Below are positions 1-64,000 of a stretch of 64,000 nucleotides of DNA, one piece after another. This stretch comes from a virus (lineage: Duplodnaviria > Heunggongvirae > Uroviricota > Caudoviricetes). The DNA lies in IMG/VR virus record IMGVR_UViG_3300035188_001315. One strand, given 5' to 3'. Position numbers and translations under genes: made by a program. Within the stretch, counting starts at the first letter, position 1. The number at the start of each line of letters is the position of its first letter. The notes under the pieces are model-generated. The model was given only the letters and a program-made list of their open reading frames with translations. It had not been told where the DNA came from and searched no databases.

Positions 1-221
1 AATTTTTTATCACCATACTGATAAAGTTTTCACCACTGTATAAATTAATACTACCATACAAATTAAACCAATTAATAACATAATTCATAGCAGTTGGTTC
101 ATTTGTCAAACTACTAGTAAAAATAGGTATGATAACCGATTTCAAATCGCCATCTATTTTAGCAACTTCATCAAATAAATATGTTCTCAGTGATTCAAAA
201 TCTACAAAATTATCCATAATT

Positions 222-668
222 TTACATAGATGTTTGAACAGATTTATCTGAAATATACTCAAGATACATAATCATACTGATCAAAGATCGAACACTATAT
301 TTAACTCGATTTCTTACCCAACCAATATATTTTTCATTGGTTGGATCAATAGGCAAAACTTTCATTCTACGTAGTGAAGACATCATCCGATTAATATTGT
401 AGGCATCTTGATCACTAAACACTTCTTCCACATTTTCATAAATTTTGTTTTGGAATGGGATATATCCTAATTCAGACTCCAATACCCGCAGCAATCCTTC
501 CATCACATACATTTCCAAAGATGAAATAAGATTTTTAACAGTTTTGGGTTTAGAAAAATCAGCAGTAACACAAAAACTATAGGCTTTAAAATACAATTTG
601 TCACTTAATTGTTTATTAGTCATATTTAAAATTGATTCTTTAATAACTATTGGTGTCATGATATTCAT
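222..668 (-). CDS. hypothetical protein (148 aa)
   Basis: Intact ORF at start of long minus-strand block; no recognisable motif. Confidence 0.45.
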   Translation of the reverse strand: MNIMTPIVIKESILNMTNKQLSDKLYFKAYSFCVTADFSKPKTVKNLISSLEMYVMEGLLRVLESELGYIPFQNKIYENVEEVFSDQDAYNINRMMSSLRRMKVLPIDPTNEKYIGWVRNRVKYSVRSLISMIMYLEYISDKSVQTSM

Positions 669-816
669 CCTAGAAAAGTAATATAAACATTAGGTATGAT
701 ATATTATATCACACCAAACCCATTATGTCCAGGTATTCTAAAAAAATTTATCACAAATATGATGAATTACAGGGAAATGCGTTGTATAAGTTATTGATTT
801 AATTAATATTAGATAT

Positions 817-1098
817 TCAATCAAAATGCTCATCATTTGATACTTGGTTTTTAACCCAAATATTACCAGAGGTTTTTGTATAATTATCAACTTTCAAAAA
901 ATCCATTCTTCTCTTGAACAAAGCATATTTGAGTTTTTTTCGTTCATTTACATCTTTCGAATTTAACAAATCCTCCATTAATTTTTCACAAAACCTAGCT
1001 TCTTTTTTTAAGAAACTTGTTTTTTCTTCCTCTGATTCAAATTTAACAAGATGTGTATTATTTTCAACAGATGGATCGTCATTAGTGACACTAATCAT
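817..1098 (-). CDS. hypothetical protein (93 aa)
   Basis: ORF, Lys/Glu-rich; overlapped by unlikely antisense ORF. Confidence 0.35.
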   Translation of the reverse strand: MISVTNDDPSVENNTHLVKFESEEEKTSFLKKEARFCEKLMEDLLNSKDVNERKKLKYALFKRRMDFLKVDNYTKTSGNIWVKNQVSNDEHFD

Positions 1099-1191
1099 TA
1101 TATCCTCAATGAATTCACTTCAAAAAATTAATTGAAAAATAAATATATCAATCACCTCCAAACTAAAGTCTGAAGGTGATTTTGGAAAAAA

Positions 1192-1752
1192 TTATAAAAT
1201 TCCTTCAGATTTAAGAAATTCGACATCACTATCACACAAAGTTATTTCGGTCTTAATATTAAGTGCTAGAACTTCATCATTCAATTCCAATTTTTCTTTT
1301 TTTAAATTTTTGATACTTTGGTTTGCACTCTCAACCATATCTTGAGTGATAACAGTGGTATCTACTGAATTTCGGTAACTATATGATGTTTCCACCGAAT
1401 TTTTCAATCTTTCCAACCTACCTTTGATAACTTCCATATCAGTTTCAACCGCAGAATTTGCAATTTGTTCCAATTGACCGATACGTTTATCAATATATGC
1501 GAGTCTACTCAATTTCACATTAATTTCAGAAATTGCATTTGCTTGACCAACTAAACTTCGGATATTATATAAAGTTACCAACAATTGATTTCGTCTAACA
1601 TCATCTAAAATAAAATTATTTCTAGCTTTTGAAATTAACAGTTCAGGATCTTGAAATTCCGAAATATCAATATGATTTCTAAAGTTGATGGATTTAAGAA
1701 ATTGTTGAATTGATTGTTGTAAAGCATTAGCTTTTCTTAATGTAATATTCAT
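1192..1752 (-). CDS. hypothetical coiled-coil protein
   Basis: ORF; start moved to internal Met (MNITLRK) preceded by GAGAGGAAA RBS. Confidence 0.5.
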   Translation of the reverse strand: MNITLRKANALQQSIQQFLKSINFRNHIDISEFQDPELLISKARNNFILDDVRRNQLLVTLYNIRSLVGQANAISEINVKLSRLAYIDKRIGQLEQIANSAVETDMEVIKGRLERLKNSVETSYSYRNSVDTTVITQDMVESANQSIKNLKKEKLELNDEVLALNIKTEITLCDSDVEFLKSEGIL

Positions 1753-2184
1753 TTTATTTCCTCTCAGTATTATTAAAAAAATGGATCGGCGAAAGATTAA
1801 GTGGTATGGGGACAATTAGCAAAAATCAACTATCAACATACAACATGCAAGTACTGTTTATTTTAACTCGACAAATGACAAATGTTTTTTTGAGTTAGTG
1901 ACACACAGTTTGAAAGAATTAAAATCTTTCATGCCAAGTAACAATTTTTAAAATTGTGATTTTCATACTCTCATCTCCCTTTCACTTCACCATCCTAGGC
2001 ATTTACACCTAAAACTTGTTATAAATCATAGGATTTAATTTAAAAAATAATCTGTTATTTCAAAATTATTTTTTAAATTATCTTTGATATGTTTAATTAT
2101 ACTACAAAAATAAAAAATAAATAAATTGTTTTTAAATTTTTTAAAGTATCATAACACATGAACAAAGTTAAAACAAGGTAATCT

Positions 2185-2544
2185 ATGGACTCTTATTATA
2201 CCAGACAACTCGAAGTATTGAAAAATAAACTCAACTTATCTTTCAACCAATTAGCGGAATTGTTTCAAGTCGACGAAAAAACAATTTTCACCTGGTTTTC
2301 AAACGGTTATGTTGATGATGTAAACGGAACGAAAATAAAAGTAATGACAGTGTCGTTAAATATCCTCACACCCTACGATAACTTAATTCACCACAAACTA
2401 AAAAATGTATGGAATGTCAATGTTAACGGTAAATCATTTGTGAATACTATTAACGAACATACTGATTTTTCTTCATTAGTTGAAAAAACAATAGTTAAAT
2501 TACATGAATTAATACCCCATCTAGTTAGAAAACAAAACGTGTAG
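2185..2544 (+). CDS. hypothetical protein (119 aa)
   Basis: ORF followed by hairpin terminator. Confidence 0.5.
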   Translation: MDSYYTRQLEVLKNKLNLSFNQLAELFQVDEKTIFTWFSNGYVDDVNGTKIKVMTVSLNILTPYDNLIHHKLKNVWNVNVNGKSFVNTINEHTDFSSLVEKTIVKLHELIPHLVRKQNV

Positions 2545-2551
2545 AGACAAA

Positions 2552-2582
2552 AAAAGGTTGAATTCATTCAACCTTTTTTTAA
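2552..2582 (+). terminator. rho-independent terminator
   Basis: aaggttgaattcattcaacc hairpin followed by T7 run. Confidence 0.65.
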
Positions 2583-2626
2583 AATCATTATAGACCAATA
2601 AGTTTGGTAGATGTAATACTAGTTTT

Positions 2627-2812
2627 TCATTGTTCATTTGATTCCAAATTACCAGGCTTATTCAACTCAGTATTGATCAATAGTTTTAATTTCCTAGTAG
2701 CAATACTATCGTGTCTAGCATCTTGTATCAAATCACGAAATTCTAATTCCGTAATTTTAAATGATATTTCATCTCCACCATCATATGCAATTGAAATTGC
2801 AACATTTTTCAT
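2627..2812 (-). CDS. hypothetical protein (61 aa)
   Basis: ORF with AGGGAA RBS 8 nt upstream; preferred over overlapping low-complexity plus-strand ORF. Confidence 0.4.
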   Translation of the reverse strand: MKNVAISIAYDGGDEISFKITELEFRDLIQDARHDSIATRKLKLLINTELNKPGNLESNEQ

Positions 2813-3220
2813 TTATCATTCCCTACAATCAGATTATCTTTTAAAATTTACCAAAAGTACCATTGTTCTAAGCAACAATTTCATTGACAATCACAATCAA
2901 ATAACACCATCAAAACGATAATTGTCGAAATTATTGCAACCATTACTACCCCAAACTCACTTGCTATATCAACCATACTATCCCCCAATTAAGAAAGAAA
3001 CATAAGTTCCTGTTCTTTAAACACTATTAATATTTATTCCCACTGTGTCGGAAAACCCCATTATTTAGGTTGAAATACACGGAAAGAAATTGAAATAATT
3101 AAATTATGTAACACAATTATACAAAAAACTAAGTAAAAGAAACTGTTATGCTAACCTGTCCACATTGTAATAAACAAGGTCGAGGAAACATGTCAAGATA
3201 TCATGTTGACAATTGCAAAA

Positions 3221-3252
3221 AAAAGAAAGGAGACCTAAGTCTCCTTTCTTAG
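3221..3252. terminator. bidirectional hairpin terminator
   Basis: aaggagacctaagtctcctt perfect hairpin flanked by A-run and T-rich tail. Confidence 0.55.
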
Positions 3253-3602
3253 CAATTCTAAGCTAAATCATTTTTCAACAAATTAGATATTGCTTGTACT
3301 TCAATATTTACTACACCCAATACACCTAGTGCAGCCCACCCAAAAAATACAACATTATGTTCATATAAGGTCGTTACTCTTATACCGCTTGTTAAGCTGC
3401 TTATAGTTTCCTATAAGATCGGACTATATCTTTATCCATTTCTGGATACTACCCATTTCCACTTACTTAAGTGTACTCCCTTTCGGGATAGTCTCTGAAC
3501 CTTAAACTTATTACTAAGTTTCTTGGCTGCTGATTGTCCTTTCGGATGTCCCAGCAATTAAAGTAGTTTTCATTATATTATTACTAATATAAGGAGCCTG
3601 TA

Positions 3603-4268
3603 TTATTTTGACCCATAATGTAAAGGGGCTACAAATAACTCCTCCATAAACCAGAATGTGTGTCCCCATTCATTTAATCCAACGTTTGGAAGAATCATAA
3701 ATGGACCAATTACAGATACCATGTATTGTAATGGTAAACCTTGTTGATAGGTTGGCAATCTTGTTTTAGCATATAAAAATGCAGCAACACCTGTAATAAT
3801 GTAAATTGGATAACTTAAATAAAACTCAATAACATGACTTGGTGTAAAGTCAGTATCACGGACAATCGTTTGATGCCATGTACCATCTTGTTCTGTAAAG
3901 TATGATGCACCATAATAAATCGCAATACCATACATTACCAACCAAATCCAATGTGTGAAGTGTCGTCTCAATTCCTCACGAGGAGTAATTGACATTACTT
4001 TTCGATCACGTGTCTTCCAAATATAACCCCATAATACTGAAGCAGTAATTACTTCAAGTACCATTTCAATGTAAAGGAAATTCATCCAATACGTTTCAAA
4101 CTCCGGTGCAAATGAATCTAAGCCGGCTGACCAACCATAGACTCCTTCATACCAACGAACCCAACCATAAAATACAACGTATAACGCTGCACCTGCTAAC
4201 ATAGCTTTTTTGTTTAAAAGAGAAGATTCTTTTACTTCTGCTTTTACCATTTCTACTGTTGCTGACAT
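3603..4268 (-). CDS. pmoC: ammonia/particulate methane monooxygenase subunit C family protein (PmoC/AmoC-like), C-terminally short
   Basis: Translation carries the conserved blocks WVRWYEGVYGWSAGLDSFAPEFETYWMNF, WGYIWKTRDRK, SYFTEQDGTWHQTIVRDTDFTPSHV, MILPNVGLNEWGHTFWFMEELFVAPLHYG, diagnostic of PmoC/AmoC. AGGAGA RBS 7 nt before the MSATVEMV start. Ends right after PLHYG, so the last TM helix of bacterial homologues is missing. Confidence 0.85.
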   Translation of the reverse strand: MSATVEMVKAEVKESSLLNKKAMLAGAALYVVFYGWVRWYEGVYGWSAGLDSFAPEFETYWMNFLYIEMVLEVITASVLWGYIWKTRDRKVMSITPREELRRHFTHWIWLVMYGIAIYYGASYFTEQDGTWHQTIVRDTDFTPSHVIEFYLSYPIYIITGVAAFLYAKTRLPTYQQGLPLQYMVSVIGPFMILPNVGLNEWGHTFWFMEELFVAPLHYGSK

Positions 4269-4537
4269 GTTGTTTCTCCTAATCAAGGGAAAAAATATAA
4301 ACGTAGTGTACCAACACGGCACACTTCAACTTGAGTTAAAACAGTTTATAACAAACCTTAAAACTTAGTGTTTTACTCTGTTATTATAAACTGGGAGATA
4401 TTATACAAAAAAGTTTCAAAAACAAAATATTTTTAAAAAAAAAATTTAAAAAATGTTTCTGTCTATATTTTAAAGCAAAAAAAAATGTGTTCGTTAAACG
4501 CATTTTTTTCATAAGTATATGTTATTTAAATATTATA

Positions 4538-5482
4538 TTATAATTTTAAATCTGTAGCAGATAATACCGAAACACCTGTTAATTCAATAGAAATTTCTGG
4601 ATTGGCATCAGAATTTGTACTAGCATATAAGATACTAGCATCTTCATCAAACCATACCACACCCGTCGTTTGTGTTCCAGTTGGTGCTGTTGAAGACCAT
4701 ACGAAAGCACTATCAGTTTCAACACCATTATTATCCAAAGTACCTAAAAATGCATCAATTTTAGATAAATCAATTTTATCACCTTGAGAGTGATTGAAAT
4801 CAGTAATCACATCACGAGTAGTTGGTGTTACCCCAGAAGTAATGGCATTCGAAAATACAAAGGTATCAGCACCCAAACCACCAGTTAATTTATCTAATAA
4901 CATAGTGCTTGTTAATATATCATTAGCTGCAGATGTTCTTGTGCTATATGAAACGAATGAAGATGATGAACTTTCAGATTCTGCGTAACCTAATTTATCA
5001 GTATATGACACTTTTAAATTAATATAATTGTAACCAGAAGCATAATCAGAATCCTTTACTTTATAAGTTACCTTTGTACCCAAAACATCACCAGCAGCAT
5101 TTGTCCATTGATAATTCAATGTACCCAAACCATCAGCATCCTTCAAACTTGTTAATGCTGTTAATGTATTGCCCACATTAATTGCTCCATTAATAGATAC
5201 CTTCCCAGTATGTACGCGGTTAAAAATATGAAGGGCTGTAGATTCTACAGGTGTACCATCAGTGTTAACATATAATGCCTTTACGAAAACATCTGTTTTT
5301 AAATCAGCAGCAGTTAATATATAAGAAGGGTTAGTTGATAATGATTTAGTTGTACCATTTGATGTACTAAACCATTCATAAGTAAGATTATAAATACCGT
5401 TAGTATCTGAAAGTGTGCCAGGGACTACATTTACTGTACTCCCCGATGTGAGTTTACCAGTGATTTTTAATGTTCCAACCAT
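4538..5482 (-). CDS. secreted Ig-like repeat protein with type I secretion C-terminal target domain
   Basis: Two bacterial Ig-like repeats (GxLxYxW motifs). C-terminal GGLGADTFVF ... DVITDFNHSQGDKIDLSKIDAF matches the T1SS C-terminal target/RTX-like signature. GGAGAAA RBS upstream. Confidence 0.6.
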   Translation of the reverse strand: MVGTLKITGKLTSGSTVNVVPGTLSDTNGIYNLTYEWFSTSNGTTKSLSTNPSYILTAADLKTDVFVKALYVNTDGTPVESTALHIFNRVHTGKVSINGAINVGNTLTALTSLKDADGLGTLNYQWTNAAGDVLGTKVTYKVKDSDYASGYNYINLKVSYTDKLGYAESESSSSSFVSYSTRTSAANDILTSTMLLDKLTGGLGADTFVFSNAITSGVTPTTRDVITDFNHSQGDKIDLSKIDAFLGTLDNNGVETDSAFVWSSTAPTGTQTTGVVWFDEDASILYASTNSDANPEISIELTGVSVLSATDLKL

Positions 5483-5513
5483 TTAAGTTTCTCCATTTTT
5501 ATTAATTTAATTA

Positions 5514-5894
5514 CTATTGTGAATAAGTTTCCTCGAATGCTAATCGTATTAAAGCTTTTGTATTAGGAATAATACACTTATCAAATACTTTAACAGAAGC
5601 ACACATTTGATCACACACCACAGAAAAAAATTGATCTGCAAGACCAGCATATTCTCTGGGAATACGTTCAATCCAACTGGGAGTTGGAGATGCAATAAGT
5701 TTGGTTGCATAAAACAAACATTTTAATGAAATATCTTGTGCAACTTTCTCATATTGCTGTTTAGCAGAAGGATCCTTACTCTGTCTCATTTGTTTATAAA
5801 ATAAATCCCGAGAAACTATTTCATCTCGTAATTTCTCTAAATCAAATAAAAACTTTTCTGCATTTTTTAACAACAATTTATCAGAATCATTCAT
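5514..5894 (-). CDS. hypothetical protein (126 aa)
   Basis: ORF between response regulator and T1SS-substrate genes, same strand. Confidence 0.45.
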   Translation of the reverse strand: MNDSDKLLLKNAEKFLFDLEKLRDEIVSRDLFYKQMRQSKDPSAKQQYEKVAQDISLKCLFYATKLIASPTPSWIERIPREYAGLADQFFSVVCDQMCASVKVFDKCIIPNTKALIRLAFEETYSQ

Positions 5895-6088
5895 TTTTTA
5901 CACTTTATTATTTTTTCGAATATTTATTCTATCGAATATTTTTCAAATTTGATTTCAAATGATTACATCAAAAGTACACAAAATCAGTATCCCAATAACT
6001 TTGATCAACTGTATTTAGGAGGTGATTAACACTCAACAACAATTGATACAATTTTGATGTAACCAACACCATTTTTTCTGTAAAACGA

Positions 6089-6484
6089 TTATTTACCTTC
6101 AACAACCGGTTCTTTACTATCAAAAAACTGTTGTACAACGGTAATCAAATCTCTGGGACTAAATGGTTTAGTTTTAAAAAGATTTGCACCTGCTGCAAGT
6201 CCTTTTTGAATATCATATGTGTTACCAGATATTAATATTAAAGGACAAGCTGGATTAATTTCTTTAATCATACGACATAGTTCGACACCATCATATTCTC
6301 CTGACATCATAATATCAGTAAAAACTATATCTGGATCAATCTCTTGATATTTTGAAAATCCTTCTTCAGCATTTACTGCTTCAAATAGTTGTATGTTTGG
6401 TTGACGTTTGAATGTTAAGTACATTAAATCACGAATGTTTTCACAATCGTCAACTACTAACAATTTAATGGGTTTATGTTTCAT
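6089..6484 (-). CDS. single-domain response regulator (CheY-like receiver)
   Basis: LLVVDD acidic pocket, phospho-acceptor D in FTDIMM, conserved T and K (KTKPF). Start codon 2 nt after the kinase stop, i.e. translationally coupled. Confidence 0.8.
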   Translation of the reverse strand: MKHKPIKLLVVDDCENIRDLMYLTFKRQPNIQLFEAVNAEEGFSKYQEIDPDIVFTDIMMSGEYDGVELCRMIKEINPACPLILISGNTYDIQKGLAAGANLFKTKPFSPRDLITVVQQFFDSKEPVVEGK

Positions 6485-6486
6485 AA

Positions 6487-7653
6487 CTATTTCACCGGAA
6501 ATAATAACCTAAATGTCGTTCCACAATTTTCAGGGTTTGTGTTAGTATCAACTAATAGATGACCACCGGCATCGTGTACCATACCACATACCGTAGATAA
6601 ACCTAAACCTGTACCTTCACCAATAGGTTTAGTAGTATAAAATGGATCAAATATATGTTCCAGTATATCTACAGGTATACCTGTACCATTATCTTTTACT
6701 GACAACTCAATAAACTTACTAGGAACTATATGTGTTACACATGATGTACACAAAGTTGGTTCTAATAATACTATAGATTTCAATGAAAGAGTAATGGTAC
6801 CACCTGATTTCATAGAATCTCTAGCATTCACTACTAAATTAGTAATAATTTGATGTAAATCAGTTGAATCAATACGAATATCTAATCTCAAATCAGTATC
6901 AACTTCCAAATTAAATTTACTTGTTAATGCAGGTCCAATCATAGATACAACCTCACCGATAACATCGTGAGTTGCACGTATTTCAGATGGTGCATCTGGT
7001 GGACTATGTCTAGAATAAGCCAACATTTTTTTGATGAGATTTGATGCTCGTTTTGCGGCTTTTTGAATTTCTTCCGCATTATGTAATATCTCATCTTTAA
7101 TATCGCCACATTCACAATCCTCAACAACCATAGCAGTTATATCATTATAACCTACTACACAATTCAAAATATTGTTAAAATCGTGTGCAATACCTGCAGT
7201 TAATCGACTGAGACTTTCGATTTTTTGCATTTGATTTATTTGCTTATTAAGAGTTACTAATTTAACTTTGTTTTCTTCACGTTCAGAAATATCCTCAAAC
7301 TCAGCCATATAACCAAGACAATGATTATCATTATCTCTAATAGTGGTACATCGGATAAATACAATCATATCTGCAAATTTTAAAACTGAACTTAGACATT
7401 TACTCGATGATTCGAGTAAATGTCTAAGTTTTGAAGGATCTGGATAAATATCATCAACATTCTTCCCAATAAGGTTATGTATATCAAACCAGGGAAGTCT
7501 AGCTTTGATTATTGGTTCTGCACTTTTAAATATATTAATTGCACTTTTATTAACATAGACAATATTGCGATCAACATCAGTTATTATCACACCAGTAAAT
7601 AATTTGTCTAATCCTAACTTCAATTTTATCCCAGTTGATTTGGACTGTGGCAT
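6487..7653 (-). CDS. cytoplasmic PAS-domain sensor histidine kinase
   Basis: N-terminal PAS-like region. H-box AGIAHDFNNIL, N-box NLVVNARDS, G1 DNGTGIP, G2 GTGLGLS. No TM segments. Confidence 0.8.
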   Translation of the reverse strand: MPQSKSTGIKLKLGLDKLFTGVIITDVDRNIVYVNKSAINIFKSAEPIIKARLPWFDIHNLIGKNVDDIYPDPSKLRHLLESSSKCLSSVLKFADMIVFIRCTTIRDNDNHCLGYMAEFEDISEREENKVKLVTLNKQINQMQKIESLSRLTAGIAHDFNNILNCVVGYNDITAMVVEDCECGDIKDEILHNAEEIQKAAKRASNLIKKMLAYSRHSPPDAPSEIRATHDVIGEVVSMIGPALTSKFNLEVDTDLRLDIRIDSTDLHQIITNLVVNARDSMKSGGTITLSLKSIVLLEPTLCTSCVTHIVPSKFIELSVKDNGTGIPVDILEHIFDPFYTTKPIGEGTGLGLSTVCGMVHDAGGHLLVDTNTNPENCGTTFRLLFPVK

Positions 7654-7905
7654 AACGGTTCCTACAATGTTGGCATCAATGAATATCTACTATTATTTAT
7701 ATCGACAACAATAATATTATTTTAAGGATGGTTTAAACCAAGTGATGTCATACAATATTAAAAATTAACAGGTGAAGAAATTCATACTCTCGTATATCTC
7801 TCATTTCAACATGATTGAGTATTACTATCAATTATTTTTAGATATTATACATTAAATTTTAACCAAAGTAAATTTTTTTTAAAAAATCTAAAATAAGTAC
7901 AAATG

Positions 7906-8634
7906 TTACAATTTTTTAGATGTGTCGTTAAATTCATGAAACTCACAAAGTTTAATCAACTCGGTAGCGGTTTCATTATTAAACCCTAAGAATCTAACAA
8001 GAGTATCCATGTTTTGTCTTTCTAACCTACCCAATGATTCTCGCAATTCTAGTTGCTCTTTAGCTTTTAAAAAACGCCATTTGATATGGTTGTCTGATTC
8101 TGAAATACCAACTAAATATTTTTTAGCAATATTTTCATTTTTAGTCCAGTATTCATTCTCTTTGGAATCATTAAATTCTTCAATCTGCTTAGTTTCAAGA
8201 TTGTAAACTTTCTTCTTGAACTTTTGTAACTGTTTTTTCCAGGATTTAATTGCTCTCGGACTTTGCATTTCACCACCAAAAATATATTTAAAATGAGTTT
8301 TTGCCAAAATTATTTTAAATATAAATTCATACAAACCTATTTTTATTGATTCGGTTTTTTTAATTTCTTCAATTCTCTCTTTATTGACAAACGAAGTTGT
8401 GATGAACATTTTATCATTATCCAGTCTTTTGTATTCCACATGACCTAGATATTCATTTTCCTTATCAGTTAGATAAAAAACATCATGTCCTGAATAAATT
8501 TTACAACCCAGTAACTCAATATCAGTTGAGCACAGTTCTAGTTTTTTAAATTCCGCATTAAAATCCATCTGCATAGAATTACCACCATAGTTATCAGTAA
8601 TCAACGCCATTTCTTGTAGTTGTTTTAGATTCAT
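7906..8634 (-). CDS. hypothetical protein
   Basis: ORF; second ATG chosen because of AAGGA RBS. Confidence 0.45.
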   Translation of the reverse strand: MNLKQLQEMALITDNYGGNSMQMDFNAEFKKLELCSTDIELLGCKIYSGHDVFYLTDKENEYLGHVEYKRLDNDKMFITTSFVNKERIEEIKKTESIKIGLYEFIFKIILAKTHFKYIFGGEMQSPRAIKSWKKQLQKFKKKVYNLETKQIEEFNDSKENEYWTKNENIAKKYLVGISESDNHIKWRFLKAKEQLELRESLGRLERQNMDTLVRFLGFNNETATELIKLCEFHEFNDTSKKL

Positions 8635-8671
8635 ATTTTTTCCTTTCAATTGCATTTTACATTTCTTTAGG

Positions 8672-8706
8672 AAAAAAAAATACCCACTTTTGGTGGGTAT
8701 TTTTAT
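8672..8706. terminator. bidirectional rho-independent terminator
   Basis: acccacttttggtgggt hairpin flanked by A9 and T5 runs. Confidence 0.6.
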
Positions 8707-8713
8707 GTTTTTT

Positions 8714-8784
8714 AACGGGATAGGGTATTCGAAACCCTGATAATTGAATGGAAATCAACGGTGTTACCACTACACTAATCCCAC
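8714..8784 (-). tRNA. tRNA-Gly (UCC)
   Basis: Manual cloverleaf: acceptor GTGGGAT/ATCCCGT, D stem GTGT/ACAC, anticodon loop TTTCCAT, T arm AGGGT-TTCGAAT-ACCCT. CCA not encoded. Confidence 0.65.
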
Positions 8785-8791
8785 ATTTTTG

Positions 8792-8874
8792 TGGTTAGGG
8801 TTGGATTCGAACCAACGAAGCACAGAGGCGGCGGATTTACAGTCCGCTGGAATTAACCACTCTCCCACCTAACC
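8792..8874 (-). tRNA. tRNA-Tyr (GUA), long variable arm
   Basis: Acceptor GGTTAGG/CCTAACC perfect, anticodon arm GCGGA-CTGTAAA-TCCGC, 14-nt variable arm, T arm GTTGG-TTCGAAT-CCAAC. Confidence 0.7.
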
Positions 8875-8895
8875 AATCAAATTTTATAAATTAGA

Positions 8896-9174
8896 TTATT
8901 TAGTCATTCTACTTTTAAATACCACATCCAATTTTGAATTTGTTTCTTCCGCAAATTTAGCTGCACGGTTTGCAGCTTCTTCAGCAGCTGTTGCCCGTGT
9001 TGTTGCTTCATTAGCCAATGCTTGAGCACTTTGTGCATCATGTGATGCATGTTCAACAGAAACTTTCAAATTGTCAATTTGTGATTGCAATTTCGTTACG
9101 TCACTTGTACTTGCACAACCAACAATAACTGAGGTAAATAAAAAAACTACTGCAACTTTACTTAACATTTTCAT
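8896..9174 (-). CDS. lpp-like: Braun lipoprotein (Lpp)-like small lipoprotein
   Basis: Signal peptide with lipobox IVGC. Ala-rich heptad coiled coil resembling Lpp. C-terminal Lys (the peptidoglycan-attachment position in Lpp). AGGAG RBS. Embedded in tRNA cluster. Confidence 0.6.
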   Translation of the reverse strand: MKMLSKVAVVFLFTSVIVGCASTSDVTKLQSQIDNLKVSVEHASHDAQSAQALANEATTRATAAEEAANRAAKFAEETNSKLDVVFKSRMTK

Positions 9175-9200
9175 AATAAACTCCTATATTTCAACTACGT

Positions 9201-9279
9201 ATTTGGAGCAGGACTTGGATAGATTTGAACTATCACTTTTGGAGTGGAACTCCAATGTTCTACCATTAAACTACACCTG
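9201..9279 (-). tRNA. tRNA-like element with Gly (UCC) anticodon arm, copy A, non-canonical
   Basis: D arm, anticodon arm TTGGA-GTTCCAC-TCCAA and T arm GATAG-TTCAAAT-CTATC are fine. Three extra nt lie between T stem and acceptor, with 2 acceptor mismatches. Identical copy at 10336-10414. Confidence 0.35.
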
Positions 9280-9361
9280 CATATTATACTATTTTATGAC
9301 ATCGGTGAATCAATCACTAAACGGTGATGCCATATATTAAAAACCTTACAGGTTTGTTATT

Positions 9362-9437
9362 TGGCTGGCTAGGTAGGGCTCGAACCTACGACAGAGTGAT
9401 TAACAGTCACTTGATCTACCAACTGATCTACTAGCCA
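9362..9437 (-). tRNA. tRNA-Asn (GUU), copy A
   Basis: Clean cloverleaf: acceptor TGGCTAG/CTAGCCA, anticodon arm AGTGA-CTGTTAA-TCACT, T arm GTAGG-TTCGAGC-CCTAC, encoded CCA. Identical copy at 11039-11114. Confidence 0.75.
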
Positions 9438-9627
9438 ATATTTTTAAAGGAGATACTTAACGATCCCACTTTTATTTATAATAATTATACAACATTTTTT
9501 TGTCAATTTAAAAACAAATTCAAAAATCTAAAAAGAGAGATTTAACCACTGTTCCTTTCACAATCCAATTATACAAGAAAAATTTGTGAAAGGAATATTA
9601 TAAAAAAGAAATCAAAATCATTAGAAA

Positions 9628-9664
9628 AAAAATCCTAACAAAATCAATTTGTTAGGATTTCTAT
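9628..9664 (-). terminator. rho-independent terminator for leftward tRNA operon
   Basis: atcctaacaaa/tttgttaggat hairpin followed by U-run on minus strand. Confidence 0.55.
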
Positions 9665-9669
9665 GTTTT

Positions 9670-9741
9670 AGCTCCATTCCGGAATCGAACCGAATTATCA
9701 TGATTACAAGTCAAGTGCATCGCCACTTATGCTTATGGAGC
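9670..9741 (-). tRNA. tRNA-Thr (UGU)
   Basis: Acceptor GCTCCAT/ATGGAGC, D stem GCAT/ATGC, anticodon loop CTTGTAA (one U-U mismatch in stem), T arm TTCGG-TTCGATT-CCGGA. Confidence 0.55.
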
Positions 9742-9746
9742 GTATT

Positions 9747-9821
9747 TGGTCAGAAGTGAGAGAATCGAACTCCCTTAATCTAGTTCCCAAAACTAGCGGA
9801 CAACCAATGTCCCAACCTCTG
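9747..9821 (-). tRNA. tRNA-Pro (UGG)
   Basis: Acceptor CAGAGGT/ACTTCTG (one G-U), anticodon arm CTAGT-TTTGGGA-ACTAG, T arm GGGAG-TTCGATT-CTCTC, CCA encoded. Confidence 0.65.
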
Positions 9822-9837
9822 AAATATATGGAGCAGG

Positions 9838-9975
9838 TAAGTTGGATTTGTACCAACATTTTACTATCAATCTACATCTGCACCATTCTAAATTTAATTT
9901 TCTCCTAGTTACGAACCACCGACTCGGTGATTAAAATAGTCAATTGCTCTACCAAACTGAACTAATAAGAGAAAA
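9838..9975 (-). pseudogene. two degenerate tRNA-like remnants
   Basis: Segments with recognisable D-arm (AGTTCAGTTTGGTAGAGC) and T-loop-like motifs, plus a tggagcagg start resembling the Gly-like repeat. No closable acceptor or anticodon stems. Confidence 0.3.
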
Positions 9976-10006
9976 TGATCTGGAAACCCTGATCAGTAAT
10001 AATATT

Positions 10007-10291
10007 TGGCATCCTCTAGTGGATTCGAACCACTGACCTACGGCTTAGCTTACCACTATAGTTTTCACTACCACATAAGTGTTTGTGGTCTGGACTTTCT
10101 CTTTACCATATCCTCTGAATTGGACTTAGGTAGTTGCCATTAAGTCTCTACACGTTCCCATTACTGGGCTTCGCTCGGGATTGACATTTTACAGTTTTCC
10201 CCGAATTTGACAACTTACATTCATAATGTTTCCACTATGACGCTCCAATGTATTCAAAGGCCGTTGCTCTATCCAGCTGAGCTAAGAGGAC
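10007..10291 (-). tRNA. tRNA-Arg (UCU) interrupted by a group I intron in the anticodon loop
   Basis: 5 prime half GTCCTCTTAGCTCAGCTGGATAGAGCAACGGCCTT and 3 prime half CTAAGCCGTAGGTCAGTGGTTCGAATCCACTAGAGGATGCCA assemble into a canonical cloverleaf with loop CUUCUAA. The two halves are separated by 208 nt. Confidence 0.7.
10049..10256 (-). ncRNA. ORF-less group I intron (Azoarcus/cyanobacterial tRNA-intron type) between anticodon positions 34 and 35
   Basis: Intron RNA contains GUUGUCAAAUUCGGGGAAAAC (P3-P4 core) and GUGUAGAGACUUAAUGGCAACUACCUAAGUC (P7 region), closely resembling the Azoarcus pre-tRNA-Ile intron. 5 prime exon ends in U; intron ends in G. Confidence 0.65.
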
Positions 10292-10335
10292 AAATTTTTA
10301 CCATTTAAAAAATTAATTTTATTTACACTTATTTG

Positions 10336-10414
10336 GAGCAGGACTTGGATAGATTTGAACTATCACTTTTGGAGTGGAACTCCAACGTTCTACCATTAAA
10401 CTACACCTGCATTA
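10336..10414 (-). tRNA. tRNA-like element with Gly (UCC) anticodon arm, copy B
   Basis: Near-identical to 9201-9279 (one substitution). Confidence 0.35.
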
Positions 10415-10484
10415 TTCCATTTATTCACAAAATGTATTATACAATAATATTTTGTAATAATTCATTTTTTTATAATTACTATTT

Positions 10485-10560
10485 TGGGGTAATTACTGAG
10501 AATTGAACTCAGATCATGTGAATCACAATCACATATGTTAACCATTACACCATAATTACC
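10485..10560 (-). tRNA. tRNA-His (GUG) with encoded G-1
   Basis: Acceptor GTAATTA/TAATTAC plus extra 5 prime G opposite C73. Anticodon arm TGTGA-TTGTGAT-TCACA, T arm CTGAG-TTCAATT-CTCAG, CCA encoded. Confidence 0.7.
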
Positions 10561-10953
10561 ATTGTTTGGTGGACCTGGCGAGTTCTGCCCCTCGCGTCCA
10601 TAAATAACCACACTTAAAGTACTACACGTTTATTTCAATTTTATTTTTCATTTCTTAACAAAAATGAACAAAATGTTAAAAAATATATTCCGTAACTTTA
10701 GTTTGAATTCTATTTCCAGAATGTATAGAATTCTATCTTGTGTCCATGACACCCAAACGATAATCAGATTATCTCTATTCGCACAAGCACAAATAGTTGA
10801 GTGGGTAGATAGGGTGTTTAAGCCGCTACTGCTACCTGGTAGTAAGAGTCATTTGCAATTACTTTAAATTTGGATCGTTTAAAGAGAACTCCACCTCTAC
10901 GTGCACTTCAAAGCTTCATCATCTATGTCGATTCTGATTCAAGCCCTAAATTT

Positions 10954-11030
10954 TGGTAGCGGATGCAGGATTCGAACCTACGATTCTTGGCTTATGAGAC
11001 CAAGCGGATGACCACTTCCATAACCCACAT
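10954..11030 (-). pseudogene. tRNA-Met (CAU)-like element with non-pairing acceptor ends
   Basis: Good T arm GTAGG-TTCGAAT-CCTGC and anticodon arm TTGGT-CTCATAA-GCCAA. The 5 prime segment repeats ATCCGCT instead of complementing it. Confidence 0.3.
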
Positions 11031-11038
11031 TTTTTATT

Positions 11039-11114
11039 TGGCTGGCTAGGTAGGGCTCGAACCTACGACAGAGTGATTAACAGTCACTTGATCTACCAAC
11101 TGATCTACTAGCCA
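11039..11114 (-). tRNA. tRNA-Asn (GUU), copy B
   Basis: Identical to 9362-9437 including about 12 bp of each flank. Confidence 0.75.
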
Positions 11115-11164
11115 ATATTTTTAAAGTTTAAATTAAAAATTTTCATTAGTTAAAAACATTTAAT

Positions 11165-11450
11165 TTAAACACCTAAAAATAACATTATACAATAAAAAAT
11201 TTCATTTATCAAGATTTTTTAAAAAATATTTTTTTCATCACTTCTTAAAAATAACATTATACAATAAAAAATTTCATTTATCAAGATTTTTTAAAAAATA
11301 TTTTTTTCATCACTTCTTAAAAATAACATTATACAATAAAAAATTTCATTTATCAAGATTTTTTAAAAAAATATTTTTTTCATCAATTCTTAAAAATAAC
11401 ATTATACAATAAAAAATTGCATTTATCAAGATTTTTTAAAAAAAAGGGGA
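11165..11450 (-). repeat. four tandem ~72-bp repeats, each carrying a consensus sigma70 promoter directed leftward into the tRNA cluster
   Basis: Each unit on the minus strand reads cTTGATAaatgaaattttttattgTATAATg (TTGATA-17-TATAAT) with an A/T-rich UP-like tract. Copies start at about 11181, 11253, 11325, 11398. Confidence 0.6.
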
Positions 11451-11650
11451 TTATGTTTGTATAACCCCTTGTCATAGAAAAATAGTTTAGTATCTTCATA
11501 GTTTTTTGTAAAAACTCAGACGCATTTGAAAACGAACCATATTCCTTGTAAGAATAGTCGTATTATCAGTTCCTTGTAAGAAGTGATTTTCTAATTATTT
11601 AATTTTTTAGCCGTCATTTTTATTTATGTCAATAAAAATTATTTTTTTGT

Positions 11651-11887
11651 TTAAAATGAATTTGGTTTAGCAACTGATCTCGTGATTGCCATTAATCCTT
11701 TTTGTAAATCAGTTTTTCCTACAGTTAACCACCAAGTATCAGTAGTTTCAATGGATTCCAATTTTTCAATCAGATTACCCAATTTTTCGCCAATATCCTT
11801 AATTTCATTTATTGCAGAAACTTCTTCTTCAGTTAAGTTTCTGTATCCTTTGATTTTTTGTTTTTCTTCTGTCATCATAATCTCCAA
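11651..11887 (-). CDS. hypothetical protein (78 aa)
   Basis: ORF, acidic, upstream of 295-aa gene on same strand. Confidence 0.4.
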   Translation of the reverse strand: MEIMMTEEKQKIKGYRNLTEEEVSAINEIKDIGEKLGNLIEKLESIETTDTWWLTVGKTDLQKGLMAITRSVAKPNSF

Positions 11888-11896
11888 ATTGAGTTG

Positions 11897-12784
11897 TCAA
11901 TATTTAATTAATGGTTTTACAGTACCAGAGGTAACTCTTTCCAAAAATATATTATCATATTTTACATTACCAATACTAATAATCTTGCCTCTATGGGATT
12001 TACAAACTTTATGATTAAAAAAAATCACATTATGATCAGAAAAATAATCTGCAACATGTTTCCGATATTCATTCTCAATAACTTGAAATTGCAAATCAGT
12101 TCGTACCGAATTAATAATCGATCCTGGAATCTCATTTGTTTCTATTTTACATAATTTTTTTAATCGCAAGATTGTTTCATTTAAGGAAACAGTACCACCC
12201 AACTTAAAATCAGATAAACACGACCCTAAAATTTTGTGTTGGGTAGGTTTTACCGCCTTTACTTCAAAATTCCCATGTTTGGAAATTATATCTACACTAC
12301 TCGAGGAACCACCACCTAAAACTACATCATCTACTAAAAAATATATCACTAATTCCCCAGGACCAATACCAGGGATTACATAAGAATACAATGAATTAAA
12401 CCCATCAAAACTAATAGTTTTTAATGTTTCTATTTTTTTGTTTAATGTATCCAATGACATATCATCACAAAATAATGAGTAGTTTGATTTTAAATCATCA
12501 AACGGTTGATTAAACCACATATCCGAAATAACATTTCGGATTTCATCTTTGTAATCGAGAGAAGTCAAATCCTTAGTAGTAACATACAATGTTTTTTTAT
12601 GATTGTGATTATATAATCCAAGATCAGTTATCAAATTTTCAAACTTATATCTCAACATTGGTGGTAAACTAGTATAGTCACCACCATTATCACGATCTTT
12701 CAAAATTTTAAACCTTTCTAATTTTTCATTCAATGAATCAAATAGAGAATTAAATTCAGCAAATTCATCTTGTACAAACACCAT
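11897..12784 (-). CDS. hypothetical protein, possible PD-(D/E)xK nuclease fold
   Basis: Motif GPGELVIYFLVDD ... SVDIISKHGNFEVKAVK fits a D ... ExK catalytic signature. Weak. Confidence 0.45.
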   Translation of the reverse strand: MVFVQDEFAEFNSLFDSLNEKLERFKILKDRDNGGDYTSLPPMLRYKFENLITDLGLYNHNHKKTLYVTTKDLTSLDYKDEIRNVISDMWFNQPFDDLKSNYSLFCDDMSLDTLNKKIETLKTISFDGFNSLYSYVIPGIGPGELVIYFLVDDVVLGGGSSSSVDIISKHGNFEVKAVKPTQHKILGSCLSDFKLGGTVSLNETILRLKKLCKIETNEIPGSIINSVRTDLQFQVIENEYRKHVADYFSDHNVIFFNHKVCKSHRGKIISIGNVKYDNIFLERVTSGTVKPLIKY

Positions 12785-12858
12785 AACTTTCCTAATAACT
12801 ACAACAATTTAAAATCATTGCAGTTATTTTACCATAACAAAAATTAAAAGTCAAGAGA

Positions 12859-13995
12859 TTATTCAAACAATTCATAAGAAATAGTATCAAATCCTTCACT
12901 GTACATTGGTAAAGTAAAAGTGGTCATCATATCAAGCATAACCTGTCTGGAAATTCTTTTACCCGTTTCCATTTCTCGATTTTCTGAATGCTCCATAAGT
13001 TTATCAAATCCTTTCAAAAATAAAATACAATGTTTTTTATAATTTGAAGGAAATGTGTTTATCCATGATCTACGTCTTTTTTTGCTCATCATAGTCATAT
13101 CAACCAACACAGACTTGTTATGTTGTTTTGCATCCAGTGTCAAAGATTCAATGAGATTAGAAACCTCATTTTTTTCTATCTCTTTGTTTTCATTCAAAAA
13201 ATTGAAAGCTTCATTATAACCAGAAAGATTATATTTTACAACCACTTGTTCAACCAAATCATCTCGACTAATAACTACCATACCAGGATGTGATAACAAA
13301 ATTTTTTCCCGTTCAGTAGATTTACCACTACAAGGTGGTCCACATAAAATAATCAGTTGTGGATTATCATCAATTTGCATAATTGGAGTATTATCAACAA
13401 GTTGATCAACAACATTTTTTACATTATCAAACGCTACATTTGAAATTGCAGAAGCAGTACCTTCTTTCCAAAATCTACCAGCTGCATCAGCTTTTACTTG
13501 ATATAAGAGATGATGTAATAAGGTTTTTTCATTTTTAAATGTTTCAAGCAACTCATATTTTACACTACCATCCGATTTAATGAAATTAAACAAACTACCA
13601 TGTAAGGCAATAATTTTGAAAATCAAAACTTTATCATCCACCGATAAAGAGCTTTTGTTCATCACATCTAATGATAAGAAAGCACTGATTCCTTCATGAC
13701 CGATGAAATTAACTCGTTGTTTTTCCTCATTAACTTTTCTAGCTAATGGTTTTCCAATATCATGCAACAATGTAGACCATCGGACATAACCATTTTCAGG
13801 TACAAAATTTTGTGCTTGTAAACACACCATCATAGTATGAGTGAATATAGATCCCTCAATATGATACGGATTTATTGTGGTTTCATCATAATGATGAGTC
13901 GATGCACACATTGTTTTTACCAAATGTGGAAATTCTACCTGAAACCATGAAACTAAATCACTGGTACTCGTTGTCAAATCTATTGTATCTGGCAT
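12859..13995 (-). CDS. HD phosphohydrolase domain fused to P-loop kinase domain (polynucleotide kinase/phosphatase-like, RNA repair candidate)
   Basis: N-terminal H ... HD motif (HIEGSIFTHT ... LLHDIGKP). C-terminal Walker A GPPCSGKST. Confidence 0.6.
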   Translation of the reverse strand: MPDTIDLTTSTSDLVSWFQVEFPHLVKTMCASTHHYDETTINPYHIEGSIFTHTMMVCLQAQNFVPENGYVRWSTLLHDIGKPLARKVNEEKQRVNFIGHEGISAFLSLDVMNKSSLSVDDKVLIFKIIALHGSLFNFIKSDGSVKYELLETFKNEKTLLHHLLYQVKADAAGRFWKEGTASAISNVAFDNVKNVVDQLVDNTPIMQIDDNPQLIILCGPPCSGKSTEREKILLSHPGMVVISRDDLVEQVVVKYNLSGYNEAFNFLNENKEIEKNEVSNLIESLTLDAKQHNKSVLVDMTMMSKKRRRSWINTFPSNYKKHCILFLKGFDKLMEHSENREMETGKRISRQVMLDMMTTFTLPMYSEGFDTISYELFE

Positions 13996-14205
13996 TTATA
14001 ACTCCTTGATATTATTCACTTTTATTATTATACAACATTATTTCGATTTAGTCGAGGATTTTTTACCCGTTTTGAAATTATTTTTGTTAAATTTTAACGC
14101 TATATTAATAAGGGGTTTTAGCCGAACAAATGCACGTTTCTGAATATTGGGGTTTTTGCCGTTTTTTCCACGCGCCAACCCAACTTAATTCACTAGATAA
14201 AATTT

Positions 14206-14485
14206 GAATGGATTTTGATTTCCTCTAATGGATTTTTTTCAAAATAAGTTTGACATGAAATTTCCAAATTGACCTGATCGATTTTTTTCAAACTAGATTT
14301 TGATTTCCTCTAATGGATTTTTTTCAAAATAAGTTTGACATGAAATTTCCAAATTGACCTGATCGATTTTTTTCAAAATAATTGATTTGATTTTTTTGAG
14401 ATGATTTTGATTTCCTCTAATGGATTTTTTTCAAAATAAGTTTGACATGAAATTTCCAAATTGACCTGATCGATTTTTTTCAAAC
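14206..14485. repeat. three direct repeats of ~85-105 bp
   Basis: gattttgatttcctctaatggatttttttcaaaataagtttgacatgaaatttccaaattgacctgatcgattttttt occurs 3 times (about 14211, 14297, 14403), each with paired TTGACATG/TTGACCTG motifs. Confidence 0.7.
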
Positions 14486-14652
14486 TGGATGCTTTTTGCT
14501 TTTCGCTTTTTGCTGAAAGCAGATCCTCTCCTCAAGGGAGTCTCTTTTTTAAAAGAGGCTCCTCTTTAATATTCTTAATATCTATTCTTTAGGAAATTTC
14601 GATCGTTTTTTTGCCCTTATTAATAAGGCGTTTTTTCGGAAATGCAAAAAAA

Positions 14653-14823
14653 TTTATGTGCAAAATAATGGCAATGAGGTAAAATTTATGTGCAAAATAA
14701 TGGCAAAAATCAAAATTTATGTGCAAAATAATGTGCCTTGGCGCATTTTATGTGCAAAATAATGTAATTTTATTGTGAATAAATATGGTAAAATACCAAA
14801 AAATTCACATTATTTTGCACATA
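14653..14823. promoter_or_regulatory. iteron array: four direct 18-bp repeats at ~31-bp spacing plus one inverted copy overlapping the rep start region (putative origin/autoregulation)
   Basis: tttatgtgcaaaataatg at 14653, 14685, 14716, 14747. Inverted cacattattttgcacata at 14806-14823, 15 bp before the rep ATG. Confidence 0.65.
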
Positions 14824-14837
14824 GGAATAGGTAAAAA

Positions 14838-16058
14838 ATGCAAAAATACGACAGAAATAATTACGAGTTTAAAAAACCGTCAGGGGTAATTCAGAGTAAA
14901 ATTTTTAAAATCGTCAACAAAAAACGAGTGCATTATGAGTTAAATCCGATACAATTTGACACGATGAATTTGATGATGTACAAGGTCAAAGAATCACTGA
15001 TTGTCCAATATGGGTCCACAGATAACATCATTGATAAGATTCAAAATGATTATGATACGTTTGAAAAAATCATTGATACTCACTGGTATGAAATATCATT
15101 AAGTGAATTATTTAACTTTGTTAATCGATCACAAAATAATCATAGTATAATACATGAAGCCTTAGATGAACTAACTGAAGTAAAGATAAAAACTAATATT
15201 TTTGATAAAAATAAAAATGTTGGTCAAACCACTTTTAACTTAATTCGCAAGTATTCAAAGTTTAAAAACAAAATAAAATTTAAACTAGAACCTGAATTAT
15301 TTCAAATGATTTTATTGCAGAAACCGTTGACTGATGAAAGTTTTGCGGTTTTGCGATTAAAAATACAAGCACAGAATTTAAAAACTGTAGGTTCGAAAAG
15401 ATTATATGAATTTTTAAAGGATTGGGAATTTAGAAATACAGTAACAGTAACGATAAGTGATATTAAAATGATTATGAATTTAGATGAAAATAAAACAAAT
15501 AATCAAATATATGCAACAATTAATAGAGACCATATTAAAAAAGCTGTTAATGAAATTAATTACAGTTCAGATATAAAAGTATCCTATACACCCATAAAAG
15601 AAAAATCCGCCTATGGAAGGTTACAAGTAACTAAAATAAAATTTTTAATTGAACCCCAACACCAATCAAAATTAGATGAATTAGGTTTAACACCACCAAA
15701 AAACAACAACACCAAATTTTATAACAAATCAAAAAATAAATTAGATAAATTGATTAGTACCGGTTATAAAGTTATTGATGAAACATTATGGATTGAAACA
15801 GATATTAAAAAGAACGAAGAGAGGTATGATGCAGAAGTCAGAATTGATACTTGGTTGAAAAATACTCCACAGGATGACAGAAATAAAATTTATGAATTAC
15901 TAGCAAAATCAATGGATGATTGTGACGAACAATTTATTACTATCGATGGTTATTTAATTAAAGGGGTATTTTCAAATGATGCCTATACTAAGAATCCAAT
16001 GGAAACCATTGCAGTTATGAATTCATTTCTTGGATCATTAACTAGCACAGGTGAATGA
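14838..16058 (+). CDS. rep: replication initiator (Rep)-like protein
   Basis: 406-aa basic protein directly downstream of the iterons; only plus-strand gene in this block. No enzymatic motifs. Assignment by context. Confidence 0.5.
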   Translation: MQKYDRNNYEFKKPSGVIQSKIFKIVNKKRVHYELNPIQFDTMNLMMYKVKESLIVQYGSTDNIIDKIQNDYDTFEKIIDTHWYEISLSELFNFVNRSQNNHSIIHEALDELTEVKIKTNIFDKNKNVGQTTFNLIRKYSKFKNKIKFKLEPELFQMILLQKPLTDESFAVLRLKIQAQNLKTVGSKRLYEFLKDWEFRNTVTVTISDIKMIMNLDENKTNNQIYATINRDHIKKAVNEINYSSDIKVSYTPIKEKSAYGRLQVTKIKFLIEPQHQSKLDELGLTPPKNNNTKFYNKSKNKLDKLISTGYKVIDETLWIETDIKKNEERYDAEVRIDTWLKNTPQDDRNKIYELLAKSMDDCDEQFITIDGYLIKGVFSNDAYTKNPMETIAVMNSFLGSLTSTGE

Positions 16059-16059
16059 C

Positions 16060-16098
16060 GAAAAAAAAGGATTCTTTTTTTAGAATCCTTTTTTTAAA
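16060..16098. terminator. bidirectional terminator
   Basis: aaggattctttttttagaatcctt hairpin with A8 and T7 flanks. Confidence 0.65.
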
Positions 16099-16101
16099 TT
16101 T

Positions 16102-16365
16102 TTAAGCTGGTTGAATTTTTTCACCATTCCAATAAACCAAGAGTCTTTGTTTAAATGAATAAGCCCCTCGTTCAGTAGTTATATTACCAAATGGATTAAT
16201 TTCTTTATATTTTTCAATAGCATATTCGTTATTTTCTAATAACACTGAATAAGTATCAGCTTGAGGTTCGACAACCACATCATTTAAATCCAAACCAAAA
16301 AAAGATGCAACAAGTTGTCTTTCCGATCTTTCTGCTTCTTTTGGTAAATCTTTTACTCTCATCAT
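16102..16365 (-). CDS. hypothetical protein (87 aa)
   Basis: ORF. Confidence 0.4.
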   Translation of the reverse strand: MMRVKDLPKEAERSERQLVASFFGLDLNDVVVEPQADTYSVLLENNEYAIEKYKEINPFGNITTERGAYSFKQRLLVYWNGEKIQPA

Positions 16366-16396
16366 AACATTTTCCTCTTTTATCCAAATATCTTTT

Positions 16397-16615
16397 TTAC
16401 TTATTTATCGGTACACAACTGAAATAAGGATTTGTATAACCTAAGTTTTTATATTGTTGTTTTTCAAGTTGTTGCCGAACATATTTTTCACCATAATAAT
16501 TACATTGACTTTCCGAATTATAAGGTGTTCTGATTACATTAACGTCCGTTTTATTGTGATCCATATTACCATTTGCCAGCATTACAATCGTAGCGTAAAC
16601 TAATACAAATTTCAT
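16397..16615 (-). CDS. small secreted protein (72 aa)
   Basis: N-terminal signal-peptide-like hydrophobic segment; overlaps upstream gene stop by 4 nt. Confidence 0.4.
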   Translation of the reverse strand: MKFVLVYATIVMLANGNMDHNKTDVNVIRTPYNSESQCNYYGEKYVRQQLEKQQYKNLGYTNPYFSCVPINK

Positions 16616-17217
16616 CTCTTTACTCCCAACTTTTTGATTTTTTTGACAATATCTTTGTTTTCACTAAAAATGTTTAACCATAATTCTTTTGAATTTGTAA
16701 AAATGATATGCAGTTGTATCATATCCATTAATTGTTCGACAAATAACATATGCTCTTGACTATCTTTAATTAACACATACCTATCAAATGTGCGATTAAT
16801 GAATTCCTCTTTAAAAATTTTTTCAGTTTTTTTAATTTCTGCAGCTTCAGACAATTTACTTTGTGGAATCAGATGGGTTAAATTATACTCTTTTAATTTA
16901 TCAATCAATTCAAAAATATTGCCATCAAACCATGAATGAGAGCTGTGGAATATATCTATAATATCGGATTCTTTTTTTAAATCCCATAGTAAATCAAAGA
17001 CATATGGTAAATTTGGATTTGTGGTGTTTGGAAATTCATTTAAATCTGTCCTACATTTCCAATCAACTGTTTCGGTTTCAGTGGTTATATATAAATTACC
17101 CTCACTATCTCGATAATTGATACAATCTTTTGAACACTTTTCACTAAATGTACCACCTGCAGTAATAACAACCATACCTTCAGGCAATTCATAAAAACAA
17201 TTATTGATTATTCCCAT
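16612..17217 (-). CDS. hypothetical protein (201 aa)
   Basis: ORF. Confidence 0.45.
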   Translation of the reverse strand: MGIINNCFYELPEGMVVITAGGTFSEKCSKDCINYRDSEGNLYITTETETVDWKCRTDLNEFPNTTNPNLPYVFDLLWDLKKESDIIDIFHSSHSWFDGNIFELIDKLKEYNLTHLIPQSKLSEAAEIKKTEKIFKEEFINRTFDRYVLIKDSQEHMLFVEQLMDMIQLHIIFTNSKELWLNIFSENKDIVKKIKKLGVKR

Positions 17218-17406
17218 AATAGTAATACCTTTAAAATTTAGTATTTATTTATCACTCCCGTTGAAAGATAAAGTTTGAGAATCAACAGATAATACCGCAT
17301 AATTTCTCTTGTACGTAGTATAACATATACAAAAACAAATGTCAACAAAAAAGGCATATTTTTTACAAAATATACCTTTTAAATTATTTAGGATTGTTTC
17401 CTAAAA

Positions 17407-17664
17407 TTAGACTAATTCGGCACTCAAATCAGTATCGGTTGAATCACTTTGTGCTTCTACAGGTGCATCAACTTCTTCCAAGTTTTCAGTTTCTACTAAG
17501 AGTTTATCAACTAATGTACCTTTTGCTAGACTAACAATCGATGTTTGTAATGATAAACGACCAAGCTCACCATCAACTTTACGAATATCATTCAATAAAG
17601 TAATAGCTTGTTCAGTTAAGTTTTCAGCATTATAATATTTGTCGCCAATTCTAATAGTTTCCAT
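17407..17664 (-). CDS. hypothetical acidic protein (85 aa)
   Basis: ORF. Confidence 0.4.
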   Translation of the reverse strand: METIRIGDKYYNAENLTEQAITLLNDIRKVDGELGRLSLQTSIVSLAKGTLVDKLLVETENLEEVDAPVEAQSDSTDTDLSAELV

Positions 17665-17907
17665 TTTTATTTCCTTTTGTGTTTGTTAAAGTTTTTGTTC
17701 AAACCTATTATACAATACTTTTTTTTCTTTTTTAAAAATTTACAAGCCCATGAAAAAAAGTATTGTGATACCCATTATTAATCCTACTGCTTCTAAAATA
17801 ATAAGGTTTCTTGATACAAAACTAATTAAAGTTTCTTCAAAAAAATCTAAATATTTCAAAGTATTATCCATACCATATTGTTTCATTTTGTTAATCTCCA
17901 ACTAAAA

Positions 17908-18270
17908 TTATTTTTCTGCATTATTTTTTTGATACAACCTAACACGTTTTTCTTCTTCTGCAACGAGTGCATCTTTTAATTTTTGTAACATTGCAATCAT
18001 TCTATCGGGATCATCACTCTCAGTGTTAATTTCCCAGCAATTGTAAGCGTGTTGGATTTCAAAGCCAAAAACATATTTTACCGATAATACTATACGTTTA
18101 TACCAGGGTAAATATGTCCCCAATGCGATTTCAGTATAAATCGTTGGAAACGACATTTCATCATCCTTTACATTTTTATCTAGATCTAAAACAAAACGTA
18201 AAGAATGATCGAAACTATGACAGGCACAATCAAAATATTCACTACCATCTAACATGTTGGTTTCCTTCAT
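17908..18270 (-). CDS. hypothetical protein (120 aa)
   Basis: ORF. Confidence 0.4.
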   Translation of the reverse strand: MKETNMLDGSEYFDCACHSFDHSLRFVLDLDKNVKDDEMSFPTIYTEIALGTYLPWYKRIVLSVKYVFGFEIQHAYNCWEINTESDDPDRMIAMLQKLKDALVAEEEKRVRLYQKNNAEK

Positions 18271-18457
18271 TTTTGTGTTTTTCTTTGCGGTTATATTTTA
18301 ACTTATCCTCTACAACACGTTGCTTGTAAAGAGGAATCATAACCATTGATTTTGCTAAATTTATTCTTTTTGGTTTGTGCATTGTGTTTCACCTTATAGT
18401 TTAAATATTGAGAACTAATTCACGTTAAAAACAAAATAGTACCACCTTTTCAATCTG

Positions 18458-18805
18458 TTATATTTTTTTCATCGGTAAGTTGACGTATTTTTCAATGAAT
18501 TCCAACCGTTCCAATTCTCTTTGTTCTGATTTGTCGATAATTTCAATACCGTTTTCCAAAACATACAATCCAATTTCAAACATATACCTCGATGATAATC
18601 TATTGAGTGAACATGGACACATAGAAAAATTATTTTGACGACCAAGACAACCACAAAACATAATTTTAGGTTGCCATTCATTAAAAATTTCATCAAATGA
18701 ATCAACCACACTTATTTTCCATTCAACTAATTCACGCAATGAATCGGTGTCAATTGGTCGGTTACATTTTTCAACAATTTTTTGTTTTAACTCTATAATA
18801 TCCAT
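18458..18805 (-). CDS. hypothetical Cys-rich protein (115 aa)
   Basis: ORF with CGCLG ... CPCS cysteine cluster. Confidence 0.4.
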   Translation of the reverse strand: MDIIELKQKIVEKCNRPIDTDSLRELVEWKISVVDSFDEIFNEWQPKIMFCGCLGRQNNFSMCPCSLNRLSSRYMFEIGLYVLENGIEIIDKSEQRELERLEFIEKYVNLPMKKI

Positions 18806-18808
18806 AAC

Positions 18809-19009
18809 TTAATTCGCTAAATCAGTTAATGCCTTAATTTCAGCCGTTTGTTTTCGGTCTTCTAAAATTTCAGTTGCAATCATTTCACTATATTTGATTT
18901 TCATAAGTTTAGTATATTCTGCTCTGCTATCGGTGGTCATTTCAGATGCCCAAATACCTTTATCCGTCATCACACCGTTATTATTAAGAACGTATGGTCC
19001 ACTACTCAT
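18809..19009 (-). CDS. hypothetical protein (66 aa)
   Basis: ORF 3 nt upstream of next gene. Confidence 0.35.
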   Translation of the reverse strand: MSSGPYVLNNNGVMTDKGIWASEMTTDSRAEYTKLMKIKYSEMIATEILEDRKQTAEIKALTDLAN

Positions 19010-19076
19010 AATTTTATCTCCATATTTTTATATATTATAACACATTCGTGGTTGTATGTCAAGAGTTTATTTTACA

Positions 19077-20948
19077 TCATTTTTGTGCTGACAAATACAA
19101 ATATGTATTTTCTAAATCTTTCATATCCAAAACACCACGCCAGTTAATATAAATGTTACCTTGCATACTGTTAAATGGAACTAAACGATCTTTTCTACTA
19201 GTTGATTGCTTTTCTTTATTAATTACTAAGGATCTCATAGACTGAATACTTAATAATGCTTTATAGGACATTGTGTAATTTTTACCATTAAACGTAATTG
19301 GTTTAAAATGTTTATTATTGATAACCACACACATATTTTTATGTTTCTTAGGATCTTTAAACACCGCTTTGAATTCTGTTGCCGCTGCTGAAAAAAACTT
19401 ACCAATTACAGTTATTAATGCCTTTCTACCATCTTTATTTTCGGGTATTTTACCACCTGGATTTAATGGTGTCCTATTACTCTTAGCATTTAAAGCTAAA
19501 TCAATAAAATTCTGAACACCATCGACTTTAATATCTGATTCATTTGATATATGATTAGCAAAATCATCAAAATCATTGTTTGATTCTTGATCGTTATCTG
19601 CTTCACTCGCATAGGATACTAACTCTTGGACAACACCACTTACATTATTTATCCATTGACCAATACCATTTATTTGAGTATCAGGGTTTAACAATTTACC
19701 ATTTTGATCATATATTGGTCTATCATCAGGTACAAAACCATATCTAAACCAGGCATATCCCCCAATGTCAACATTAGCCTCTAATGTTATTTCATCAATA
19801 CCCATCGATTTGTATAATTCCAAATGTTTTTTAAATAATACTTTATTAAAACCCTTATCTTGTCCACTATATGGAAATTGCAACTTATCACAATTCAACG
19901 TAGTTTTATTATCAACCGTGGTAATTGTACGTTCAGTAAAAAACATTTCATCGTTTAAATTTTGTTCCCTTGTTGCCGGTGGTACACCTACTACTGTTCT
20001 AACGGTGAATCCATTTGCAACCTTTTCAACATCCATTCTAATATAATCTTTATAGGTATTTAAATAACCATTGTGTCTATCCAATGTGGTATAAACATCC
20101 TGCATAAATTTTCCTACAAAATTGGCAATTTCAACACCATATTCATTTTTAGTTTCTGCGTACAGGTTAGTTATTTTTTGGTTGATTGTATCACTTGCAT
20201 CTGCGTTCTCATTATTTAGAGAAACATGAAAAACTGAAGGATCCTCATTAGTTTTTAAAGTATCAGTTAAATCGGTAGAATTCTCAATTTCAGTACGAAC
20301 AACACTATCTAAATGTTGTCTTGCAGTTGATACAATACTTTCCAACTCTTCAGTAGTTTTTTGATTAAATTTACCAACGTTAACACTAAGCTTTTTATTA
20401 CCGGGGGAACTTACACTAGCTGTTAATGGTGTGTTTGATGTGGGTAATTCATCAGTATTATCATCAACTCCATAAGCTTTAAGAACAATCAAATCATTGG
20501 ATTTTAATTTTATTTTCTTACTATGTAATATAGCTTTACCAACTAACAACGAAGATTTTTTTATTGTTTCTTGATCTTTACCTTTTGCATGCAAAGTAGT
20601 CAACTTACTAATATTAAGTGGTATAGTAGTTTCACCAATAATAGGGAGTAACAATGAAAAAATCGCATTGAAATAACCGGTTTTTGCAGTTTGAGTGGGT
20701 TTTCTCTTTACATTGGTAAATGCTGTAGTCAGTGATTTTATATTTTTCTTAATTTTATTAAGTTCATCCACATTATCCGAATTATCATTAATAAGATCAG
20801 ACAAACGTTTATCTATAACTGCAGGTCCAGTCAAAGGTGCACCATTTTCAACACAAACCATTAACTGGAATAAATTTACAGCTGGACTTAATGTTGTATA
20901 TTTTGGTTCATCACTTTGAACTTCTGTAAGTTGTGATAATTTAGGCAT
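19077..20948 (-). CDS. large hypothetical protein (623 aa), possible virion/injected protein
   Basis: Long ORF downstream of spike-like gene; no motif recognised. Confidence 0.5.
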   Translation of the reverse strand: MPKLSQLTEVQSDEPKYTTLSPAVNLFQLMVCVENGAPLTGPAVIDKRLSDLINDNSDNVDELNKIKKNIKSLTTAFTNVKRKPTQTAKTGYFNAIFSLLLPIIGETTIPLNISKLTTLHAKGKDQETIKKSSLLVGKAILHSKKIKLKSNDLIVLKAYGVDDNTDELPTSNTPLTASVSSPGNKKLSVNVGKFNQKTTEELESIVSTARQHLDSVVRTEIENSTDLTDTLKTNEDPSVFHVSLNNENADASDTINQKITNLYAETKNEYGVEIANFVGKFMQDVYTTLDRHNGYLNTYKDYIRMDVEKVANGFTVRTVVGVPPATREQNLNDEMFFTERTITTVDNKTTLNCDKLQFPYSGQDKGFNKVLFKKHLELYKSMGIDEITLEANVDIGGYAWFRYGFVPDDRPIYDQNGKLLNPDTQINGIGQWINNVSGVVQELVSYASEADNDQESNNDFDDFANHISNESDIKVDGVQNFIDLALNAKSNRTPLNPGGKIPENKDGRKALITVIGKFFSAAATEFKAVFKDPKKHKNMCVVINNKHFKPITFNGKNYTMSYKALLSIQSMRSLVINKEKQSTSRKDRLVPFNSMQGNIYINWRGVLDMKDLENTYLYLSAQK

Positions 20949-20997
20949 TAATATATTCCTCTTATTTTTTTAATTATTTATTATTTATTTATTAATT

Positions 20998-23055
20998 TTA
21001 ATTAACTGGTTTACCTGAATTGCCTGAGACTGGCCCTGCAAGTGAATCTAAGTATTCTCCTTCTGGGTGTTTGTGAGTACCAACATTTAATCCATTTATC
21101 AGTAATTTTCCACCTTTAACAGATACTCCCCCTGGAGTTATTGAAACCGATACTCCCCCAACTTTTAAAAGAATTTCAGATGCAGCTTTTAAAATAATAG
21201 TATCCCCCGCATTATATTCAATATTCAAATCTGCATTACCATATATATTTTTTGTTGTAATGGCAGAAATATTATCTCCTGCGGTAATATCAACGTAACC
21301 ACCTGCAGTAAACGACATATCAATATCTGCTTTTTCCACTATATTTTTCTTTGCATGCATTTTTATATTTTCAACAGCTTTAAGATCTATATCAATACCA
21401 GCTTTCATAAGAATATATTCAACTGCCTCTAATTCAATATTAACCCCGGCTTTAATAATTTTTGTTTTGGGTGCAATATCTTCCACATTACCTTTTGGTG
21501 GCACAGCTGCTAATAATGCTGCTTTTTTTTCATCTTCAATTTTTTGAATTTCATCTTCTTTATCTTTTTTAGCTTTTTTTATGTCCTCTTCTTTCTTTTT
21601 CTTAGCCTGTTTTAGTTTATCTTCTTTGGATTTCTTAACTTCTTCTTCTTTTGCAGTAACAGCCAATTTCAATTTAGTAATTTCATTTTGAGTATCTAAT
21701 TTAACTTTTTTTTCTAATGCCGCAACAGCATCATCAAATTCCTTTTTCTTTTTTTCTTCAGGACTTAATGCCGCCTCTGCTTCTTTTTTTGCAGTCACAA
21801 TTTCTACAATCTTGGCCTTCATTTCATCAGATAATTCAATATCTGGTTCTTCAGGACTTAATGCCTTTTTTAAGGCGTCATTTTCTGCTATTACAATTTC
21901 TTCTATAGTGATTTTTGTACTATCTAATAAATCTAAATCTTCTTCAATTCCAGTAACATTTTCGACTGGTTTATTAATAAATGATAATGAATCGTTACCG
22001 ACTAAATCCTGTATTACCAAAGTATCATTATTTTCAGTTTTATCATTGTAACTTACGGTTATGATTTCACCAATTTCAACAGGGGTTGTTAATAGTAAGG
22101 TAACTGTTTTTTTAGCAGAATTTACTCTTAAATCCTTGACCGTATATCCAGGTACTGAAAATAAACTCACTTTTGGTAAATTTGCATCATCTAAATGATG
22201 AACATCGGTAAAGGCGATTGTTAATTTTGTACCATTAACGGAGGCACTAGAAAAAATAGGAGATATAATATCGGGTTTTATTTCATCTAATGCAAGAAGT
22301 TCTGCATTTGCAATAGTAACAATTTCCTCATCCGTCGCCAACTTTATAAGTTCAGCTTCTTTTTCTTCTGCTATTTTTACTGCTCTATCTGCAGAATCAA
22401 TAATATTGTCGATTTCATCCTTTTTAGCTTTTTCTATTGCTGCAAGTGCATCCTCTAAATCTTTTTTAGCCTTTTCTTCCGCTAATTTCTTCGCTAACTC
22501 AGCATCCATATTTGCACGTTCTATTGCAGCTGCTAACTCGGCTAACCTATTGATTTCATCCTGTTTATCTTTTCGTTTTTGAACTGCCTCAGCTAAAATG
22601 TCATTAACTAATTTTTTTAATACAAATTGATGTGCAGTTTTTGGACAGTATTTCCACATAACAGATGTACCATGAACACCACATTTGGATGTGATTGGGC
22701 ATTTTTCACTGTCTTTATAACTCGATTCAGGAATTACAGGTATAAGTATTGGTTTTTTAACAGGAACTGGATTTTTAACTTCTGGTATAACGGGATTATT
22801 CGCTTTATCAATTATACTTTGTATAAGTGCTGTTTTTTGGTAAGCTAATAATTTTTCTTGTTGTTCTTTGTTTTTTAAGGCTTCTTGTAGTGCTAATTCT
22901 TCAGCGGAAATAGTTAATTTTTGTTGTGCTGCAATAAGTTCCTTTTCTAAGGTTTCTTTATCTTTTTTTTCTTTTGCAATACGAATGATGTCGTCGACAG
23001 TTAGTTTTGCAACTTTTATTTCCTCTTTATGATTTGTGTGATTATTTACAGTCAT
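20998..23055 (-). CDS. coiled-coil protein with C-terminal beta-helix and HxH apex motif (central spike/needle-like)
   Basis: About 450 aa Glu/Lys-rich coiled coil. C-terminal repeats (VGGVSVSITPGGVSVKGGKLLINGLNVG) ending in THKHPEG. An HxH apex is known in iron-loaded P2 gpV / phi92 gp138-type spikes. Confidence 0.4.
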   Translation of the reverse strand: MTVNNHTNHKEEIKVAKLTVDDIIRIAKEKKDKETLEKELIAAQQKLTISAEELALQEALKNKEQQEKLLAYQKTALIQSIIDKANNPVIPEVKNPVPVKKPILIPVIPESSYKDSEKCPITSKCGVHGTSVMWKYCPKTAHQFVLKKLVNDILAEAVQKRKDKQDEINRLAELAAAIERANMDAELAKKLAEEKAKKDLEDALAAIEKAKKDEIDNIIDSADRAVKIAEEKEAELIKLATDEEIVTIANAELLALDEIKPDIISPIFSSASVNGTKLTIAFTDVHHLDDANLPKVSLFSVPGYTVKDLRVNSAKKTVTLLLTTPVEIGEIITVSYNDKTENNDTLVIQDLVGNDSLSFINKPVENVTGIEEDLDLLDSTKITIEEIVIAENDALKKALSPEEPDIELSDEMKAKIVEIVTAKKEAEAALSPEEKKKKEFDDAVAALEKKVKLDTQNEITKLKLAVTAKEEEVKKSKEDKLKQAKKKKEEDIKKAKKDKEDEIQKIEDEKKAALLAAVPPKGNVEDIAPKTKIIKAGVNIELEAVEYILMKAGIDIDLKAVENIKMHAKKNIVEKADIDMSFTAGGYVDITAGDNISAITTKNIYGNADLNIEYNAGDTIILKAASEILLKVGGVSVSITPGGVSVKGGKLLINGLNVGTHKHPEGEYLDSLAGPVSGNSGKPVN

Positions 23056-23107
23056 AGTTTAACTTCTCCAATATTTCATATATTTATCTTCTTTTTGATG
23101 GAAAGAT

Positions 23108-23192
23108 GATAAGTGAATTTCATAAGTGACTGATTTTTCAACATAACATTATTATTCTTTGTGTTTTAAATCAGTCACTTATGAAATTCATC
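23108..23192. promoter_or_regulatory. 26-bp perfect inverted repeat pair in divergent start region
   Basis: tgaatttcataagtgactgattt ... aaatcagtcacttatgaaattca, arms about 35 bp apart, between the leftward and rightward gene blocks. Confidence 0.55.
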
Positions 23193-23217
23193 AATTGGTT
23201 TTTTTAAAAAAAATCTC

Positions 23218-23246
23218 TTGACAAACATATTAAAATATGCTATAAT
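23218..23246 (+). promoter_or_regulatory. consensus sigma70 promoter
   Basis: TTGACA (23218) - 17 bp - TATAAT (23241) upstream of the sirtuin gene. Confidence 0.6.
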
Positions 23247-23275
23247 ATACTATATGTAAATTATGGGAGACGCCT

Positions 23276-24079
23276 ATGTTGGAAAAAGCAAAACAGATTA
23301 TTAAAGATGCTGATGTAGTCATTTTGATGACCGGTGCTGGAATGTCAGCTGAAAGTGGGTTAGATACTTTTCAGAATACAACCAACAGTAGAAAAAAAGT
23401 TAAAAACCAAAAAATCACCTATGCAAACTTAACTACTCAGGAAGCATTCAAAGAGAACAATGAGTTAGCATGGACTTTCCATGGTCAAAGATTTAACTCC
23501 TATAAAACTACTAAACCCCATAAGGGTTATAAAATGTTACTCGATCTTGTAAAAGAAAAAGAGGATCATTTTGTGGTAACATCAAATATTGATGGTGCTC
23601 ATCATAAAGTGGGTTTTGATAATGTGTATGAAATTCATGGTCGATTACATAAATTTCAATGTATTGAGTGTGATGATGTTTGGTCTGCACCAGAAGATAC
23701 TTTTTTTGATGTTGATGTAAAATCTTACACTTTAAAGAATGAAGTTCCAAAATGTGTTTGTGGTGGAATTACTCGCCCCAATGTAATGATGTTTGGTTAT
23801 GATACAGGTTTTAACAAAACTGAAACGAATCAGCAATCTAAGGCGTTTAATGAATTTATGGTTAAATATGATAAAGGTGACCATAAAATCGCAATCATTG
23901 AAATTGGTGCAGGTGAATCAGTTCCTACTATTAGAACAATGAGTGAATTTATACATGAAAGAGTTCCAGGGGCAACATTAATCAGAATCAATCCAACAGA
24001 TACATTTGTTCCTGATGTGGACGCTATTTCGATAAAAATGACCGCCTTGGAAGCAATTGAAAGTTTAATTAATTTTTGA
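23276..24079 (+). CDS. SIR2-family NAD-dependent deacylase/ADP-ribosyltransferase (sirtuin)
   Basis: GAGMSAESGL nucleotide-binding motif, TSNIDGAHH, HG, four-Cys zinc ribbon (CIEC ... CVCG), GAGES motif. Confidence 0.7.
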   Translation: MLEKAKQIIKDADVVILMTGAGMSAESGLDTFQNTTNSRKKVKNQKITYANLTTQEAFKENNELAWTFHGQRFNSYKTTKPHKGYKMLLDLVKEKEDHFVVTSNIDGAHHKVGFDNVYEIHGRLHKFQCIECDDVWSAPEDTFFDVDVKSYTLKNEVPKCVCGGITRPNVMMFGYDTGFNKTETNQQSKAFNEFMVKYDKGDHKIAIIEIGAGESVPTIRTMSEFIHERVPGATLIRINPTDTFVPDVDAISIKMTALEAIESLINF

Positions 24080-24232
24080 AAAAACTCTTGACATAACTCC
24101 ATTGCAAATGTATAATATGTATAACAAATGGAAATACAGATTTTTTTTCATACCAGTTTATCATGCAGTCCTCCTAACTCGTGAGAACTCTGTTAAAGGG
24201 TTCTCAACTTTTTTATAAGTTGGATTAAAAAA

Positions 24233-24523
24233 ATGAACAAAACCAAATTATTAGAAACGATTATTGCAGCAGATAAAAACCATCAAGCTCACCCAGTTAA
24301 ACAATTATTGGATAAAGCACAACCGATTAATGCGACTTTTACTGTTATGGTTGAAGCGACAAATAGTAAATTCCAAGAATGGTCATATGTAGTTTTAAAA
24401 TTTAAAAATTCACAGGTAATACCTTATTATGTCCCAAAAGTACAAATGTTTGCTATTGGTATTGATACGAAAATAGATTTAGAATATACATATAATACTA
24501 AATCTGTACTTTCAAAATTATAA
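24233..24523 (+). CDS. hypothetical protein (96 aa)
   Basis: ORF downstream of TTGACA-17-TATAAT promoter at about 24090. Confidence 0.45.
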   Translation: MNKTKLLETIIAADKNHQAHPVKQLLDKAQPINATFTVMVEATNSKFQEWSYVVLKFKNSQVIPYYVPKVQMFAIGIDTKIDLEYTYNTKSVLSKL

Positions 24524-24539
24524 TATTGTGGAGAATAAC

Positions 24540-25214
24540 ATGAAAAAACTTATAATGTACCCGGTAATAAAAACAACTGTAAATGGTGATATGGTAATTC
24601 ACGTAGGTGAACATAAAATAGAGACCTCCCATTCTTATTCAGATTGTATGGTTCACGCAAAACGATATATTGAAAATGAATTAAAACAATACGTTATCGG
24701 TAATGATGACAATCATATTGTTGCTTCACTTACTCCCACAAAATTAATAGACATTTACAAGTTCGAACAATTGTCTGTTGATGCGAAAAAACGGGCAATC
24801 AATCAATTAGATATAGTTTATGATGAGGCGTTAGATTTTTTTATCGAACAAACTATCACACCAATGCTAGAATTATTAGGATTTGATGCAAGTTTAACCT
24901 ACTTTGGTAGTTATGTAACCCTAGAAGGTTCATTTACAAAACCGGATGAAGTTGATGAAAACGATGGTGAGTATTTGGATGGATTTGAAGAAATAATTGG
25001 TTTGATATTACAGTTACCTGAAAACTTTCAACTAACCGATATTAATATCCACGATAATGAAACTTTTACACAAATAAGACAATTATTAGAAAGTTTATTA
25101 CTTGTTATTTTGACTGATGAAAATGAATATCAAACCAGTGATGACTATATCCACGAATGTGTCATAGCAACAAACTATGATTATGATGTCGATGGAAAAT
25201 TATTAAACTCTTAA
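24540..25214 (+). CDS. hypothetical acidic protein
   Basis: ORF; start at MKKL after GGAGAATAAC RBS. Confidence 0.5.
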   Translation: MKKLIMYPVIKTTVNGDMVIHVGEHKIETSHSYSDCMVHAKRYIENELKQYVIGNDDNHIVASLTPTKLIDIYKFEQLSVDAKKRAINQLDIVYDEALDFFIEQTITPMLELLGFDASLTYFGSYVTLEGSFTKPDEVDENDGEYLDGFEEIIGLILQLPENFQLTDINIHDNETFTQIRQLLESLLLVILTDENEYQTSDDYIHECVIATNYDYDVDGKLLNS

Positions 25215-25244
25215 TTTATCAATACCTTATAAGGATAATATACT

Positions 25245-25547
25245 ATGTTGAAATCATTAACACCTAAACAACAAGAAAGTATTGTGAAAAATGTTGTTGC
25301 AGCAGTTAACAACATTGAGAATTTAAACAAAACAGGTTATAGTTTCATTAATTTATCGAATGGATTTATCGCGCATCACAATCTATATGGGTTTATTGGT
25401 CATTATCAGGAACATGATTTAAAATCCGATATTTTGTACAACCACGATAGAAATCAATGGTCTAATTTTCGTCCAGGTGAACAAAACTATGAATACTACA
25501 TGACGAAAAAAGAGATTTACAATCGAATTGTAGCTGAAATTAAATGA
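25245..25547 (+). CDS. hypothetical protein (100 aa)
   Basis: ORF. Confidence 0.45.
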   Translation: MLKSLTPKQQESIVKNVVAAVNNIENLNKTGYSFINLSNGFIAHHNLYGFIGHYQEHDLKSDILYNHDRNQWSNFRPGEQNYEYYMTKKEIYNRIVAEIK

Positions 25548-25618
25548 TTAAAAATTCTTGACATTCGATAACAGGCATGTTATAATAACTTATAGTTTGC
25601 TAACTTACGGGAAACATT

Positions 25619-26185
25619 ATGAAAAAAATGAGCACATTATTTAAAGTCGATTACTATAAAAAAGGCATACCTGGAATTATTTATGATTTGGTTAGACCGG
25701 AAAATGAGTGGGTTTTTTCAGATTCATCCAATGTTACCATTACTAGAAAATGGGATGGTCAGGCAACAGCTGTTATAAATGGTAAACTATTTAGACGATA
25801 TGATGCAAAGCATGGTAAAAATATACCTAGCGGAGCAATTCCCTGTTGTGGACCTGATCCCGTAAGTGGTCATCATCCTCATTGGCTAGAAGTAACCGAG
25901 TCAACGAGAAATGACCAATTTTTATGGCAACAGTGGCTTCAACAAAAACATCTGATGACCGATGGAACCTATGAATTTTGCGGTGAAAAAGTAGGTAATA
26001 ATAAAGAAAACATAGTTGGTCATCAATTTATCAGACATGGTACTGAGACCTATGATGTTCACCCTTTGTCATTCGACAATATTAAACATTTTCTTGAAAA
26101 TCAAAACGTTGAGGGATTAGTTTTTCATCACATTGATGGAAGAATGTGCAAAATTAGAAAAACCGATTTTGGATTGATTAGATAG
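25619..26185 (+). CDS. hypothetical protein with nucleotidyltransferase-like KxDG motif
   Basis: TRKWDGQAT resembles ligase motif I. Weak. Confidence 0.4.
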   Translation: MKKMSTLFKVDYYKKGIPGIIYDLVRPENEWVFSDSSNVTITRKWDGQATAVINGKLFRRYDAKHGKNIPSGAIPCCGPDPVSGHHPHWLEVTESTRNDQFLWQQWLQQKHLMTDGTYEFCGEKVGNNKENIVGHQFIRHGTETYDVHPLSFDNIKHFLENQNVEGLVFHHIDGRMCKIRKTDFGLIR

Positions 26186-26251
26186 TTTTGATATAATATG
26201 GGTTTAATTACACCCATTACCAAAATCAACTATAAAACTTTGGAGATAAAA

Positions 26252-26593
26252 ATGACAGCTGATCAGGCAAAAGATATAACATTAAGCAGTGCAGCGTTTA
26301 ACCGCAAACGTCTAATCATAAGAGAAATTCTGGATTTTATTTATGATCGAATCCATGATACTGCTATGGCAGGTAAAACAAAATTTTCTGTGGATTTTAA
26401 AAAATGTTATGAAAACAGTGATGGTCAAAGTAAATTAAAAACCGATATTAATCCCATTATTGTCAGAGACATCATTGTGGATATACTTAAACATGATGAA
26501 TTTAATGCTTGGATTAGACATAATGATGAGTTATGTGTTAGTTGGCATATTAGTAGAGAAGAATACCTGGCAAATTATACCGAGGATGAATAA
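26252..26593 (+). CDS. hypothetical protein
   Basis: ORF; start at MTADQ after GGAGATAAAA RBS. Confidence 0.4.
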   Translation: MTADQAKDITLSSAAFNRKRLIIREILDFIYDRIHDTAMAGKTKFSVDFKKCYENSDGQSKLKTDINPIIVRDIIVDILKHDEFNAWIRHNDELCVSWHISREEYLANYTEDE

Positions 26594-26838
26594 TGAGTGG
26601 ATACGGTAATGTTGATGATGAGCAGTTACATGCTCAGGCATTCATTGATGTTAATATAGCGTTTGTTAGAAGTTTACTTCCCACCGGTGAAAGTCGTTCA
26701 AAATGTATCGAATGTGATGACGTAATACCTATCGCAAGACAAAATGTTTTACCAGGTGTAAAACATTGTATTAACTGCCAACATGAACGCGATAAAAATA
26801 AAGTTAAATTGAAACCACAAATACAATTTGCAATTTAA
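26593..26838 (+). CDS. TraR/DksA-family C4 zinc-finger protein
   Basis: CIECDDVIP ... R ... CINCQ spacing typical of phage TraR/DksA zinc fingers. Confidence 0.55.
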   Translation: MSGYGNVDDEQLHAQAFIDVNIAFVRSLLPTGESRSKCIECDDVIPIARQNVLPGVKHCINCQHERDKNKVKLKPQIQFAI

Positions 26839-26839
26839 T

Positions 26840-27109
26840 TTAAAATTTTAATATGGGGTTATGTACCGTAACCTCATATTCTTTAGTTTTCTTATTGAAA
26901 ATCACACCCATTATAAAGGGATTACCTCTATATTTTGTATTTGGTAAAAATCCCAATACACAGTGTAAAACATCAGCATCTAATAATTCGTTAAAATCCT
27001 GAACTGTATAGACATGCTTAATGAAATAATCGTTTGATTGCGTTACCATCGTATCTCTATAAATCTTACTAACAATTTTACTAACTAACTCTTCACTAAT
27101 TTCTTTCAT
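26840..27109 (-). CDS. hypothetical protein (89 aa)
   Basis: Lone minus-strand ORF in plus-strand block. Confidence 0.35.
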   Translation of the reverse strand: MKEISEELVSKIVSKIYRDTMVTQSNDYFIKHVYTVQDFNELLDADVLHCVLGFLPNTKYRGNPFIMGVIFNKKTKEYEVTVHNPILKF

Positions 27110-27186
27110 ATTTGCTCACAGGTTCAATAGCGGTTAAAATATCTTATTATTTATTTGTTTTTTCAACACAAATCATAAATAATAAT

Positions 27187-27441
27187 ATGGACTACTTAAA
27201 TTTGTTATTAATCACATTTACGGTACCATTTAATTCAGTCGATACCATGAATATAAATGATACTTATATTTCAACTACATTAAATGGATGTATAGATTTA
27301 TCTGCATTTTACAAAACTACAGATACTCAAGATGCCTATCTGTGTCACGAACAAACGGTAAAGTTTCCAGATAAAACTGTTCATAAAGCTTCTCAGGAAT
27401 TTATCGATACATTCCAAAAAAATATCAAAAATAATTATTAA
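27187..27441 (+). CDS. hypothetical secreted protein
   Basis: ORF beginning with hydrophobic segment. Confidence 0.3.
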   Translation: MDYLNLLLITFTVPFNSVDTMNINDTYISTTLNGCIDLSAFYKTTDTQDAYLCHEQTVKFPDKTVHKASQEFIDTFQKNIKNNY

Positions 27442-27502
27442 ACCTCTTGACAATTAAATTCAAATATGCTATAATAAACCATCTTAAAAAAATGGTGAAA
27501 GT

Positions 27503-27688
27503 ATGAAAATTCCAGAAAAAATCCAACCTGTAGTAAATTCAATTTGTGATGCTTATCGTCTTAAAGGTGAAAAAATTGCAATCAAACGATTTAACCATAT
27601 TGTAAAAAGAGATAAGTTGGCGTATTTTGAAATGGAAATGTTGAATGGTTATGTAAAACATCAATTAAAATTAAATAATTTGATCTAA
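27503..27688 (+). CDS. hypothetical protein (61 aa)
   Basis: ORF after promoter TTGACA-17-TATAAT at about 27443. Confidence 0.4.
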   Translation: MKIPEKIQPVVNSICDAYRLKGEKIAIKRFNHIVKRDKLAYFEMEMLNGYVKHQLKLNNLI

Positions 27689-27767
27689 AAACTATTGACA
27701 ACAACAACGTAATTTGCTATAATATATCAAAGTTGGTATTTAATTTATTAATCAAAGGATTAAAATT

Positions 27768-28331
27768 ATGAGTCATTTCAACAATTCAGTACCCAACGAA
27801 CTACAAAATCACATCGAAGTGTTTGCAAATATGGTATTGGATGATTTTATTTCAGATTTTAAAGATTCAACAGGTTGTGCGTCATTGGAAGAATTATCGG
27901 GTATTCCTAAATCTGGTTGGATTCCATTACAACAAGGTGGTTTTGTAATTACCGAACTATACAACAATGGTATTGACCCATCATATCATTTTAATGATGC
28001 TCATTCGAGATTCAATGATAAAAAATATGAAGATTTCATTGAACAATACATGAAAAACAATGAGTTAGATGAAATTGATTATAATGATGATAATTTTCAA
28101 ATAGATGAACTAGAATTATTTGACCCAACACTTTTGAAAGTTACCATTTATGTCGATTCGGTAGAAAACGAAAAACTGGTCAAAATTCAATTGGCAGTAA
28201 ACTATACCGATGCCCCTTACTACACTCAGAAATATGATAACATTTTGAAGGAACTAACCTACCCAACAAAAGAATTTATGAATGTTAATTTTGTCGATGT
28301 TTTAGAACAATTGAAAAATTATCACCTATAA
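27768..28331 (+). CDS. hypothetical acidic protein (187 aa)
   Basis: ORF after promoter at about 27693. Confidence 0.5.
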   Translation: MSHFNNSVPNELQNHIEVFANMVLDDFISDFKDSTGCASLEELSGIPKSGWIPLQQGGFVITELYNNGIDPSYHFNDAHSRFNDKKYEDFIEQYMKNNELDEIDYNDDNFQIDELELFDPTLLKVTIYVDSVENEKLVKIQLAVNYTDAPYYTQKYDNILKELTYPTKEFMNVNFVDVLEQLKNYHL

Positions 28332-28427
28332 TGTAATGAACTTAACAAGCATATTGTATAATCAAACAAATATTGCAAACTATTACAGTATGTTATTATA
28401 CTAAACAATTAATTAGGAGGCTCATAA

Positions 28428-28649
28428 ATGAGAGCGTTAAAAATCAAAATTTCGGATGAACCACGAATTTTAGCTACTGCGGTTAGACATCCATATCAGG
28501 TAGTATTAAACTTTGAAGGTATCACCGAAACCTTAACTGGTTTGATCGAAGGGGATAGTTTTGTTTTTGTTTCTAAAGAAGATCAACCTTTTAAAGATGC
28601 TATCATATTATTAACTGACAATAAAATTAACTATTCTGTGGAGTTTTAA
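28428..28649 (+). CDS. hypothetical protein (73 aa)
   Basis: ORF with GGAGG RBS. Confidence 0.4.
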   Translation: MRALKIKISDEPRILATAVRHPYQVVLNFEGITETLTGLIEGDSFVFVSKEDQPFKDAIILLTDNKINYSVEF

Positions 28650-28651
28650 CT

Positions 28652-28840
28652 ATGTTTGCGATTTTAACTTATGCGATTACAATTGGTGGTGTTTTAACAA
28701 CTAACACTGTTGAGTTGTCAACTATGGCAGAATGTTTGAAAGAGAAAGATCGAATTGAATTGTATTATTTGGAAACATATAAATCTGAAAACTATTCAAT
28801 TACAACCACATGTGATCAACATACCCATTACGATAAGTAA
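28652..28840 (+). CDS. small secreted protein (62 aa)
   Basis: N-terminal hydrophobic segment, two Cys; resembles 54424-54603 product. Confidence 0.4.
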   Translation: MFAILTYAITIGGVLTTNTVELSTMAECLKEKDRIELYYLETYKSENYSITTTCDQHTHYDK

Positions 28841-28872
28841 GATAATTCTGTCATTTGAGTAATTATAAGTCT

Positions 28873-29226
28873 ATGAAAAACTTAACAATTAGTGGAAACC
28901 ATCAATTAGTTGCATCCGTTTTTGGTGTAATTAGTGAAATTATACAAGCTATATCCACCGATTCATACCAACGATTGTTCACTGACTGGAACAACAGTAA
29001 ATCCGATGAGGAAAAATTCAAAGAATTGAAAAAATATCTCAAACGAAATATACCTTCATCACAGGTGGTTGACTCGTTTAAAGTATGCATTATGAATTTT
29101 GCAGGTTTAAATCAACCAATGATTAAAATAAGAGTAGGTACGATAAAAATTAATGTTCGACTGGGTTTTGCATTTGTAATCAATGTAAAACCCACAAAAA
29201 CCAATTTTCCAAATCATTGGGTATAA
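28873..29226 (+). CDS. hypothetical protein
   Basis: ORF from first ATG. Confidence 0.35.
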   Translation: MKNLTISGNHQLVASVFGVISEIIQAISTDSYQRLFTDWNNSKSDEEKFKELKKYLKRNIPSSQVVDSFKVCIMNFAGLNQPMIKIRVGTIKINVRLGFAFVINVKPTKTNFPNHWV

Positions 29227-29265
29227 TTGACATTGAGGTCTCTTTAATTCATTTAAGGTTATTAT

Positions 29266-29559
29266 ATGAGTAATATTGTTAACTTGGAACATTTAAAAAA
29301 ATATCTGCACTGTGAGGATGATAGGGGGTTTTTTTGGATTGTTAACACCAAATATTTTGGGTTTTTAAACCGTCATCCCATCGATTATATCGAATTCCAT
29401 ACGCAAGATGCCGACGATTTACATGTCCGAGTATTCACCAATGATTTTTTCAATGAATTCAACATTGTACTGGTGGATGGTCATGAAACTATTAGCGATC
29501 CCGAACGTTCATTAATAATCATTCAAATGGATACTTTTTTAGAAAATTCGGTAATTTAA
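29266..29559 (+). CDS. hypothetical protein (97 aa)
   Basis: ORF. Confidence 0.4.
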   Translation: MSNIVNLEHLKKYLHCEDDRGFFWIVNTKYFGFLNRHPIDYIEFHTQDADDLHVRVFTNDFFNEFNIVLVDGHETISDPERSLIIIQMDTFLENSVI

Positions 29560-29657
29560 AAAACTTTAAAAAACTCTTGACATCCGTTACAGGTATCGGA
29601 TATAATATATCAACAGTTAAAAAAATGTTTAAATAATTTTCTAAAAAAGGTGATATT

Positions 29658-30056
29658 ATGTCTGCATTTCTTTGTTCTAAAAAACACATTCAACTTATTG
29701 CATTCAACTATGTTGAAATTATGAAAACGGGTAATGTGTTACCAATCGCAAATGAATTATTCAAAGAAAACTTGGATAGTGTCAATTTTCGATACAGTGA
29801 AGTAACCAAATTTAAAAAATGGACAAGTCTTGTTCCCAATTTAAATGTGCTACCCTTAGTTGAACTTTACAAAGCAATTCTATGCTTAGATTATCAATCA
29901 TGTGAACACGACGGTTGGTATGAATCTAAGGCACAAACATTATTAAACAATTTAATTGCAGTAATAGTTCCAAAAATTTTAAAAGAGTTTAATCTTACCA
30001 CTGAGGATGAAATTGCCTCTTTAGATGCTTATACTAAGGCACCTTGGTCTCGGTAG
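29658..30056 (+). CDS. hypothetical protein (132 aa)
   Basis: ORF after promoter at about 29577. Confidence 0.45.
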   Translation: MSAFLCSKKHIQLIAFNYVEIMKTGNVLPIANELFKENLDSVNFRYSEVTKFKKWTSLVPNLNVLPLVELYKAILCLDYQSCEHDGWYESKAQTLLNNLIAVIVPKILKEFNLTTEDEIASLDAYTKAPWSR

Positions 30057-30065
30057 ATTTTAAAG

Positions 30066-30097
30066 GTCAAGAGTTTTAAATTATTAAAACTCTTGAC
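30066..30097. promoter_or_regulatory. perfect 14-bp inverted repeat overlapping a -35 region
   Basis: gtcaagagttttaa-atta-ttaaaactcttgac. The right arm provides aaaactcTTGACA of the promoter for 30161. Confidence 0.5.
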
Positions 30098-30160
30098 ATC
30101 TGCATCTCAATATGATATAATATATTATATATTAAATTCAATGGTTGATTTGGAGTTTGC

Positions 30161-30517
30161 ATGTTTGAATTAGAATTAGTTACTGATTGTAAATTTGATA
30201 GATCATATCATGGATTTTTTGTTAAAAAAACTGAAGTAATTAAAACTTTCAATCATATCAAAGTCGTTGATGAATGTGATGTGACCCAAGATATGTTGTG
30301 GGATTTTTATGAAAACGCACTAAAAAAACAACTAAAAACCGTTTTCATTGGCAACCCCGATGATGAAGAAATGCGGTATTCAGTTGATTATGATGGGATG
30401 TATGCATATTTGTTTGAAAATTCAAATAATAAAAATTCTCTATTTCCATTGCATCGAATAAAAATTGTTGAACCCACTTATGTTCGTTTACACGATGTGA
30501 TTCATAAATTCTTATAA
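30161..30517 (+). CDS. hypothetical protein (118 aa)
   Basis: ORF. Confidence 0.45.
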   Translation: MFELELVTDCKFDRSYHGFFVKKTEVIKTFNHIKVVDECDVTQDMLWDFYENALKKQLKTVFIGNPDDEEMRYSVDYDGMYAYLFENSNNKNSLFPLHRIKIVEPTYVRLHDVIHKFL

Positions 30518-30527
30518 GGGACACAAA

Positions 30528-30863
30528 ATGAAAATTTTAAATGAATACCTCGATTATATTCTAAACTTAAATTTAACTAAATTTGGTGACATGGATCGAG
30601 TTAATTTCCGATTGGGAGCAATTTTTATTGATCGTGTTAGAATCGCATGTGATCAAAATTTAAAACGCAATGGTGATTCCATTGTTGATTTAGTAGATTC
30701 TCTTCATTTCAAACCCTTGGATTCGATTGATGACAAAACGACATATTTATTAGAATTGATAAACACCATCACCAACAAAGAACACCCATTATTGATTTTA
30801 ATGTTTTTTGCAGCAGATGGAATAAACTCTGAAATTTATAAAAAATTCAAACATTTTGCATAA
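30528..30863 (+). CDS. hypothetical protein (111 aa)
   Basis: ORF. Confidence 0.45.
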   Translation: MKILNEYLDYILNLNLTKFGDMDRVNFRLGAIFIDRVRIACDQNLKRNGDSIVDLVDSLHFKPLDSIDDKTTYLLELINTITNKEHPLLILMFFAADGINSEIYKKFKHFA

Positions 30864-30887
30864 TACTCTTACTACAGGATTGACATC

Positions 30888-31106
30888 ATGCACATCATTA
30901 CTTTAACCAACAACGCAGCATACTACAAAAAATCAAACACTGTATATTCTGATGAATTGAAAACCGCTTACAAAATTCATTTAGTTGCTAGTAAAATCAA
31001 TGCTATCTCAGAAAAAAATGATACTACGGCAATTTTAACAGATAATGGCACTTTCAATGTTACTGAATCTGCGGCGACAGTGATTGGGCTGTTACAAAAT
31101 CAGTAA
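30888..31106 (+). CDS. hypothetical protein (72 aa)
   Basis: ORF. Confidence 0.4.
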   Translation: MHIITLTNNAAYYKKSNTVYSDELKTAYKIHLVASKINAISEKNDTTAILTDNGTFNVTESAATVIGLLQNQ

Positions 31107-31259
31107 AGTTTTTTCAAACTCAACACCACACTGATTAAAAAAGATTACTAAAAATAACCTTTTTAATCTCATCAATCCTTTTCAATTTTTAAAATTTTTA
31201 AAATTTTTGGTATAATAAATATTAATAACATTCAGTTAAACTTTAAAAGGACAGCCAAA

Positions 31260-31379
31260 ATGCCATATTTAGTATTTTCACTAATATCAGTTGTAGTTGG
31301 TTACACCATTACAAAAATTGAATTTTCAAAATATTTAAACGACAGAAAAACACCTAAGAGTGTAGAAAAACCACAATGA
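31260..31379 (+). CDS. 39-aa transmembrane peptide
   Basis: Short ORF with one TM helix, promoter upstream (tggTATAAT), overlaps next start (ATGA). Confidence 0.3.
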   Translation: MPYLVFSLISVVVGYTITKIEFSKYLNDRKTPKSVEKPQ

Positions 31380-31561
31380 ACGCATATTTAAAATTTTTAA
31401 GTTTTGTTACTATTTTCGTACTACAATTTGGTTGGATTTTACCAAATCTTATTTCAAGTGCCGATTGGTTATTATTTACATTTGGTTGGATTATTTTACT
31501 TGTGTTTGATCCATTACTAATATTTTTATATTTAAAACATTTGAAATTGATAAACCACTAA
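31376..31561 (+). CDS. small two-TM membrane protein (possible NfeD-like partner)
   Basis: Hydrophobic 61-aa ORF immediately upstream of SPFH gene. Confidence 0.45.
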   Translation: MNAYLKFLSFVTIFVLQFGWILPNLISSADWLLFTFGWIILLVFDPLLIFLYLKHLKLINH

Positions 31562-31585
31562 CTATTATCTTGGGAGAAGCAAAAA

Positions 31586-32443
31586 ATGAAAAAATTATTA
31601 CTGACTCTTATGTTATTATCTCCGTTAACTTTAGTAAGTTGTAGTAAAGTTCCTGCAGGTACAGTAGGGATTAAAGTGCATTTACTAGGTGGTGATAAAG
31701 GTGTAGATACACAAGAACTATCACCTGGGTTGTATTGGATTGGTATGAATGAAGATTTATATACATTTCCAACATTTACACAAAATTATACCTGGACTAA
31801 AGATGATAAAGAAGGTAGCCCAAACGATGAATCCATTACTTTCCAAACGAAAGAAGGTTTAAGTGCTAACGCAGATATTGGTATTTCGTACCACATTCAA
31901 CCTGAAAAAACCTCTGTACTATTTCAAAAATATAGAAAAGGTGTTCGAGAAATTACGGATGTATATATTCGCAACATGGTTCGAGATTCAATCAATATTG
32001 AAGCAAGTACCCAATTAATTGAATCTGTGTATGGTTCTGGAAAAGCTGATCTAATTACTAATACTGAAAAACGTATTCAACATGAATTATTAGATACTGG
32101 CATTGTATTAGAACATCTATATTGGATTGGTGAAATTAGATTACCTCCATCCGTGGTTGCCTCTTTAACCAATAAGGTAAATGCATCCCAAATTTCACAA
32201 CAAAAACAACAGGAAATTGAACAGGCCAAAGCAGATGCATTAAAAGCTCAGGCGGTTGCAGAAGGGGAAGCGAATGCTAAGTTAACACTAGCTCGTGCTG
32301 ATGCTGAAGCAATTAGATTGCGTGGTGAAGCAATCAAAAATAACCCAAGTGTAGTTCAGTTAAACGCAATTGAACGATGGGATGGACACTTACCACAAAT
32401 CACTTCTGGTGCAACCCCTTTTGTGGATTTAACCAAAAAATAA
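31586..32443 (+). CDS. SPFH/band-7 (stomatin/HflKC-like) domain lipoprotein
   Basis: Lipobox LTLVSC; C-terminal Ala/Glu/Gln-rich coiled coil typical of SPFH proteins. Confidence 0.6.
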   Translation: MKKLLLTLMLLSPLTLVSCSKVPAGTVGIKVHLLGGDKGVDTQELSPGLYWIGMNEDLYTFPTFTQNYTWTKDDKEGSPNDESITFQTKEGLSANADIGISYHIQPEKTSVLFQKYRKGVREITDVYIRNMVRDSINIEASTQLIESVYGSGKADLITNTEKRIQHELLDTGIVLEHLYWIGEIRLPPSVVASLTNKVNASQISQQKQQEIEQAKADALKAQAVAEGEANAKLTLARADAEAIRLRGEAIKNNPSVVQLNAIERWDGHLPQITSGATPFVDLTKK

Positions 32444-32526
32444 AATATCTTGACATTGACATCTTATTTTGATATAATATACCTAACCATAAAAAGTTAG
32501 GTATTTTTTGTTGTAGGTACACTAAT

Positions 32527-33024
32527 ATGAGTTTAAGCATCGATTTGTATGAAGTTAAAAAAGAGGGCGATTCAGTTATTGTTGAATTCTTTGATGATGA
32601 TTTGGAAACAAAACAATATGTGGATATTTTCAACTATTTTAAACCGTTTTTAGTGGAATCAATGGAAACCGTTTTTAATACCAATGCAGCATTAATAGCA
32701 TTGGGTGTAGATAAACAGGTATCCATGACTGATTATTATGTGTCTGCGGGTGGTTGGTCTTACTGGGTTGATAATCAGAGATATATCATTCCCAAAAATG
32801 AAATACCTACTGAAAATTTAAAAATGTACACTTTAAAAGGCACATGTTTGCGTGGTTTGGATAGTACGTTTACTGATAAATATTTAAATGAAATGTATGA
32901 AAACGAACACCGTTATATTTTTGGAAAACAGAATTTTAATCATTACAAAAAGTTTTCTAAAAAAAATGTTGGTTTGAATAACATTCAATGGACAGAAAAT
33001 TTACTGGTCCATAATAGTTACTAA
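32527..33024 (+). CDS. hypothetical protein (165 aa)
   Basis: ORF after promoter at about 32445. Confidence 0.45.
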   Translation: MSLSIDLYEVKKEGDSVIVEFFDDDLETKQYVDIFNYFKPFLVESMETVFNTNAALIALGVDKQVSMTDYYVSAGGWSYWVDNQRYIIPKNEIPTENLKMYTLKGTCLRGLDSTFTDKYLNEMYENEHRYIFGKQNFNHYKKFSKKNVGLNNIQWTENLLVHNSY

Positions 33025-33040
33025 ACAGGATAAAACAAAC

Positions 33041-33496
33041 ATGAACAAAATAAAACTTTTTTTAGATTTAGAGGACACAATCGTTGATAATTGGGATGAT
33101 TTTTTATTCATTCCATCAAATTGTGAAAAAATAAAAACGTATATCAAAGAACACAAAATAACAGATATTACTGTTTTTAGTTTTGCGATTGATGATGAAG
33201 ATGATGTGATTACTTTTGTTAAACAACATCAAGAAGAGGTGGAAAGAATTTTAGATGTGAAAATCAACCATGTTATGCCATTAACAGAAGTAACCGATTT
33301 ACTTTATCGGGGGTTAAATTTATCAAAATATGATATAAAATCTTTTGGTAAACAAGCCATCTTTTTAAATTTTATCGATTATATTATCGTGGATAATACA
33401 ACTTACATTTTAATTGATGATATGGTAGACAATTTAACGATAACATACCACGATTCAAACAACACAGTGAAATTAACAAACATAAATAAGTGGTAG
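33041..33496 (+). CDS. hypothetical protein (151 aa)
   Basis: ORF. Confidence 0.45.
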   Translation: MNKIKLFLDLEDTIVDNWDDFLFIPSNCEKIKTYIKEHKITDITVFSFAIDDEDDVITFVKQHQEEVERILDVKINHVMPLTEVTDLLYRGLNLSKYDIKSFGKQAIFLNFIDYIIVDNTTYILIDDMVDNLTITYHDSNNTVKLTNINKW

Positions 33497-33528
33497 ATAC
33501 CATCAAATTGTAATTTTTGGAGGAATTT

Positions 33529-33744
33529 ATGGCAAATTTAAAAGCTGGTTCAACAGTTGAATTCAGAGATGTATCTGGAACGTTCAAAGTATTATCAACA
33601 TCTAGAACCACTAGAGGAATGTTTCAGGTTGTTCTTGAAAATGATGAACGTCGAATTTGTGTTACTAGACATTTATCGGCGTTCAAAATCATATCGTCAT
33701 CACAGAACGACAGAACTGTATATACAACACCAACGGATGAGTAA
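33529..33744 (+). CDS. hypothetical protein (71 aa)
   Basis: ORF with GGAGG RBS; preferred over overlapping frame. Confidence 0.4.
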   Translation: MANLKAGSTVEFRDVSGTFKVLSTSRTTRGMFQVVLENDERRICVTRHLSAFKIISSSQNDRTVYTTPTDE

Positions 33745-33748
33745 TAAT

Positions 33749-33901
33749 ATGAAATTTTCTAATGTACTGGAATTAGAAAAAACAAAAGTTAACAGTAGAA
33801 AAAAACAGTCTACTGTCAATGTGCCAAGGTTCGAAGATAGACATGAGTTTTTACAACGCAGATCCGTTACTATCATAAAACCACAAAATAAGAAAAATTA
33901 A
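33749..33901 (+). CDS. hypothetical basic protein (50 aa)
   Basis: Short ORF directly following. Confidence 0.3.
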   Translation: MKFSNVLELEKTKVNSRKKQSTVNVPRFEDRHEFLQRRSVTIIKPQNKKN

Positions 33902-33937
33902 AATAATATTGTTAACCTTGGATAAATGGAGAAATTT

Positions 33938-34114
33938 ATGCAGCTATACCAAAACACGTCATATAACATTGAAAAAAACAAATATACTCAAAATGACATG
34001 ATTCTACCAAATTATATTCATTATAATGGAATAGGTAGTTATAATCATAGTACATGTTTGTTTAATGCTGCGGTTATTTTTTGTCCATTAACTTATGATT
34101 ATATTAAAAAATAA
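33938..34114 (+). CDS. hypothetical protein
   Basis: ORF with GGAGAAAT RBS. Confidence 0.3.
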   Translation: MQLYQNTSYNIEKNKYTQNDMILPNYIHYNGIGSYNHSTCLFNAAVIFCPLTYDYIKK

Positions 34115-34391
34115 ATCAAAATAAAACAGGTACCACCATGAAATCAAAATTAAAAACCTTGGTGATGTCTACTGTCGGCATAATGACTTTTATTAGTGTG
34201 AGTCTCATTGCAATAATCTCGACTATAATAACCATTTTTTTAGGTAGTATCATCATTGTAGTTCTCGCAGCATATGAAAATAAGTTATTATGAAATTAAA
34301 AAAACTTAAAAACTCTTGACATCTGTCAACATATTTGATATAATAGTTTTAACAAATTAACTCCAAACCAAAACTCTCTAAGGAATAAAAA

Positions 34392-35222
34392 ATGATCCCA
34401 CATATCTATAATGGCAATGGTACAATTTCTTTAATGATTGACGGTGTTATGAAACCTGTTGATACAGCTCACAAATTTTATGAACAAATCAAAGAGGCAT
34501 TAAAAGCTAAAAATTGGGATGTAATTCCAAATTTGGTAAACATCACACAACAAGTTGAAAATGCTATTAATGCTAGTACAATCAATGGTAATTCGGTTGA
34601 AATTAAATATGGTGAGGTGTTTTATAAAGGAACACTAATTCATAATGCGTTAACAACTCGCATCGTTAGTATGGCGAAAGATGGATTTGACATTGGTCAC
34701 ATGGTAAAATTTTTAGAAAATTTAATGTTAAATCCATCAAATCGAGCAGTTAAAGAATTGTATTCTTTCTTAGAAGTGGGTAATATCCCTATTACTGAAA
34801 ATGGTACATTTTTAACTTATAAAAAAATCAGAAATGATTGGACTGACATTCATTCTGGTAAATTTAACAATTCTGTTGGTGCAGTTGTAAAAATGGAACG
34901 TAACTTTGTTGATGAAGATTCATCCGTTACGTGCTCGACTGGATTGCATGTATGCTCTTATAGTTATTTGCCACATTTTGGCAACACGCATGATAGTCGA
35001 GTTGTTATTTGTGAGGTAAATCCAAAAGATGTAGTGTCAATTCCTCAAGATTACAATAACTCAAAAATGCGTGTTTGTGAATACACCGTTATCGGGGAAG
35101 TGAAAAATTATACCGAGGATGATGTTTTGGCTAAAAATGCAGTTATGTTTACCACTGACATTAAACCTCATTTCACAGTTACCGAAACTGAAACTGATTT
35201 GAATATTACTGTTACTATTTAA
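34392..35222 (+). CDS. hypothetical protein (276 aa)
   Basis: ORF after promoter at about 34306. Confidence 0.5.
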   Translation: MIPHIYNGNGTISLMIDGVMKPVDTAHKFYEQIKEALKAKNWDVIPNLVNITQQVENAINASTINGNSVEIKYGEVFYKGTLIHNALTTRIVSMAKDGFDIGHMVKFLENLMLNPSNRAVKELYSFLEVGNIPITENGTFLTYKKIRNDWTDIHSGKFNNSVGAVVKMERNFVDEDSSVTCSTGLHVCSYSYLPHFGNTHDSRVVICEVNPKDVVSIPQDYNNSKMRVCEYTVIGEVKNYTEDDVLAKNAVMFTTDIKPHFTVTETETDLNITVTI

Positions 35223-35401
35223 AATTGGTCGATCTACACCATGTAGTATAATTTGTGGAGGGAGAAGGTTTACCTCCACAAATAAAATGTAGTGATGTCG
35301 TTGACAACGGAAAAAACACTAAAAAACTATGGACATTCGGTTAGATTTGTAGTATAATAGTATTACAAAACCAAATTTACTTTTTAATAAGGAATCACAA
35401 A

Positions 35402-35764
35402 ATGCAAAAAACAATTACTATCACAGTTGATTTCACTGATCAGTATTCTTACAATTCATTTAAAAATGAAGTTTTATCGGTTGTTGAAAAATTTAAATCA
35501 AAATCTTATCAACCAGATAGCTTTGTATCTGCAAAAGTAATTGGTAAACAAATAACATCATTGCTACGCTCAAATCATTTAGATTCGGGAGACATTGAAG
35601 ATATGTGTATAAAGGCAAATTTAAATAAAAATGATCTTTACTCTATCACAGATTTAACTGATGCAGGTGAATATAAAAGAGTTGGTAAAAAAATCGCATT
35701 TTTCATTGATTATGGTCGTCTTGAAAAAGACGTTGTTGTGAAGTTTTTAAAAACCTGGTTTTAA
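35402..35764 (+). CDS. paralogue 1 of a tandem triplicated small-protein family
   Basis: Shares IGKxxT ... C ... GL ... GEYKRVGKK-A-FID pattern with the next two ORFs. Confidence 0.5.
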   Translation: MQKTITITVDFTDQYSYNSFKNEVLSVVEKFKSKSYQPDSFVSAKVIGKQITSLLRSNHLDSGDIEDMCIKANLNKNDLYSITDLTDAGEYKRVGKKIAFFIDYGRLEKDVVVKFLKTWF

Positions 35765-35862
35765 ATTTCTTTAAACCAATCAAATGTTAAAAGTAGTGGT
35801 TGGTTTCTTAAAATTAACCACTACAAAAAACAAAATTACAAATTAAATTAAGGATACCAACA

Positions 35863-36129
35863 ATGAGCACTATTGAAAAAACACCATTATCAGAACAAGG
35901 TAAATTAATTGGTAAAAAAGTAACCGAGGCTTTAGAATCAGCAAAATTAAATAACATCAGCATCGTACAAATGTGTGTAGATGCAGGTTTAGAAATTCGA
36001 GCAGCTGCGTTGATTGGTGATTTAGCAAATTATGCACAATTTAAAAAAGCTGGTAAAAAAGTGGCTTATTACGTCGATCGTGATGTAATCAACAAAGACA
36101 CCATTTTGGAAAAATTGAGTTTTGCATAA
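35863..36129 (+). CDS. paralogue 2 of tandem family
   Basis: Same conserved pattern. Confidence 0.5.
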   Translation: MSTIEKTPLSEQGKLIGKKVTEALESAKLNNISIVQMCVDAGLEIRAAALIGDLANYAQFKKAGKKVAYYVDRDVINKDTILEKLSFA

Positions 36130-36183
36130 ATTACTTTATTTTGGTATAATAACAAAAAACTAAAATAACTTAAACAGGATTAA

Positions 36184-36462
36184 ATGATGAGTACTGAAAC
36201 TGAAAAACCAATTCCCGAAAATAAAACCATTGGTAAACAAGTAACAGCTGCATTTGAAAATAAACAAATCGATGTATCTGATTTGAATACTATTTGCACT
36301 GCCAGTGGTTTATCTATGGATAAAGTGATTGAACTTTCAGAATTAGCGACTAATGGTGAATACAAACGTGTGGGTAAACGTATTACTTGTTTTATTGATG
36401 AGGGTGAATTGGTGAATTGGGTGTTTTATTTACAATTCCAACAATCGTTACCAAAGAGTTAA
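36184..36462 (+). CDS. paralogue 3 of tandem family
   Basis: Same conserved pattern. Confidence 0.5.
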   Translation: MMSTETEKPIPENKTIGKQVTAAFENKQIDVSDLNTICTASGLSMDKVIELSELATNGEYKRVGKRITCFIDEGELVNWVFYLQFQQSLPKS

Positions 36463-36557
36463 ATACCCGAATTTTAAATATTTTAAAAAAACACTTGACA
36501 TCACTAATGAATATGTGATATAATATATTCACACTAAGATAATCACTGGAGTTTAAA

Positions 36558-36791
36558 ATGTATAAAGTAATTAAAAACATTGATGAAGAAGTAACTGTTG
36601 AAGGTGAATTCCTAACAAGAGATTTGGCAGAAGAAAGGTTAATTGATGTTATTGCAGATACCATTTCAAATTTTGACGATTATGATTTTGAAGATATTGA
36701 CGCAATAATGGAACGTGGTTTTGAAAACACTAGTTTTGGTTCAATGTATATTGAAGAATATGGTGAAATTCCAGAAGGGGCAAATGTTTGA
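36558..36791 (+). CDS. hypothetical acidic protein (77 aa)
   Basis: ORF after promoter at about 36495. Confidence 0.4.
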   Translation: MYKVIKNIDEEVTVEGEFLTRDLAEERLIDVIADTISNFDDYDFEDIDAIMERGFENTSFGSMYIEEYGEIPEGANV

Positions 36792-37042
36792 TGAAAGTGT
36801 TTAAAACAGAAACCTGGTTAAATCCAAAAAATCATCCAAGTACAGGTAGTGTTGTTTGTTACCACGGAAAAGCACCTTGGAAAAAACACAAAAAGAAATT
36901 AACTTTTTTGCAAATTAGTGATTGTAGTGGTTCAATCAGATTACATAGGACAGATTATGATACTAAGGAAGATTTTGCATCCAAACTTGAAAATCTTGAG
37001 ATGGCAATTTCAGAATTTAGAAAATACTTACTCACTAATTAA
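36788..37042 (+). CDS. hypothetical protein (84 aa)
   Basis: ORF overlapping previous stop; followed by terminator. Confidence 0.4.
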   Translation: MMKVFKTETWLNPKNHPSTGSVVCYHGKAPWKKHKKKLTFLQISDCSGSIRLHRTDYDTKEDFASKLENLEMAISEFRKYLLTN

Positions 37043-37068
37043 AGTGTTGTAACCAAATTTAAAATTCA

Positions 37069-37114
37069 AACCAGTTAATGTGGAATGGGGTATTTCCAGT
37101 TAACTGGTTTTTTG
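37069..37114 (+). terminator. rho-independent terminator
   Basis: ccagttaa ... ttaactgg stem followed by T6. Confidence 0.55.
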
Positions 37115-37155
37115 TAACTTAAATTATAATGGACTAATTAATAGGAACTCAACAA

Positions 37156-38079
37156 ATGGAACAAAAATCTTTCAAAATTGCCTTTATAAGTGATGTACAT
37201 GTGGATAGTTATGTGCGTAATGATACTCATTCACCAAGTACAGTTGAAAAACTAATTGACACATTCATTGATACTCACCTGCAATTAGAATCTGCAGACA
37301 TATTAGTGATCGCCGGTGATATTAGTCATTATGTTGAATTAAGTCAGTTATTTTTTAAGGTATTGGTTGAAAGAAAACTATTCAAAAAGATTTTTGTTAC
37401 TTTTGGCAATCATGATCTTTATATGTGTACACAAATGGATATGACACAATATAAAACCTCCTGGGATAAGATATTAGATCTTAAAAGAGTTTGTGCCTCC
37501 TTTGACGGTATAGAATTTTTAGATGGTGGTATTATCGATGTTGATGGGGTGTCGATCGGTGGATGTGGTTGCTGGTACGATTTTACTTATGGGTATTCGC
37601 AGTTTGGTTTGAATAAATTTCAAATGATGCATAAGTGGAAAGATCATATCAATGATGCAAACTATATCAAAGGAACAGATAGTCCAACAGAAATAAACGA
37701 TAGTCGTACATCCTCATTAGGTGAATGGGGCTATAGAAAAATCAAACAATATTCATTCGATCCAATAAAATTCTTTGAAACGGAAAAACTGAAATTGGAA
37801 GCAATAATTGAAAAATGTGATATTTTTGTTTCACATGTTGGTCCCGTAGTTCCCGATACATTACGACCTGAATATCAAACACCTGTCACGGGGTGTTTTT
37901 ATTTTGATGGGTTACAATATTTAAATGCTGAAAAAGCCCCAAAATTATGGATATTCGGACATACACATGATTCGTATAATTTTAAAATTAACAACACGAC
38001 TTTAATGTGTAACCCCCTAGGTTATAAATCCGAAAATAAAAACACTGTGGTTGCAACAGTTGATTACTTCGAATTGTGA
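37156..38079 (+). CDS. calcineurin-like metallophosphoesterase
   Basis: Motifs IAFISDVHVD, VIAGDISH, GNHD. Confidence 0.65.
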   Translation: MEQKSFKIAFISDVHVDSYVRNDTHSPSTVEKLIDTFIDTHLQLESADILVIAGDISHYVELSQLFFKVLVERKLFKKIFVTFGNHDLYMCTQMDMTQYKTSWDKILDLKRVCASFDGIEFLDGGIIDVDGVSIGGCGCWYDFTYGYSQFGLNKFQMMHKWKDHINDANYIKGTDSPTEINDSRTSSLGEWGYRKIKQYSFDPIKFFETEKLKLEAIIEKCDIFVSHVGPVVPDTLRPEYQTPVTGCFYFDGLQYLNAEKAPKLWIFGHTHDSYNFKINNTTLMCNPLGYKSENKNTVVATVDYFEL

Positions 38080-38164
38080 TTTTTTTTCAAAAAAATAAAA
38101 ATTCTCTTGACTATAGGTTATCATTGTGCTATAATAACCTATCAATTTAATAAGGGGGTTAAGA

Positions 38165-38401
38165 ATGAAACTATTTATTTTGAAAAGACTAGTAACTGAC
38201 AATATGTTATTCTGTGATGTTTGGGTTGCAAAAACAGAAGAAGAAGTTAAGAAAAAAGCAGTTGATTCTGTAATGTCAGAATGGTATTTTTCCTTTACTG
38301 AAGATGAACAACAAAATGTATCTTGTGATGAAATTTATAAAGCCTACATCGATTACTGGCAAGATGAAGAATTATGGCAGTTAAGTGAAGATACATTGTA
38401 A
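38165..38401 (+). CDS. hypothetical protein (78 aa)
   Basis: ORF after promoter at about 38107. Confidence 0.4.
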   Translation: MKLFILKRLVTDNMLFCDVWVAKTEEEVKKKAVDSVMSEWYFSFTEDEQQNVSCDEIYKAYIDYWQDEELWQLSEDTL

Positions 38402-38454
38402 AGTTAAAAACGTAGTAAAACTCTTTAATTCTAAAAATTACAATGGTGAATAAA

Positions 38455-38721
38455 ATGGTTACAATTAGAAGTTATTATGGTACATCTCCTTCTGCTGAAA
38501 ACAATGCAAAAGTAGTAACTGTTAAAGGTACAAGATTCTTTTTTTCTTATGAAACCTTAGTTGGTGTTGAAAGTGCACAAGGACCAGTAATTGTTCATGA
38601 AAACATTTGGGGCACAACCACAGGCAAACATTTAAATTCAATTGATGGTGGAACAAAAGATGCAAAGGCTAAGAGATTAAACCATGATGATTTTATGATA
38701 GCGATAAAAGATTTTTTGTAA
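38455..38721 (+). CDS. hypothetical protein
   Basis: ORF; followed by terminator at about 38746-38778. Confidence 0.4.
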   Translation: MVTIRSYYGTSPSAENNAKVVTVKGTRFFFSYETLVGVESAQGPVIVHENIWGTTTGKHLNSIDGGTKDAKAKRLNHDDFMIAIKDFL

Positions 38722-38819
38722 AATATCAACTAATCTAATATGTTTAAAAAGGACTTAGAAATAAGTCCTTTTTTTTAATCATAAATAATGTTACACCATC
38801 CACAGTAAAGGCAAAATTC

Positions 38820-39674
38820 ATGACACAGAAAAATATAAAAATTGAGATATTGGTTGACACATATTATGCTCGGTTTATAGCGATTTGGTATCCAGAAGAA
38901 GAACCTGGTTTTGTACCACCTACAGTTATACCCGATGGCTATGAGGCAAATCTCCCAGTTTTACTTGTTGTAACTAATATGTTTGTAGGTAGAAGTGAAG
39001 TAATTGGGAATACTCCTATTGTTAGTAGTCAACACCCAATGCCAGCAGATTTTTTAAAAAAACAAACTAGAAATATTGCCCATATGTTTGAAAATGATTT
39101 GGGTACTTTTAAACCTGAATCAAAAGCACAAGCCGCCTCATTCTTAGCTAAAATGACTGTAGGGTTTACTAAAGTAAAAGAGATGCGAGTCAAAATTAAT
39201 CCAATTCAAGGGTCTATGTCTTTAAAAGAGTTAAAAGATAGTTTGAGTACATTAACGGATGAACAACTCACCAAAATAAGAGTACCTATTTTTGCGGAAA
39301 ACCCCTTAGATATAACTGATCGAGGGTTATCTGATAATTTACATACAATAGGTGATTCAACCACTAAACAATTTATATCGATTACAAAGATTTTAAACAT
39401 TTATGATGTTGAAAACCCTTACATTGATACTAATCAACTACCCACTAGGGAAATGGTTGATGAAGCATATGCCGGTATGGAAAATGACCCAGTAGCACAA
39501 GCAAGTAAAAAAGCTACATTGGACGCAATCACCAAACATGAATATGAATTTGAGCTATTGAAAACCATTGATAAAATTAGGGCAGATACATTAGTAACGG
39601 ATACACCTAGAGAATTAACAAGAGATATGGTGCAAAGTGAAATGATTAAAATCTTACGAACCCCAAAATTGTAA
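38820..39674 (+). CDS. hypothetical protein (284 aa)
   Basis: ORF. Confidence 0.5.
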   Translation: MTQKNIKIEILVDTYYARFIAIWYPEEEPGFVPPTVIPDGYEANLPVLLVVTNMFVGRSEVIGNTPIVSSQHPMPADFLKKQTRNIAHMFENDLGTFKPESKAQAASFLAKMTVGFTKVKEMRVKINPIQGSMSLKELKDSLSTLTDEQLTKIRVPIFAENPLDITDRGLSDNLHTIGDSTTKQFISITKILNIYDVENPYIDTNQLPTREMVDEAYAGMENDPVAQASKKATLDAITKHEYEFELLKTIDKIRADTLVTDTPRELTRDMVQSEMIKILRTPKL

Positions 39675-39720
39675 ATTTTTGGTATAATAATAATTATTAA
39701 TTTATTTTTGAAGGAATAGT

Positions 39721-40122
39721 ATGTTTGGTTTAATAATTGCCACCATCTCATTTATCATTGCAGATTCTGAACATTTTGGTGGTGACATGATATATGCACT
39801 GTCAATTCTTAAAAACTGGTATTACTTTAATTTTGGGTTACTGCTTATTATTGCAAGTGTAGTTGCTGCTTTCATTTATATTAGTATCATGCCACAACAG
39901 ATAGCATCAAAACTTGAATTGGTTGGTTCATACTTGGCAAAAACAACGGTAAGTTTAGTGGTCATTTGTCTTATAATGGCAAGAATATTAATTCAAATTA
40001 TGCTTGTAAATTGGTTAATTACCGATATAAATCCAATGGTGGATGACCTAAATACAAAACAAATATTGGCAACATTGTTACTATGTTTGTTAGCTATTTA
40101 CCCCAATAGTAATAACGGGTAA
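39721..40122 (+). CDS. multi-pass membrane protein (133 aa)
   Basis: Three or four hydrophobic helices. Confidence 0.45.
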   Translation: MFGLIIATISFIIADSEHFGGDMIYALSILKNWYYFNFGLLLIIASVVAAFIYISIMPQQIASKLELVGSYLAKTTVSLVVICLIMARILIQIMLVNWLITDINPMVDDLNTKQILATLLLCLLAIYPNSNNG

Positions 40123-40212
40123 AATAGTTTTTTAATTCTCTTGACAGTGGGTAAAATTTCTGCTATAATATATCATACTTAGAAATTACCAACCACCAAT
40201 AGGATTTAAAAA

Positions 40213-40596
40213 ATGACGATTTCAAAATTCGACAAAACAAACTTAAAAGCGTTACGTAGTGATTTAATGAATGCCCTTAGTGGAATTGAAAAAAAATATG
40301 GTATTAAGATGTCTTTAGGTAATATTAATTATACCGAAACTTCTTTTAAAGCATCAATGTCAGCAACTACTGCATCGGATGATGTTCCTGTAGATAACGC
40401 AAAATGGAAAACAGATTTTGTTAAAGCTGCAGCAGCTTTGGGTATGAAACCCACAGATTTTGGTCGTACGGTTACATCCAATGGTAAACTCTACACTATT
40501 GCAGGTGCAAGAGCAAGAAAAGCGGAGTTGATTTTAAAATCCACAGATAAAACAGCATTCTATTATGCACCAGTAAAATTAGTAAGTTTCGTATAA
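40213..40596 (+). CDS. hypothetical protein (127 aa)
   Basis: ORF after promoter at about 40140; terminator hairpin at 40616-40650. Confidence 0.45.
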   Translation: MTISKFDKTNLKALRSDLMNALSGIEKKYGIKMSLGNINYTETSFKASMSATTASDDVPVDNAKWKTDFVKAAAALGMKPTDFGRTVTSNGKLYTIAGARARKAELILKSTDKTAFYYAPVKLVSFV

Positions 40597-40692
40597 TATC
40601 AGTTACTTACTTTTGGAAAAACCACCAACATTATCTCCAGGTGGTTTTTTCAATTCACCACAGAATATCTTTAGCCACGGAAATTAAAGTAT

Positions 40693-40899
40693 ATGAATAT
40701 CGCTGAATGTTTTGAATACTATGAAGAAACTGGTAACACTCAATATCAAATATTTACTCACACCGATGGTGAATGGTATCTGATGCAACTATCATATGAT
40801 GGCAAATATGAATTTTGGAACATTGATTATCCAGATGTAAAAGTAACAAGTGTAATTTTTGACGAATTAGAATCATCCGATCAATGGTGTGCAATCTAA
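40693..40899 (+). CDS. hypothetical acidic protein (68 aa)
   Basis: ORF. Confidence 0.4.
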   Translation: MNIAECFEYYEETGNTQYQIFTHTDGEWYLMQLSYDGKYEFWNIDYPDVKVTSVIFDELESSDQWCAI

Positions 40900-40935
40900 A
40901 ATAAATGGTAAATTTAATTTTTTTTGGAGGTAATT

Positions 40936-41604
40936 ATGAAAAAATATCCTAGAACATATCATTTACCTTTTAGTCCAGAGGTTCATAGTGATGATAAAAT
41001 TTGTGATTTGGGTGATTTAAATCGTATAATTGATGAAAAAATTGAAGTAGTTATCTTAGTTAAGCTAGATGGTGGTAATGCATGTTTATCAAAAGATGGA
41101 GTTTTTGCAAGAACACACGCACAAGAAACTTCCTGTCCAACGTTTGATTTTATAAAAAATGTGCATTATTATCAAAATTTAAATGACTTAACTGAACAAA
41201 ATTTAAAAATTTTTGGTGAAAATATGTTCGCAGTGCACTCAATTGTGTACGAAAATCTCAAAGATTATTTTTATGTTTTCAATATTTTGGACGAAAATTC
41301 AAATAATTTTTTAAGTCATGATGAAGTTGATGAATGGGCTACAGCCCACAAAATGCAAGTGGTTCCAAAAATTTACGAAGGGGTGATTCCTTCTTTGACA
41401 TGGTTAGAAAAATATTTGGCACTGATGTTGTCAAAAAATGACCTTGGTGGTCCGCGAGAAGGATTTGTTATTCGCACAAAAAAAGCATTTTCAAGTGATG
41501 ATTTTTCAAAAAATGTGTTCAAATATGTTAGAAAAGATCACGTACAAGACAAAAATAATCACTGGTCACGTAACTGGGTTCAGCAACCAAAATTAGTAAA
41601 GTGA
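40936..41604 (+). CDS. RNA ligase-like nucleotidyltransferase
   Basis: N-terminal KKYPRTYHLPFSPE signature and KLDGGN (motif I KxDG). GGAGG RBS. Confidence 0.55.
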   Translation: MKKYPRTYHLPFSPEVHSDDKICDLGDLNRIIDEKIEVVILVKLDGGNACLSKDGVFARTHAQETSCPTFDFIKNVHYYQNLNDLTEQNLKIFGENMFAVHSIVYENLKDYFYVFNILDENSNNFLSHDEVDEWATAHKMQVVPKIYEGVIPSLTWLEKYLALMLSKNDLGGPREGFVIRTKKAFSSDDFSKNVFKYVRKDHVQDKNNHWSRNWVQQPKLVK

Positions 41605-41812
41605 AATTCTTGGAGGAAAAATGCAAGCATATGGGTTAAAAAGGTTCCTAAGTGTAAGAAAAAAATCTACAAAACGACATTGGAAACATGTTGCTAGAGC
41701 CTCTGTAAAAAAAATAATTTGTGAAAATTTTTAATTTTTTTTGGAAAAAACTCTTGACAATTGAGAATATTTTTGCTATAATAACCCATCAATCAAATAA
41801 AGGAAATTGAAA

Positions 41813-42901
41813 ATGAAACGAGTAATCAAATATTCAAGTATCGAACAGTTCAACCAAGTTATTCGTACTGTAAAAGAACGTGCAGCATTTATGTATTTTG
41901 ATGAAGAAACACAAAAAGCTGTGTTTGATCCTGCACCTAACTATCCAGTAGTATTAGCTAAAGTTACTGAAAAAATTCACGGTACTAATGGTTCGATTTG
42001 TTTTTCTAATCCAGATGGTTTTTGGGTTCAATCTAGAACTAATATTATTACCCCAGAATCCGATAATGCGTCATGTGCGTCGTACGCCATGAAAAATAAA
42101 GATGAATGGTTATCGATCGTAAACTCTTTAGCGACCGAGTATAATATCGACCTAGATAATAACATTATCGTGATGTATTTTGAATGGTGTGGTGATGGCA
42201 TTCAGAAAAAAACTGCGTTAACTGGTACGTCAGATAAAATGGCAATTATTTTTAGTCATTTTAAAGTGGAACCAATTGATGACGTCGATGAAGATGATGT
42301 GGGATCAGTGCAGTCGAATTGGTTTGAAACAAAAGTAGGTGATAAATGGGTTTCTTCACCTGAAGCTAACATTTTCAATATCAACGATTTCCCAACTTAT
42401 GAATTCACAATCGATTTTAATAAACCATTAATGGTTCAAAATGAGATGATCTCGTTGGTTAAAGAAGTAATTGAACCTGCTTCACCAGTTGGCAAGAAAT
42501 TCGGTTTTGATGCAAACATTGGTGAAGGAATCGTAGTTACATTTATTTTTAAAGACAGATTATATAAATTCAAGGTAAAAGGTGAGGCTCACACAACTTC
42601 TAAAGTAAAAACGTTGAATAGAGTTGATGATGAAAAATTGCAAAAAATTCAGGATATTGCTCAGAAAGTTTCACCGGTCTGGAGACTTGAACAAATGTTT
42701 GATTTGGCAATTGATGCCTTAAATGGTGGTAAACCCGATATGACCAAAATGGGTGATTTCATTAGACTGATTTCTAATGATATTATCAAGGAAGAAATTG
42801 ATATTATCATTGATGCAGGTTTAGAACACAAAACCATTATGCCTGTTGTTTCTACAATTGCCAGACAGTTCTTTAAAGAAAAATGTCTAGAATCTGAATG
42901 A
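41813..42901 (+). CDS. Rnl2-family RNA ligase-like protein
   Basis: EKIHGTN matches T4 Rnl2 motif I (KIHGTN). Promoter at about 41752; terminator at 42912-42941. Confidence 0.55.
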   Translation: MKRVIKYSSIEQFNQVIRTVKERAAFMYFDEETQKAVFDPAPNYPVVLAKVTEKIHGTNGSICFSNPDGFWVQSRTNIITPESDNASCASYAMKNKDEWLSIVNSLATEYNIDLDNNIIVMYFEWCGDGIQKKTALTGTSDKMAIIFSHFKVEPIDDVDEDDVGSVQSNWFETKVGDKWVSSPEANIFNINDFPTYEFTIDFNKPLMVQNEMISLVKEVIEPASPVGKKFGFDANIGEGIVVTFIFKDRLYKFKVKGEAHTTSKVKTLNRVDDEKLQKIQDIAQKVSPVWRLEQMFDLAIDALNGGKPDMTKMGDFIRLISNDIIKEEIDIIIDAGLEHKTIMPVVSTIARQFFKEKCLESE

Positions 42902-43023
42902 ATTGAAAACCAAAAAGGGAAGTAAATCTTCCCTTTTTTTAGGCAAATAAATTACAAAAAACTCTGGACATACTAAGTCAGGTATGGTATAATAAACCAT
43001 ACATTAAATAGAAGGAGGTTTCA

Positions 43024-43224
43024 ATGTTATATTCAATTCAAGACTGGCTTATCAGAATAGCAATCTCAATTGTGGTATCATCGACTATTTTGGGCATATT
43101 ATGGTTTACAACACTATACGATTATAATAAATTGGTAAATAATAATACCCTATATTGTAAAATGGTTAAAGAAGGTAGTTGGAAAGATTTCAACCATAAT
43201 TTCGATGAACTCTGCAAAAAATAA
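43024..43224 (+). CDS. small membrane protein (66 aa)
   Basis: One TM helix; GGAGG RBS; promoter-like TGGACA-17-TATAAT upstream. Confidence 0.4.
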   Translation: MLYSIQDWLIRIAISIVVSSTILGILWFTTLYDYNKLVNNNTLYCKMVKEGSWKDFNHNFDELCKK

Positions 43225-43262
43225 AACTCATGGTAATGTTTCCATTAAATTGAGGAGTTGTT

Positions 43263-43496
43263 ATGTGTGTATTGTTGCGTCAATTAGTAGATTTAACGAA
43301 TTCAAGTGATAAAGAACAAATCACTTCCACTATTAAGAAATTTGAATTTATGAATAACCGAGAATTCAGCATTAACATCTTAAACGATCGAGCAACAGTA
43401 TTCATTAAATGGTCTGTAAATGGACACCAACAAATGAAATGTTTCACCATTAAAGGTAATTTCAAAAAAATGTCAAAATTAGAATTTCTAATTTAG
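43263..43496 (+). CDS. hypothetical protein (77 aa)
   Basis: ORF. Confidence 0.35.
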   Translation: MCVLLRQLVDLTNSSDKEQITSTIKKFEFMNNREFSINILNDRATVFIKWSVNGHQQMKCFTIKGNFKKMSKLEFLI

Positions 43497-43525
43497 ATTC
43501 GACTCAAATAGGTTCTTGTTGGCAA

Positions 43526-43873
43526 ATGGTCCAAAAATCTGTTAATAGTATAAAAGGAACAGTCATGTTAAGTGCAGAAGAAGCATCAAAATTATCGATT
43601 GAAGCAGTTAGATTAAAAAATGAAGAATTGGAGCGAAATATTACTTTCATCATGAATGATATAATTGAACCTCAAATAATTAAAGCTTCTTCAAATGGTA
43701 ATTTCATAATAACCACTATTATTAAACCCGAAAATTTGCCATCAACAATGAGTGACGCAGATATATATAACATTGTTAATTTGACAATGGTTAACCTTGG
43801 TGGTTTAGGATATGACGCAGAATTTACCAAATCTAATGGCGATTATAAATTAGTGGTTAAATGGAAAAAATAA
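43526..43873 (+). CDS. hypothetical protein (115 aa)
   Basis: ORF. Confidence 0.45.
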   Translation: MVQKSVNSIKGTVMLSAEEASKLSIEAVRLKNEELERNITFIMNDIIEPQIIKASSNGNFIITTIIKPENLPSTMSDADIYNIVNLTMVNLGGLGYDAEFTKSNGDYKLVVKWKK

Positions 43874-43963
43874 TTTTCGGTCTAACTGAAATTTTACTTG
43901 ACATCATGGGCGTTTTGTGTTACAATAACTCATCAATTGAAAACAATCGTGAGGAAATATTTT

Positions 43964-44383
43964 ATGAACGGCGTGAAAGTAGTAATTAACGGTACATATG
44001 GTGGTTTCGGATTATCGGAAGAAGCAGTTAAAGAATACGCAAAATTGAAAGGGTTAACTTTGACGATCACTAAAACCGAATATGGTAGCAATGTATATTG
44101 GACAAATAAATTCTGGGAAGGGAAATATAAAGGCCCATTATCACATAAAGAATTCATGGCACTCGATGAAAAAAATCAAAAAGAATATTTACAATCAAGC
44201 ATTTCCGCCATGTTAGTTGTAGATGAAATTCCAAGAAACGATGTGACCCTAATTCGTGTAGTAGAAAAACTGGGAAACCGGGCTAATGGTCCATACGCAG
44301 AGTTGTACATAGAAGAAGTTTATGGGGAACATTATACTATTGACGAGTATGACGGTTGCGAACAAATTCGGTATTTAGGATAA
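43964..44383 (+). CDS. hypothetical protein
   Basis: ORF; GAGGAAATATTTT RBS. Its promoter (gacatcatgggcgtt ... tacaat) is duplicated at about 46622. Confidence 0.45.
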   Translation: MNGVKVVINGTYGGFGLSEEAVKEYAKLKGLTLTITKTEYGSNVYWTNKFWEGKYKGPLSHKEFMALDEKNQKEYLQSSISAMLVVDEIPRNDVTLIRVVEKLGNRANGPYAELYIEEVYGEHYTIDEYDGCEQIRYLG

Positions 44384-44662
44384 CCAATTAATTAATGGGG
44401 GTTACAATGGGTTTAATTAGGCAAATGGAAATGGTAGTGGATAAACGTGAATCCAAAGCAAGAAAACCTTGGATTATCCGAGCGTATCCCTACCATAGAT
44501 TTTATGTTTTTATCAACACAAGCAATTTTGCCCGAAATTCCCTAAGAAAAAAATAATATGTAAACACTTGACATCTTATTCAAAATACGATATAATATAT
44601 CAACAGTCAAGTATTGATTGTATAATTTCTTTGTAATTAATCTTTTAAAGTGAGTAACCCTT

Positions 44663-44899
44663 ATGTCAATTAAATCGACAAACAATCAAAAAGGATTTCA
44701 ATGGTTAATGGATAACAGAGAAGTATTGGATGAGGCATTGCGTTATTGGGCAGCAAGAGAATATAATGGTTTTGAAATTGGTGAACAATTAATTGATGAG
44801 ATGTATGAAATTCTTGGAATGGAAAATGAATTATCCACAATGAATTTCACCTCAATGGGGTTATTTGAAAACAAATATATCTTAGATTCAGAAGATTAA
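44663..44899 (+). CDS. hypothetical protein (78 aa)
   Basis: ORF after promoter at about 44566. Confidence 0.4.
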   Translation: MSIKSTNNQKGFQWLMDNREVLDEALRYWAAREYNGFEIGEQLIDEMYEILGMENELSTMNFTSMGLFENKYILDSED

Positions 44900-44964
44900 A
44901 ATAAAAACCACTGTAGAGACACTCTATTTTTAGTTGTGTCTCTCTTGAAATAGTGATACACAAC

Positions 44965-45234
44965 ATGGATTTAAAAATGAGAATTTCAGCAATGGGTTTT
45001 AAATGGTGGGTGTTATTTATTACACCTAATAAGGAAATTGAACACTCAGTGGGTTTCGAAGGTTTGCCAAATGTAGCTTCATTAGTAGAAATTTTAAATG
45101 AGTTGAACACAGATGTTAATGTTGAGTTCAGTGTTCCAGTGGATGAGCTCCATGTAATGATTATCCAAAATGAGGAATATTTAGAAATCTTTGGTGATTT
45201 AGATTTAGAGGAAATTACTAATGTACACCACTAG
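44965..45234 (+). CDS. hypothetical protein
   Basis: ORF from first ATG. Confidence 0.35.
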   Translation: MDLKMRISAMGFKWWVLFITPNKEIEHSVGFEGLPNVASLVEILNELNTDVNVEFSVPVDELHVMIIQNEEYLEIFGDLDLEEITNVHH

Positions 45235-45712
45235 AACCAATGTTGCCCAAAACTATTATAATCTTCGTAATCCAACAAAACAAACCAAAAGTAGTCCTGT
45301 TCCTATCATTTCCAATTTTGCGTTAATCCTACTGTATGTTTATCAGGATATGAAAAAAAATAAATCATGTGAATACATTAAAAAAGAGTTAGTGGGTGAT
45401 GCATTAGGACACATCGATCAGAAGTATGTTTTATGGAACTGGTCTTCTTCAGCATTTGGCAGAGAATTTGATGCGTTTTCCTTTAACAACTTAATCAAAT
45501 ATGATAAGATTAAAAAGAGATGGTATCCAACAAACCAATTGGTGGAATATATCGATTATCATTTTGGTCCATATACTAAAATACCACTTACCTCTGCTCT
45601 CTATCCATTTAAGGAAGCTATCACTTATAATGAAAATGCAAACATACAGAAACAAAAAAACATTGTCCTGTATCGAAAGAAGAAAGAAGTAATGAACAAA
45701 TTTTTCTTCTAA
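45221..45712 (+). CDS. hypothetical protein (163 aa)
   Basis: ORF overlapping previous stop. Confidence 0.4.
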   Translation: MYTTRTNVAQNYYNLRNPTKQTKSSPVPIISNFALILLYVYQDMKKNKSCEYIKKELVGDALGHIDQKYVLWNWSSSAFGREFDAFSFNNLIKYDKIKKRWYPTNQLVEYIDYHFGPYTKIPLTSALYPFKEAITYNENANIQKQKNIVLYRKKKEVMNKFFF

Positions 45713-45788
45713 AAAAATAAAAATAAGTGTTGACAACCATGTTGAGCTATGATATAATAACCTATCAATTTAATAAAGGGGTTCCAAA

Positions 45789-46025
45789 ATGAAAAGCAAT
45801 TGGTTTGAAACATTGGTAGCAGCACTTGATTCAGAAGGTTTAAATGATAAATGGCCTTTGGGTTTAAACATTTCTTATGGTGAAACAGTTCGATTTGTCA
45901 CGGATGATTTTTATTTGATTTCTGTTTATCGCAGTGACACTGGTCGCTATGAAAGACCAGTTTGGTATTCAACTATTACCGCCGCGGCAAGAAGAAAAAT
46001 GGAAGACCAACTACAAGCAGTTTAA
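45789..46025 (+). CDS. hypothetical protein (78 aa)
   Basis: ORF after promoter TTGACA-17-TATAAT at about 45732. Confidence 0.4.
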   Translation: MKSNWFETLVAALDSEGLNDKWPLGLNISYGETVRFVTDDFYLISVYRSDTGRYERPVWYSTITAAARRKMEDQLQAV

Positions 46026-46075
46026 CCTTACATTCTCACCAATTATACTAAATCTAATATCAAATGGAGAACAAA

Positions 46076-46252
46076 ATGGTCGTTCAATATGTCGCAATGA
46101 TTGAATTTAGCACTAGACAACAAAACGTATTAGTCACTGTAAAACGATATGGTTTGGACATTGATCAAGTTAAAGAACATGTTGAAAATGGTTATCCAGG
46201 TGGAAAAGTTTTACAACTTATCCAATTGCAGGGTGAAATAGAACTGTTCTAA
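46076..46252 (+). CDS. hypothetical protein
   Basis: ORF with GGAG RBS. Confidence 0.35.
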   Translation: MVVQYVAMIEFSTRQQNVLVTVKRYGLDIDQVKEHVENGYPGGKVLQLIQLQGEIELF

Positions 46253-46324
46253 CGGCCTACTTTCACTTGACATCCTGCATTAGATTTGATACAATAAACC
46301 GCACTTATTGATAAAGGGTACAAA

Positions 46325-46486
46325 ATGAATTATTTCACCACTCGTTATGCAGCAATGAAAGCATTCCCTAACAGTATCATCAGAAAAATTTTGAACCACC
46401 ACGTAAACGCGAATGTCGGTGATTATGTGGTTTTCAATGATTATTCAACCTATGAAGATTGGAAACAATGTGGTCATGTGAGATAA
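46325..46486 (+). CDS. hypothetical protein (53 aa)
   Basis: Short ORF, not in supplied track. Confidence 0.3.
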   Translation: MNYFTTRYAAMKAFPNSIIRKILNHHVNANVGDYVVFNDYSTYEDWKQCGHVR

Positions 46487-46904
46487 ATTAAACTCAATTA
46501 CATCAACCACAACTAAAGGAAAGCAAAATGAATTTGTTAGATGCAATCGAAGCAATAGAAAAAGAAAAAAGAAATGCAGTATGTAATAGTACCAGGGTAT
46601 GGCAGAGTGTTTGTAACTGTATTTGCTAAAAATCTCGACATTATGGGCGTTATTTGTTATAATATAGTTGTAGTATAAATTTAATCAATCTCTATAGGTA
46701 ATCAAATAAACGAATTAAAAACCAATGTTTTCCCATTAAGTTATTGCGCCTCAACAGTAGCAAACGCAGTTATCGACAGCACAATTATTGCTGTAATTTT
46801 GGTTGCTATTGACTTTATGAAAAAAATTGAATACTGATATTCAAATCAGTTTATCATATTTACGGTTTCAATCATCAATTCAACTCAATAAGAGAGTCAA
46901 TATC

Positions 46905-47144
46905 ATGACTATCACCAGAACCGAAGCGGAACAAATCTTAACACCATTATTTCAAGCAATTAAAAGCAAAGCAGAAGTTGGTGTACCTGACGAAGACGAA
47001 GACGAGCGTCAATTGGCTGAGTTCAGAAGTTTATACGAGTTACAGTATATGCAAGCACATATGGCTAGTTTACTAATGATGCTCGACAACTATCAACTCG
47101 AGTGCGAACAGCAAAGAATAACTCAAATCATTGCCGGAATTTAA
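46905..47144 (+). CDS. hypothetical acidic protein
   Basis: ORF from MTITRTE; flanked by 16-bp direct repeats caaatcagtttatc. Confidence 0.4.
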   Translation: MTITRTEAEQILTPLFQAIKSKAEVGVPDEDEDERQLAEFRSLYELQYMQAHMASLLMMLDNYQLECEQQRITQIIAGI

Positions 47145-47373
47145 TTAAGAATAATACAACTCATTGGTGGACATGGATGTCCAAATCAGTTTATCTTGTT
47201 TGTTGGAATTTGTCAATAGGACATTAATAGTGTGAAAACCAAAGGAAATTGATGCTGGGTCACTATCCGAAATTTCTTAAACATCACCACAAAAACAGTT
47301 TAAAAAATCCTTGACATTTAGAACCCCACCTGTTATAATATCTCATCAATTAAATAATCAGTCGGAGATGAAA

Positions 47374-47619
47374 ATGAATAAAAAAATCCAAAACATTATG
47401 AAGGAATGCTACATTCCTGTAATTGATCGGGATGGTGATGGTGAGTACGATATGGAAAAATTTGCTAAATTACTTATCCTTCACTGTGCTCAGGCGGCTG
47501 AAATGGCATCACAAACAGATATGGATTCTACAGAAATCTACATCATAGAACAAATGGGATTGGGTACAGAAAATGGAGCTGTTAATTGGTATTATGATAA
47601 CAAACATTTAGTCAAGTAA
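47374..47619 (+). CDS. hypothetical protein
   Basis: ORF with GGAG RBS after promoter at about 47312. Confidence 0.4.
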   Translation: MNKKIQNIMKECYIPVIDRDGDGEYDMEKFAKLLILHCAQAAEMASQTDMDSTEIYIIEQMGLGTENGAVNWYYDNKHLVK

Positions 47620-47650
47620 TTCATAATTAATTGAAACTGGAAAAAACATT

Positions 47651-47953
47651 ATGCAAGCATACTTAGAACAATTGGTTAAAGTAAATGTACTAAAATTCAA
47701 CCAAGAAAATAACACATATGAAACCAGTAATGGGTTCAAAATCACTTTAGCTGATCATGGTTGTGAATGGAATATAGATTGTTTTTATATTAACAAGACA
47801 TCAAATAAAGTAATGGCAGTTACCGATGAATGGGATTATGATGAATGTAATGACCTCGAAAAAGAATTTTCTAACCCCGATTATTTAACCATTGAAAAAG
47901 TTGTTGAAGTAACGCTCGAACAGTTGCTTGATGAAGCTACTAACGGACAATAA
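47651..47953 (+). CDS. hypothetical acidic protein (100 aa)
   Basis: ORF. Confidence 0.45.
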   Translation: MQAYLEQLVKVNVLKFNQENNTYETSNGFKITLADHGCEWNIDCFYINKTSNKVMAVTDEWDYDECNDLEKEFSNPDYLTIEKVVEVTLEQLLDEATNGQ

Positions 47954-48018
47954 AAAAGATTGGTATTTGGAAGACGTGAAAACAGTAGTTGACCTAAACA
48001 CCGAAGAGGACAAATAGT

Positions 48019-48252
48019 ATGCCACTTAACATTCACAAAGAACACTTTCAAGGTTTGGTTAACAAGAATAAAGATCTTAGACAAACATTACAGGCTGCAG
48101 CCAAAGCTAAGATAAATGGTGATTGGTGTATTATTGAAGCAGTACCATTTGATGAAGAAATGGTCTATTGCTACAATGAAGAAACTCACGTTCAATACGC
48201 AATTCGATTTAGAGATATTGACTTTGGTAATCTCAAAACAATTTTGAAATAA
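48019..48252 (+). CDS. small protein, paralogue of 53503-53745
   Basis: Shares IIEAVPFDE-M-YCY-E ... QY-I-F block. Confidence 0.45.
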   Translation: MPLNIHKEHFQGLVNKNKDLRQTLQAAAKAKINGDWCIIEAVPFDEEMVYCYNEETHVQYAIRFRDIDFGNLKTILK

Positions 48253-48308
48253 GGATATGTACGACAGCAACAACTACTCAGGTACGTGAACTACTGCGTA
48301 AACATTAT

Positions 48309-48647
48309 GTGTTTCCGAAAACAGCTGAACTCTACACAAACAAACTCCAGAATTCAATTGGTTTAGTAACAGGTTTATTTGTGGCTACATTGTTTGACAA
48401 TGTGGTTAACGATGTTCTAGAACAAGTTGAGAGAGAAATTATCAACTCTTGTGGTATTGGTGAATCCTCAACAGCGTTTCATATTACAGCAAGAATTGTT
48501 CCGTATGAGTATAAACAAGAGTTGATAAAATTAGTTGCTGATGCGGTATCCGGTGAATTGATTAAATTAGGCTACATTGTTTCGATAGAAAAAGAATACT
48601 CAGAATACACGATTTACACACTTGAAATTGATTGGCATGAAGAATGA
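48309..48647 (+). CDS. hypothetical protein (112 aa)
   Basis: ORF. Confidence 0.45.
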   Translation: MFPKTAELYTNKLQNSIGLVTGLFVATLFDNVVNDVLEQVEREIINSCGIGESSTAFHITARIVPYEYKQELIKLVADAVSGELIKLGYIVSIEKEYSEYTIYTLEIDWHEE

Positions 48648-48679
48648 TTTAAAAACCATTTACAACCACGGAGTGAGTT

Positions 48680-48997
48680 ATGACACACGAATTAGACGTT
48701 ATTGCAAAAATTGATGGATCTACATTAGTGTTAAAAGGCCAACTGTTTGGCAAAGTTGAATACGACTTAACTGAATGGGTAGATAGCGACGACATGTCAG
48801 AACTGACGTGTGATGTTGTAGTAGACGGCGATCCACGCTATCCAACATTAGTATTGTCAACACGAGTTGGGTTTAGTTTAAGTCCACGTACAGGCAAGTT
48901 AGACCGTTGCTGTATCTGCTGTGCCTATAGTTCACGCGACTGTGTTTGCGGTGCATGGGATAACGTAGATGATTACTACAATGACGACGAGTATTAA
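48680..48997 (+). CDS. hypothetical Cys-rich protein
   Basis: C-terminal CCICCAYSSRDCVCG cluster. Confidence 0.4.
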   Translation: MTHELDVIAKIDGSTLVLKGQLFGKVEYDLTEWVDSDDMSELTCDVVVDGDPRYPTLVLSTRVGFSLSPRTGKLDRCCICCAYSSRDCVCGAWDNVDDYYNDDEY

Positions 48998-49034
48998 ACG
49001 TCTTTACAATCCAATAACACACGCAGTGAGAAAA

Positions 49035-49253
49035 ATGGCTAAAATTAACTTAGATGTAAACTTGTCAACAGAACAATTAATCGTTGCGTTAAAAGACGGA
49101 ATCGAACAATTAGAATTATACGACCACTGTACGATAGAATTAGGTGGGGACGTAGTAATTCAATTAGCATCACCCAGAGCAAAAAGGTTTAGTTTACACG
49201 CGGTAGATTGTGTTAAATATTCTTTGGCAACTGATGTAAATAGTCCTTCATAA
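49035..49253 (+). CDS. hypothetical protein
   Basis: ORF with GAGAAAAATGG RBS. Confidence 0.35.
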   Translation: MAKINLDVNLSTEQLIVALKDGIEQLELYDHCTIELGGDVVIQLASPRAKRFSLHAVDCVKYSLATDVNSPS

Positions 49254-49380
49254 TCTAATAACACACGGTGATGAAAATGCAAACTTTTTGAGTGTGTATT
49301 AAAAAATTGTTAAAAAAGTGCTTGACAAACTTGCCAAAGTAAAGTATAATAATTCATACTTAATTAAACGGAGAAAAAAA

Positions 49381-49587
49381 ATGATAGACGCAACTGGTAA
49401 AGAATTACAAATTGGTGATAAGGTTGTAACTAATCAGAATGATATTCGATTAGTTGTTGGTATTGTTGAAAGTTTCACTGAAGGTTTTACTGCACAGAAA
49501 GTCAAAATTAGATTAACATCCATATCAGGTGAGTATAGCGATTATACCTGTTTAAAATTCCCTGATCAATGTGCAAAAGTAGATTAA
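49381..49587 (+). CDS. hypothetical protein (68 aa)
   Basis: First gene carrying the conserved promoter/leader cassette (aaaaagtgcTTGACA ... TATAAT ... catacttaat ... cGGAGA ... ATG). Confidence 0.45.
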   Translation: MIDATGKELQIGDKVVTNQNDIRLVVGIVESFTEGFTAQKVKIRLTSISGEYSDYTCLKFPDQCAKVD

Positions 49588-49632
49588 AAAAGTGCTTGCT
49601 TTGTTCAAGCGGATAAGGTATAATGAATCATA

Positions 49633-49792
49633 ATTAAATTAAACGCTTTCAGGACGGCTTTGCTGGTGACCGAATCCAGCTTAACGATAGTTTGGCGAGT
49701 AGGGTGGTTCCTATGGTCTGGACTAATCGGGATACCATACTGCTGACCACAGTTACTGGCGAAAACCCAGTGCCGTCCTGAAAGCGTTTCTA
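49633..49792 (+). ncRNA. GC-rich structured leader RNA closed by a 15-bp perfect stem
   Basis: cgctttcaggacggc at 49636-49650 pairs with gccgtcctgaaagcg at 49775-49789. The ~120 nt between are about 50 percent GC with internal hairpins (GCUGG ... CCAGC, UAUGGU ... ACCAUA). Transcribed from the TATAAT at about 49617. Confidence 0.45.
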
Positions 49793-49808
49793 CAATAGCG
49801 GAGGGAAA

Positions 49809-49964
49809 ATGAATAATGAATTGCGACAAGATGTACTTAGATTAAAAGACGAGTTGTCTAAACGAGCATTTGATGAAAATCAAGAAGTCAAAAATAGCGA
49901 TTTGGCTGAGGTGGTTTGGAAATTAAATAGTTGCCTTGGCCAAGGCTATCCTAGAAAAAAATAA
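49809..49964 (+). CDS. hypothetical protein (51 aa)
   Basis: Short ORF with GGAGGGAAA RBS immediately after the structured leader. Confidence 0.35.
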   Translation: MNNELRQDVLRLKDELSKRAFDENQEVKNSDLAEVVWKLNSCLGQGYPRKK

Positions 49965-49977
49965 TAGCGGCCGGGAA

Positions 49978-50190
49978 ATGAATATAAAAAATAAATTTAT
50001 CGAGAATACATTTTTGTTTATTGTGATACATTTGTATTGTTTAATTGCTATGCCTTGGCATATCTATCAAATAAAACAGCGAGATAAACAAAACCAAAAA
50101 TCACAAATTACAAAAGAAATGATGGATAAAAAAATTCAAGATTTAAATAAATTTTACGGTAAAAAGTGCTTGACAAACTCGACAAAGTAA
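49978..50190 (+). CDS. small membrane protein
   Basis: TM helix; 3 prime end runs into next promoter. Confidence 0.3.
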   Translation: MNIKNKFIENTFLFIVIHLYCLIAMPWHIYQIKQRDKQNQKSQITKEMMDKKIQDLNKFYGKKCLTNSTK

Positions 50191-50224
50191 AGTATAATGA
50201 ATCATAATTAAAGAGGAGAGGAAA

Positions 50225-50482
50225 ATGGCTAGAGAAACCACTCAACAATATATCGATAGATATTGGAGAAAAGTGTTTAATAAATCTACAACTAAAGATA
50301 GATTAATTGAAATGGGATTAAAAATTGATCAACATGAGTTCAACCTACAAAGACTTAACAGTCGTGTTAAGTCACTGGTAACTGTTTTAGATGATGTAGG
50401 TAAATTACTCGAAGAACAAATGTCTTTGTTAAATAAAGCCGAGACTCATATAGATAATGCAATAAAAATTTTACAGGAATGA
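50225..50482 (+). CDS. hypothetical coiled-coil protein (85 aa)
   Basis: ORF after cassette promoter at about 50170, RBS GAGGAGAGG. Confidence 0.45.
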   Translation: MARETTQQYIDRYWRKVFNKSTTKDRLIEMGLKIDQHEFNLQRLNSRVKSLVTVLDDVGKLLEEQMSLLNKAETHIDNAIKILQE

Positions 50483-50596
50483 TGGTTTTATCAGTGGTAA
50501 TGTGGATGATGAATTTTGGTGCGGTCATGAATCTGGAGAGATTCAATTGGTGAGTGATGTGCTAAGTGAACGTGGTATTACCTGATGGGAGGAATA

Positions 50597-50827
50597 ATGT
50601 CCGAAACAGCGTTTCTAATATGTTGGATGATTGTAGGTTTAGTAATTGTAGACTTAATATTTCAGTATCTAGATAATGTGAATGACCTAATTAAAAAACG
50701 ATGGTTGAGAATCACTATAAAAAGTATTGGATTAGTAGCCTGGCCATTTTATCTTATGCTAATAGGTGTAGGTGTGGCAATTACGTTCATCTTAGAAAGT
50801 GATATTTTTAAAAGATTCTTTGAATAA
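50597..50827 (+). CDS. small membrane protein
   Basis: Two TM helices; GGGAGG RBS. Confidence 0.45.
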   Translation: MSETAFLICWMIVGLVIVDLIFQYLDNVNDLIKKRWLRITIKSIGLVAWPFYLMLIGVGVAITFILESDIFKRFFE

Positions 50828-50901
50828 ACTTTTAAAAACTCTTGTCATTCAATGTTGGTTGTAATATAATAATTCTTATTTAATAACATCGGAGATAAAA
50901 A

Positions 50902-51036
50902 ATGAAAGATTTTCAAACAGAAATTCATTTGATGTTCACTGTTGGTGGATGCACAATGGCACAGATTGCCGCCTCACAAGGTTTAACCCTAGATGAAGTG
51001 GAAAACATTATTAAATTCATGTCATCATTGGGTTAA
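50902..51036 (+). CDS. hypothetical protein (44 aa)
   Basis: Short ORF after cassette-type promoter at about 50838 with cGGAGAtaaaaaATG leader. Confidence 0.3.
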   Translation: MKDFQTEIHLMFTVGGCTMAQIAASQGLTLDEVENIIKFMSSLG

Positions 51037-51038
51037 GT

Positions 51039-51182
51039 ATGAATTTCACCCAGGCAGAAATAGATCTAATTAAATCGGCTATACAATATACTATGGAGCA
51101 TGGGTATGTATGGCGAGATGAAGAAGAAGAACGAGAATACCAAAATTTTAAAAAACTGTTAGATAAATTGAACACCAATTAA
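51039..51182 (+). CDS. hypothetical protein (47 aa), paralogue of 53286-53438
   Basis: Both share a conserved ML(E/M)xGY aromatic core and a C-terminal YQxxxxLLD block. Confidence 0.3.
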   Translation: MNFTQAEIDLIKSAIQYTMEHGYVWRDEEEEREYQNFKKLLDKLNTN

Positions 51183-51201
51183 ATAGTGTGGGGAAATTAA
51201 A

Positions 51202-51408
51202 ATGGGCATTAAAGTTAAACAAGCACCTAACATTCCAGCTATCAAACATTGTTCAGAATGTGGTTCAGAGGCTCATTTAGTAGACTGGTATTTTCGTGGT
51301 ATGTGGGCGGTAATGTGTGATTACTGTCATAACAGTAATTCAGAATGTATTAGTAAGCATCGGGCAGTGTCTCGATGGAATAGAAAACAAGAAATGGAAA
51401 TGACTTAA
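51202..51408 (+). CDS. zinc-ribbon protein, Lar-like (possible restriction alleviation)
   Basis: IKHCSECGSEAHLVD ... AVMCDYCH: CxxC ... CxxC/H arrangement as in Lar-family small proteins. Confidence 0.35.
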   Translation: MGIKVKQAPNIPAIKHCSECGSEAHLVDWYFRGMWAVMCDYCHNSNSECISKHRAVSRWNRKQEMEMT

Positions 51409-51477
51409 TATTCTTTAAATCCGGTTTAATGATTCGTACCTAATAAATAATATTGATTTTAAAATAGGTGAGGAAAT

Positions 51478-51729
51478 ATGAAAACATTTAAACAACTTAA
51501 AGAAGACTTCGAAATGATTGAACTGCAGGAATCTGGAGATATTACCGATGAGATTAAAGATGGTAAAGATCGTCGGGCAGCAAAAGGATTGTTGAACATG
51601 CATAACGATGAACTTAAAAAAAGTAGAATGGCAAAGAGCCCTACTAAAAAATCTCACCATGCAGATATGGCCGATCAGCATTTACAAGGGGTACATGATA
51701 TTCTACGAAAGCACAACCTGATTGATTAA
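51478..51729 (+). CDS. hypothetical protein (83 aa)
   Basis: ORF with GGTGAGGAAAT RBS; terminator at 51733-51760. Confidence 0.45.
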   Translation: MKTFKQLKEDFEMIELQESGDITDEIKDGKDRRAAKGLLNMHNDELKKSRMAKSPTKKSHHADMADQHLQGVHDILRKHNLID

Positions 51730-51844
51730 TTTAAAAGGGGTATTAAATATCCCTTTTTTTATGTCTTTTTTTTTAAAAAACTCTTGACATTAGTTGCCCG
51801 GTAAGGTATAATGATTCATACTTAATGAATTGGAGATAAAAAAA

Positions 51845-51931
51845 ATGAATGAAGCAGCATTGGAAAGAATGTTTGAATATGTGGTAGCTGGTACGGCGGT
51901 ATTCATTGTGGTAACAATACTCGGTATGTAA
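51845..51931 (+). CDS. 28-aa transmembrane peptide (family member 1)
   Basis: MNEAALERMFEYVVAGTAVFIVVTILGM directly after a cassette promoter/leader; paralogue at 57166. Confidence 0.35.
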   Translation: MNEAALERMFEYVVAGTAVFIVVTILGM

Positions 51932-51986
51932 AAGTTTCAATCAAAAATAAATCGGCACACTATCTTAATAAATTGGAGAAGCAAAA

Positions 51987-52244
51987 ATGATCAAATATAA
52001 AACTATAAAAAATTATGTAATCACAGAATTTGACAGAGAAGTTTCAAAACACCTAAATGATGGATGGCAAATAACCGGTGGTATTTCGGTCACTGTAAAT
52101 CTAAGTAATGAAGCTTTGTATTTCGTGGGCATGACTAAAACCGAAGTAGAAGAAAAAGAAACTAACCAAACTGTGTCACCTATTACCACACAACAACGTG
52201 ATACGATGTTGGCTGGAATAACCACTAATCGTAGATACCTATAA
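51987..52244 (+). CDS. DUF1737-like small phage protein
   Basis: MIKYKTIKNY ... EFDREVSKHLNDGWQITGG pattern; GGAGAAG RBS. Confidence 0.5.
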   Translation: MIKYKTIKNYVITEFDREVSKHLNDGWQITGGISVTVNLSNEALYFVGMTKTEVEEKETNQTVSPITTQQRDTMLAGITTNRRYL

Positions 52245-52266
52245 CAGTCCTCTATTGGTAAACAAA

Positions 52267-52458
52267 ATGAATAAAAAATTTAATTTTGATAACAAGCAAG
52301 AATGGTTAGATGCGGTGAAAGATCTGGGTTTAAAAATATATTACTGGGGAAATAACAGCATGGAAGTGTATGACGAAAATGATAGAGTAGCGGGTAGCTG
52401 GGTTGCTGAGTTTGATTGCAACAATGGTACTAGACCTTATGGTTGGTTGAGAAGTTAA
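52267..52458 (+). CDS. hypothetical protein
   Basis: ORF. Confidence 0.4.
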   Translation: MNKKFNFDNKQEWLDAVKDLGLKIYYWGNNSMEVYDENDRVAGSWVAEFDCNNGTRPYGWLRS

Positions 52459-52492
52459 AAAGCCCAATCAAACTTATTCTGGAGATAGAAAA

Positions 52493-52708
52493 ATGCAAGT
52501 AACTAAAAATACCACTTACCACATTAAATTTTGCGTTGTTAGTTTTGAAGGAACCGAAGGTGGGATGTGTGTCGATCATTTTGGTGATGAAGTAGATACA
52601 ATAGCAGAAGCTTTGGATTTGTTAGAAACTGCCAACGCTAAAGATTCCAGTGCTGATTGGAGAATCTGTTTAAATGTAGATAAAAAAATATCAAAAATAT
52701 CGGGTTAA
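52493..52708 (+). CDS. hypothetical protein (71 aa)
   Basis: ORF with GGAGATAG RBS. Confidence 0.45.
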   Translation: MQVTKNTTYHIKFCVVSFEGTEGGMCVDHFGDEVDTIAEALDLLETANAKDSSADWRICLNVDKKISKISG

Positions 52709-52742
52709 GCCCAACATCTTTATTTTTAAAAGAGGAAATTAT

Positions 52743-53057
52743 ATGGATGCTTTAAAAGCATTTGATGCAATCAAAAATGAATTTGGTGTACTAATCGCAT
52801 TGAGTGTTCTCCAAATCCACACTATTAATATGGTAACGAAAGTTAAAAAATCTGACATGGGTGCTAAATCAAATAGAACTGAAAGAGTTCTAAAGAAAGC
52901 AAAAAAATTGCTAAGTGGTATTTCGGATGACGAATACGAATTGGCATTGAAAGTGTGGTCAGTATTACATGACTGGGATGTGCGTCAAAATTTAAAAGGG
53001 CTTGGTGGTTGTGAAACCAAAACATTTTTAGAGTTGATAGTTAGTACCACACCATAG
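52743..53057 (+). CDS. hypothetical protein (104 aa)
   Basis: ORF with AGAGGAAA RBS. Confidence 0.45.
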   Translation: MDALKAFDAIKNEFGVLIALSVLQIHTINMVTKVKKSDMGAKSNRTERVLKKAKKLLSGISDDEYELALKVWSVLHDWDVRQNLKGLGGCETKTFLELIVSTTP

Positions 53058-53081
53058 TTGTACGACAGAGCAGGGGGTGAA

Positions 53082-53270
53082 ATGAAAAATCCAAATAAAA
53101 AAATGTTTGAAGTGAAATTTGAAAAATCAAACCATTTTTCAAAAAATGGGGTTGTTGCTTGTTATGATCACATTCAAGCATACGATGAAAAAGATGCTTT
53201 AATCATAGCAGTTTTAAAGCATGGTAACGGTATCACTATCACCCATGTATTAGAAGATGATAACGAATAA
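53082..53270 (+). CDS. hypothetical protein
   Basis: ORF with GGGGGTGAA RBS. Confidence 0.4.
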   Translation: MKNPNKKMFEVKFEKSNHFSKNGVVACYDHIQAYDEKDALIIAVLKHGNGITITHVLEDDNE

Positions 53271-53285
53271 AAGTTGGGTGTTGGA

Positions 53286-53438
53286 ATGAGTGATGATTTC
53301 AATGCAGAGGAACTGGACCTATTGTTTATTGCTCTTTGTCACATGCTCGAAACAGGTTATCCAGTACAGAGAGCTTCCGAGATTGAAACAGAATACCAAA
53401 AAATGTTAGATTTACTGGTAAAAGTATTTGACAAATGA
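53286..53438 (+). CDS. hypothetical protein (50 aa)
   Basis: Short ORF, paralogue of 51039-51182. Confidence 0.3.
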   Translation: MSDDFNAEELDLLFIALCHMLETGYPVQRASEIETEYQKMLDLLVKVFDK

Positions 53439-53502
53439 CTTTTGATTTGCTATAATAACCCATAGTTGAAAAAACCAGTTTAATTTTTTGGAGAATAACA
53501 AA

Positions 53503-53745
53503 ATGAATACTTTACACCATAACCACTTTGTTAATTTAGTAAAGGAAGGCAAAGATCTTAGAACGTTGTTAAAAGAAAGTAAAAAAATTAAAATGGAATC
53601 CGATGTAAATTGGTTAATCATTGAGGCAGTTCCCTTTGATGAAGATATGTTGTATTGTTATGATGAAGTAACCTTTGAACAATATGTAATCCCATTTAAA
53701 TACATCAATAAAAACACAACAGAATTTGCTACCATCGGTCAATAA
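53503..53745 (+). CDS. small protein, paralogue of 48019-48252
   Basis: Shared LIIEAVPFDEDMLYCYDE block; GGAGAATAAC RBS. Confidence 0.45.
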   Translation: MNTLHHNHFVNLVKEGKDLRTLLKESKKIKMESDVNWLIIEAVPFDEDMLYCYDEVTFEQYVIPFKYINKNTTEFATIGQ

Positions 53746-53773
53746 AATCACACAATTAAACGGAGAAAATAAA

Positions 53774-53920
53774 ATGAATATTACTCAAATGTACGAAAGT
53801 TTAATCGCTGGTGAAACCACTTTGGATCAGTTTGAAATCTGGATCTGGGAACGTGAAAATATGGCTTCATATTACACGTCTTGTGCTTTACATGAACAAA
53901 CAAATGAATTGGAAGAATAG
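53774..53920 (+). CDS. hypothetical protein
   Basis: ORF with cGGAGAaaataaaATG. Confidence 0.35.
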   Translation: MNITQMYESLIAGETTLDQFEIWIWERENMASYYTSCALHEQTNELEE

Positions 53921-53977
53921 CTTGATTTTTGTTTTCTGATGTGTTACAATGAATCATAATTTAATAGGAGATCCAAA

Positions 53978-54064
53978 ATGAAAAATGTTATTGAGTGGTT
54001 ACAATTGGTGGTTATTGGTTTAGGTATGGCGGTTGTGTTTGCTGGTTGGTGGTTGGGTTATTAA
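53978..54064 (+). CDS. 28-aa transmembrane peptide
   Basis: MKNVIEWLQLVVIGLGMAVVFAGWWLGY after TTGATT-17-TACAAT promoter and AGGAGAT RBS. Confidence 0.3.
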   Translation: MKNVIEWLQLVVIGLGMAVVFAGWWLGY

Positions 54065-54110
54065 GAAGAAGCCTCCTAGGCAATCAATCTTAATTCTCGG
54101 AGAAATAAAA

Positions 54111-54341
54111 ATGAATAACGAAGAACTACAAGCAAAGTTTGATGTGTTTGAAGATGTGGTTAGAGAACACAGTAAGCGTGAAACGGTCGGTGAAGGTGAA
54201 GTTTGTTATCCCTTTCTTGCGGGTTACCTTCCCTCGTTCTACAGTAGTTTGCTCACAGACTTAGAACTAACTAATGAACAGATTAAAAAAGTTAATGCCC
54301 GAATTGATTACCACATAGATAAATTAGTACAGATAAATTAA
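54111..54341 (+). CDS. hypothetical protein
   Basis: ORF with cGGAGAaataaaaATG. Confidence 0.4.
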   Translation: MNNEELQAKFDVFEDVVREHSKRETVGEGEVCYPFLAGYLPSFYSSLLTDLELTNEQIKKVNARIDYHIDKLVQIN

Positions 54342-54423
54342 TTCAATTATTCAAAAAAAGTTCTTGACATTGTATGGTTGATTAGGTATAATTACCCATA
54401 CTTAACAAAACGGAGAAGTAAAA

Positions 54424-54603
54424 ATGTTTAAATTAGTAATCACATTAATGTTTCACATTTCAACACCAGCTACAATCAGCACATTTGAGTACGATTCGTT
54501 AACAGACTGCTTGAAACACAGAGAAGAAAAAGTTCAAGTTCTTGATAAAATGAATCAAGAGTCAATCATCATTGGTTACAGTGCTGTTTGTGGTAAAGCG
54601 TAA
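54424..54603 (+). CDS. small secreted protein (59 aa)
   Basis: Cassette promoter at about 54364; hydrophobic N-terminus, two Cys; resembles 28652-28840. Confidence 0.35.
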   Translation: MFKLVITLMFHISTPATISTFEYDSLTDCLKHREEKVQVLDKMNQESIIIGYSAVCGKA

Positions 54604-54790
54604 TTTATTGATAAACAGGTGAAGGGAATGGTTGTTAATGAATTAATCGAAAAATTAAACCAAACCAAAAATAAAAATTTAGAAGTATTGATGGACCCCT
54701 TACAGAATCATAACTAGAAATCATAACTAAAAATCATAAGTAGGAGCATATTAATATGCTCCTTTTTTAACGACTGAGAGATCATTTACT

Positions 54791-55165
54791 ATGTTACAAT
54801 TATTCAAAACTCTACTTTCAAAACCATTATCTGCAAGTGAATTGCGAGAAAAAGCAGAAAAGGTAAAATCTAAAAATATGGTGATTGGTGCTAAAAAATT
54901 AATTGATTCAATTGATAACACCCTGATTGAAAGATCTGAACAAGGTGTTAAATCTGGAATCATTTCAGTTTATTCGTCGTTTAGTGGTTACATATTACAA
55001 GAAGGAAAATTGTGCACCCTAACGTATGTGGCGGCCGATGCTGACATTCTCAAAGTCGTAACTGCCAAATGTGTCGATGAATATCGTAGTCGGGGTTATG
55101 ATGTAACCGTTGACCGAGTTGAAAGAGAAGATGGAAAATTTCAAATCATCACTATAGCATGGTAA
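54791..55165 (+). CDS. hypothetical protein (124 aa)
   Basis: ORF after terminator hairpin at 54741-54768. Confidence 0.45.
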   Translation: MLQLFKTLLSKPLSASELREKAEKVKSKNMVIGAKKLIDSIDNTLIERSEQGVKSGIISVYSSFSGYILQEGKLCTLTYVAADADILKVVTAKCVDEYRSRGYDVTVDRVEREDGKFQIITIAW

Positions 55166-55178
55166 CGAGGTGATTAAA

Positions 55179-55577
55179 ATGGCGTATCGCTCTACCATTG
55201 CCATTGCGGTATACGGAAACAAAGGAAAATTAACCGAGTTAAAATCCTACTATTTGCGTGAAGTGGAAAAGTTAAATGATCCCGATGTGATCGATGATTT
55301 AAATACTATGATTAGTGCAAGCATCAACCATACAGGGAAACCTATTTGGGATGACGAATCCGGTGAATTTTTCTTCTACGCCACTAGGGTAATATGGTGG
55401 CCGAGGTATCCTACTGTTAGTTTATTTGATGGAATATTTGAGAAATCACAAGAGCTAGGATTGTATGCAGAATCGATTCGCATTGGAGATGAATTAAAAG
55501 ATATTGAGGTACATTATGCTGATGGTGATGCCGAATGTGAGCGTCGTTTAAAAGTGTCTAGAGCAATTTTATTTTAG
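55179..55577 (+). CDS. hypothetical protein
   Basis: ORF with GAGGTGAT RBS. Confidence 0.45.
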   Translation: MAYRSTIAIAVYGNKGKLTELKSYYLREVEKLNDPDVIDDLNTMISASINHTGKPIWDDESGEFFFYATRVIWWPRYPTVSLFDGIFEKSQELGLYAESIRIGDELKDIEVHYADGDAECERRLKVSRAILF

Positions 55578-55585
55578 CAGAAGAC

Positions 55586-55646
55586 TTGACATTTAACATC
55601 AAGTCAATTATAATAGCTCATACTTAATAAATTGGAGATACAGAAA
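55586..55646 (+). promoter_or_regulatory. promoter/leader cassette (representative of at least 12 copies)
   Basis: TTGACA (55586) - 17 - TATAAT (55609), then conserved leader agctcatacttaataaattggagatacagaaaATG. Near-identical copies at about 55918, 57600, 58182, 58914; related copies at 49321, 50170, 51784, 54364, 57095, 59866. Confidence 0.6.
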
Positions 55647-55910
55647 ATGAAAAAATTAATGGTTGCTTTGGTATTGATGGTAATCACTGGAGTGGTTGAA
55701 GCAAAAGGGTCTGCCGGTGCTGCGGGTCATGGTGGTGGTCATGCAGCATCAATCGTACATGTAGTTAGTGCGGGTCATGTAGTTACTTATGGGTCTGCCA
55801 ATAACCAATCCAATACAAATACCGGTGAATTAAAAGAGATGACAACAATCCAAAAGGTTCTTACTGGTGGAATTGTACTTTTATTTTTAGGTGCGTTTGT
55901 TAATCTTTAG
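55647..55910 (+). CDS. His-rich secreted C-terminally anchored mini-protein (family member 1)
   Basis: Signal peptide MKKLMVALVLMVITGVVEA, His-rich core GHGGGHAASIVHVVSAGHVV, C-terminal TM helix. Confidence 0.5.
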   Translation: MKKLMVALVLMVITGVVEAKGSAGAAGHGGGHAASIVHVVSAGHVVTYGSANNQSNTNTGELKEMTTIQKVLTGGIVLLFLGAFVNL

Positions 55911-55979
55911 ATCAGTACTTGACATTTAACATTAAAACAGTTATAATAAATCAAACTTAATAAATTGGAGATACAGAAA

Positions 55980-56150
55980 ATGATTAGAACTAAAGTGGAT
56001 AAATCAAAAGCCTGGTTCACAGGTGACAAAGTGTGGTTAGCACAAAATGATACTAAAACTAATCAAACCTACTTTGTTAGCAACACTGGTAACGAAATAA
56101 AAACAAGTGTACCGTGTAAAAATTATTCACAAAAACCATTTTCTTTTTAA
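55980..56150 (+). CDS. hypothetical protein
   Basis: ORF after cassette copy. Confidence 0.4.
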   Translation: MIRTKVDKSKAWFTGDKVWLAQNDTKTNQTYFVSNTGNEIKTSVPCKNYSQKPFSF

Positions 56151-56165
56151 ACCTCGGAGAAAAAA

Positions 56166-56411
56166 ATGAATATGACAGTTGCCGAGTTACTTGAAAAATT
56201 ATTAGCTAAAAATGTTTTGGTAACTTTTGAAAATGATATAGTAAATTATATTAACAATAAGTGTATTGTTAATGTCAATGGTAATATTATTAATGGGATT
56301 TTTCAATACGAAAATAAATCTATTTTCATTGAATTTGACGACCAGTCAGGTAATCAATATTATCCAGGGGAAATTGTTTCGGTTTATTTTTATCGACTAG
56401 AAGAATTATAA
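56166..56411 (+). CDS. hypothetical protein (81 aa)
   Basis: ORF with cGGAGAaaaaaATG. Confidence 0.4.
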   Translation: MNMTVAELLEKLLAKNVLVTFENDIVNYINNKCIVNVNGNIINGIFQYENKSIFIEFDDQSGNQYYPGEIVSVYFYRLEEL

Positions 56412-56489
56412 TTTTCGAGATAAGAAAGTGTTTGGCATTGTATGGTTGATTAGGTATAGTCCATCACACTATAAACCGGAGAAATGAAA

Positions 56490-56668
56490 ATGACTAATAA
56501 AATTAAATTTAAAACTATCATTAAATCTGACCATGACCATGTTTGACACCGAAGTCAACAGACACTTAAATGATGTGTGGAAATTACAGGGTAGCGTGGG
56601 CGTAGGAATTAACCCTTCTAATCGAAACTATTGCTATTCAATCGATGTTATTAAAGAGGTGGAGTAAG
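56490..56668 (+). pseudogene. frameshifted DUF1737-like paralogue
   Basis: MTNKIKFKTIIKSDHDHV-stop, then out of frame FDTEVNRHLNDVWKLQGSVG; both parts align to the 51987-52244 product. Upstream promoter degenerate (TTGGCA ... TATAGT). Confidence 0.45.
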
Positions 56669-56672
56669 CCTA

Positions 56673-56858
56673 ATGGAAAAGGATGATTTAATTGAACGTG
56701 CGGCACTAGCATTAGAAAAGGATAAAGTACGTCAATATGGTTGGTCTAAAAAAGAGTTCGAGATTTGGTGTTACTCTGATAATAGAGGAATAAAATCTTT
56801 TGCTGAGTCTAAAAAACAAGCAACAATTGTTTATGATATTATAAATGTGCTTACTTAA
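56673..56858 (+). CDS. hypothetical protein (61 aa)
   Basis: ORF. Confidence 0.4.
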   Translation: MEKDDLIERAALALEKDKVRQYGWSKKEFEIWCYSDNRGIKSFAESKKQATIVYDIINVLT

Positions 56859-56872
56859 TAACGGAGAACAAA

Positions 56873-57082
56873 ATGGCTTACACATACGCGGAATTTTGTC
56901 AATGGTTGGTATCGGGCGACAGCAACTCGCTAAGACAAGGACTCTACGTCAGTGTTGATGTTCGTAGAAATTTCTTACTAAAAGACCAAAATAAAATAAT
57001 TAGACACGGTGGCGTAATTAGTCCGGAATGGGAAAACATGGGCTCTGATGTTTATTTCGTAAAATTTGTTGGAAATGAATAA
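56873..57082 (+). CDS. hypothetical protein (69 aa)
   Basis: ORF with cGGAGAacaaaATG. Confidence 0.4.
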   Translation: MAYTYAEFCQWLVSGDSNSLRQGLYVSVDVRRNFLLKDQNKIIRHGGVISPEWENMGSDVYFVKFVGNE

Positions 57083-57165
57083 AAAAGTGCTTGACATTGT
57101 CGGAACACTAAGGTATAATGAATCATACTTAATTGAAAAGGCGTTAACGCCAAACGGAGAGAAAA

Positions 57166-57252
57166 ATGAATAACGAAATCCTAGAACAAGTGTTTGAATC
57201 TGTGTTAGCTGGAGCGTTTGTATTTATCGTTGTAACTGTTCTGAGCCTATAG
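57166..57252 (+). CDS. 28-aa transmembrane peptide (family member 2)
   Basis: MNNEILEQVFESVLAGAFVFIVVTVLSL after cassette promoter at about 57095. Confidence 0.35.
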   Translation: MNNEILEQVFESVLAGAFVFIVVTVLSL

Positions 57253-57262
57253 GAGAGACCTG

Positions 57263-57409
57263 ATGAAATATCAAGAATTTGTATTTGAAACTGCGTATGA
57301 TGCATGTGAGTTCGCCACAGAGTGTGGTGATAAATTCGTGAGATATAATGGTACCTCATGGAAAACTGAAGACGAAGGCGACTATGGCGTTGTGGTAGAA
57401 GGGGAATAA
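57263..57409 (+). CDS. hypothetical acidic protein (48 aa)
   Basis: Short ORF with GGAGAGACC RBS. Confidence 0.3.
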   Translation: MKYQEFVFETAYDACEFATECGDKFVRYNGTSWKTEDEGDYGVVVEGE

Positions 57410-57410
57410 T

Positions 57411-57605
57411 ATGCAAAGAGATTATTTAATCGATCGTATGAAACGCACGAATGCAAATGTTTTGAATTGCGTTGCTTGCTTACCGTTTTCTTTGGATTTA
57501 GACAAAGACCAACAAAAAATGATTGAAGAAATAGAATACATTTTGCTTCAGGCGTATGAACAAATTGATGATAAAATTGCTGAATATGCGTTAAAAAGTG
57601 CTTGA
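57411..57605 (+). CDS. hypothetical protein (64 aa)
   Basis: ORF; 3 prime end overlaps next cassette promoter. Confidence 0.35.
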   Translation: MQRDYLIDRMKRTNANVLNCVACLPFSLDLDKDQQKMIEEIEYILLQAYEQIDDKIAEYALKSA

Positions 57606-57662
57606 CAATCCATAACAGAACAATTATAATAGCTCATACTTAATAAATTGGAGATACAGAAA

Positions 57663-57920
57663 ATGAAAAAATTAATGGTTGCTTTGGTATTGATGGTAAT
57701 CACTGGAGTGGTTGAAGCAAAAGGGTCCACTGCTATTGCTCATGCCGGTATTGCCCATGCAACAGTTGCAAGTCATATGGTGGTTCATAATGTTAGTGGT
57801 CAAACCAATTCAACCACCACTGGTGAAAAATTATCAGATAAAGCTAGTACAACTATTACGGTTGCATTAATCTCACTTATTGCTATCGGGATAAGTGCTA
57901 TGGCTGGGTACAGTGAATAA
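57663..57920 (+). CDS. His-rich secreted C-terminally anchored mini-protein (family member 2)
   Basis: Identical signal peptide to member 1; core AIAHAGIAHATVASHMVVHNV; C-terminal TM. Confidence 0.5.
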   Translation: MKKLMVALVLMVITGVVEAKGSTAIAHAGIAHATVASHMVVHNVSGQTNSTTTGEKLSDKASTTITVALISLIAIGISAMAGYSE

Positions 57921-57975
57921 CAAAGTGTTTGACACTCTATAGTACATCAATCATAATAACTTCAGAGATAAAAAA

Positions 57976-58158
57976 ATGACTACATCCAAAACGAATGCTG
58001 AAAATAACTTGTCTGGTTTACGGGTTTTGATACACGACCGGTGCGAATGCTCTGTGCTAACCAAAGAACAAATCGAAGTATCCCCAGGTTACAGTTATTA
58101 TTGCCCACAATGTGATGAGGATCTATTTGCATTCGAAACTCAAACCGTGATAGTTTAA
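57976..58158 (+). CDS. small Cys protein (60 aa)
   Basis: CEC ... CPQC zinc-ribbon-like; promoter TTGACA-17-CATAAT upstream. Confidence 0.4.
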   Translation: MTTSKTNAENNLSGLRVLIHDRCECSVLTKEQIEVSPGYSYYCPQCDEDLFAFETQTVIV

Positions 58159-58239
58159 GCAGAAATAATCGAAAAAACACTTGACAATTACTGTGAGAAC
58201 AGTTACAATAGCTCATACTTAATAAATTGGAGAAGAAAA

Positions 58240-58650
58240 ATGTCAATTGAACAATCATTCTTAAGCAAATTCCCTAACGGCTATTTCTCGGTTTACCAAG
58301 CAGCGTTAGGTAATAATCATAATTTTGTTCGTTTGGGGTTAATCGGTAAAACTGAATTGTGCTCTAATAAAATCCGTGAAAACGATCCAATGCACACAGT
58401 GTTATCTATCCAACAATACGATGACCAAATTACAGTAAATTTAATCTCTGGGGGTTTATCACTTAACCCCGAAAAAGGTTCGTATTATGCTATGAACACA
58501 ATTAAATTACCATTTAGAAAATTCACAGTTAAAAACGAAAAAGAGTTATTAACCAAAATGGACAAATTTTTTGTCAAATTACGTTCGTTTGTTGATGAAC
58601 ACAAAGCAGAAATTTATCGTGTTGAACAGTACCCAGCTGGAATAATTTAA
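58240..58650 (+). CDS. hypothetical protein (136 aa)
   Basis: ORF after cassette copy. Confidence 0.5.
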   Translation: MSIEQSFLSKFPNGYFSVYQAALGNNHNFVRLGLIGKTELCSNKIRENDPMHTVLSIQQYDDQITVNLISGGLSLNPEKGSYYAMNTIKLPFRKFTVKNEKELLTKMDKFFVKLRSFVDEHKAEIYRVEQYPAGII

Positions 58651-58661
58651 GGAGAAAAAAT

Positions 58662-58901
58662 ATGACCACTGTAGCCCAACTAATCGAATACCTACAAACT
58701 CTGCCACAAGACGCAGAAGTTGATGTTCTAAAAGAAGTATCCGCAAATTGGTCAACCTGGACTGAATTTACTTCACTAGAGATTCCCGATAAATACGGTT
58801 GTTCAGATAACCTGGAAGTTTACGATTACCGAGACAACCAGTTTGTAAAAGAAGGTGACCCACGGTTCGGAAAAGTGTACGTATCTTTTGGTGAAAAATA
58901 A
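58662..58901 (+). CDS. hypothetical protein (79 aa)
   Basis: ORF with AGGAGAAAAAAT RBS. Confidence 0.45.
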   Translation: MTTVAQLIEYLQTLPQDAEVDVLKEVSANWSTWTEFTSLEIPDKYGCSDNLEVYDYRDNQFVKEGDPRFGKVYVSFGEK

Positions 58902-58972
58902 ATTTAAAAAACACTTGACATTCTATCAAAAATCAATTACAATAACTCATACTTAATAAATCGGAGAAGAAC

Positions 58973-59128
58973 ATGACTGTTAATGAATTAATCGAAAAAT
59001 TAAACCAAATCGAAAATAAGGATTTAGAAGTGGGCATGGATATTGGGGGTGCTAGTAGAGATATTGGTGAAATAGTAATGCTTGAATGTTCTGATGGTTC
59101 TACCTATGTAGAATTACAAATGGGTTAG
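58973..59128 (+). CDS. hypothetical protein (51 aa)
   Basis: After cassette copy. Truncated paralogue at 54628-54720 (MVVNELIEKLNQ ...). Confidence 0.35.
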   Translation: MTVNELIEKLNQIENKDLEVGMDIGGASRDIGEIVMLECSDGSTYVELQMG

Positions 59129-59160
59129 TTGAAAATTCCAAAAAAGCAGAGATCAATACA

Positions 59161-59301
59161 ATGAATGAAGAAACAATTGAAAAATTAAAAGTGTTAGCAG
59201 AAAGAAATTCATGGGAAGAGGATTTAACCATGAACCCCAATTTTGAGGTAGGCGAATCTTTACTAGCACAAGAAATTCTGTTTAACTTAGGGTTCAACTA
59301 A
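59161..59301 (+). CDS. hypothetical protein (46 aa)
   Basis: Short ORF. Confidence 0.25.
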   Translation: MNEETIEKLKVLAERNSWEEDLTMNPNFEVGESLLAQEILFNLGFN

Positions 59302-59303
59302 TA

Positions 59304-59471
59304 ATGAATAAAAATAGCAGTAGAATTGTTCACAGAGAATCCAACAAAGCAGATCAAAGATTGGGCATTACTTATTATACAGTCTGTGGCAAAACCAACC
59401 CCAATGTTTTAAAAGATTCAGACCCAGCTAAAGTCACCTGCAGACATTGTATGGTTGCACACACAGAATAA
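59304..59471 (+). CDS. small zinc-ribbon-like protein (55 aa)
   Basis: YYTVCGK ... VTCRHC. Confidence 0.3.
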   Translation: MNKNSSRIVHRESNKADQRLGITYYTVCGKTNPNVLKDSDPAKVTCRHCMVAHTE

Positions 59472-59491
59472 CAGAACGGAGAACATACCTA

Positions 59492-59848
59492 ATGACCACT
59501 ACATTCGACACACTTTCAAAAGAGTTAACCGATCCTTCCAAAGCCGAAGAAGCATTGGTTGCTATTATCAATCATTGCACAGAACGTAATCTTTCCTTTA
59601 CACGAATTTTAGAATTGGCAATTGAACGATCAGGGAATAAAGCAATCAAGAGTAACCCCAATGCCACAAACTTATTTAAGCTCGAAGGTGAACATATTGA
59701 AAGTGGCGAACCCTGGCAACCTTATGCTGATAAAATCTATACTACAAAAGAGCTAGCAGAATATCAAATGCAGCGTGAAATAATTGCCTATACCTACAAA
59801 GGTAAATGCGAATACGAATTTAAAATAAAAGAAATAACTATCAAATAA
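59492..59848 (+). CDS. hypothetical protein
   Basis: ORF with cGGAGAacatacctaATG. Confidence 0.45.
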   Translation: MTTTFDTLSKELTDPSKAEEALVAIINHCTERNLSFTRILELAIERSGNKAIKSNPNATNLFKLEGEHIESGEPWQPYADKIYTTKELAEYQMQREIIAYTYKGKCEYEFKIKEITIK

Positions 59849-59923
59849 ACCAAAAATAATGCTTGACATCTCTGAACACACTAAGTATAATTAGCCATAC
59901 TTAATGAAACGGAGATGTCAAAA

Positions 59924-60175
59924 ATGAAAAATGTATTATTGGTTCTGATGTTAATCTTAGCAAGTATGAATACAGTGTCTGCAAAAGGTGTTGCAGGTCA
60001 TGGTGTTGCTCATGCTACTGTTGTAGGTCACAGCACTAGTCATGGTAGTCCAACAAATCACTTTAGTCATGATAACAAGAAAGGTTTAACCAAGCAAGAA
60101 AGTGTTGCGGTGTTTATAACCTTTCTAATCGCCTCAGCATTTGGCATAACTGCCATTCGTTACTCAGACAAATAA
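59924..60175 (+). CDS. His-rich secreted C-terminally anchored mini-protein (family member 3)
   Basis: Signal peptide, core GVAGHGVAHATVVGHSTSHGSPTNHFSHD, C-terminal TM; after cassette promoter at about 59866. Confidence 0.5.
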   Translation: MKNVLLVLMLILASMNTVSAKGVAGHGVAHATVVGHSTSHGSPTNHFSHDNKKGLTKQESVAVFITFLIASAFGITAIRYSDK

Positions 60176-60191
60176 TCAAAAATAAATCGTA

Positions 60192-60216
60192 TAAAGGTGT
60201 TGACATCGACACCTTT
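60192..60216 (+). promoter_or_regulatory. palindromic operator overlapping -35 (copy 1)
   Basis: aaaggtgtTGACAtcgacaccttt, then tgaTACAAT and an 85-bp leader duplicated at 61238-61314. Confidence 0.55.
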
Positions 60217-60277
60217 ATTTGATACAATAGCTCATCAATTTAGAAATCCACTTAATTTAATCAAAAGGAAGGTACTT

Positions 60278-61207
60278 ATGTCAAATGCACAAATTCTCAC
60301 TTTGGTTTCATCAGACAGCCACACTGTTAATTTCACCGTTGGTACAGGTAAAGCGGTTTATTCTCGTACTGTTAATGCCGATGGTATTTTTTCTAAAAAA
60401 GGCTTTAGCTACCAAGTAACCGAAAATGGCATTGAATTGTTAGATGGTGACTATGTGAGCAATTCAGTAACAAGAACAGTGATGCCATTTAAACCCATTC
60501 AATCAGAATTTTCAATTAACCAACGATTCGATTTTTTAAATAAATTTACTAACATGGTATTAGATGGTGAAGTGGCATCCGAAGTTATCACTGGTGAAGG
60601 TGGTCTAGGTAAAACACACACCGTTTTAACTGCCATGACAAAACGGGGTTGGGTAGAAGGAACTCACTATGTCATCATTAAAGGTTTCTCTACACCTAAA
60701 GCACTCTATGCCACTCTCTATGAGAACAATGGTAAAGTAATCATTTTTGATGACTGTGACTCTGTATTGAAAGACCCTATTTCAGTAAACATTTTAAAAG
60801 GGGCATTAGATTCTTACGAAGTGAGAACAATTAGCTGGTTAACAAAAGGGTTTATTGAAGATGAGTACCCAGCATCTTTTGAATTCACTGGTCAAGTCAT
60901 TTTTATTTCAAACATTGGTTCGGATAGATTAGATGGGGCAATTAAATCTCGGTCAATTACAATCGATTTGAGCATGACTATCCAAGATAAAATTGAACGG
61001 ATGCAATTTATTTTACCCGAGATCCTACCTAACTACGCAATGGATGTTAAAGAAGCCGCATTGGAATTTATGGCATTTCATTCAGAAGAAGCAAGAGAAT
61101 TCAATTTGAGAACCTTAATGAAAGTTACGAAAGTGATTAACTCTTATGGATTAGAAAATTCTGACGAATGGTCACCCGCTGCAAAATACCTATTGTTGCA
61201 TGTGTAA
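60278..61207 (+). CDS. AAA-type P-loop ATPase with N-terminal unknown domain
   Basis: Walker A GEGGLGKTH, Walker B VIIFDDCD, downstream Arg-containing SRS block. Confidence 0.6.
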   Translation: MSNAQILTLVSSDSHTVNFTVGTGKAVYSRTVNADGIFSKKGFSYQVTENGIELLDGDYVSNSVTRTVMPFKPIQSEFSINQRFDFLNKFTNMVLDGEVASEVITGEGGLGKTHTVLTAMTKRGWVEGTHYVIIKGFSTPKALYATLYENNGKVIIFDDCDSVLKDPISVNILKGALDSYEVRTISWLTKGFIEDEYPASFEFTGQVIFISNIGSDRLDGAIKSRSITIDLSMTIQDKIERMQFILPEILPNYAMDVKEAALEFMAFHSEEAREFNLRTLMKVTKVINSYGLENSDEWSPAAKYLLLHV

Positions 61208-61237
61208 TTAATCAAAAATAATTGACATAAAGGTGTT

Positions 61238-61262
61238 GACACCAACACCTTTATTTGTTACA
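61238..61262 (+). promoter_or_regulatory. palindromic operator overlapping -35 (copy 2)
   Basis: aaaggtgtTGACAccaacaccttt plus the same leader as copy 1. Confidence 0.55.
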
Positions 61263-61314
61263 ATAGCTCATCAATTTAGAAATCCACTCAATTTAATCAA
61301 AAGGAAGGTACACT

Positions 61315-61503
61315 ATGTCATCAACTACTTTATACGTCGAACCAGCATTTTTTGAAAACTTTGACGGTGAAAAAAGTCCTTTCGACTACACCTTAACAGA
61401 CGTCGAAAAATTGTGTTTTACCTGCCCTTTGTTGGAGTGTAAGGAGAACTCTGTGAAATGCCCGATGAATATCGCACTCGCAGCGATGAAAAAAGGAAAA
61501 TAG
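61315..61503 (+). CDS. small Cys-containing protein (62 aa)
   Basis: CFTCPLLEC ... CPMN; AAGGAAGG RBS. Confidence 0.4.
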   Translation: MSSTTLYVEPAFFENFDGEKSPFDYTLTDVEKLCFTCPLLECKENSVKCPMNIALAAMKKGK

Positions 61504-61538
61504 TTCGCTTAGAGGCGCCTCTTTTCGATGAATTTTTT

Positions 61539-61567
61539 AAAAAACCCGCCCAAAAACGGGTTTTTTT
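61539..61567 (+). terminator. rho-independent terminator
   Basis: cccg-cccaaaaa-cggg followed by T7; ends the plus-strand array. Confidence 0.6.
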
Positions 61568-61892
61568 CCGTAAAAATGCCCACCAAACAAATTATTTACC
61601 GAAAAACGGCATAGCGAATTAAAATTTTTGTATAATAGTGACATGAAACCATTTTTTAAAAATATTCATTTAGTGGGCGAAATTAACCGTACTAGCAACT
61701 GAAAAATTGGGTTAAAAAATCGGTCGCACGGGGAAACGCTATATAAATAAGGGAAAATAGCCGAGTGTCAAAATTTTTTTACCAGATTTCGGGTTTAGAG
61801 ACGGCGGAAAAATTCTCGTTGTGCCATAAGACTTCAACCAAATTTTTTCGTGAAAAGTCCCAAAAATACCTCGAAAAATCATGAAAAGTCCT

Positions 61893-61996
61893 TCTAAAAG
61901 TTCTCCAAATTCATGCTAGTTTTCTTCTAAAAGTTCTCCAAATTCATGCTAGTTTTCTTCTAAAAGTTCTCCAAATTCATGCTAGTTTTCTTCTAA
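61893..61996. repeat. three tandem 34-bp repeats
   Basis: ttctaaaagttctccaaattcatgctagttttct x3 in noncoding DNA. Confidence 0.7.
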
Positions 61997-62059
61997 ATTT
62001 CCCCTAAATCTACTAACAGTTTCACTCTCAATATTCGGATAATTTACATGGTCACATTC

Positions 62060-62400
62060 ATCTCTTTCCCGTTATTTTTATGGTATTCTTCTGTATTTTT
62101 GCAGTCTTCCCAAACTGTTCCAAGCTGTATAATTTTCCAGACAATTTCCCTACCATTTCCCACACCATTCTACCGATAATTTTTCCTCTTTTAATTGCCC
62201 CGAAACAATTCCCCCAAACACTTCCCATTAATTTCGTCAACTTCCCACTTACACACCAAAAAAGCGGATTTATAACTTTTGTCCACTTGCTATATTTTAT
62301 TGGCATTTCCCTCCTTCCACTTTTCACTCAACTGCGGCATCGGATGACATTCCCAAATTTAATTCGCTATATTTTAAAGGAGTTTTAACATCCACAAATC
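62060..62400. other. pyrimidine-rich noncoding tract with about 12 TTCCC(A) motifs
   Basis: Strong C/T strand bias; motifs ttccca, tttccc, cttccc every 10-25 bp. Both predicted ORFs here are low-complexity and overlap each other. Confidence 0.5.
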
Positions 62401-62471
62401 ACTGCTCTACACTACACCATCTGAATTTTTACTACTTTATCATAAATATTTGGTAAAATACTAATAAACTC

Positions 62472-62726
62472 ATGGGGAATTACTTAAAAATGAAAAAAGA
62501 AAAATTTAAATTAACGATTCACACTCTACAACAATCTTACCCAGAACATAAAAAATCAATCACTACCTTAGTAAGATTGATCAGACAGGATTATACAAAG
62601 CATGACAAATACAGTGTCGATATTATCACTACACTTATCGATGTCTTAGCACAAATGATAGAGAATGAACTAACACTGTTAGAAACAAAAAAAGAAATTT
62701 ATTCAAAACTCTATTCTGTGTTATAA
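62472..62726 (+). CDS. hypothetical protein (84 aa)
   Basis: ORF. Confidence 0.4.
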   Translation: MGNYLKMKKEKFKLTIHTLQQSYPEHKKSITTLVRLIRQDYTKHDKYSVDIITTLIDVLAQMIENELTLLETKKEIYSKLYSVL

Positions 62727-62769
62727 TATAATTTTAATTTTTCGCTCTTACTTTAAAGGGATTAAGACC

Positions 62770-63093
62770 ATGATTACTGATAACCATTTAACTCATTTAA
62801 GAACCATTCATTATGATGGAACTAATGTCGAAGAAGTAGTAGATTTTATAGAATCATTCTACGATTTTCATTTTCCCTTTTCAGGAATTAAAATGGTTTC
62901 TTTTACTGAGCAAGGAGATGACATCCACCTTAACTATGAATCTCACTCTAAGGTGGATGAAGACAACAATCTAATAACCTATGTTGTCCCAATGTCATGG
63001 ATTATTATTTCTGATCCTCACAACATCAATGGTATCTCATGTCTACCACATTTTAAATTCTATAACCTAGTTGCTGGTCTAGGAGCAAACTGA
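62770..63093 (+). CDS. hypothetical protein (107 aa)
   Basis: ORF. Confidence 0.45.
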   Translation: MITDNHLTHLRTIHYDGTNVEEVVDFIESFYDFHFPFSGIKMVSFTEQGDDIHLNYESHSKVDEDNNLITYVVPMSWIIISDPHNINGISCLPHFKFYNLVAGLGAN

Positions 63094-63096
63094 AAT

Positions 63097-63324
63097 ATGT
63101 TAGTTGAAAAAGTATTGGAATTTTATAAATATATTGAAAACAATGAATTCAAACTAAAAAAAGGTTATACCTTTTTAATTGATGGGGATTCATTTAGTTA
63201 CTACAGTGATGACAACCAGTCTGTTACCTTCTATGAGTTTGAGTTCAACTACACCATTGAAAAAAGTAAACACTTTGATGTAGAGGTTCAACTACTGTAC
63301 CACAATCGAGTGATTTCTCTTTAA
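63097..63324 (+). CDS. hypothetical protein (75 aa)
   Basis: ORF 3 nt after previous stop. Confidence 0.4.
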   Translation: MLVEKVLEFYKYIENNEFKLKKGYTFLIDGDSFSYYSDDNQSVTFYEFEFNYTIEKSKHFDVEVQLLYHNRVISL

Positions 63325-63344
63325 CTTACTAAGACAAAATCAAA

Positions 63345-63911
63345 ATGCCAAAATTTATAATTTGCAAACATAAAAAATCACAGGTGGTAGATAAATTACG
63401 AAAATTTGGTTATAACTGTGATATGTTAACTACCGATGGATATTATAACCACATGAATTCATCCAATTCAGTTAACACAGAATCCTTCAAAGAATTTATG
63501 CAACATAATGTGGTTGCTGCATTTGATAATAAAATAGTTTTCTTAATTTCTGAAAGTAAATTTCAAACCAATAAATTGTATGATCTTTTCAAATCATCTA
63601 CTCCTGTTACTATCCTCGAAGAAGATGAATTTTTAGAATTACCTCTTAGAGTTACTACGTCTGAACTAAGAGAATCTATTTTTTCATCTGTCAGTGAAGA
63701 AATGAAAGCTAACCTCGAACGTGACTTAAATAAACTAATGAATCTCATCGTAGAGAACCGAGAACAGTTCTCCTTGGTCTACGGTCTCTATGATTTAAGT
63801 TATAACACCACAACCTACCTTATGATGGTGATTACTCAGTTAACGGATTTAGGCTATGGGGTAGAACAGTCTACTCAAGAAAATACCCCTCGGTTAATAA
63901 TCACATGGTAG
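63345..63911 (+). CDS. hypothetical protein (188 aa)
   Basis: ORF. Confidence 0.45.
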   Translation: MPKFIICKHKKSQVVDKLRKFGYNCDMLTTDGYYNHMNSSNSVNTESFKEFMQHNVVAAFDNKIVFLISESKFQTNKLYDLFKSSTPVTILEEDEFLELPLRVTTSELRESIFSSVSEEMKANLERDLNKLMNLIVENREQFSLVYGLYDLSYNTTTYLMMVITQLTDLGYGVEQSTQENTPRLIITW

Positions 63912-64000
63912 TGAACACCATTGAATTTATTGTACTAGTCGCTTATTATTTTGGCATCTTTTACTTTATTGATTACTGTGCCTTAGTCAATCGTGTTAAA

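Follow-up and report, generated by a model that had tools for sequence, protein, structure and literature searches.

A kinase-receiver pair, an Ig/RTX gene and an intron-containing pmoC gene lie head-to-tail in a probable accessory-gene region of a methanotroph jumbo phage

The 227,833-bp (~228 kb) phage contig studied here was examined through a 64-kb window (the whole stretch of DNA analysed, 64,000 nucleotides), in which five genes follow one another on the minus strand: a soluble histidine kinase (HK), a stand-alone CheY-like receiver (RR), a 126-aa near-ORFan (unk126), an Ig/RTX protein and pmoC, the last interrupted by a group I intron (Table 1). A preliminary description of this DNA had placed four ORFs upstream of pmoC, and all four were found there, on the minus strand. 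Its pmoC ORF (3603-4322) corresponds to exon 1 only, with a wrong start codon, the true ATG being located at 4268; the intron had been overlooked.

Table 1. Features of the HK-to-pmoC region, in the order of transcription.
Feature	Coordinates	Strand	Basis
Sigma-70-like promoter candidate before HK	7844..7872	-	TTTACT-17-TATAAT, 10/12 consensus matches
Soluble histidine kinase (HK)	6487..7653	-	Pfam, NCBIfam and PDB matches, motifs
Stand-alone CheY-like receiver (RR)	6089..6484	-	Response_reg 71.2 bits, no other domain
194-nt gap between RR and unk126	5895..6088	-	Two promoter-like sites, no terminator detected
unk126, 126-aa near-ORFan	5514..5894	-	Predicted helical bundle
314-aa Ig/RTX protein	4538..5482	-	Two Ig-like repeats, one degenerate RTX nonapeptide, serralysin-type T1SS C-terminal target domain
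Weak A/U-rich hairpin after the Ig/RTX gene	4479..4509	-	Possible weak terminator with A-/U-tract flanks; 83-nt segment -8.9 kcal/mol, z -2.06
-10 region of pmoC-specific promoter candidate	4397..4407	-	TGTATAATATC; alignment with other phage pmoC upstream regions
Structured pmoC 5′ leader	4269..4396	-	Fold z-score -3.86
pmoC exon 1, codons 1-219 + 1 nt	3611..4268	-	AmoC 374 bits
Group I intron, 258 nt, no ORF	3353..3610	-	Rfam RF00028
pmoC exon 2, residues 220-250 + stop	3258..3352	-	Translation
Strong intrinsic terminator ending the pmoC unit	3223..3250	-	12-bp stem + U8, -18.2 kcal/mol, z -4.57

HK comprises an Aer2-type PAS domain (approximately residues 9-126), a DHp domain with H157 in an HDFNN motif, and a CA domain. 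Pfam recognized HATPase_c (74.6 bits) and HisKA (30.2 bits; cut-off, 26.9), while PAS_9 scored 25.1 bits, slightly below the cut-off of 27; the PAS assignment was confirmed by the match to Aer2 PAS structures described below. HK has every one of the H-, N-, G1-, F- and G2-boxes: H157 lies in the sequence AHDFNNIL and is invariant across a 13-sequence alignment, and the boxes of the CA domain are NARD at 276 (N276), DNGTG at 321 (G1), FDPF at 335 (F) and GTGLGL at 347 (G2). A search of the protein for transmembrane segments returned none, in agreement with the soluble PAS histidine kinase of the preliminary description. The best PDB match was CckA (5idj, E 7e-33), and the NCBIfam CckA model scored 188 bits, far under its equivalog cut-off of 1000. 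The GC content of the HK region (30.5%) equals the phage average. HK-like matches occur in 18 of 50,697 deposited phage records, every one with less than 30% identity, which bears out the view that such kinases are rare in phages.

The HK PAS domain (residues 9-126) aligns along its full length with the PAS-haem O2 sensors of Pseudomonas aeruginosa Aer2 (3vol, E 2.4e-11; 4hi4, E 1.8e-10) and Vibrio cholerae (6ceq, E 1e-7). In Aer2-type PAS domains, the E-eta His has a haem-coordinating role (PMC10107281). The equivalent position in the phage HK, aligned with the His of the Aer2 FHKNP motif, is occupied by Tyr70, while 44 of 46 homologues have His. The O2-stabilising Trp (the Trp of VQWTD) corresponds to Phe119, at a position that is variable across the kinase family (V, 17; F, 10; W, 9; I, 7), and the C-terminal relay motif is D121-I-S123 (DxS), compared with DxT in 35 of 46 homologues. 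The domain descends from Aer2-type haem O2 sensors and, with Tyr at the haem-ligand position, has probably either lost its response to the original signal or been re-tuned. Because the conserved haem-ligating His has been lost, HK may not sense O2 at all; this loss of haem sensing is not certain, since Tyr ligates haem in some other proteins. The kinase had been proposed to sense an intracellular cue (redox, O2 or a metabolite); the O2/redox guess was apt for an Aer2-like family, although O2 sensing by the phage copy is doubtful given the lost His.

The RR start codon lies 2 nt past the HK stop codon (TAG-TT-ATG). The conserved residues D12, D13, D57, S86 and K106-P107 can be read from the RR sequence, and a domain search for a DNA-binding output domain in RR found none. 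Being receiver-only, RR must act through protein contacts; both this mode of action and the single-domain CheY-like assignment agree with the preliminary description. The closest RR relative, P0229 (65% identity), is encoded directly downstream of a PAS kinase in a phage-like contig, with a 4-nt overlap between the two genes, and HK relatives at 53-56% identity occur in the phage-like contigs L083, L084 and L085, the label of L084 resting on weak grounds. The pair is also found in related phage contigs without pmoC, and bacterial HK homologues likewise have a stand-alone receiver next downstream; thus, the adjacency and co-orientation expected of a cognate pair are kept in relatives. The host kinase homologues carry extra BLUF, REC, HAMP, PAS or 7TM modules that are absent from the phage HK, and the pair resembles a copy of host kinases from which the sensor modules have been stripped.

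HK and RR are probably co-transcribed from the promoter-like site upstream of HK. The kinase would autophosphorylate on H157 and transfer the phosphate to D57 of RR, which, since it has no output domain, would either bind other proteins or serve as a phosphate sink; the pair would inject a phage-controlled signal into a host pathway. The pair probably manipulates host signalling. It may be insulated from host partners instead of cross-talking with them, because identity between RR and host receivers ranges only from 26 to 52%, the upper value being that of the closest bacterial RR.

The product of unk126 had no Pfam, NCBIfam or PHROG match and only four relatives among 1.84 billion representatives. 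AF2 models it as a bundle of four helices, for which the fold search gave no significant match, and since its sequence contains no histidine, it is not an Hpt protein. Located 31 nt apart, unk126 and the Ig/RTX gene would form a second cassette. The Ig/RTX protein matches TIGR03661 over residues 224-306 (21.3 bits; cut-off, 17.6). It has a single degenerate repeat, LTGGLGADTF, and no Pfam HemolysinCabind match; homologues carry RTX and serralysin-C domains, the longer ones with PF00353. Using its AF2 model (pLDDT 88), Foldseek retrieved the C-terminal domain of AprA, PrtC and serralysin, together with tandem Ig/FnIII domains, as anticipated by the earlier reading of an Ig-repeat protein with a T1SS C-terminal domain. 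Homologues occur in other jumbo pmoC-phage contigs, and a search of the 50,697 deposited phage genomes gave no match. Most likely, the protein would be exported by a host type I secretion system.

The spliced pmoC product would be a 250-aa protein, colinear with residues 1-250 of bacterial PmoC and up to 92% identical to PmoC of Methylococcales. Because of this identity, we consider the host to be gammaproteobacterial, as had been suggested. The start codon and RBS of pmoC are conserved in all relatives. The intron matches the full RF00028 model (positions 1-253; 86.4 bits; gathering score, 50; E 1.3e-20), which includes the P3-P9 core. Its junctions are …GGGU/CAAA…AAUG/UUGU… (slashes mark the boundaries), with U as the last nucleotide of the 5′ exon (U·G in P1) and G as that of the intron. 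Intron removal restores the reading frame exactly, and the resulting junction matches intron-less phage and bacterial alleles; self-splicing, as predicted from these boundaries, would restore full-length PmoC. L001 and L003 have 100% identical introns at this site, alleles with 94-95% identity lack the intron, and related introns are found at no fewer than four different sites in the pmoC genes of different phages. Deposited phages match the intron segment only, and the intron DNA resembles that of introns from Bacillus, Staphylococcus, Vibrio and crAss-like phages. Chen et al. 2020 (PMC7674155) reported that some phage pmoC genes are in two fragments, with a weakly transcribed non-coding spacer, and that the C-terminal pmoC fragment of phage LR_6 has lower expression. 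An intron most likely explains these fragmented genes, though splicing may be of limited efficiency given the LR_6 expression; in the literature searched, we found no paper linking group I introns with pmoC.

The gene had been described as the terminal one of its transcription unit, which is borne out by the strong terminator after exon 2. Its -10 region belongs to a promoter candidate that aligns with TTGAC(T/A)-17-TATAAT before the pmoC genes of L001, L005, L010, L011 and L012, where the upstream genes differ. The leader contains a hairpin at 4305-4325, with a U-run and then the RBS AGGAG after it; the leader is conserved among phages, and 5 pairs of its first hairpin carry compensatory changes. 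In the host, the promoter, leader and hairpin of pmoC are arranged alike but show no sequence similarity. Based on these elements, pmoC appears to be an autonomous unit that has a promoter and a structured leader of its own, is divided by a group I intron into two exons and ends in a strong terminator. The 11-mer TGTATAATATC, present at 4397-4407, also occurs at 7841-7851 upstream of HK, as part of the promoter candidate there, these being its only two exact copies in the 64 kb; its presence before both genes would fit co-regulation. Promoters were called by matching to the consensus, and in this genome of 30% GC such matches are not commoner than in shuffled sequence (34 found, compared with 37 expected); both the 194-nt and the 269-nt intergenic gaps contain such sites. 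The direct repeat AAATATTCGA is found twice in the gap between RR and unk126 (5916-5925 and 5932-5941). The terminator scan did not call the hairpin at 4479-4509. Because this weak hairpin is all that stands between the Ig/RTX gene and the pmoC promoter, read-through into pmoC may occur.

All genes from HK to pmoC had been proposed to form one operon, in which the two-component system would sense an intracellular cue and govern the timing of pmoC deployment. The five genes share a strand, with the only strong terminators at 8676-8704 and 3223-3250 and none between HK and pmoC; additionally, the same -10 motif precedes HK and pmoC, the PAS domain of the kinase family is of the O2-sensor type, and pMMO needs O2. 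Nevertheless, the pmoC promoter candidate and leader are kept in phages that have unrelated upstream genes and no two-component system, and none of the 80 other viral pmoC loci in IMG/VR has HK, RR or unk126 within 10 kb, the flanks being unrelated even where PmoC is 90-95% identical. HK and the HK-RR pair are present in other phages where pmoC is not, RR lacks a DNA-binding domain, the two large gaps contain promoter-like sites, and the haem ligand is lost in the phage copy. The promoter and terminator survey found a pmoC-specific promoter candidate, promoter-like sites in the gaps and a weak hairpin as a possible internal terminator, and the comparison of related phages showed that the gene order is not conserved. 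The same-strand order and the terminal terminator of the proposed operon stand; neither its unity nor a regulatory link between HK-RR and pmoC is supported, and we regard the single operon as quite improbable. We favour, with some reservation, the interpretation that the region is part of a variable accessory-gene region of a T4-like jumbo phage (~228 kb) that infects lake Methylococcales methanotrophs, in which separately evolving cassettes lie head-to-tail on the minus strand by chance.

That the contig is a host island or plasmid, with the two-component and RTX genes being ordinary bacterial genes, would agree with the finding that none of the genes identified in the 64-kb window encodes a capsid, terminase or tail-sheath protein. 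This is very hard to reconcile with the phage-type genes of the same window (PHROG or Pfam matches to RIIB, several RNA ligases, a PNK-like protein, Sir2 and Acb2/Tad1-like proteins), its tRNA array with a tmRNA, its group I introns of phage type, a GC content of ~30% compared with ~38-40% around host pmoC, relatives that are IMG/VR viral genomes, and a pmoC gene adjoined by neither pmoA nor pmoB. Likewise, HK-RR could be recently captured host DNA with no phage function, a decaying cargo, as the kinase and stand-alone receiver layout of close bacterial homologues, the missing N-terminal sensor modules and the lost haem His might suggest. We consider this unlikely: the catalytic motifs of HK and RR are all intact, their GC content is fully ameliorated to the 30% of the phage, and the same block is unchanged in ~13 contigs from different samples. 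Moreover, a second phage lineage retains the pair at 55-65% identity and two further ones retain the kinase, which implies a long residence under selection. For the Ig/RTX protein, a role as a virion component (a Hoc-like capsid decoration or a fibre module with a structural beta-roll and no export through the host T1SS) is less probable than secretion, yet deserves attention. Hoc of phage RB49 (3shs) and the central tail fibre of lambda (8xci_Z) are among the fold matches, several jumbo phage contigs keep the protein in its ~300-aa form, and no ABC or MFP export gene was found among ~45 scanned window ORFs (the two largest, 623 and 685 aa, included). However, the Ig/FnIII matches are generic, the gene sits amid accessory, non-structural genes, the best fold matches are C-terminal domains of true T1SS substrates, the target-domain HMM scores above its cut-off, and, in the family alignment, the residues of the extreme C-terminus (…TGV..L…D..L-COOH) are conserved and line up with those of bacterial RTX proteins.

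A more specific role for the pair can be put forward as speculation that we think unlikely to hold. Methanotroph phages would carry HK-RR pairs derived from host Aer2-like haem O2-sensing kinases; with the haem ligand lost, the present pair would signal regardless of O2 and spoof the oxygen-status pathway of the host during infection, which could hold the cell in a replication-fuelling metabolic state at the oxic-anoxic interface. One example of such a state would be continued O2-dependent methane oxidation aided by the intron-containing phage pmoC.

Phages with pmoC are thought to boost lake methane oxidation. If the break in pmoC genes called "fragmented", a term that suggests damage, is a self-splicing intron like the one delimited here to the nucleotide, these genes are probably intact and functional, and counts of functional viral pmoC would need revision. 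The presence of introns at four sites or more also makes this single auxiliary metabolic gene a natural system in which to study how introns move between uncultured phages. Phages very rarely encode complete kinase-receiver pairs, and a recurring pair from oxygen-sensing host kinases, with the sensor parts stripped, suggests a testable route by which a virus might override host environmental sensing.

Compared with Aer2-type sensors, with which it shares homology along the whole PAS domain, the phage HK has Tyr70, Phe119 and DIS in place of the haem His, the Trp and DxT, and its output is a histidine kinase instead of a chemoreceptor. Its AHDFNN H-box and DHp-CA core are closest to those of CckA, and its partner is receiver-only, as are DivK, CpdR and CheY-like proteins; unlike CckA-type HisKA kinases, it is phage-encoded and has no transmembrane segment, C-terminal receiver or Hpt partner. 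The C-terminal ~140 residues of the Ig/RTX protein match, by fold (30% identity) and HMM, the Ca-binding/secretion domain of AprA, PrtC and serralysin, and its bacterial relatives include Methylovulum RTX proteins; it differs from serralysin-family and TIGR03661 T1SS substrates (AprA, PrtC and RTX adhesins) in its length of 314 aa, its single degenerate GGxGxD repeat, its lack of a protease or large adhesin body, and its being encoded by a phage. The pmoC intron resembles those of T4 td, nrdB and sunY and of psbA in cyanophage S-PM2, which are short self-splicing group I introns in conserved, highly expressed phage genes and polymorphic among close relatives. As in S-PM2 psbA, the interrupted gene is a host-derived metabolic gene; here, it is pmoC, and the 258-nt intron has no homing-endonuclease ORF.

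The phage shares with the described pmoC-phages (PMC7674155) a large, low-GC genome from freshwater with many tRNAs, a stand-alone pmoC ~90% identical to that of gammaproteobacterial methanotrophs, and a pmoC region that varies between close relatives. That study lists one CckA-like kinase in one phage in a supplementary table, with no comment, and makes no mention of introns, promoters, two-component systems or RTX proteins. In the phage analysed here, by contrast, a group I intron accounts for the fragmentation of pmoC, and 1.9 kb upstream of this gene lies a complete HK-RR pair.

An ORF check located all the genes of the preliminary description on the minus strand and in the positions that it had assigned to them (table below), and Pfam, NCBIfam and structure searches bore out its kinase, receiver and T1SS domain assignments. 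Its central claim, i.e., that one operon joins the kinase pair to pmoC, is unsupported; the promoter and leader of pmoC, the gene order and the receiver-only response regulator all argue against it.

Features from the tRNA/tmRNA array to the terminator after pmoC (window coordinates)
Feature	Position	Length	Strand	Remark
Bidirectional terminator	8676-8704			after tRNA/tmRNA array
ORF	7906-8655	249 aa	-	without family match
Gap between 249-aa ORF and kinase		252 nt
Kinase	6487-7653		-
Gap between kinase and receiver		2 nt
Receiver	6089-6484		-
Gap between receiver and 126-aa gene		194 nt
126-aa gene	5514-5894		-
Gap between 126-aa gene and Ig/RTX gene		31 nt
Ig/RTX protein	4538-5482		-
Gap between Ig/RTX gene and pmoC		269 nt
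pmoC	3258-4268		-	two exons and intron
pmoC exon 1	3611-4268		-
pmoC group I intron	3353-3610	258 nt	-	Rfam
pmoC exon 2	3258-3352		-
Strong terminator	3223-3250			after pmoC

A single operon running from the kinase to pmoC would be in keeping with the location of the five genes on one strand and with our terminator scan, which detected no strong terminator between 8676 and 3250; 3′ of the Ig/RTX gene there is only a weak A/U hairpin, and read-through into pmoC is possible. Nevertheless, the gap 5′ of pmoC holds a -10 element, TGTATAATATC (4397-4407), which aligns with the canonical TTGAC(T/A)-17-TATAAT promoters found 5′ of pmoC in the IMG/VR viral loci L001, L005, L010, L011 and L012, where the upstream genes differ. 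This element is followed by a pmoC leader of ~130 nt that is strongly structured (z -3.86) and kept across phages; one of its hairpins shows compensatory changes. Since promoter and leader are conserved together with pmoC, the gene travels as a self-contained unit. Additionally, the kinase, the receiver and the 126-aa gene were absent within 10 kb of pmoC in all 80 viral pmoC loci compared, the flanks of which have hardly anything in common with the window, despite 90-95% identity of their PmoC proteins. As the receiver lacks a DNA-binding domain, it would not control pmoC transcription directly. The exact 11-mer TGTATAATATC occurs twice in the 64 kb, 5′ of pmoC and, at 7841-7851 (-), 5′ of the kinase, preceded both times by a T/A-rich tract; it may mark a shared promoter class, in a window where promoter-like matches are not commoner than in shuffled sequence, and co-regulation of the kinase and pmoC through this promoter type is possible. 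Host pmoC genes show the same layout of promoter, leader and hairpin before the RBS. A host origin of the phage leader was rejected, as it has no sequence similarity to the leaders at 80 bacterial pmoC loci and the layout is analogous only.

The pmoC ORF of the preliminary description proved to be exon 1 only, ending in …APLHYGSK and a stop. The missing C-terminus (FVFFGWAALGVLGVV…) was found 258 nt downstream, and Rfam identified a full-length group I intron in the gene (86.4 bits, E 1.3e-20), the boundaries of which show the terminal U of the 5′ exon and the terminal G of the intron. From these sequence features, we infer that the pmoC transcript is spliced. The spliced ORF encodes 250 aa, with a junction (…CATTATGGGT joined to TTGTATTTTTTGG…) that is base-for-base colinear with bacterial pmoC and with the phage alleles that lack the intron; the protein corresponds to residues 1-250 of bacterial PmoC, the identity reaching 92% in Methylococcales (MAGs of Methylobacter, Methylomonas and Methylovulum). 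The intron was absent from all 80 bacterial pmoC loci. Among the 80 IMG/VR loci, L001 and L003 carry an intron 100% identical to that of the window at the same site in differing exons, while pmoC is intron-less in L004 to L011. Related introns follow residue ~205 in L012-L015 (~10616-10864) and residue ~45 in L042 (~10130-10382), and L039 (10631-11149) and L040 (1572-2607, 8697-8880) hold several copies at two or more sites; in all, other IMG/VR phages have at least three pmoC intron positions (after residues ~205, ~45 and ~210) besides that of the window. The complete identity of the intron in differing exons, without an endonuclease ORF, suggests recent intron movement. Deposited genomes of Bacillus, Staphylococcus, Vibrio and crAss-like phages match the pmoC region via the intron alone.

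In four phages, Chen et al. described pmoC as "fragmented into two pieces", and expression of the downstream fragment was lower in their phage LR_6 (PMC7674155). Introns are not mentioned in that paper or its supplements, and no paper linking group I introns to pmoC was found in the literature searched. A group I intron most likely explains these fragmented genes.

The kinase matches HATPase_c (74.6 bits) and HisKA (30.2 bits) in Pfam, and PAS_9 slightly under the cut-off (25.1 bits). Its core is nearest to the CckA-type kinases of NCBIfam, yet far under the equivalog thresholds; among solved structures, CckA 5idj comes closest. The protein retains H157 (AHDFNN) as well as intact N, G1, F and G2 boxes, and its sequence contains no hydrophobic segment. 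The response regulator consists of a receiver domain alone (71.2 bits, Pfam) with the conserved residues D12, D13, D57, S86 and K106-P107 in place. An origin by splitting of a hybrid kinase, with detachment of its C-terminal receiver, was rejected, since the REC domains of the homologues are N-terminal and 23-33% identical to it.

Residues 9-126 of the kinase match the haem-binding PAS domain of Aer2 O2 receptors (3vol, E 2.4e-11; also 4hi4 and 6ceq). In the Aer2 family, a conserved E-eta His holds the haem, an I-beta Trp holds O2 and a DxT motif relays the signal (PMC10107281). The haem-ligating His is retained in 44 of the 46 kinase homologues that cover the PAS ligand sites. In contrast to the E-eta His of the Aer2 PAS, the kinase of the window has Tyr70, with Phe119 at the Trp site and DIS in place of DxT. 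The O2 or redox cue proposed earlier therefore suits the kinase family, with its Aer2-type PAS; this copy, however, has no canonical haem ligand and may be signal-blind or re-tuned.

The closest kinases (53-54% identity, with the same ~390-aa architecture) are encoded on contigs of 148 and 154 kb in phage-like contexts (RNR, helicase phrog_2488, dense hypothetical genes), with no receiver adjoining them. The sole close relative of the receiver (65% identity) lies directly after a PAS kinase of 530 aa, the two genes overlapping by 4 nt, on a contig that also encodes Cpn10, rotamase, DUF2828 (phrog_850) and a phosphoesterase. Its DUF2828…AAA_33-phosphoesterase backbone is shared with the pmoC phage L005, where an Ig/RTX homologue and pmoC are located; these phages therefore have in common a variable accessory region where the kinase-receiver pair, the Ig/RTX gene and pmoC come and go. 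Around pmoC, L005 (a 372-kb contig) has ClpP, UvdE and a Bax1-inhibitor-like membrane protein (9100-9681, 12446-13150), i.e., another accessory gene set around the same pmoC cassette.

Bacterial kinase homologues bear additional N-terminal modules (BLUF, REC, HAMP, a second PAS or 7TM-DISM), and a stand-alone receiver follows each of the three examined in context, all on low-GC bacterial contigs. The best bacterial receiver (locus L176) is 52% identical to that of the window and the others 26-33%; as the latter include the receivers beside the BLUF kinase and P0022, joint capture with a particular host receiver was rejected. A host origin of the pair is plausible, and its phage and bacterial relatives suggest that it would derive from a host kinase and stand-alone receiver, stripped of sensor modules and long resident in phages. 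The IMG/VR scan with the kinase gave no matches, and in the metagenome scan with the kinase alignment, generic H-box matches dominated, with 6 of 80 loci close. A kinase-like match occurs in just 18 of 50,697 deposited phage records; every one is below 30% identity, and many are probably bacterial fragments. PHROGs includes kinase and receiver families without annotation, a supplementary table of Chen et al. lists one CckA-like kinase without comment (PMC7674155), and our search of the literature on phage-encoded two-component systems found nothing specific.

Most likely, the kinase would autophosphorylate and then phosphorylate its own receiver. By binding other proteins, or by serving as a phosphate sink, the receiver would act on a host pathway that the homologous host kinases normally drive. 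In HisKA kinases, the HDFNN motif is also compatible with phosphatase activity. pmoC would be expressed independently, and its RNA would self-splice.

The 126-aa protein has no family match in Pfam, NCBIfam or PHROG and four relatives among 1.84 billion representative proteins. It was predicted as a four-helix bundle, confidently in one of five models, without a significant match in the fold search; an Hpt function was ruled out, since the protein has no histidine and its fold no significant match. In the gap preceding its gene, an exact direct repeat of AAATATTCGA (5916-5925 and 5932-5941 (-), 16-nt spacing) overlaps promoter-like sites; the repeat is local, with no enrichment elsewhere in the window.

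The 314-aa Ig/RTX protein scores above the cut-off of the NCBIfam model for the T1SS C-terminal target domain (21.3 vs. 17.6 bits). The family alignment shows two ~90-aa repeats, a single RTX nonapeptide in degenerate form and a C-terminal domain that is conserved, the end of which is in register with bacterial RTX proteins. The confident structural model (pLDDT 88) has, besides tandem Ig/FnIII domains, the Ca-binding and secretion domain fold of AprA, PrtC and serralysin. A check for T1SS machinery showed that the two largest ORFs of the window encode neither ABC nor MFP proteins; export via a host T1SS is most likely, while a role in the virion is conceivable.

The window is viral. Its PHROG matches include an RIIB lysis inhibitor, several RNA ligases, a PNK-like protein, a replication initiator and Sir2; it has at least eight tRNAs, a tmRNA, two group I introns and a GC content of ~30%. 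A 227,833-bp ENA contig (L081) encodes exactly the same kinase protein, and ~13 contigs from several samples carry an identical gene block. A small protein (11651-11887 (-)) with a precomputed Acb2/Tad1-hairpin Pfam match and a phrog_717 match is possibly an anti-CBASS or anti-Thoeris sponge.

Within the tRNA array (window ~9200-11900), coordinates are shifted 144 nt relative to L081; therefore, an indel separates the two there. The array holds a full-length tmRNA gene (10567-10946 (-), 124 bits) and two tRNA-like Rfam matches of ~50 bits each without ARAGORN call (9210-9280 (-) and 10340-10410 (-)). At ~10014-10300 (-), the anticodon loop of a tRNA is split by the second group I intron (~10058-10265, Rfam 75.6 bits), and excision of 208 nt by the U…G splice rule yields a 77-nt tRNA-Arg(UCU) (ARAGORN). 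Amid the phage tRNA genes, 8896-9174 (-) encodes a 92-aa outer-membrane lipoprotein of the Lpp/OprI alanine-zipper type (NF040598, 81.5 bits), so that a phage here carries a protein of host-envelope type. A 685-aa protein (20998-23055 (-)) with SWM_repeat and weak DUF2345 matches, the latter a domain of VgrG spike proteins, may have a structural or spike role; the neighboring 623-aa ORF has no match of any kind.

Phage auxiliary genes, phage group I introns, two-component systems and RTX-type proteins are already known kinds of element. What appears to be new is a recurring phage lineage of an Aer2-derived kinase with a receiver, the loss of the haem ligand in the kinase copy of the window, a family of small phage Ig proteins with a T1SS tag and the intron as the explanation of fragmented phage pmoC.

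Follow-up and report, generated by a model that had tools for sequence, protein, structure and literature searches.

Why should a lytic phage make the very protein that is most abundant in the envelope of its host? The question is raised by a short gene on a stretch of viral DNA of 64,000 nucleotides, referred to here in its entirety as the window. A first-pass annotation, made from the letters alone, had described at 8896-9174 a 92-aa product resembling Braun's lipoprotein (Lpp), with a lipobox, an alanine-zipper coiled coil and a terminal lysine, encoded by a gene embedded in a tRNA cluster. Each of these features was recovered. The open reading frame (ORF) is listed exactly at this position, on the minus strand and with an ATG start, and same-strand tRNA genes were found on both sides of it using ARAGORN and Rfam. 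The full 92-aa product is MKMLSKVAVVFLFTSVIVGCASTSDVTKLQSQIDNLKVSVEHASHDAQSAQALANEATTRATAAEEAANRAAKFAEETNSKLDVVFKSRMTK, and the features of the locus are given in Table 1.

Table 1. Features of the lipoprotein gene and of the tRNA genes around it, in window coordinates and in the order of the minus strand.
Feature	Coordinates	Strand	Basis and remarks
Sigma-70-like promoter, 5' of tRNA-Asn	9478..9506	-	TTGACA-17-TATTAT, 11/12 matches; consensus scan, consensus match only
tRNA-Asn(GTT), first gene of inferred unit	9362..9437	-	ARAGORN and Rfam
tRNA, immediately 5' of lipoprotein gene	9210..9280	-	Rfam RF00005, 50.8 bits; no ARAGORN call
Shine-Dalgarno AGGAG, 6 nt 5' of ATG	9181..9185	-	Read from sequence
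Lpp/OprI-family alanine-zipper lipoprotein precursor CDS	8896..9174	-	Stop codon 8896..8898; ORF list, NF040598, PF11839
Signal peptide, residues 1-19, last three being I-V-G of the lipobox	9118..9174	-	Regex and hydrophobicity script
Mature protein, 73 residues, terminal Lys92 codon 8899..8901	8899..9117	-	Heptad script, AlphaFold2, alignment
tRNA-Tyr(GTA), starts 21 nt past lipoprotein stop codon	8791..8874	-	ARAGORN and Rfam
tRNA-Gly(TCC)	8714..8784	-	ARAGORN and Rfam
Terminator-like hairpin and T run, after tRNA-Gly	8676..8704	-	Consensus scan, consensus match only

The precursor starts with MKMLSKVAVVFLFTSVIVG, followed directly by Cys20. A rule-based check (regex and hydrophobicity script) identified the lipobox IVGC, with the Cys20 codon at 9115..9117 and Ala at position +2. 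The n-region contains Lys2 and Lys6 and is followed by a hydrophobic stretch of 13 residues (7-19) with a mean Kyte-Doolittle value of 2.7. Cys20 would thus open the mature protein and carry the lipid. A heptad script assigned a single, unbroken register to the whole mature part, with V I V A A A A A L R at the a positions and S L L A A A A A T V K at the d positions. Seventeen of the 21 a/d positions are A, I, L, V, M or F, the central ten are all alanine, and the mature sequence contains no proline. An AlphaFold2 monomer model, built on a shallow alignment, shows a signal helix and then one long helix from residue 23 to 91, with block-mean pLDDT values of 90-96 across residues 31-90; a Foldseek search of this predicted single helix against the PDB returned no match. 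The same protein already carries the product name 'murein lipoprotein' at JGI.

The gene order suggests one unit of tRNA-Asn, tRNA, lipoprotein, tRNA-Tyr and tRNA-Gly genes, running from the candidate promoter to the candidate terminator. The tRNA unit, the near-consensus sigma-70-type promoters and the strong Shine-Dalgarno sequence point to transcription by host RNA polymerase, probably at a high level. The nearest protein gene (7906..8655) had no Pfam or PHROG match.

Against the NCBIfam model NF040598 'Lpp/OprI family alanine-zipper lipoprotein' the protein scored 81.5 bits (cutoff 43, E = 4.7e-23), residues 5-92 covering profile positions 3-90 of 90, and against Pfam PF11839 (Alanine_zipper) it scored 63 bits (cutoff 23.1, E = 3.2e-17) over the entire profile (1-69 of 69). 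Moreover, HMMER, run exhaustively against 1.84 billion representative proteins, returned 169 matches at E<=1e-3 (best E = 2e-21), the best relatives being 92-aa proteins with 54-58% identity end to end. Given curated cutoffs passed over the full length and relatives of this kind, the homology is real and goes beyond coiled-coil composition. In a 24-member alignment including E. coli Lpp and Pseudomonas aeruginosa OprI (each sequence confirmed by its own Pfam match), the only invariant columns were Cys20, Ala64 and the C-terminal Lys. Among 154 family sequences examined, 129 had a lipobox, 118 of these with Ala at +2, and 117 ended in Lys.

Models for Lpp in the strict sense, in contrast, stayed under their cutoffs (PF04728 (LPP), 17.6 bits against 29.1; PRK15396 (NF011925), 19.4 bits against 108), and the Lpp-56 variants in the PDB gave marginal matches only (E = 0.4-0.5). 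PF04728 is passed by E. coli Lpp and by the Lpp proteins of cultured phages with 61-90 bits. By these comparisons the protein is a member of the OprI, or alanine-zipper, branch and not an enterobacterial Lpp proper. The HMM search that the first-pass annotation had proposed, when run, bore out the resemblance to Lpp at the level of the Lpp/OprI family, with NF040598 and PF11839 above their cutoffs, while membership of Lpp in the narrow sense did not stand; the term 'mimic' gives way to that of a diverged host homologue.

NCBIfam places Lpp and OprI together in one 'Lpp/OprI family', and the likenesses to both are plain. Like P. aeruginosa OprI (outer membrane lipoprotein I, the founding member of PF11839), the phage protein lies above the PF11839 cutoff and combines a lipobox with an alanine-rich heptad core and a basic C-terminal tail ending in Lys, whereas identity is only ~29% (to an OprI sequence checked by its Pfam match) and the mature proteins differ in their N-terminal parts. 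With E. coli Lpp (structures 1JCC and 1KFN, both Lpp-56 variants) it shares the lipidated Cys, the coiled coil and the C-terminal Lys, and presumably, by analogy, the same linkage to peptidoglycan by an L,D-transpeptidase. However, the mature phage protein has 73 residues and Lpp 58, and the core is of Ala in the phage protein and of Leu/Val in Lpp. The residues leading to the terminal Lys differ as well, the tail being R-M-T-K in the phage protein, S-M-M-K in the host consensus described below and Y-R-K in E. coli.

Relatives were sought in one genome per species, from 185,579 species, with a profile made from 8 close sequences. Twenty-eight loci were confirmed, 24 from named Methylococcales (Methylobacter, Methylovulum, Crenothrix, Methylomarinum, Methylicorpusculum, Methyloglobulus, Methylomicrobium, Methylomonas, Methylococcus and Methylocaldum) and 4 from proteobacterial or gammaproteobacterial metagenome-assembled genomes (MAGs); as the search patterns came from close relatives, this all-Methylococcales outcome is partly shaped by the query and speaks for the nearest relatives, not for the whole spread of the family. 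Identity between the phage protein and these relatives is 43-61%. In a neighbour-joining tree of this short protein, drawn without support values, it falls among the Methylobacter/Methylovulum/Crenothrix proteins, at the end of a long branch. A closer comparison with Methylococcales lipoproteins (from Methylobacter, Methylovulum and Crenothrix, for example, or the locus L012 of MAG STB_1) shows a common lipobox position, a common terminal Lys, a common mature start (ASTSD..LQSQID) and tail (AANRAA..TNSKLD..F.....K) and a match to PF11839 (66.9 bits for the bacterial protein), and most host orthologues are also exactly 92 aa long.

The genomic setting of the bacterial genes is different. In 23 of the 28 loci a gene for a YkuD L,D-transpeptidase lies directly upstream on the same strand, whereas the phage gene lies between tRNAs; two of the other five loci have almost no upstream contig DNA. 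Two of these upstream genes scored 64 bits against Pfam YkuD (cutoff 23.4), and NCBIfam assigned the Methylococcales YkuD proteins to no named subfamily. The recurrent pairing, though indirect as evidence, points clearly to a bacterial protein that would be a peptidoglycan-linked tether like Lpp. The window encodes no YkuD gene, and the phage protein would therefore depend on the enzyme of the host.

Divergence from the host proteins is unevenly spread along the sequence. Compared with seven host orthologues, 17-18 of the 21 a/d core positions are identical (81-86%), as against 26-30 of 52 surface positions (50-58%) and 5-10 of 19 positions in the signal peptide. GC content at third codon positions (GC3) is 0.16 in the lipoprotein gene, 0.18-0.27 in other genes of the window and 0.18-0.41 in the host genes. 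The sparing of the core, the Cys and the Lys, together with a phage-like GC3, marks this as an old acquisition under constraint; the gene is neither newly captured nor an artefact of chimeric assembly. On the evidence of sequence, then, the protein is homologous to, and diverged from, the Lpp/OprI-type outer-membrane lipoprotein of Methylococcales.

The DNA that carries the gene has a GC content of 31%, is crowded with small ORFs and contains at least 10 tRNA genes, a tmRNA gene and two group I introns. Phage-family matches in the window include an rIIB-like protein (261 bits to the PHROGs 'RIIB lysis inhibitor' families), a member of the phage SPFH lipoprotein family phrog_200 (262 bits), an RNA ligase (137 bits), a polynucleotide-kinase-like protein, Sir2 and a metallophosphoesterase. 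There are also bacterial-looking genes, namely a histidine kinase, a response regulator and a stand-alone pmoC (PF04896, 374 bits) that has neither pmoA nor pmoB next to it; none of the window ORFs scanned was identified as a capsid or terminase gene. The exact lipoprotein was found on ten metagenome contigs (JGI, ENA), the longest of 227,833 bp. In the eight contigs with readable DNA the gene is identical at the DNA level, and nearly all aligned flanks are at least 99.96% identical to the window.

The carrier is a large pmoC-bearing freshwater phage whose hosts are probably methane-oxidising bacteria. The profile of the window fits the pmoC-phages described by Chen et al. 2020 (PMC7674155), which have genomes of 159-527 kb with 32-44% GC and up to 29 tRNAs, and some of which are predicted to infect Methylobacter. 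The window PmoC scored 455 bits with that of Methylomicrobium alcaliphilum, 388 with M. capsulatus, ~300 with alphaproteobacterial PmoC and ~220 with AmoC. Assignment to the amoC-phages (preprint 10.64898/2026.06.18.733297) was considered and rejected, as these have 36-39% GC and 1-6 tRNAs and the window protein matches PmoC with a far higher score than AmoC. The first-pass annotation had proposed that the lipoprotein gene, if homologous, would constrain the host, and it does so more tightly than expected, all 28 relatives being from Methylococcales or proteobacterial MAGs. The window PmoC is likewise of the type of gammaproteobacterial methanotrophs, so that the host inference holds. The lipoprotein gene therefore serves as a second, independent marker besides pmoC that ties the phage to Methylococcales methanotrophs.

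With this in mind, we consider it probable, from the sequence features described, that this is a phage accessory gene for a diverged Methylococcales-type tether that would supplement or maintain the envelope tether during infection. Host polymerase would make the mRNA at the rate of a tRNA operon, a rate appropriate to a protein required in very many copies, and processing of the flanking tRNAs would free a short mRNA. The precursor would be exported through Sec, lipidated at Cys20 by the host enzymes Lgt, LspA and Lnt, with cleavage by signal peptidase II, and passed by Lol transport to the inner leaflet of the outer membrane, having Ala and no Asp at +2. There it would form a trimeric alanine-zipper coiled coil of ~66-70 helical residues, with Lys92 cross-linked to peptidoglycan by a YkuD L,D-transpeptidase of the host. 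The likeliest benefit would be that the supply of tether is sustained or increased while host expression is taken over, keeping the envelope intact through a long infection. As the precursor is as long as its host orthologues (92 aa), a change in the width of the periplasm is not expected. The R-M-T-K tail differs from that of the host, and recognition by the host transpeptidase is accordingly not assured. Moreover, a divergence of ~40% from every host orthologue may leave room for a changed function.

Another reading is superinfection exclusion or the protection of progeny, in which the outer membrane would be altered against adsorption or injection, for example by receptor masking or a change in envelope stiffness, or in which fewer vesicles would remain to lure away the released phages. 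The known phage exclusion factors include outer-membrane lipoproteins (T5 Llp, Cor), the coiled-coil surface has diverged strongly from that of the host, and the sigma-70-like promoters upstream suggest early expression. Loss of OprI or Lpp leads to hypervesiculation (PMC7969528), so an extra tether could reduce the number of vesicles. However, the protein had no PHROG match at E<=1e-3 and no relation to an exclusion family of the Llp or Cor type, it has kept every feature of a housekeeping tether, the terminal Lys included, and it would face the periplasm and not the cell surface. We regard an exclusion role as unlikely.

The supplementary tether reading also has to be weighed against the gene being a neutral passenger, i.e. 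a host gene captured in a plastic tRNA region without benefit to the phage. Large phages have mosaic tRNA regions built of small accessory ORFs, and the gene is absent from related phage fragments. In two such fragments the conserved neighbouring gene (71-74% identical) is likewise accompanied by tRNAs, with no lpp-like ORF in the DNA available, and the lipoprotein gene was in none of the related fragments read, which were those found through homologues of the neighbouring gene (42-74% identity). Scans of IMG/VR for the lipoprotein and for the neighbouring genes returned no relatives. The gene is hence dispensable within the phage group and an accessory gene of this phage population, and conservation across related phages cannot be used as evidence. 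Nevertheless, it is intact, with a strong Shine-Dalgarno sequence and a fully phage-adapted GC3, its divergence has spared the coiled-coil core, Cys and Lys, it is unchanged in all eight readable contigs, and genes of this kind are also present in two lineages of cultured phages (see below). Carriage without benefit is therefore improbable.

A part in lysis was also considered, either as the outer-membrane subunit of a spanin or in the timing of lysis by holding and releasing the outer membrane. The protein is a small outer-membrane lipoprotein with a lipoprotein signal, as o-spanins are, and the window encodes the rIIB-like protein with its PHROGs label of lysis inhibitor. However, o-spanins are proline-rich and largely unstructured, whereas the mature part here lacks proline and is predicted to be a single long helix. 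No i-spanin gene is adjacent or overlapping, the gene having tRNA genes on both sides. Moreover, phage PVP-SE1, which has an Lpp homologue, possesses separate spanins, an Rz/Rz1 pair next to the terminase gene (PMC7344957). A spanin role is unlikely, and involvement in lysis as a whole very improbable.

That the window is not phage at all, with a plain chromosomal lpp/oprI gene from an AT-rich bacterium or from chimeric assembly, might be read from its histidine kinase, response regulator and PmoC and from the lack of a capsid or terminase gene among the ORFs scanned, and is scarcely credible given the strong RIIB, phrog_200 and RNA ligase matches, a pmoC standing alone, a GC content well below the 40-53% of the Methylococcales loci, an arrangement assembled independently in nine contigs and a gene that, unlike 23 of the 28 bacterial ones, has no YkuD neighbour.

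Lastly, we searched for tether genes in cultured phages. Searches of 50,697 cultured phage records by tblastn with the phage protein and with OprI returned no match (for the phage protein at E<=10). Chance hits would be expected for 92 aa at so loose a threshold; the low-complexity filter probably masks such Ala-rich queries, and this negative outcome is therefore uninformative. With E. coli Lpp as the query, 15 records were found at E<=3e-17, and the other eight matches were chance coiled-coil similarities (E 0.3-0.8). The 15 records comprise PVP-SE1 and related Salmonella and Cronobacter phages (Seunavirus) and the T4-like Erwinia phage FBB1 (Straboviridae). Gp088 of PVP-SE1 is annotated as 'putative major outer membrane lipoprotein', and the idea of a phage-borne Lpp is thus not new; we found no functional study of a phage-encoded Lpp in the literature. 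A lipobox is present in both gp088 and the FBB1 Lpp, their C-termini read Y-R-K or Y-Q-K, and both pass PF04728 (75.5 and 61.3 bits). They are ~53-55% identical to E. coli Lpp, taken as a proxy for the host protein, and 53% identical to each other. The FBB1 gene is placed centrally in the tRNA cluster, with a tRNA-Met gene on either side, and gp088 lies 100 bp before a tRNA-Met gene within the tRNA region of PVP-SE1.

These phages are large myoviruses and, like the carrier of the window, have an intact homologue of a host-type tether on the same strand as the tRNA cluster. They differ from it in having a PF04728 protein in place of a PF11839 protein, and the phage lineages and hosts are unrelated. 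The cultured-phage Lpps matched the profile of the 24-member alignment with E = 1.5e-8 and 1.9e-6, and no direct relationship is detectable beyond the superfamily. Copies of tether genes are now seen in three phage lineages, always with tRNA genes. It is possible, and we suggest it tentatively, that large phages of unrelated lineages have each taken up the tether type of their own host, within or beside a tRNA operon, as a general strategy; enterobacterial phages would then carry the PF04728 Lpp and the methanotroph phage the PF11839 OprI type. If this were true, a phage-made tether, expressed from a tRNA operon and released by tRNA processing, would be a general and so far unstudied form of envelope control.

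The bacterial loci have a bearing of their own. Lpp as defined by PF04728 is reported only from Enterobacterales, Vibrionales, Aeromonadales and Alteromonadales (Witwinowski et al., 10.1101/2021.05.31.446380). Methylococcales lie outside these four orders and yet possess a lipoprotein of the OprI type, its gene paired with one for an L,D-transpeptidase, so covalent tethering of the outer membrane may extend further than surveys based on PF04728 indicate.

A conserved gene pair was found in Methylococcales genomes, in which a short single-domain YkuD L,D-transpeptidase is followed by an OprI-type lipoprotein. This arrangement occurs in 23 of the 28 loci containing relatives of the phage lipoprotein (L012-L039), with the YkuD gene lying about 100 bp upstream of the lipoprotein match. 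Conservation of the pair suggests covalent outer-membrane tethering beyond the four orders reported for Lpp (Enterobacterales, Vibrionales, Aeromonadales and Alteromonadales; 10.1101/2021.05.31.446380). No YkuD match was found within about 3 kb of upstream DNA in loci L031, L032 and L035. The lipoproteins of L031 and L032 are a variant with an A-C lipobox that forms a separate group in the tree and may represent a second paralogue.

The phage window itself carries a number of other accessory genes and RNA features, whose positions are listed below.

Accessory genes, RNA genes and repeats of the phage window
Feature	Position	Strand	Evidence
pmoC with group I intron	3258..4322	-	Rfam and ORF reading
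Two-component pair (histidine kinase and receiver protein)	6089..7653	-	
Near-identical pair of tRNA-like genes	9210..9280 and 10340..10410	-	Rfam, ~50 bits
tRNA gene with group I intron	10003..10290	-	Intron RF00028, 75.6 bits, 10072..10266
tmRNA gene	10567..10946	-	RF00023, 124 bits
72-bp repeat unit, 3.7 copies	11174..11443		Repeat and promoter consensus scan
Small protein with Acb2/Tad1 hairpin domain	about 11651..11875	-	
Sir2-family protein	23276..24079	+	
Second predicted lipoprotein, SPFH/Band 7 domain, lipobox LVSC	31586..32443	+	phrog_200
rIIB-like protein	34392..35222	+	

A group I intron (RF00028, 86 bits, 3400..3620) divides the phage pmoC into two exons. Exon 1 corresponds to an ORF at 3603..4322 that ends '...FVAPLHYG' at approximately position 219 of the 250 of PmoC, whilst exon 2 is in frame, encodes 'VVFFGWAALGVLGVVNIEVQAISNLLKNDLA' and ends near 3258. 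Adjoining both pmoC and the tRNA cluster is the two-component pair, comprising a 388 aa HisKA/HATPase_c histidine kinase (phrog_5982, 180 bits) plus a separate 131 aa protein with a receiver domain alone. A second group I intron breaks up a tRNA gene within its anticodon loop; judged by eye, the loop would read CU-UCU-AA once joined, making this a putative tRNA-Arg(UCU).

The tRNA cluster also contains a full-length tmRNA gene, covering model positions 1-374, which was matched by Rfam but not reported by ARAGORN. Both near-identical tRNA-like genes were likewise missed by ARAGORN. Moreover, tRNA-Asn has been duplicated together with its flanks (9353..9449 and 11030..11126, 99% identity). On L008, a contig carrying the phage lipoprotein, the two tRNA-Asn copies are joined and the intervening stretch, with the tmRNA, tRNA-His, the intron-bearing tRNA and others, is missing; either the contig is a naturally occurring deletion variant or the assembly collapsed across this stretch. 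Three copies of the 72-bp repeat contain a near-consensus promoter (TTGATA-17-TATAAT, 11/12 matches), and these predicted promoters point toward the tRNA cluster as a tandem promoter array. Separately, the Acb2/Tad1 domain of the small phage protein belongs to a family of anti-defence sponges.

Follow-up and report, generated by a model that had tools for sequence, protein, structure and literature searches.

The window, by which we mean the whole stretch of 64,000 nucleotides that was analysed, carries on its minus strand an array in which Rfam recognises ten tRNA genes and a tmRNA (124 bits). Read along that strand, predicted promoters are followed by tRNA-Asn, tRNA-Met, the tmRNA, tRNA-His, a tRNA found by Rfam only and a tRNA-Arg(UCU) gene that is split in its anticodon loop by a 208-nt insert; a further 185 nt lead to tRNA-Pro, tRNA-Thr and a terminator-like hairpin (Table 1). 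Judged from this layout, the split gene would belong to a tRNA/tmRNA operon with its own promoters. From some 9.8 kb before the first base of the window through to its end, ARAGORN called no second tRNA-Arg(UCU). AGA is the commonest arginine codon in the window (131 of the 317 Arg codons, or 41%, in ORFs of at least 100 aa), and codon usage suggests that the phage could benefit from an extra tRNA-Arg(UCU). The initial annotation had translation of AGA and AGG codons depend on splicing; this applies to the phage-encoded supply and not to translation overall, as the host presumably has a tRNA-Arg of its own.

Table 1. Coordinates of the split tRNA-Arg(UCU) gene, its intron helices and its flanking signals in the window.
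Feature	Coordinates	Strand	Details and basis
tRNA-Arg(UCU) exon 1	10257..10291	-	35 nt; ARAGORN call on joined exons
tRNA-Arg(UCU) exon 2	10007..10048	-	Sequence; ARAGORN call on joined exons
Group I intron, 208 nt, without ORF, IC3-like	10049..10256	-	Rfam RF00028, covariation
P1	10243..10259	-	C32 U33 U34 and UGA (10259-10254) pair with guide UUGGAG (10248-10243)
P2 hairpin, 8 bp, GAAA tetraloop	10221..10240	-	Covariation, MFE fold
P3 5' strand AGUUGUC	10209..10215	-	Partner 10138-10132; Rfam alignment
P4-P5-P6 domain	10153..10205	-	P4 UUCGGGG/UCCCGAG, short P5, P6 CG/CG, P6a with GUAA loop
P7 5' strand GACUU (10146-10142), short joiner, P3 3' strand GGCAACU (10138-10132)	10132..10146	-	
P7 3' strand AAGUC	10093..10097	-	Pseudoknot with 10146-10142; covariation
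P8 hairpin with CCUAAG...UAUGG motif	10105..10131	-	Sequence, covariation alignment
P9 three-way junction	10052..10089	-	P9 ACCAC/GUGGU, P9a CAC-UUAU-GUG, P9b UAGU-GAAA-ACUA
Four tandem predicted sigma-70 promoters	11184..11429	-	Near-consensus TTGATA-17-TATAAT; consensus matches only
First terminator-like hairpin and T run 3' of the split gene, beyond tRNA-Pro and tRNA-Thr	9628..9662	-	Inferred

Exon 1 (GUCCUCUUAGCUCAGCUGGAUAGAGCAACGGCCUU, with the 3' end ...GAGCAACGGCCUU) supplies the 5' strand of the acceptor stem, the D arm, the 5' strand of the anticodon stem and C32, U33 and U34, the last of which is the -1 U of the 5' splice site. Exon 2 (CUAAGCCGUAGGUCAGUGGUUCGAAUCCACUAGAGGAUGCCA, beginning CUAAGCCGU) contributes C35, U36, A37 and A38, the 3' strand of the anticodon stem, the variable loop, the T arm and the 3' strand of the acceptor stem, and ends in the discriminator G at 10010 followed by an encoded CCA at 10009-10007. 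When the two are joined, ARAGORN recognises a tRNA-Arg(tct) of 77 nt that folds as a normal cloverleaf and includes the encoded CCA, which places the split between tRNA positions 34 and 35. The joined molecule carries G18 and G19, U33, A37 and the T-loop UUCGAAU, and U34/C35 is the sole junction that restores the anticodon loop CUUCUAA. Between the exons, the intron starts with UGAAUACAUUGGAGCG (UGAAUAC first) and finishes with GUGGUAAG (GGUAAG last), so that the 3' boundary reads ...GGUAAG|CUAAGCC. The acceptor stem opens with a G1·U72 wobble, which is probably tolerated because it is present in 5 of the 15 sequences aligned below. In the same 15 sequences the anticodon stem, to which both exons contribute, is 95% paired, with compensatory changes in three of its five pairs. 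By megablast, exon 1 shares 95-100% identity with genes annotated as tRNA-Arg in Enterobacter, Kosakonia and Morganella phages. The sequence recurs in the independent assemblies L126 and L361 at 99.97-100% identity, which excludes an assembly artefact. Every sequence statement of the initial annotation about this gene was exact: the half-tRNAs, the coordinates of the gene, the 208-nt insert without an ORF, the U that ends exon 1 and the G that ends the intron, and the split between 34 and 35 are as it described them. The gene lies on the minus strand. The longest ORFs that overlap the intron measure 21-45 aa, and none exceeds 45 aa.

The insert was predicted to be a group I intron, and the covariance-model search bore this out. 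Rfam Intron_gpI (RF00028) matches with 75.6 bits, where its gathering score is 50 (E = 2.2e-17 over the 64-kb window), in an alignment that spans 10266-10072 and covers model positions 1-253 of 253. The two core strings quoted in the initial annotation, GUUGUCAAAUUCGGGGAAAAC and GUGUAGAGACUUAAUGGCAACUACCUAAGUC, are both present in the intron, and they presumably resemble those of the Azoarcus tRNA-Ile intron. The secondary structure was drawn by hand on the Rfam alignment, the window coordinate being 10292 minus the position in the pre-tRNA. The minimum free energy fold of the 282-nt precursor has a z-score of -3.16 and recovers unaided P2, P3, P4, P6a, P9 and the tRNA stems.

For covariation, loci were collected from IMG/VR, whose contigs are predicted to be viral, with two exon/intron DNA patterns, one loose (GAGCANCNNCCTT...GGAGC) and one gapped. 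The matches to these patterns arise mostly by chance; the loci were screened by blastn and by an nhmmer profile of the alignment. Homologues were found in at least about 35 loci among the 240 IMG/VR matches listed, with at least 17 distinct intron sequences among the full-length homologue matches, and a few homologues lie near contig ends. Every homologue with extractable junctions reads ...CCUU|intron...G|CUAAG. They sit in dense tRNA arrays, for example one with 17 tRNAs (L101) and one with a tmRNA and tRNAs (L078). Among the 120 GTDB matches listed there was no true homologue; thousands of matches by chance are to be expected there, so this has no bearing on absence from bacteria. When the tRNA region was searched by megablast in 50,697 phage records, only short tRNA-Arg exon matches came back, indicating that no close relative has been deposited.

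The alignment used here (A2) comprises 15 distinct viral sequences, all with the same 34/35 split and with a mean column identity of 65%. The proposed pairs are formed in 96.9% of cells, a figure that falls to 34-44% once the 3' partners are shifted by 1-3 columns. Drawing the structure on the sequence of the window favours it over the shifted versions in this percentage; the counts of compensatory changes are free of that bias. Changes on both sides occur in 46 of the 74 pairs, and the observed values were reached in 0 of 500 shuffles. Covariation is strong in the acceptor and T stems of the tRNA, and an alignment of seven sequences, in which P9a was counted too, agrees with the 15-sequence result.

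The helices of the catalytic core, P3-P4-P6 and P7-P3'-P8, are 90-100% paired across the 15 sequences, with compensatory changes. The P1 pairs C32-G, U33-A and U34·G, formed with GGAG, are invariant in all 15 homologues, and the U34·G wobble marks the 5' splice site. All seven counted pairs of P2 show compensatory changes (97% of cells paired), as do five of seven in P3, three of three in P6a and four of four in P9b. GAAA loops cap P2 and P9b, and the P5abc extension is absent. The CCUAAG...UAUGG element in P8 is one that we take to be the 11-nt GAAA-tetraloop receptor motif established for IC3 introns. P5 itself reads ACUGU...AUGU in the window and CCUUU...AUGG in most homologues, so that a second tetraloop-receptor contact is uncertain. 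Beyond the P9 junction lies AAG with the terminal (omega) G at 10049, directly before the 3' splice site. The P7 pairs are formed in 100% of the sequences and include an invariant G-C pair; by likeness to G129/C176 of Azoarcus (PMC13168695), this may be the guanosine-binding site. The expectation that P3 to P9 could be folded around a conserved P7 G-C pair is thus supported by covariation.

We propose that the locus is very probably a functional phage tRNA-Arg(UCU) gene in which U34 and C35 are separated by a small group I ribozyme that lacks an ORF and is of the IC3 kind known from tRNA genes of bacteria and plastids. A decayed relic that has lost splicing, in what would be a tRNA pseudogene, could account for the atypical P5, for the G1·U72 wobble and for a P10 that is weak in the window (C-G, U·U, A-U). 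It is very unlikely, as the core helices are all intact and include a compensatory change private to the window, the second P6 pair being G-C there and C-G in 12 of the 15 sequences, so that both bases have changed and still pair. In addition, the Rfam score lies well over its threshold, the exons are canonical, the sequence is unchanged between samples and 15 lineages show the structure to be under selection. As for P10, a conserved pairing was sought among the homologues and not found; it is variable throughout.

The boundaries of the intron bear on whether the insert might instead be removed by proteins, in the archaeal or eukaryotic style, by an endonuclease acting together with a phage RNA ligase and kinase. 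The window does encode two RNA ligases and an HD/P-loop kinase, and the intron option of ARAGORN can be forced to call a tRNA-Gln(ttg) interrupted at position 39 by a 196-nt intron. That candidate was rejected because the group I boundaries yield a clean tRNA-Arg, whereas the forced call has the wrong isotype and ignores both the U at -1 and the terminal G. The insertion lies at 34/35 and not at the canonical 37/38 of protein-spliced archaeal and eukaryotic tRNA introns, the insert holds a complete, covarying group I core, and a ligase with a kinase is the classic phage set for tRNA repair. Neither a splicing endonuclease nor a bulge-helix-bulge motif came up in the searches, which were aimed at other features. 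Protein-mediated removal can therefore be given hardly any credence.

For comparison with known introns, the window intron was aligned to bacterial tRNA introns, with subgroup labels as in a 2026 survey (PMC13011429). Its core (intron positions 47-176, P3-P8) is 72% identical over 137 nt to an Acidobacteriota tRNA-Leu(UAA) IC3 intron and 69% identical to a Bacteroidota tRNA-fMet IC3 intron. Of the controls, an IB2-labelled intron aligns only in stretches of 8-11 nt and an IA1-labelled intron in stretches of at most 40 nt, with a best E of 0.001. By its similarity to IC3-labelled introns, then, the intron is placed among the IC3-type tRNA introns, an outcome that also tests the likeness to Azoarcus indirectly. 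It shares with bacterial IC3 tRNA introns the signature CAAAUUCGG...GUGUAGAGACU...AGUCCAGACCACAAAC, the GAAA loops on P2 and the P9 domain and the CCUAAG/UAUGG element in P8, and with the cyanobacterial and plastid tRNA-Leu(UAA) intron the insertion position 34/35. It differs from the tRNA-Leu(UAA), tRNA-fMet (33/34) and Azoarcus tRNA-Ile introns in the tRNA that it interrupts, in residing in a viral genome and in a P5 cut to a few pairs.

The closest counterparts by location are the group I introns at 34/35 of tRNA-Arg(TCT), mostly IC3, that the same survey catalogues in Bacillota, Bacteroidota and Campylobacterota (PMC13011429, Table S5). Those listed are 213-639 nt long, some with PD-(D/E)XK endonuclease genes. 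They agree with the window intron in the tRNA, the insertion site, the U at -1, the terminal G and the guide type ...GGAGC, and a Bacillota example is 77% identical to intron positions 145-208. In the two examples compared (one Bacillota, one Bacteroidota), only the 3' third aligns with the window intron; P3-P6, which aligns better with the Leu and fMet introns, cannot be aligned with theirs, so that in these two the cores do not support common descent. The window intron, with its 208 nt, without an ORF and in a phage, does not appear to be a plain copy of either.

Phage protein-gene introns (T4 td, nrdB and nrdD, SPO1, Twort, Bastillevirinae and Jug phages) are likewise phage-borne, self-splicing and of group I. 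They interrupt ORFs, and many contain or adjoin homing endonuclease genes, whereas the window intron lies in a tRNA anticodon loop, is IC3-like and is ORF-less; about half of viral group I introns belong to subgroup IA2 (PMC11835236). Closer in setting are the tRNA introns of Lak megaphages (10.1101/356790), which likewise lie inside tRNA genes of very large phages. According to the accessible part of that report, they occur in tRNA-Phe, Gly, Thr and Tyr, were checked with Rfam, although a class is not given there, and had their excision points predicted with eukaryotic tRNAscan settings. Its authors call tRNA introns unprecedented in phages and surmise that they may be common in large ones. 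Relative to what that part of the report provides, the present case adds a group I class and defined splice sites.

The window sequence lies on a 227,833-bp metagenomic contig (ENA ERZ28008831, reached by exact-protein look-up) and also occurs in JGI 3300059473, 3300034166 and 3300035665 and in run SRR11069770. At least five samples thus carry it at 99.97-100% identity, the split gene included. PHROG matches in the window include RIIB, an RNA ligase, a polynucleotide kinase/HD protein and a replication initiator, and the best phage protein matches, about 30% identical, are from Campylobacter phages. A gene for an Acb2/Tad1 hairpin domain is present, as is an AmoC/PmoC-family gene (Pfam PF04896, E = 3e-112). 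Large freshwater phages with pmoC or amoC have genomes of 155-527 kb and 32-44% GC (PMC7674155; preprint 10.64898/2026.06.18.733297), and a term search of these two papers found no mention of introns. A tblastn search with a 623-aa window protein gave no match, and a search of IMG/VR for related loci with the HD/kinase protein gave no confirmed relative. The window is DNA of a large (~228-kb) freshwater phage. Inspection by eye of the AmoC/PmoC-family gene gave no exon 2 or exact splice junction; a second group I intron of the window is seen inside this gene, at 3400-3620.

A bacterial gene, whether from a host chromosome, a prophage border, or a mis-binned or chimeric assembly, is nonetheless worth weighing. 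tRNA-Arg(UCU) introns at 34/35 are known from the three bacterial phyla named above, tRNA genes are common prophage attachment sites, and no hallmark capsid or terminase gene was identified in the 64-kb window. Such an origin is highly improbable in view of the surroundings. The gene sits in the array of ten tRNAs and a tmRNA more than 35 kb from both ends of the 228-kb contig, and three independent assemblies are identical across the region, which argues against a phage/bacterial chimera. The other genes of the contig are phage-like or without assignment (RIIB, the RNA ligases, the polynucleotide kinase/HD protein, Acb2/Tad1, and AmoC/PmoC as in the phages of PMC7674155), and none of about 50 Pfam-matched genes in L126 and L361 is typical of bacterial housekeeping. 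The GC content is 31% (31.4% for the window), the homologues lie in tRNA arrays of IMG/VR contigs, and the catalytic core differs from those of the bacterial Arg(UCU) introns compared.

For the phage-borne IC3 intron we propose the following pathway, in which catalysis would reside in the intron itself, by homology with known group I introns. The split gene would be co-transcribed with the neighbouring tRNAs and the tmRNA, probably from the four tandem sigma-70-type promoters. The intron RNA would then fold into P1-P9, and the GAAA loops of P2 and P9b would probably dock into helical receptors, namely CCUAAG/UAUGG in P8, and P5. Pairing of C32-U33-U34 with the guide GGAG would define the 5' splice site through U34·G, and free guanosine bound at the P7 G-C pair would attack this site after U34. 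The terminal G (10049) would next replace the bound guanosine, and the freed 3'-OH of U34 would attack the 3' splice site before C35. Throughout, the exons would be held by the anticodon stem and not by a conserved P10. For the Anabaena tRNA intron, pairing of the exons within the anticodon stem has been reported to be important (Zaug et al. 1993, as summarised in PMC3984707). The products would be a normal tRNA-Arg(UCU) reading AGA and a free 208-nt intron, and the tRNA, if used as we expect, would supplement AGA decoding. Among the genes around the tRNA cluster in L126 and L361, precomputed Pfam matches include no endonuclease family. The intron is probably inherited with its tRNA gene, because it has no endonuclease gene; now and then it may also be transferred, by recombination or by reverse splicing.

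The initial annotation also held that self-splicing introns in phage tRNA genes are very unusual, which agrees with the literature and not with the sequence data. According to a 2014 review, every phage intron known by then lay in a protein-coding gene, although phages carry many tRNA genes (PMC3984707), and the accessible part of the Lak report (10.1101/356790) describes tRNA introns without a class only. In the literature that we covered, which takes in few subscription journals, so that an earlier description is possible, group I introns in phage tRNA genes were not found described. On the side of the data stand the many homologues and other split phage tRNAs, for which in-silico splicing at the U at -1 and the terminal G followed by ARAGORN gave clean calls. 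A split tRNA-Leu(UAA) is found in a 735-kb uncultured phage (LR756501) and another in the cultured Agrobacterium phage Atu_ph07; a split tRNA-Arg(CCU) occurs in Microcoleus phage My-WqHQDG, a split tRNA with anticodon CAU (Met/Ile) in two contigs and one with anticodon UCA in L135. In the array of L204, a split tRNA-Lys(UUU) and a split tRNA-Leu(UAA) lie beside tRNA-Arg(UCU). The insertion site is already known from bacteria and the mechanism is ordinary, and the phage setting is new in the literature covered, not in sequence data. The 2014 statement (PMC3984707) that confines phage introns to protein-coding genes is in need of correction.

Why phages keep such genes split invites another explanation, in which the split anticodon loop is retained for an advantage in timing or anti-defence. 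With the group I chemistry unchanged, the split would gate or time the supply of phage tRNA, or shield the precursor or the gene from anticodon nucleases. The split gene is kept across many divergent phage tRNA arrays, several isoacceptors (Arg-UCU, Leu-UAA, Lys-UUU, CAU and UCA) are split alike, up to three per array, and the RNA-repair-like set in the window, with its two RNA ligases and HD/P-loop kinase, suggests pressure on tRNAs. We nevertheless consider this explanation improbable. A simpler source of the bias toward U-rich anticodon loops is that splicing requires a U at -1 and a short pairing with the guide. Bacteria and plastids retain ORF-less tRNA introns without known benefit, and a tRNA that has matured would be no less exposed than others.

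A broader interpretation may be offered tentatively, and a bolder version of it would include the advantage in timing or anti-defence. Phage tRNA arrays might constitute a large, overlooked reservoir and vehicle of ORF-less IC3 introns, which would move between isoacceptors and reach bacterial tRNA genes by recombination during infection. We regard this as a speculative possibility; if true, it would explain the long-noted sporadic spread of endonuclease-less tRNA introns among distant bacteria. The interpretation covers Arg-UCU, Leu-UAA, Lys-UUU, CAU and UCA, with positions from 33/34 to 36/37. These small, naturally varied phage ribozymes offer material for studying both the spread of endonuclease-less introns and a possible role of splicing as a gate on phage tRNA supply.

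The value of the finding lies in exposing a population of phage tRNA introns that is under-described and poorly annotated, and its members fall into a blind spot of the usual tools. In default mode, ARAGORN did not call the split tRNA-Arg gene in the window. At the gathering score, Rfam returned nothing for L001-L004 and missed L101 and L078, all of which are clear homologues by profile search and in-silico splicing, indicating that Rfam alone under-detects these introns. Phage tRNA counts, and inferences on codon usage and suppressor tRNAs drawn from them, are consequently incomplete. The paper on Atu_ph07 does not mention introns, and the split tRNA-Leu gene of this phage is unannotated, with a 'hypothetical protein' CDS over part of it; the split gene of My-WqHQDG is annotated as a 286-nt tRNA-Arg.

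A second group I intron (see table) begins inside an AmoC/PmoC-family ORF of the window, the stop codon of which is found 18 nt past the intron start. The ORF covers only positions 7-216 of the 245 in the Pfam profile PF04896, and the frame downstream of it codes for ...VVFFGWAALGVLGV..., which looks like the absent C-terminus. On the basis of the intron near the ORF stop, the incomplete profile coverage and the C-terminus-like downstream frame, the phage's gene for methane/ammonia monooxygenase subunit C is apparently interrupted by a self-splicing intron. Papers on pmoC-phages and amoC-phages make no mention of introns, as judged by a term search of their text.

Group I introns homologous to that in the tRNA-Arg(UCU) gene of the window are also present in other phage tRNAs, including those of the fetched loci L204, L135, L202 and L003; the L135 tRNA may be a UGA suppressor. 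The cultured Agrobacterium phage Atu_ph07 possesses a split tRNA-Leu(UAA) that carries no annotation, and a CDS encoding a "hypothetical protein" (AUZ94936.1) is annotated across part of it. In two viral contigs (L052 and L053) the intron-split tRNA-Arg(UCU) is directly preceded by an abiF RNA motif (RF03085); this motif is absent from the corresponding place in the window. In five loci (L001, L002, L003, L101 and L078), all clear cases of group I-split phage tRNAs, Intron_gpI, the Rfam group I intron model, was not reported at its gathering score, and a profile built from the intron family of the window recovers them at E values of 1e-16 to 1e-76. Standard pipelines will under-count phage tRNA genes of this kind.

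Features of the window and of the compared loci
Feature	Location	Strand	Remarks
Second group I intron	window 3400-3620	-	Rfam, 86.4 bits
AmoC/PmoC-family ORF	window 3603-4322	-	Pfam PF04896, E 3e-112
Histidine kinase/response regulator pair	window 6089-7653	-	
Two near-identical tRNA genes	window 9210-9280 and 10340-10410	- (both)	Rfam, about 50 bits
tRNA-Asn(GUU), two copies	window 9362-9437 and 11039-11114		
Stretch between split tRNA-Arg and tRNA-Pro	window 9822-10006	-	185 nt, tRNA-like pieces inside
Full-length tmRNA gene	window 10567-10946	-	Rfam, 124 bits, E 4e-48
Tandem repeat	window 11174-11443	-	72-nt unit present in 3.7 copies; adjoins the tRNA/tmRNA operon on its upstream side
Acb2/Tad1-hairpin protein	window 11651-11887	-	anti-CBASS family
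HD + P-loop kinase protein	window 12859-13995	-	RNA-repair-like set
SIR2-family protein	window 23276-24079	+	
Two RNA ligases	window 40924-41604 and 41807-42901	+ (both)	RNA-repair-like set
Array of three split tRNAs	L204 3529-5050		Arg-UCU 34/35, Leu-UAA 34/35, Lys-UUU 35/36
89-nt tRNA, anticodon UCA	L135 14240-14519		split 34/35; ARAGORN label SeC
tRNA(CAU)	L202 2500-2794		split 33/34
Group I-split tRNA	L003 1253-1613 (approx.)		
abiF RNA motif	L052 959-995; L053 11857-11893	- (both)	51-54 bits, gathering score 37

The gene content of the window is unusual in its RNA-repair-like set together with the Acb2/Tad1-hairpin, SIR2-family and histidine kinase/response regulator genes, suggesting a phage in conflict with host defences aimed at tRNA or nucleotides. 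About 9.5 kb (45713-55169) contains no ORF of at least 130 aa on either strand and may hold numerous small genes or non-coding RNA.

ARAGORN made no call for the two near-identical tRNA genes, in which, by eye, three additional bases apparently separate the T stem from the acceptor 3' strand. Neither ARAGORN nor Rfam called a gene in the stretch between the split tRNA-Arg and tRNA-Pro, where the sole match is YrlA (E 0.45, far under its threshold). The tRNA-like pieces of this stretch include UAGUUCAGUUUGGUAGAGCA, which resembles a D arm, and the 3' end ...GGUACAAAUCCAACUUACCUGCUCCA; the stretch could represent decayed tRNAs, an odd tRNA or a further split gene.

The tmRNA gene is placed inside the phage tRNA operon, flanked by tRNA-Met and tRNA-His. 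In the related viral contig L078, a tmRNA likewise adjoins a tRNA array and an intron-split tRNA-Arg. Every unit of the 72-nt repeat contains a predicted sigma-70 promoter of near-consensus sequence (TTGATA-17-TATAAT). The alignment of the window with L126, an independent assembly of the same phage, is identical elsewhere and is interrupted exactly at this repeat, suggesting that its copy number differs among populations.
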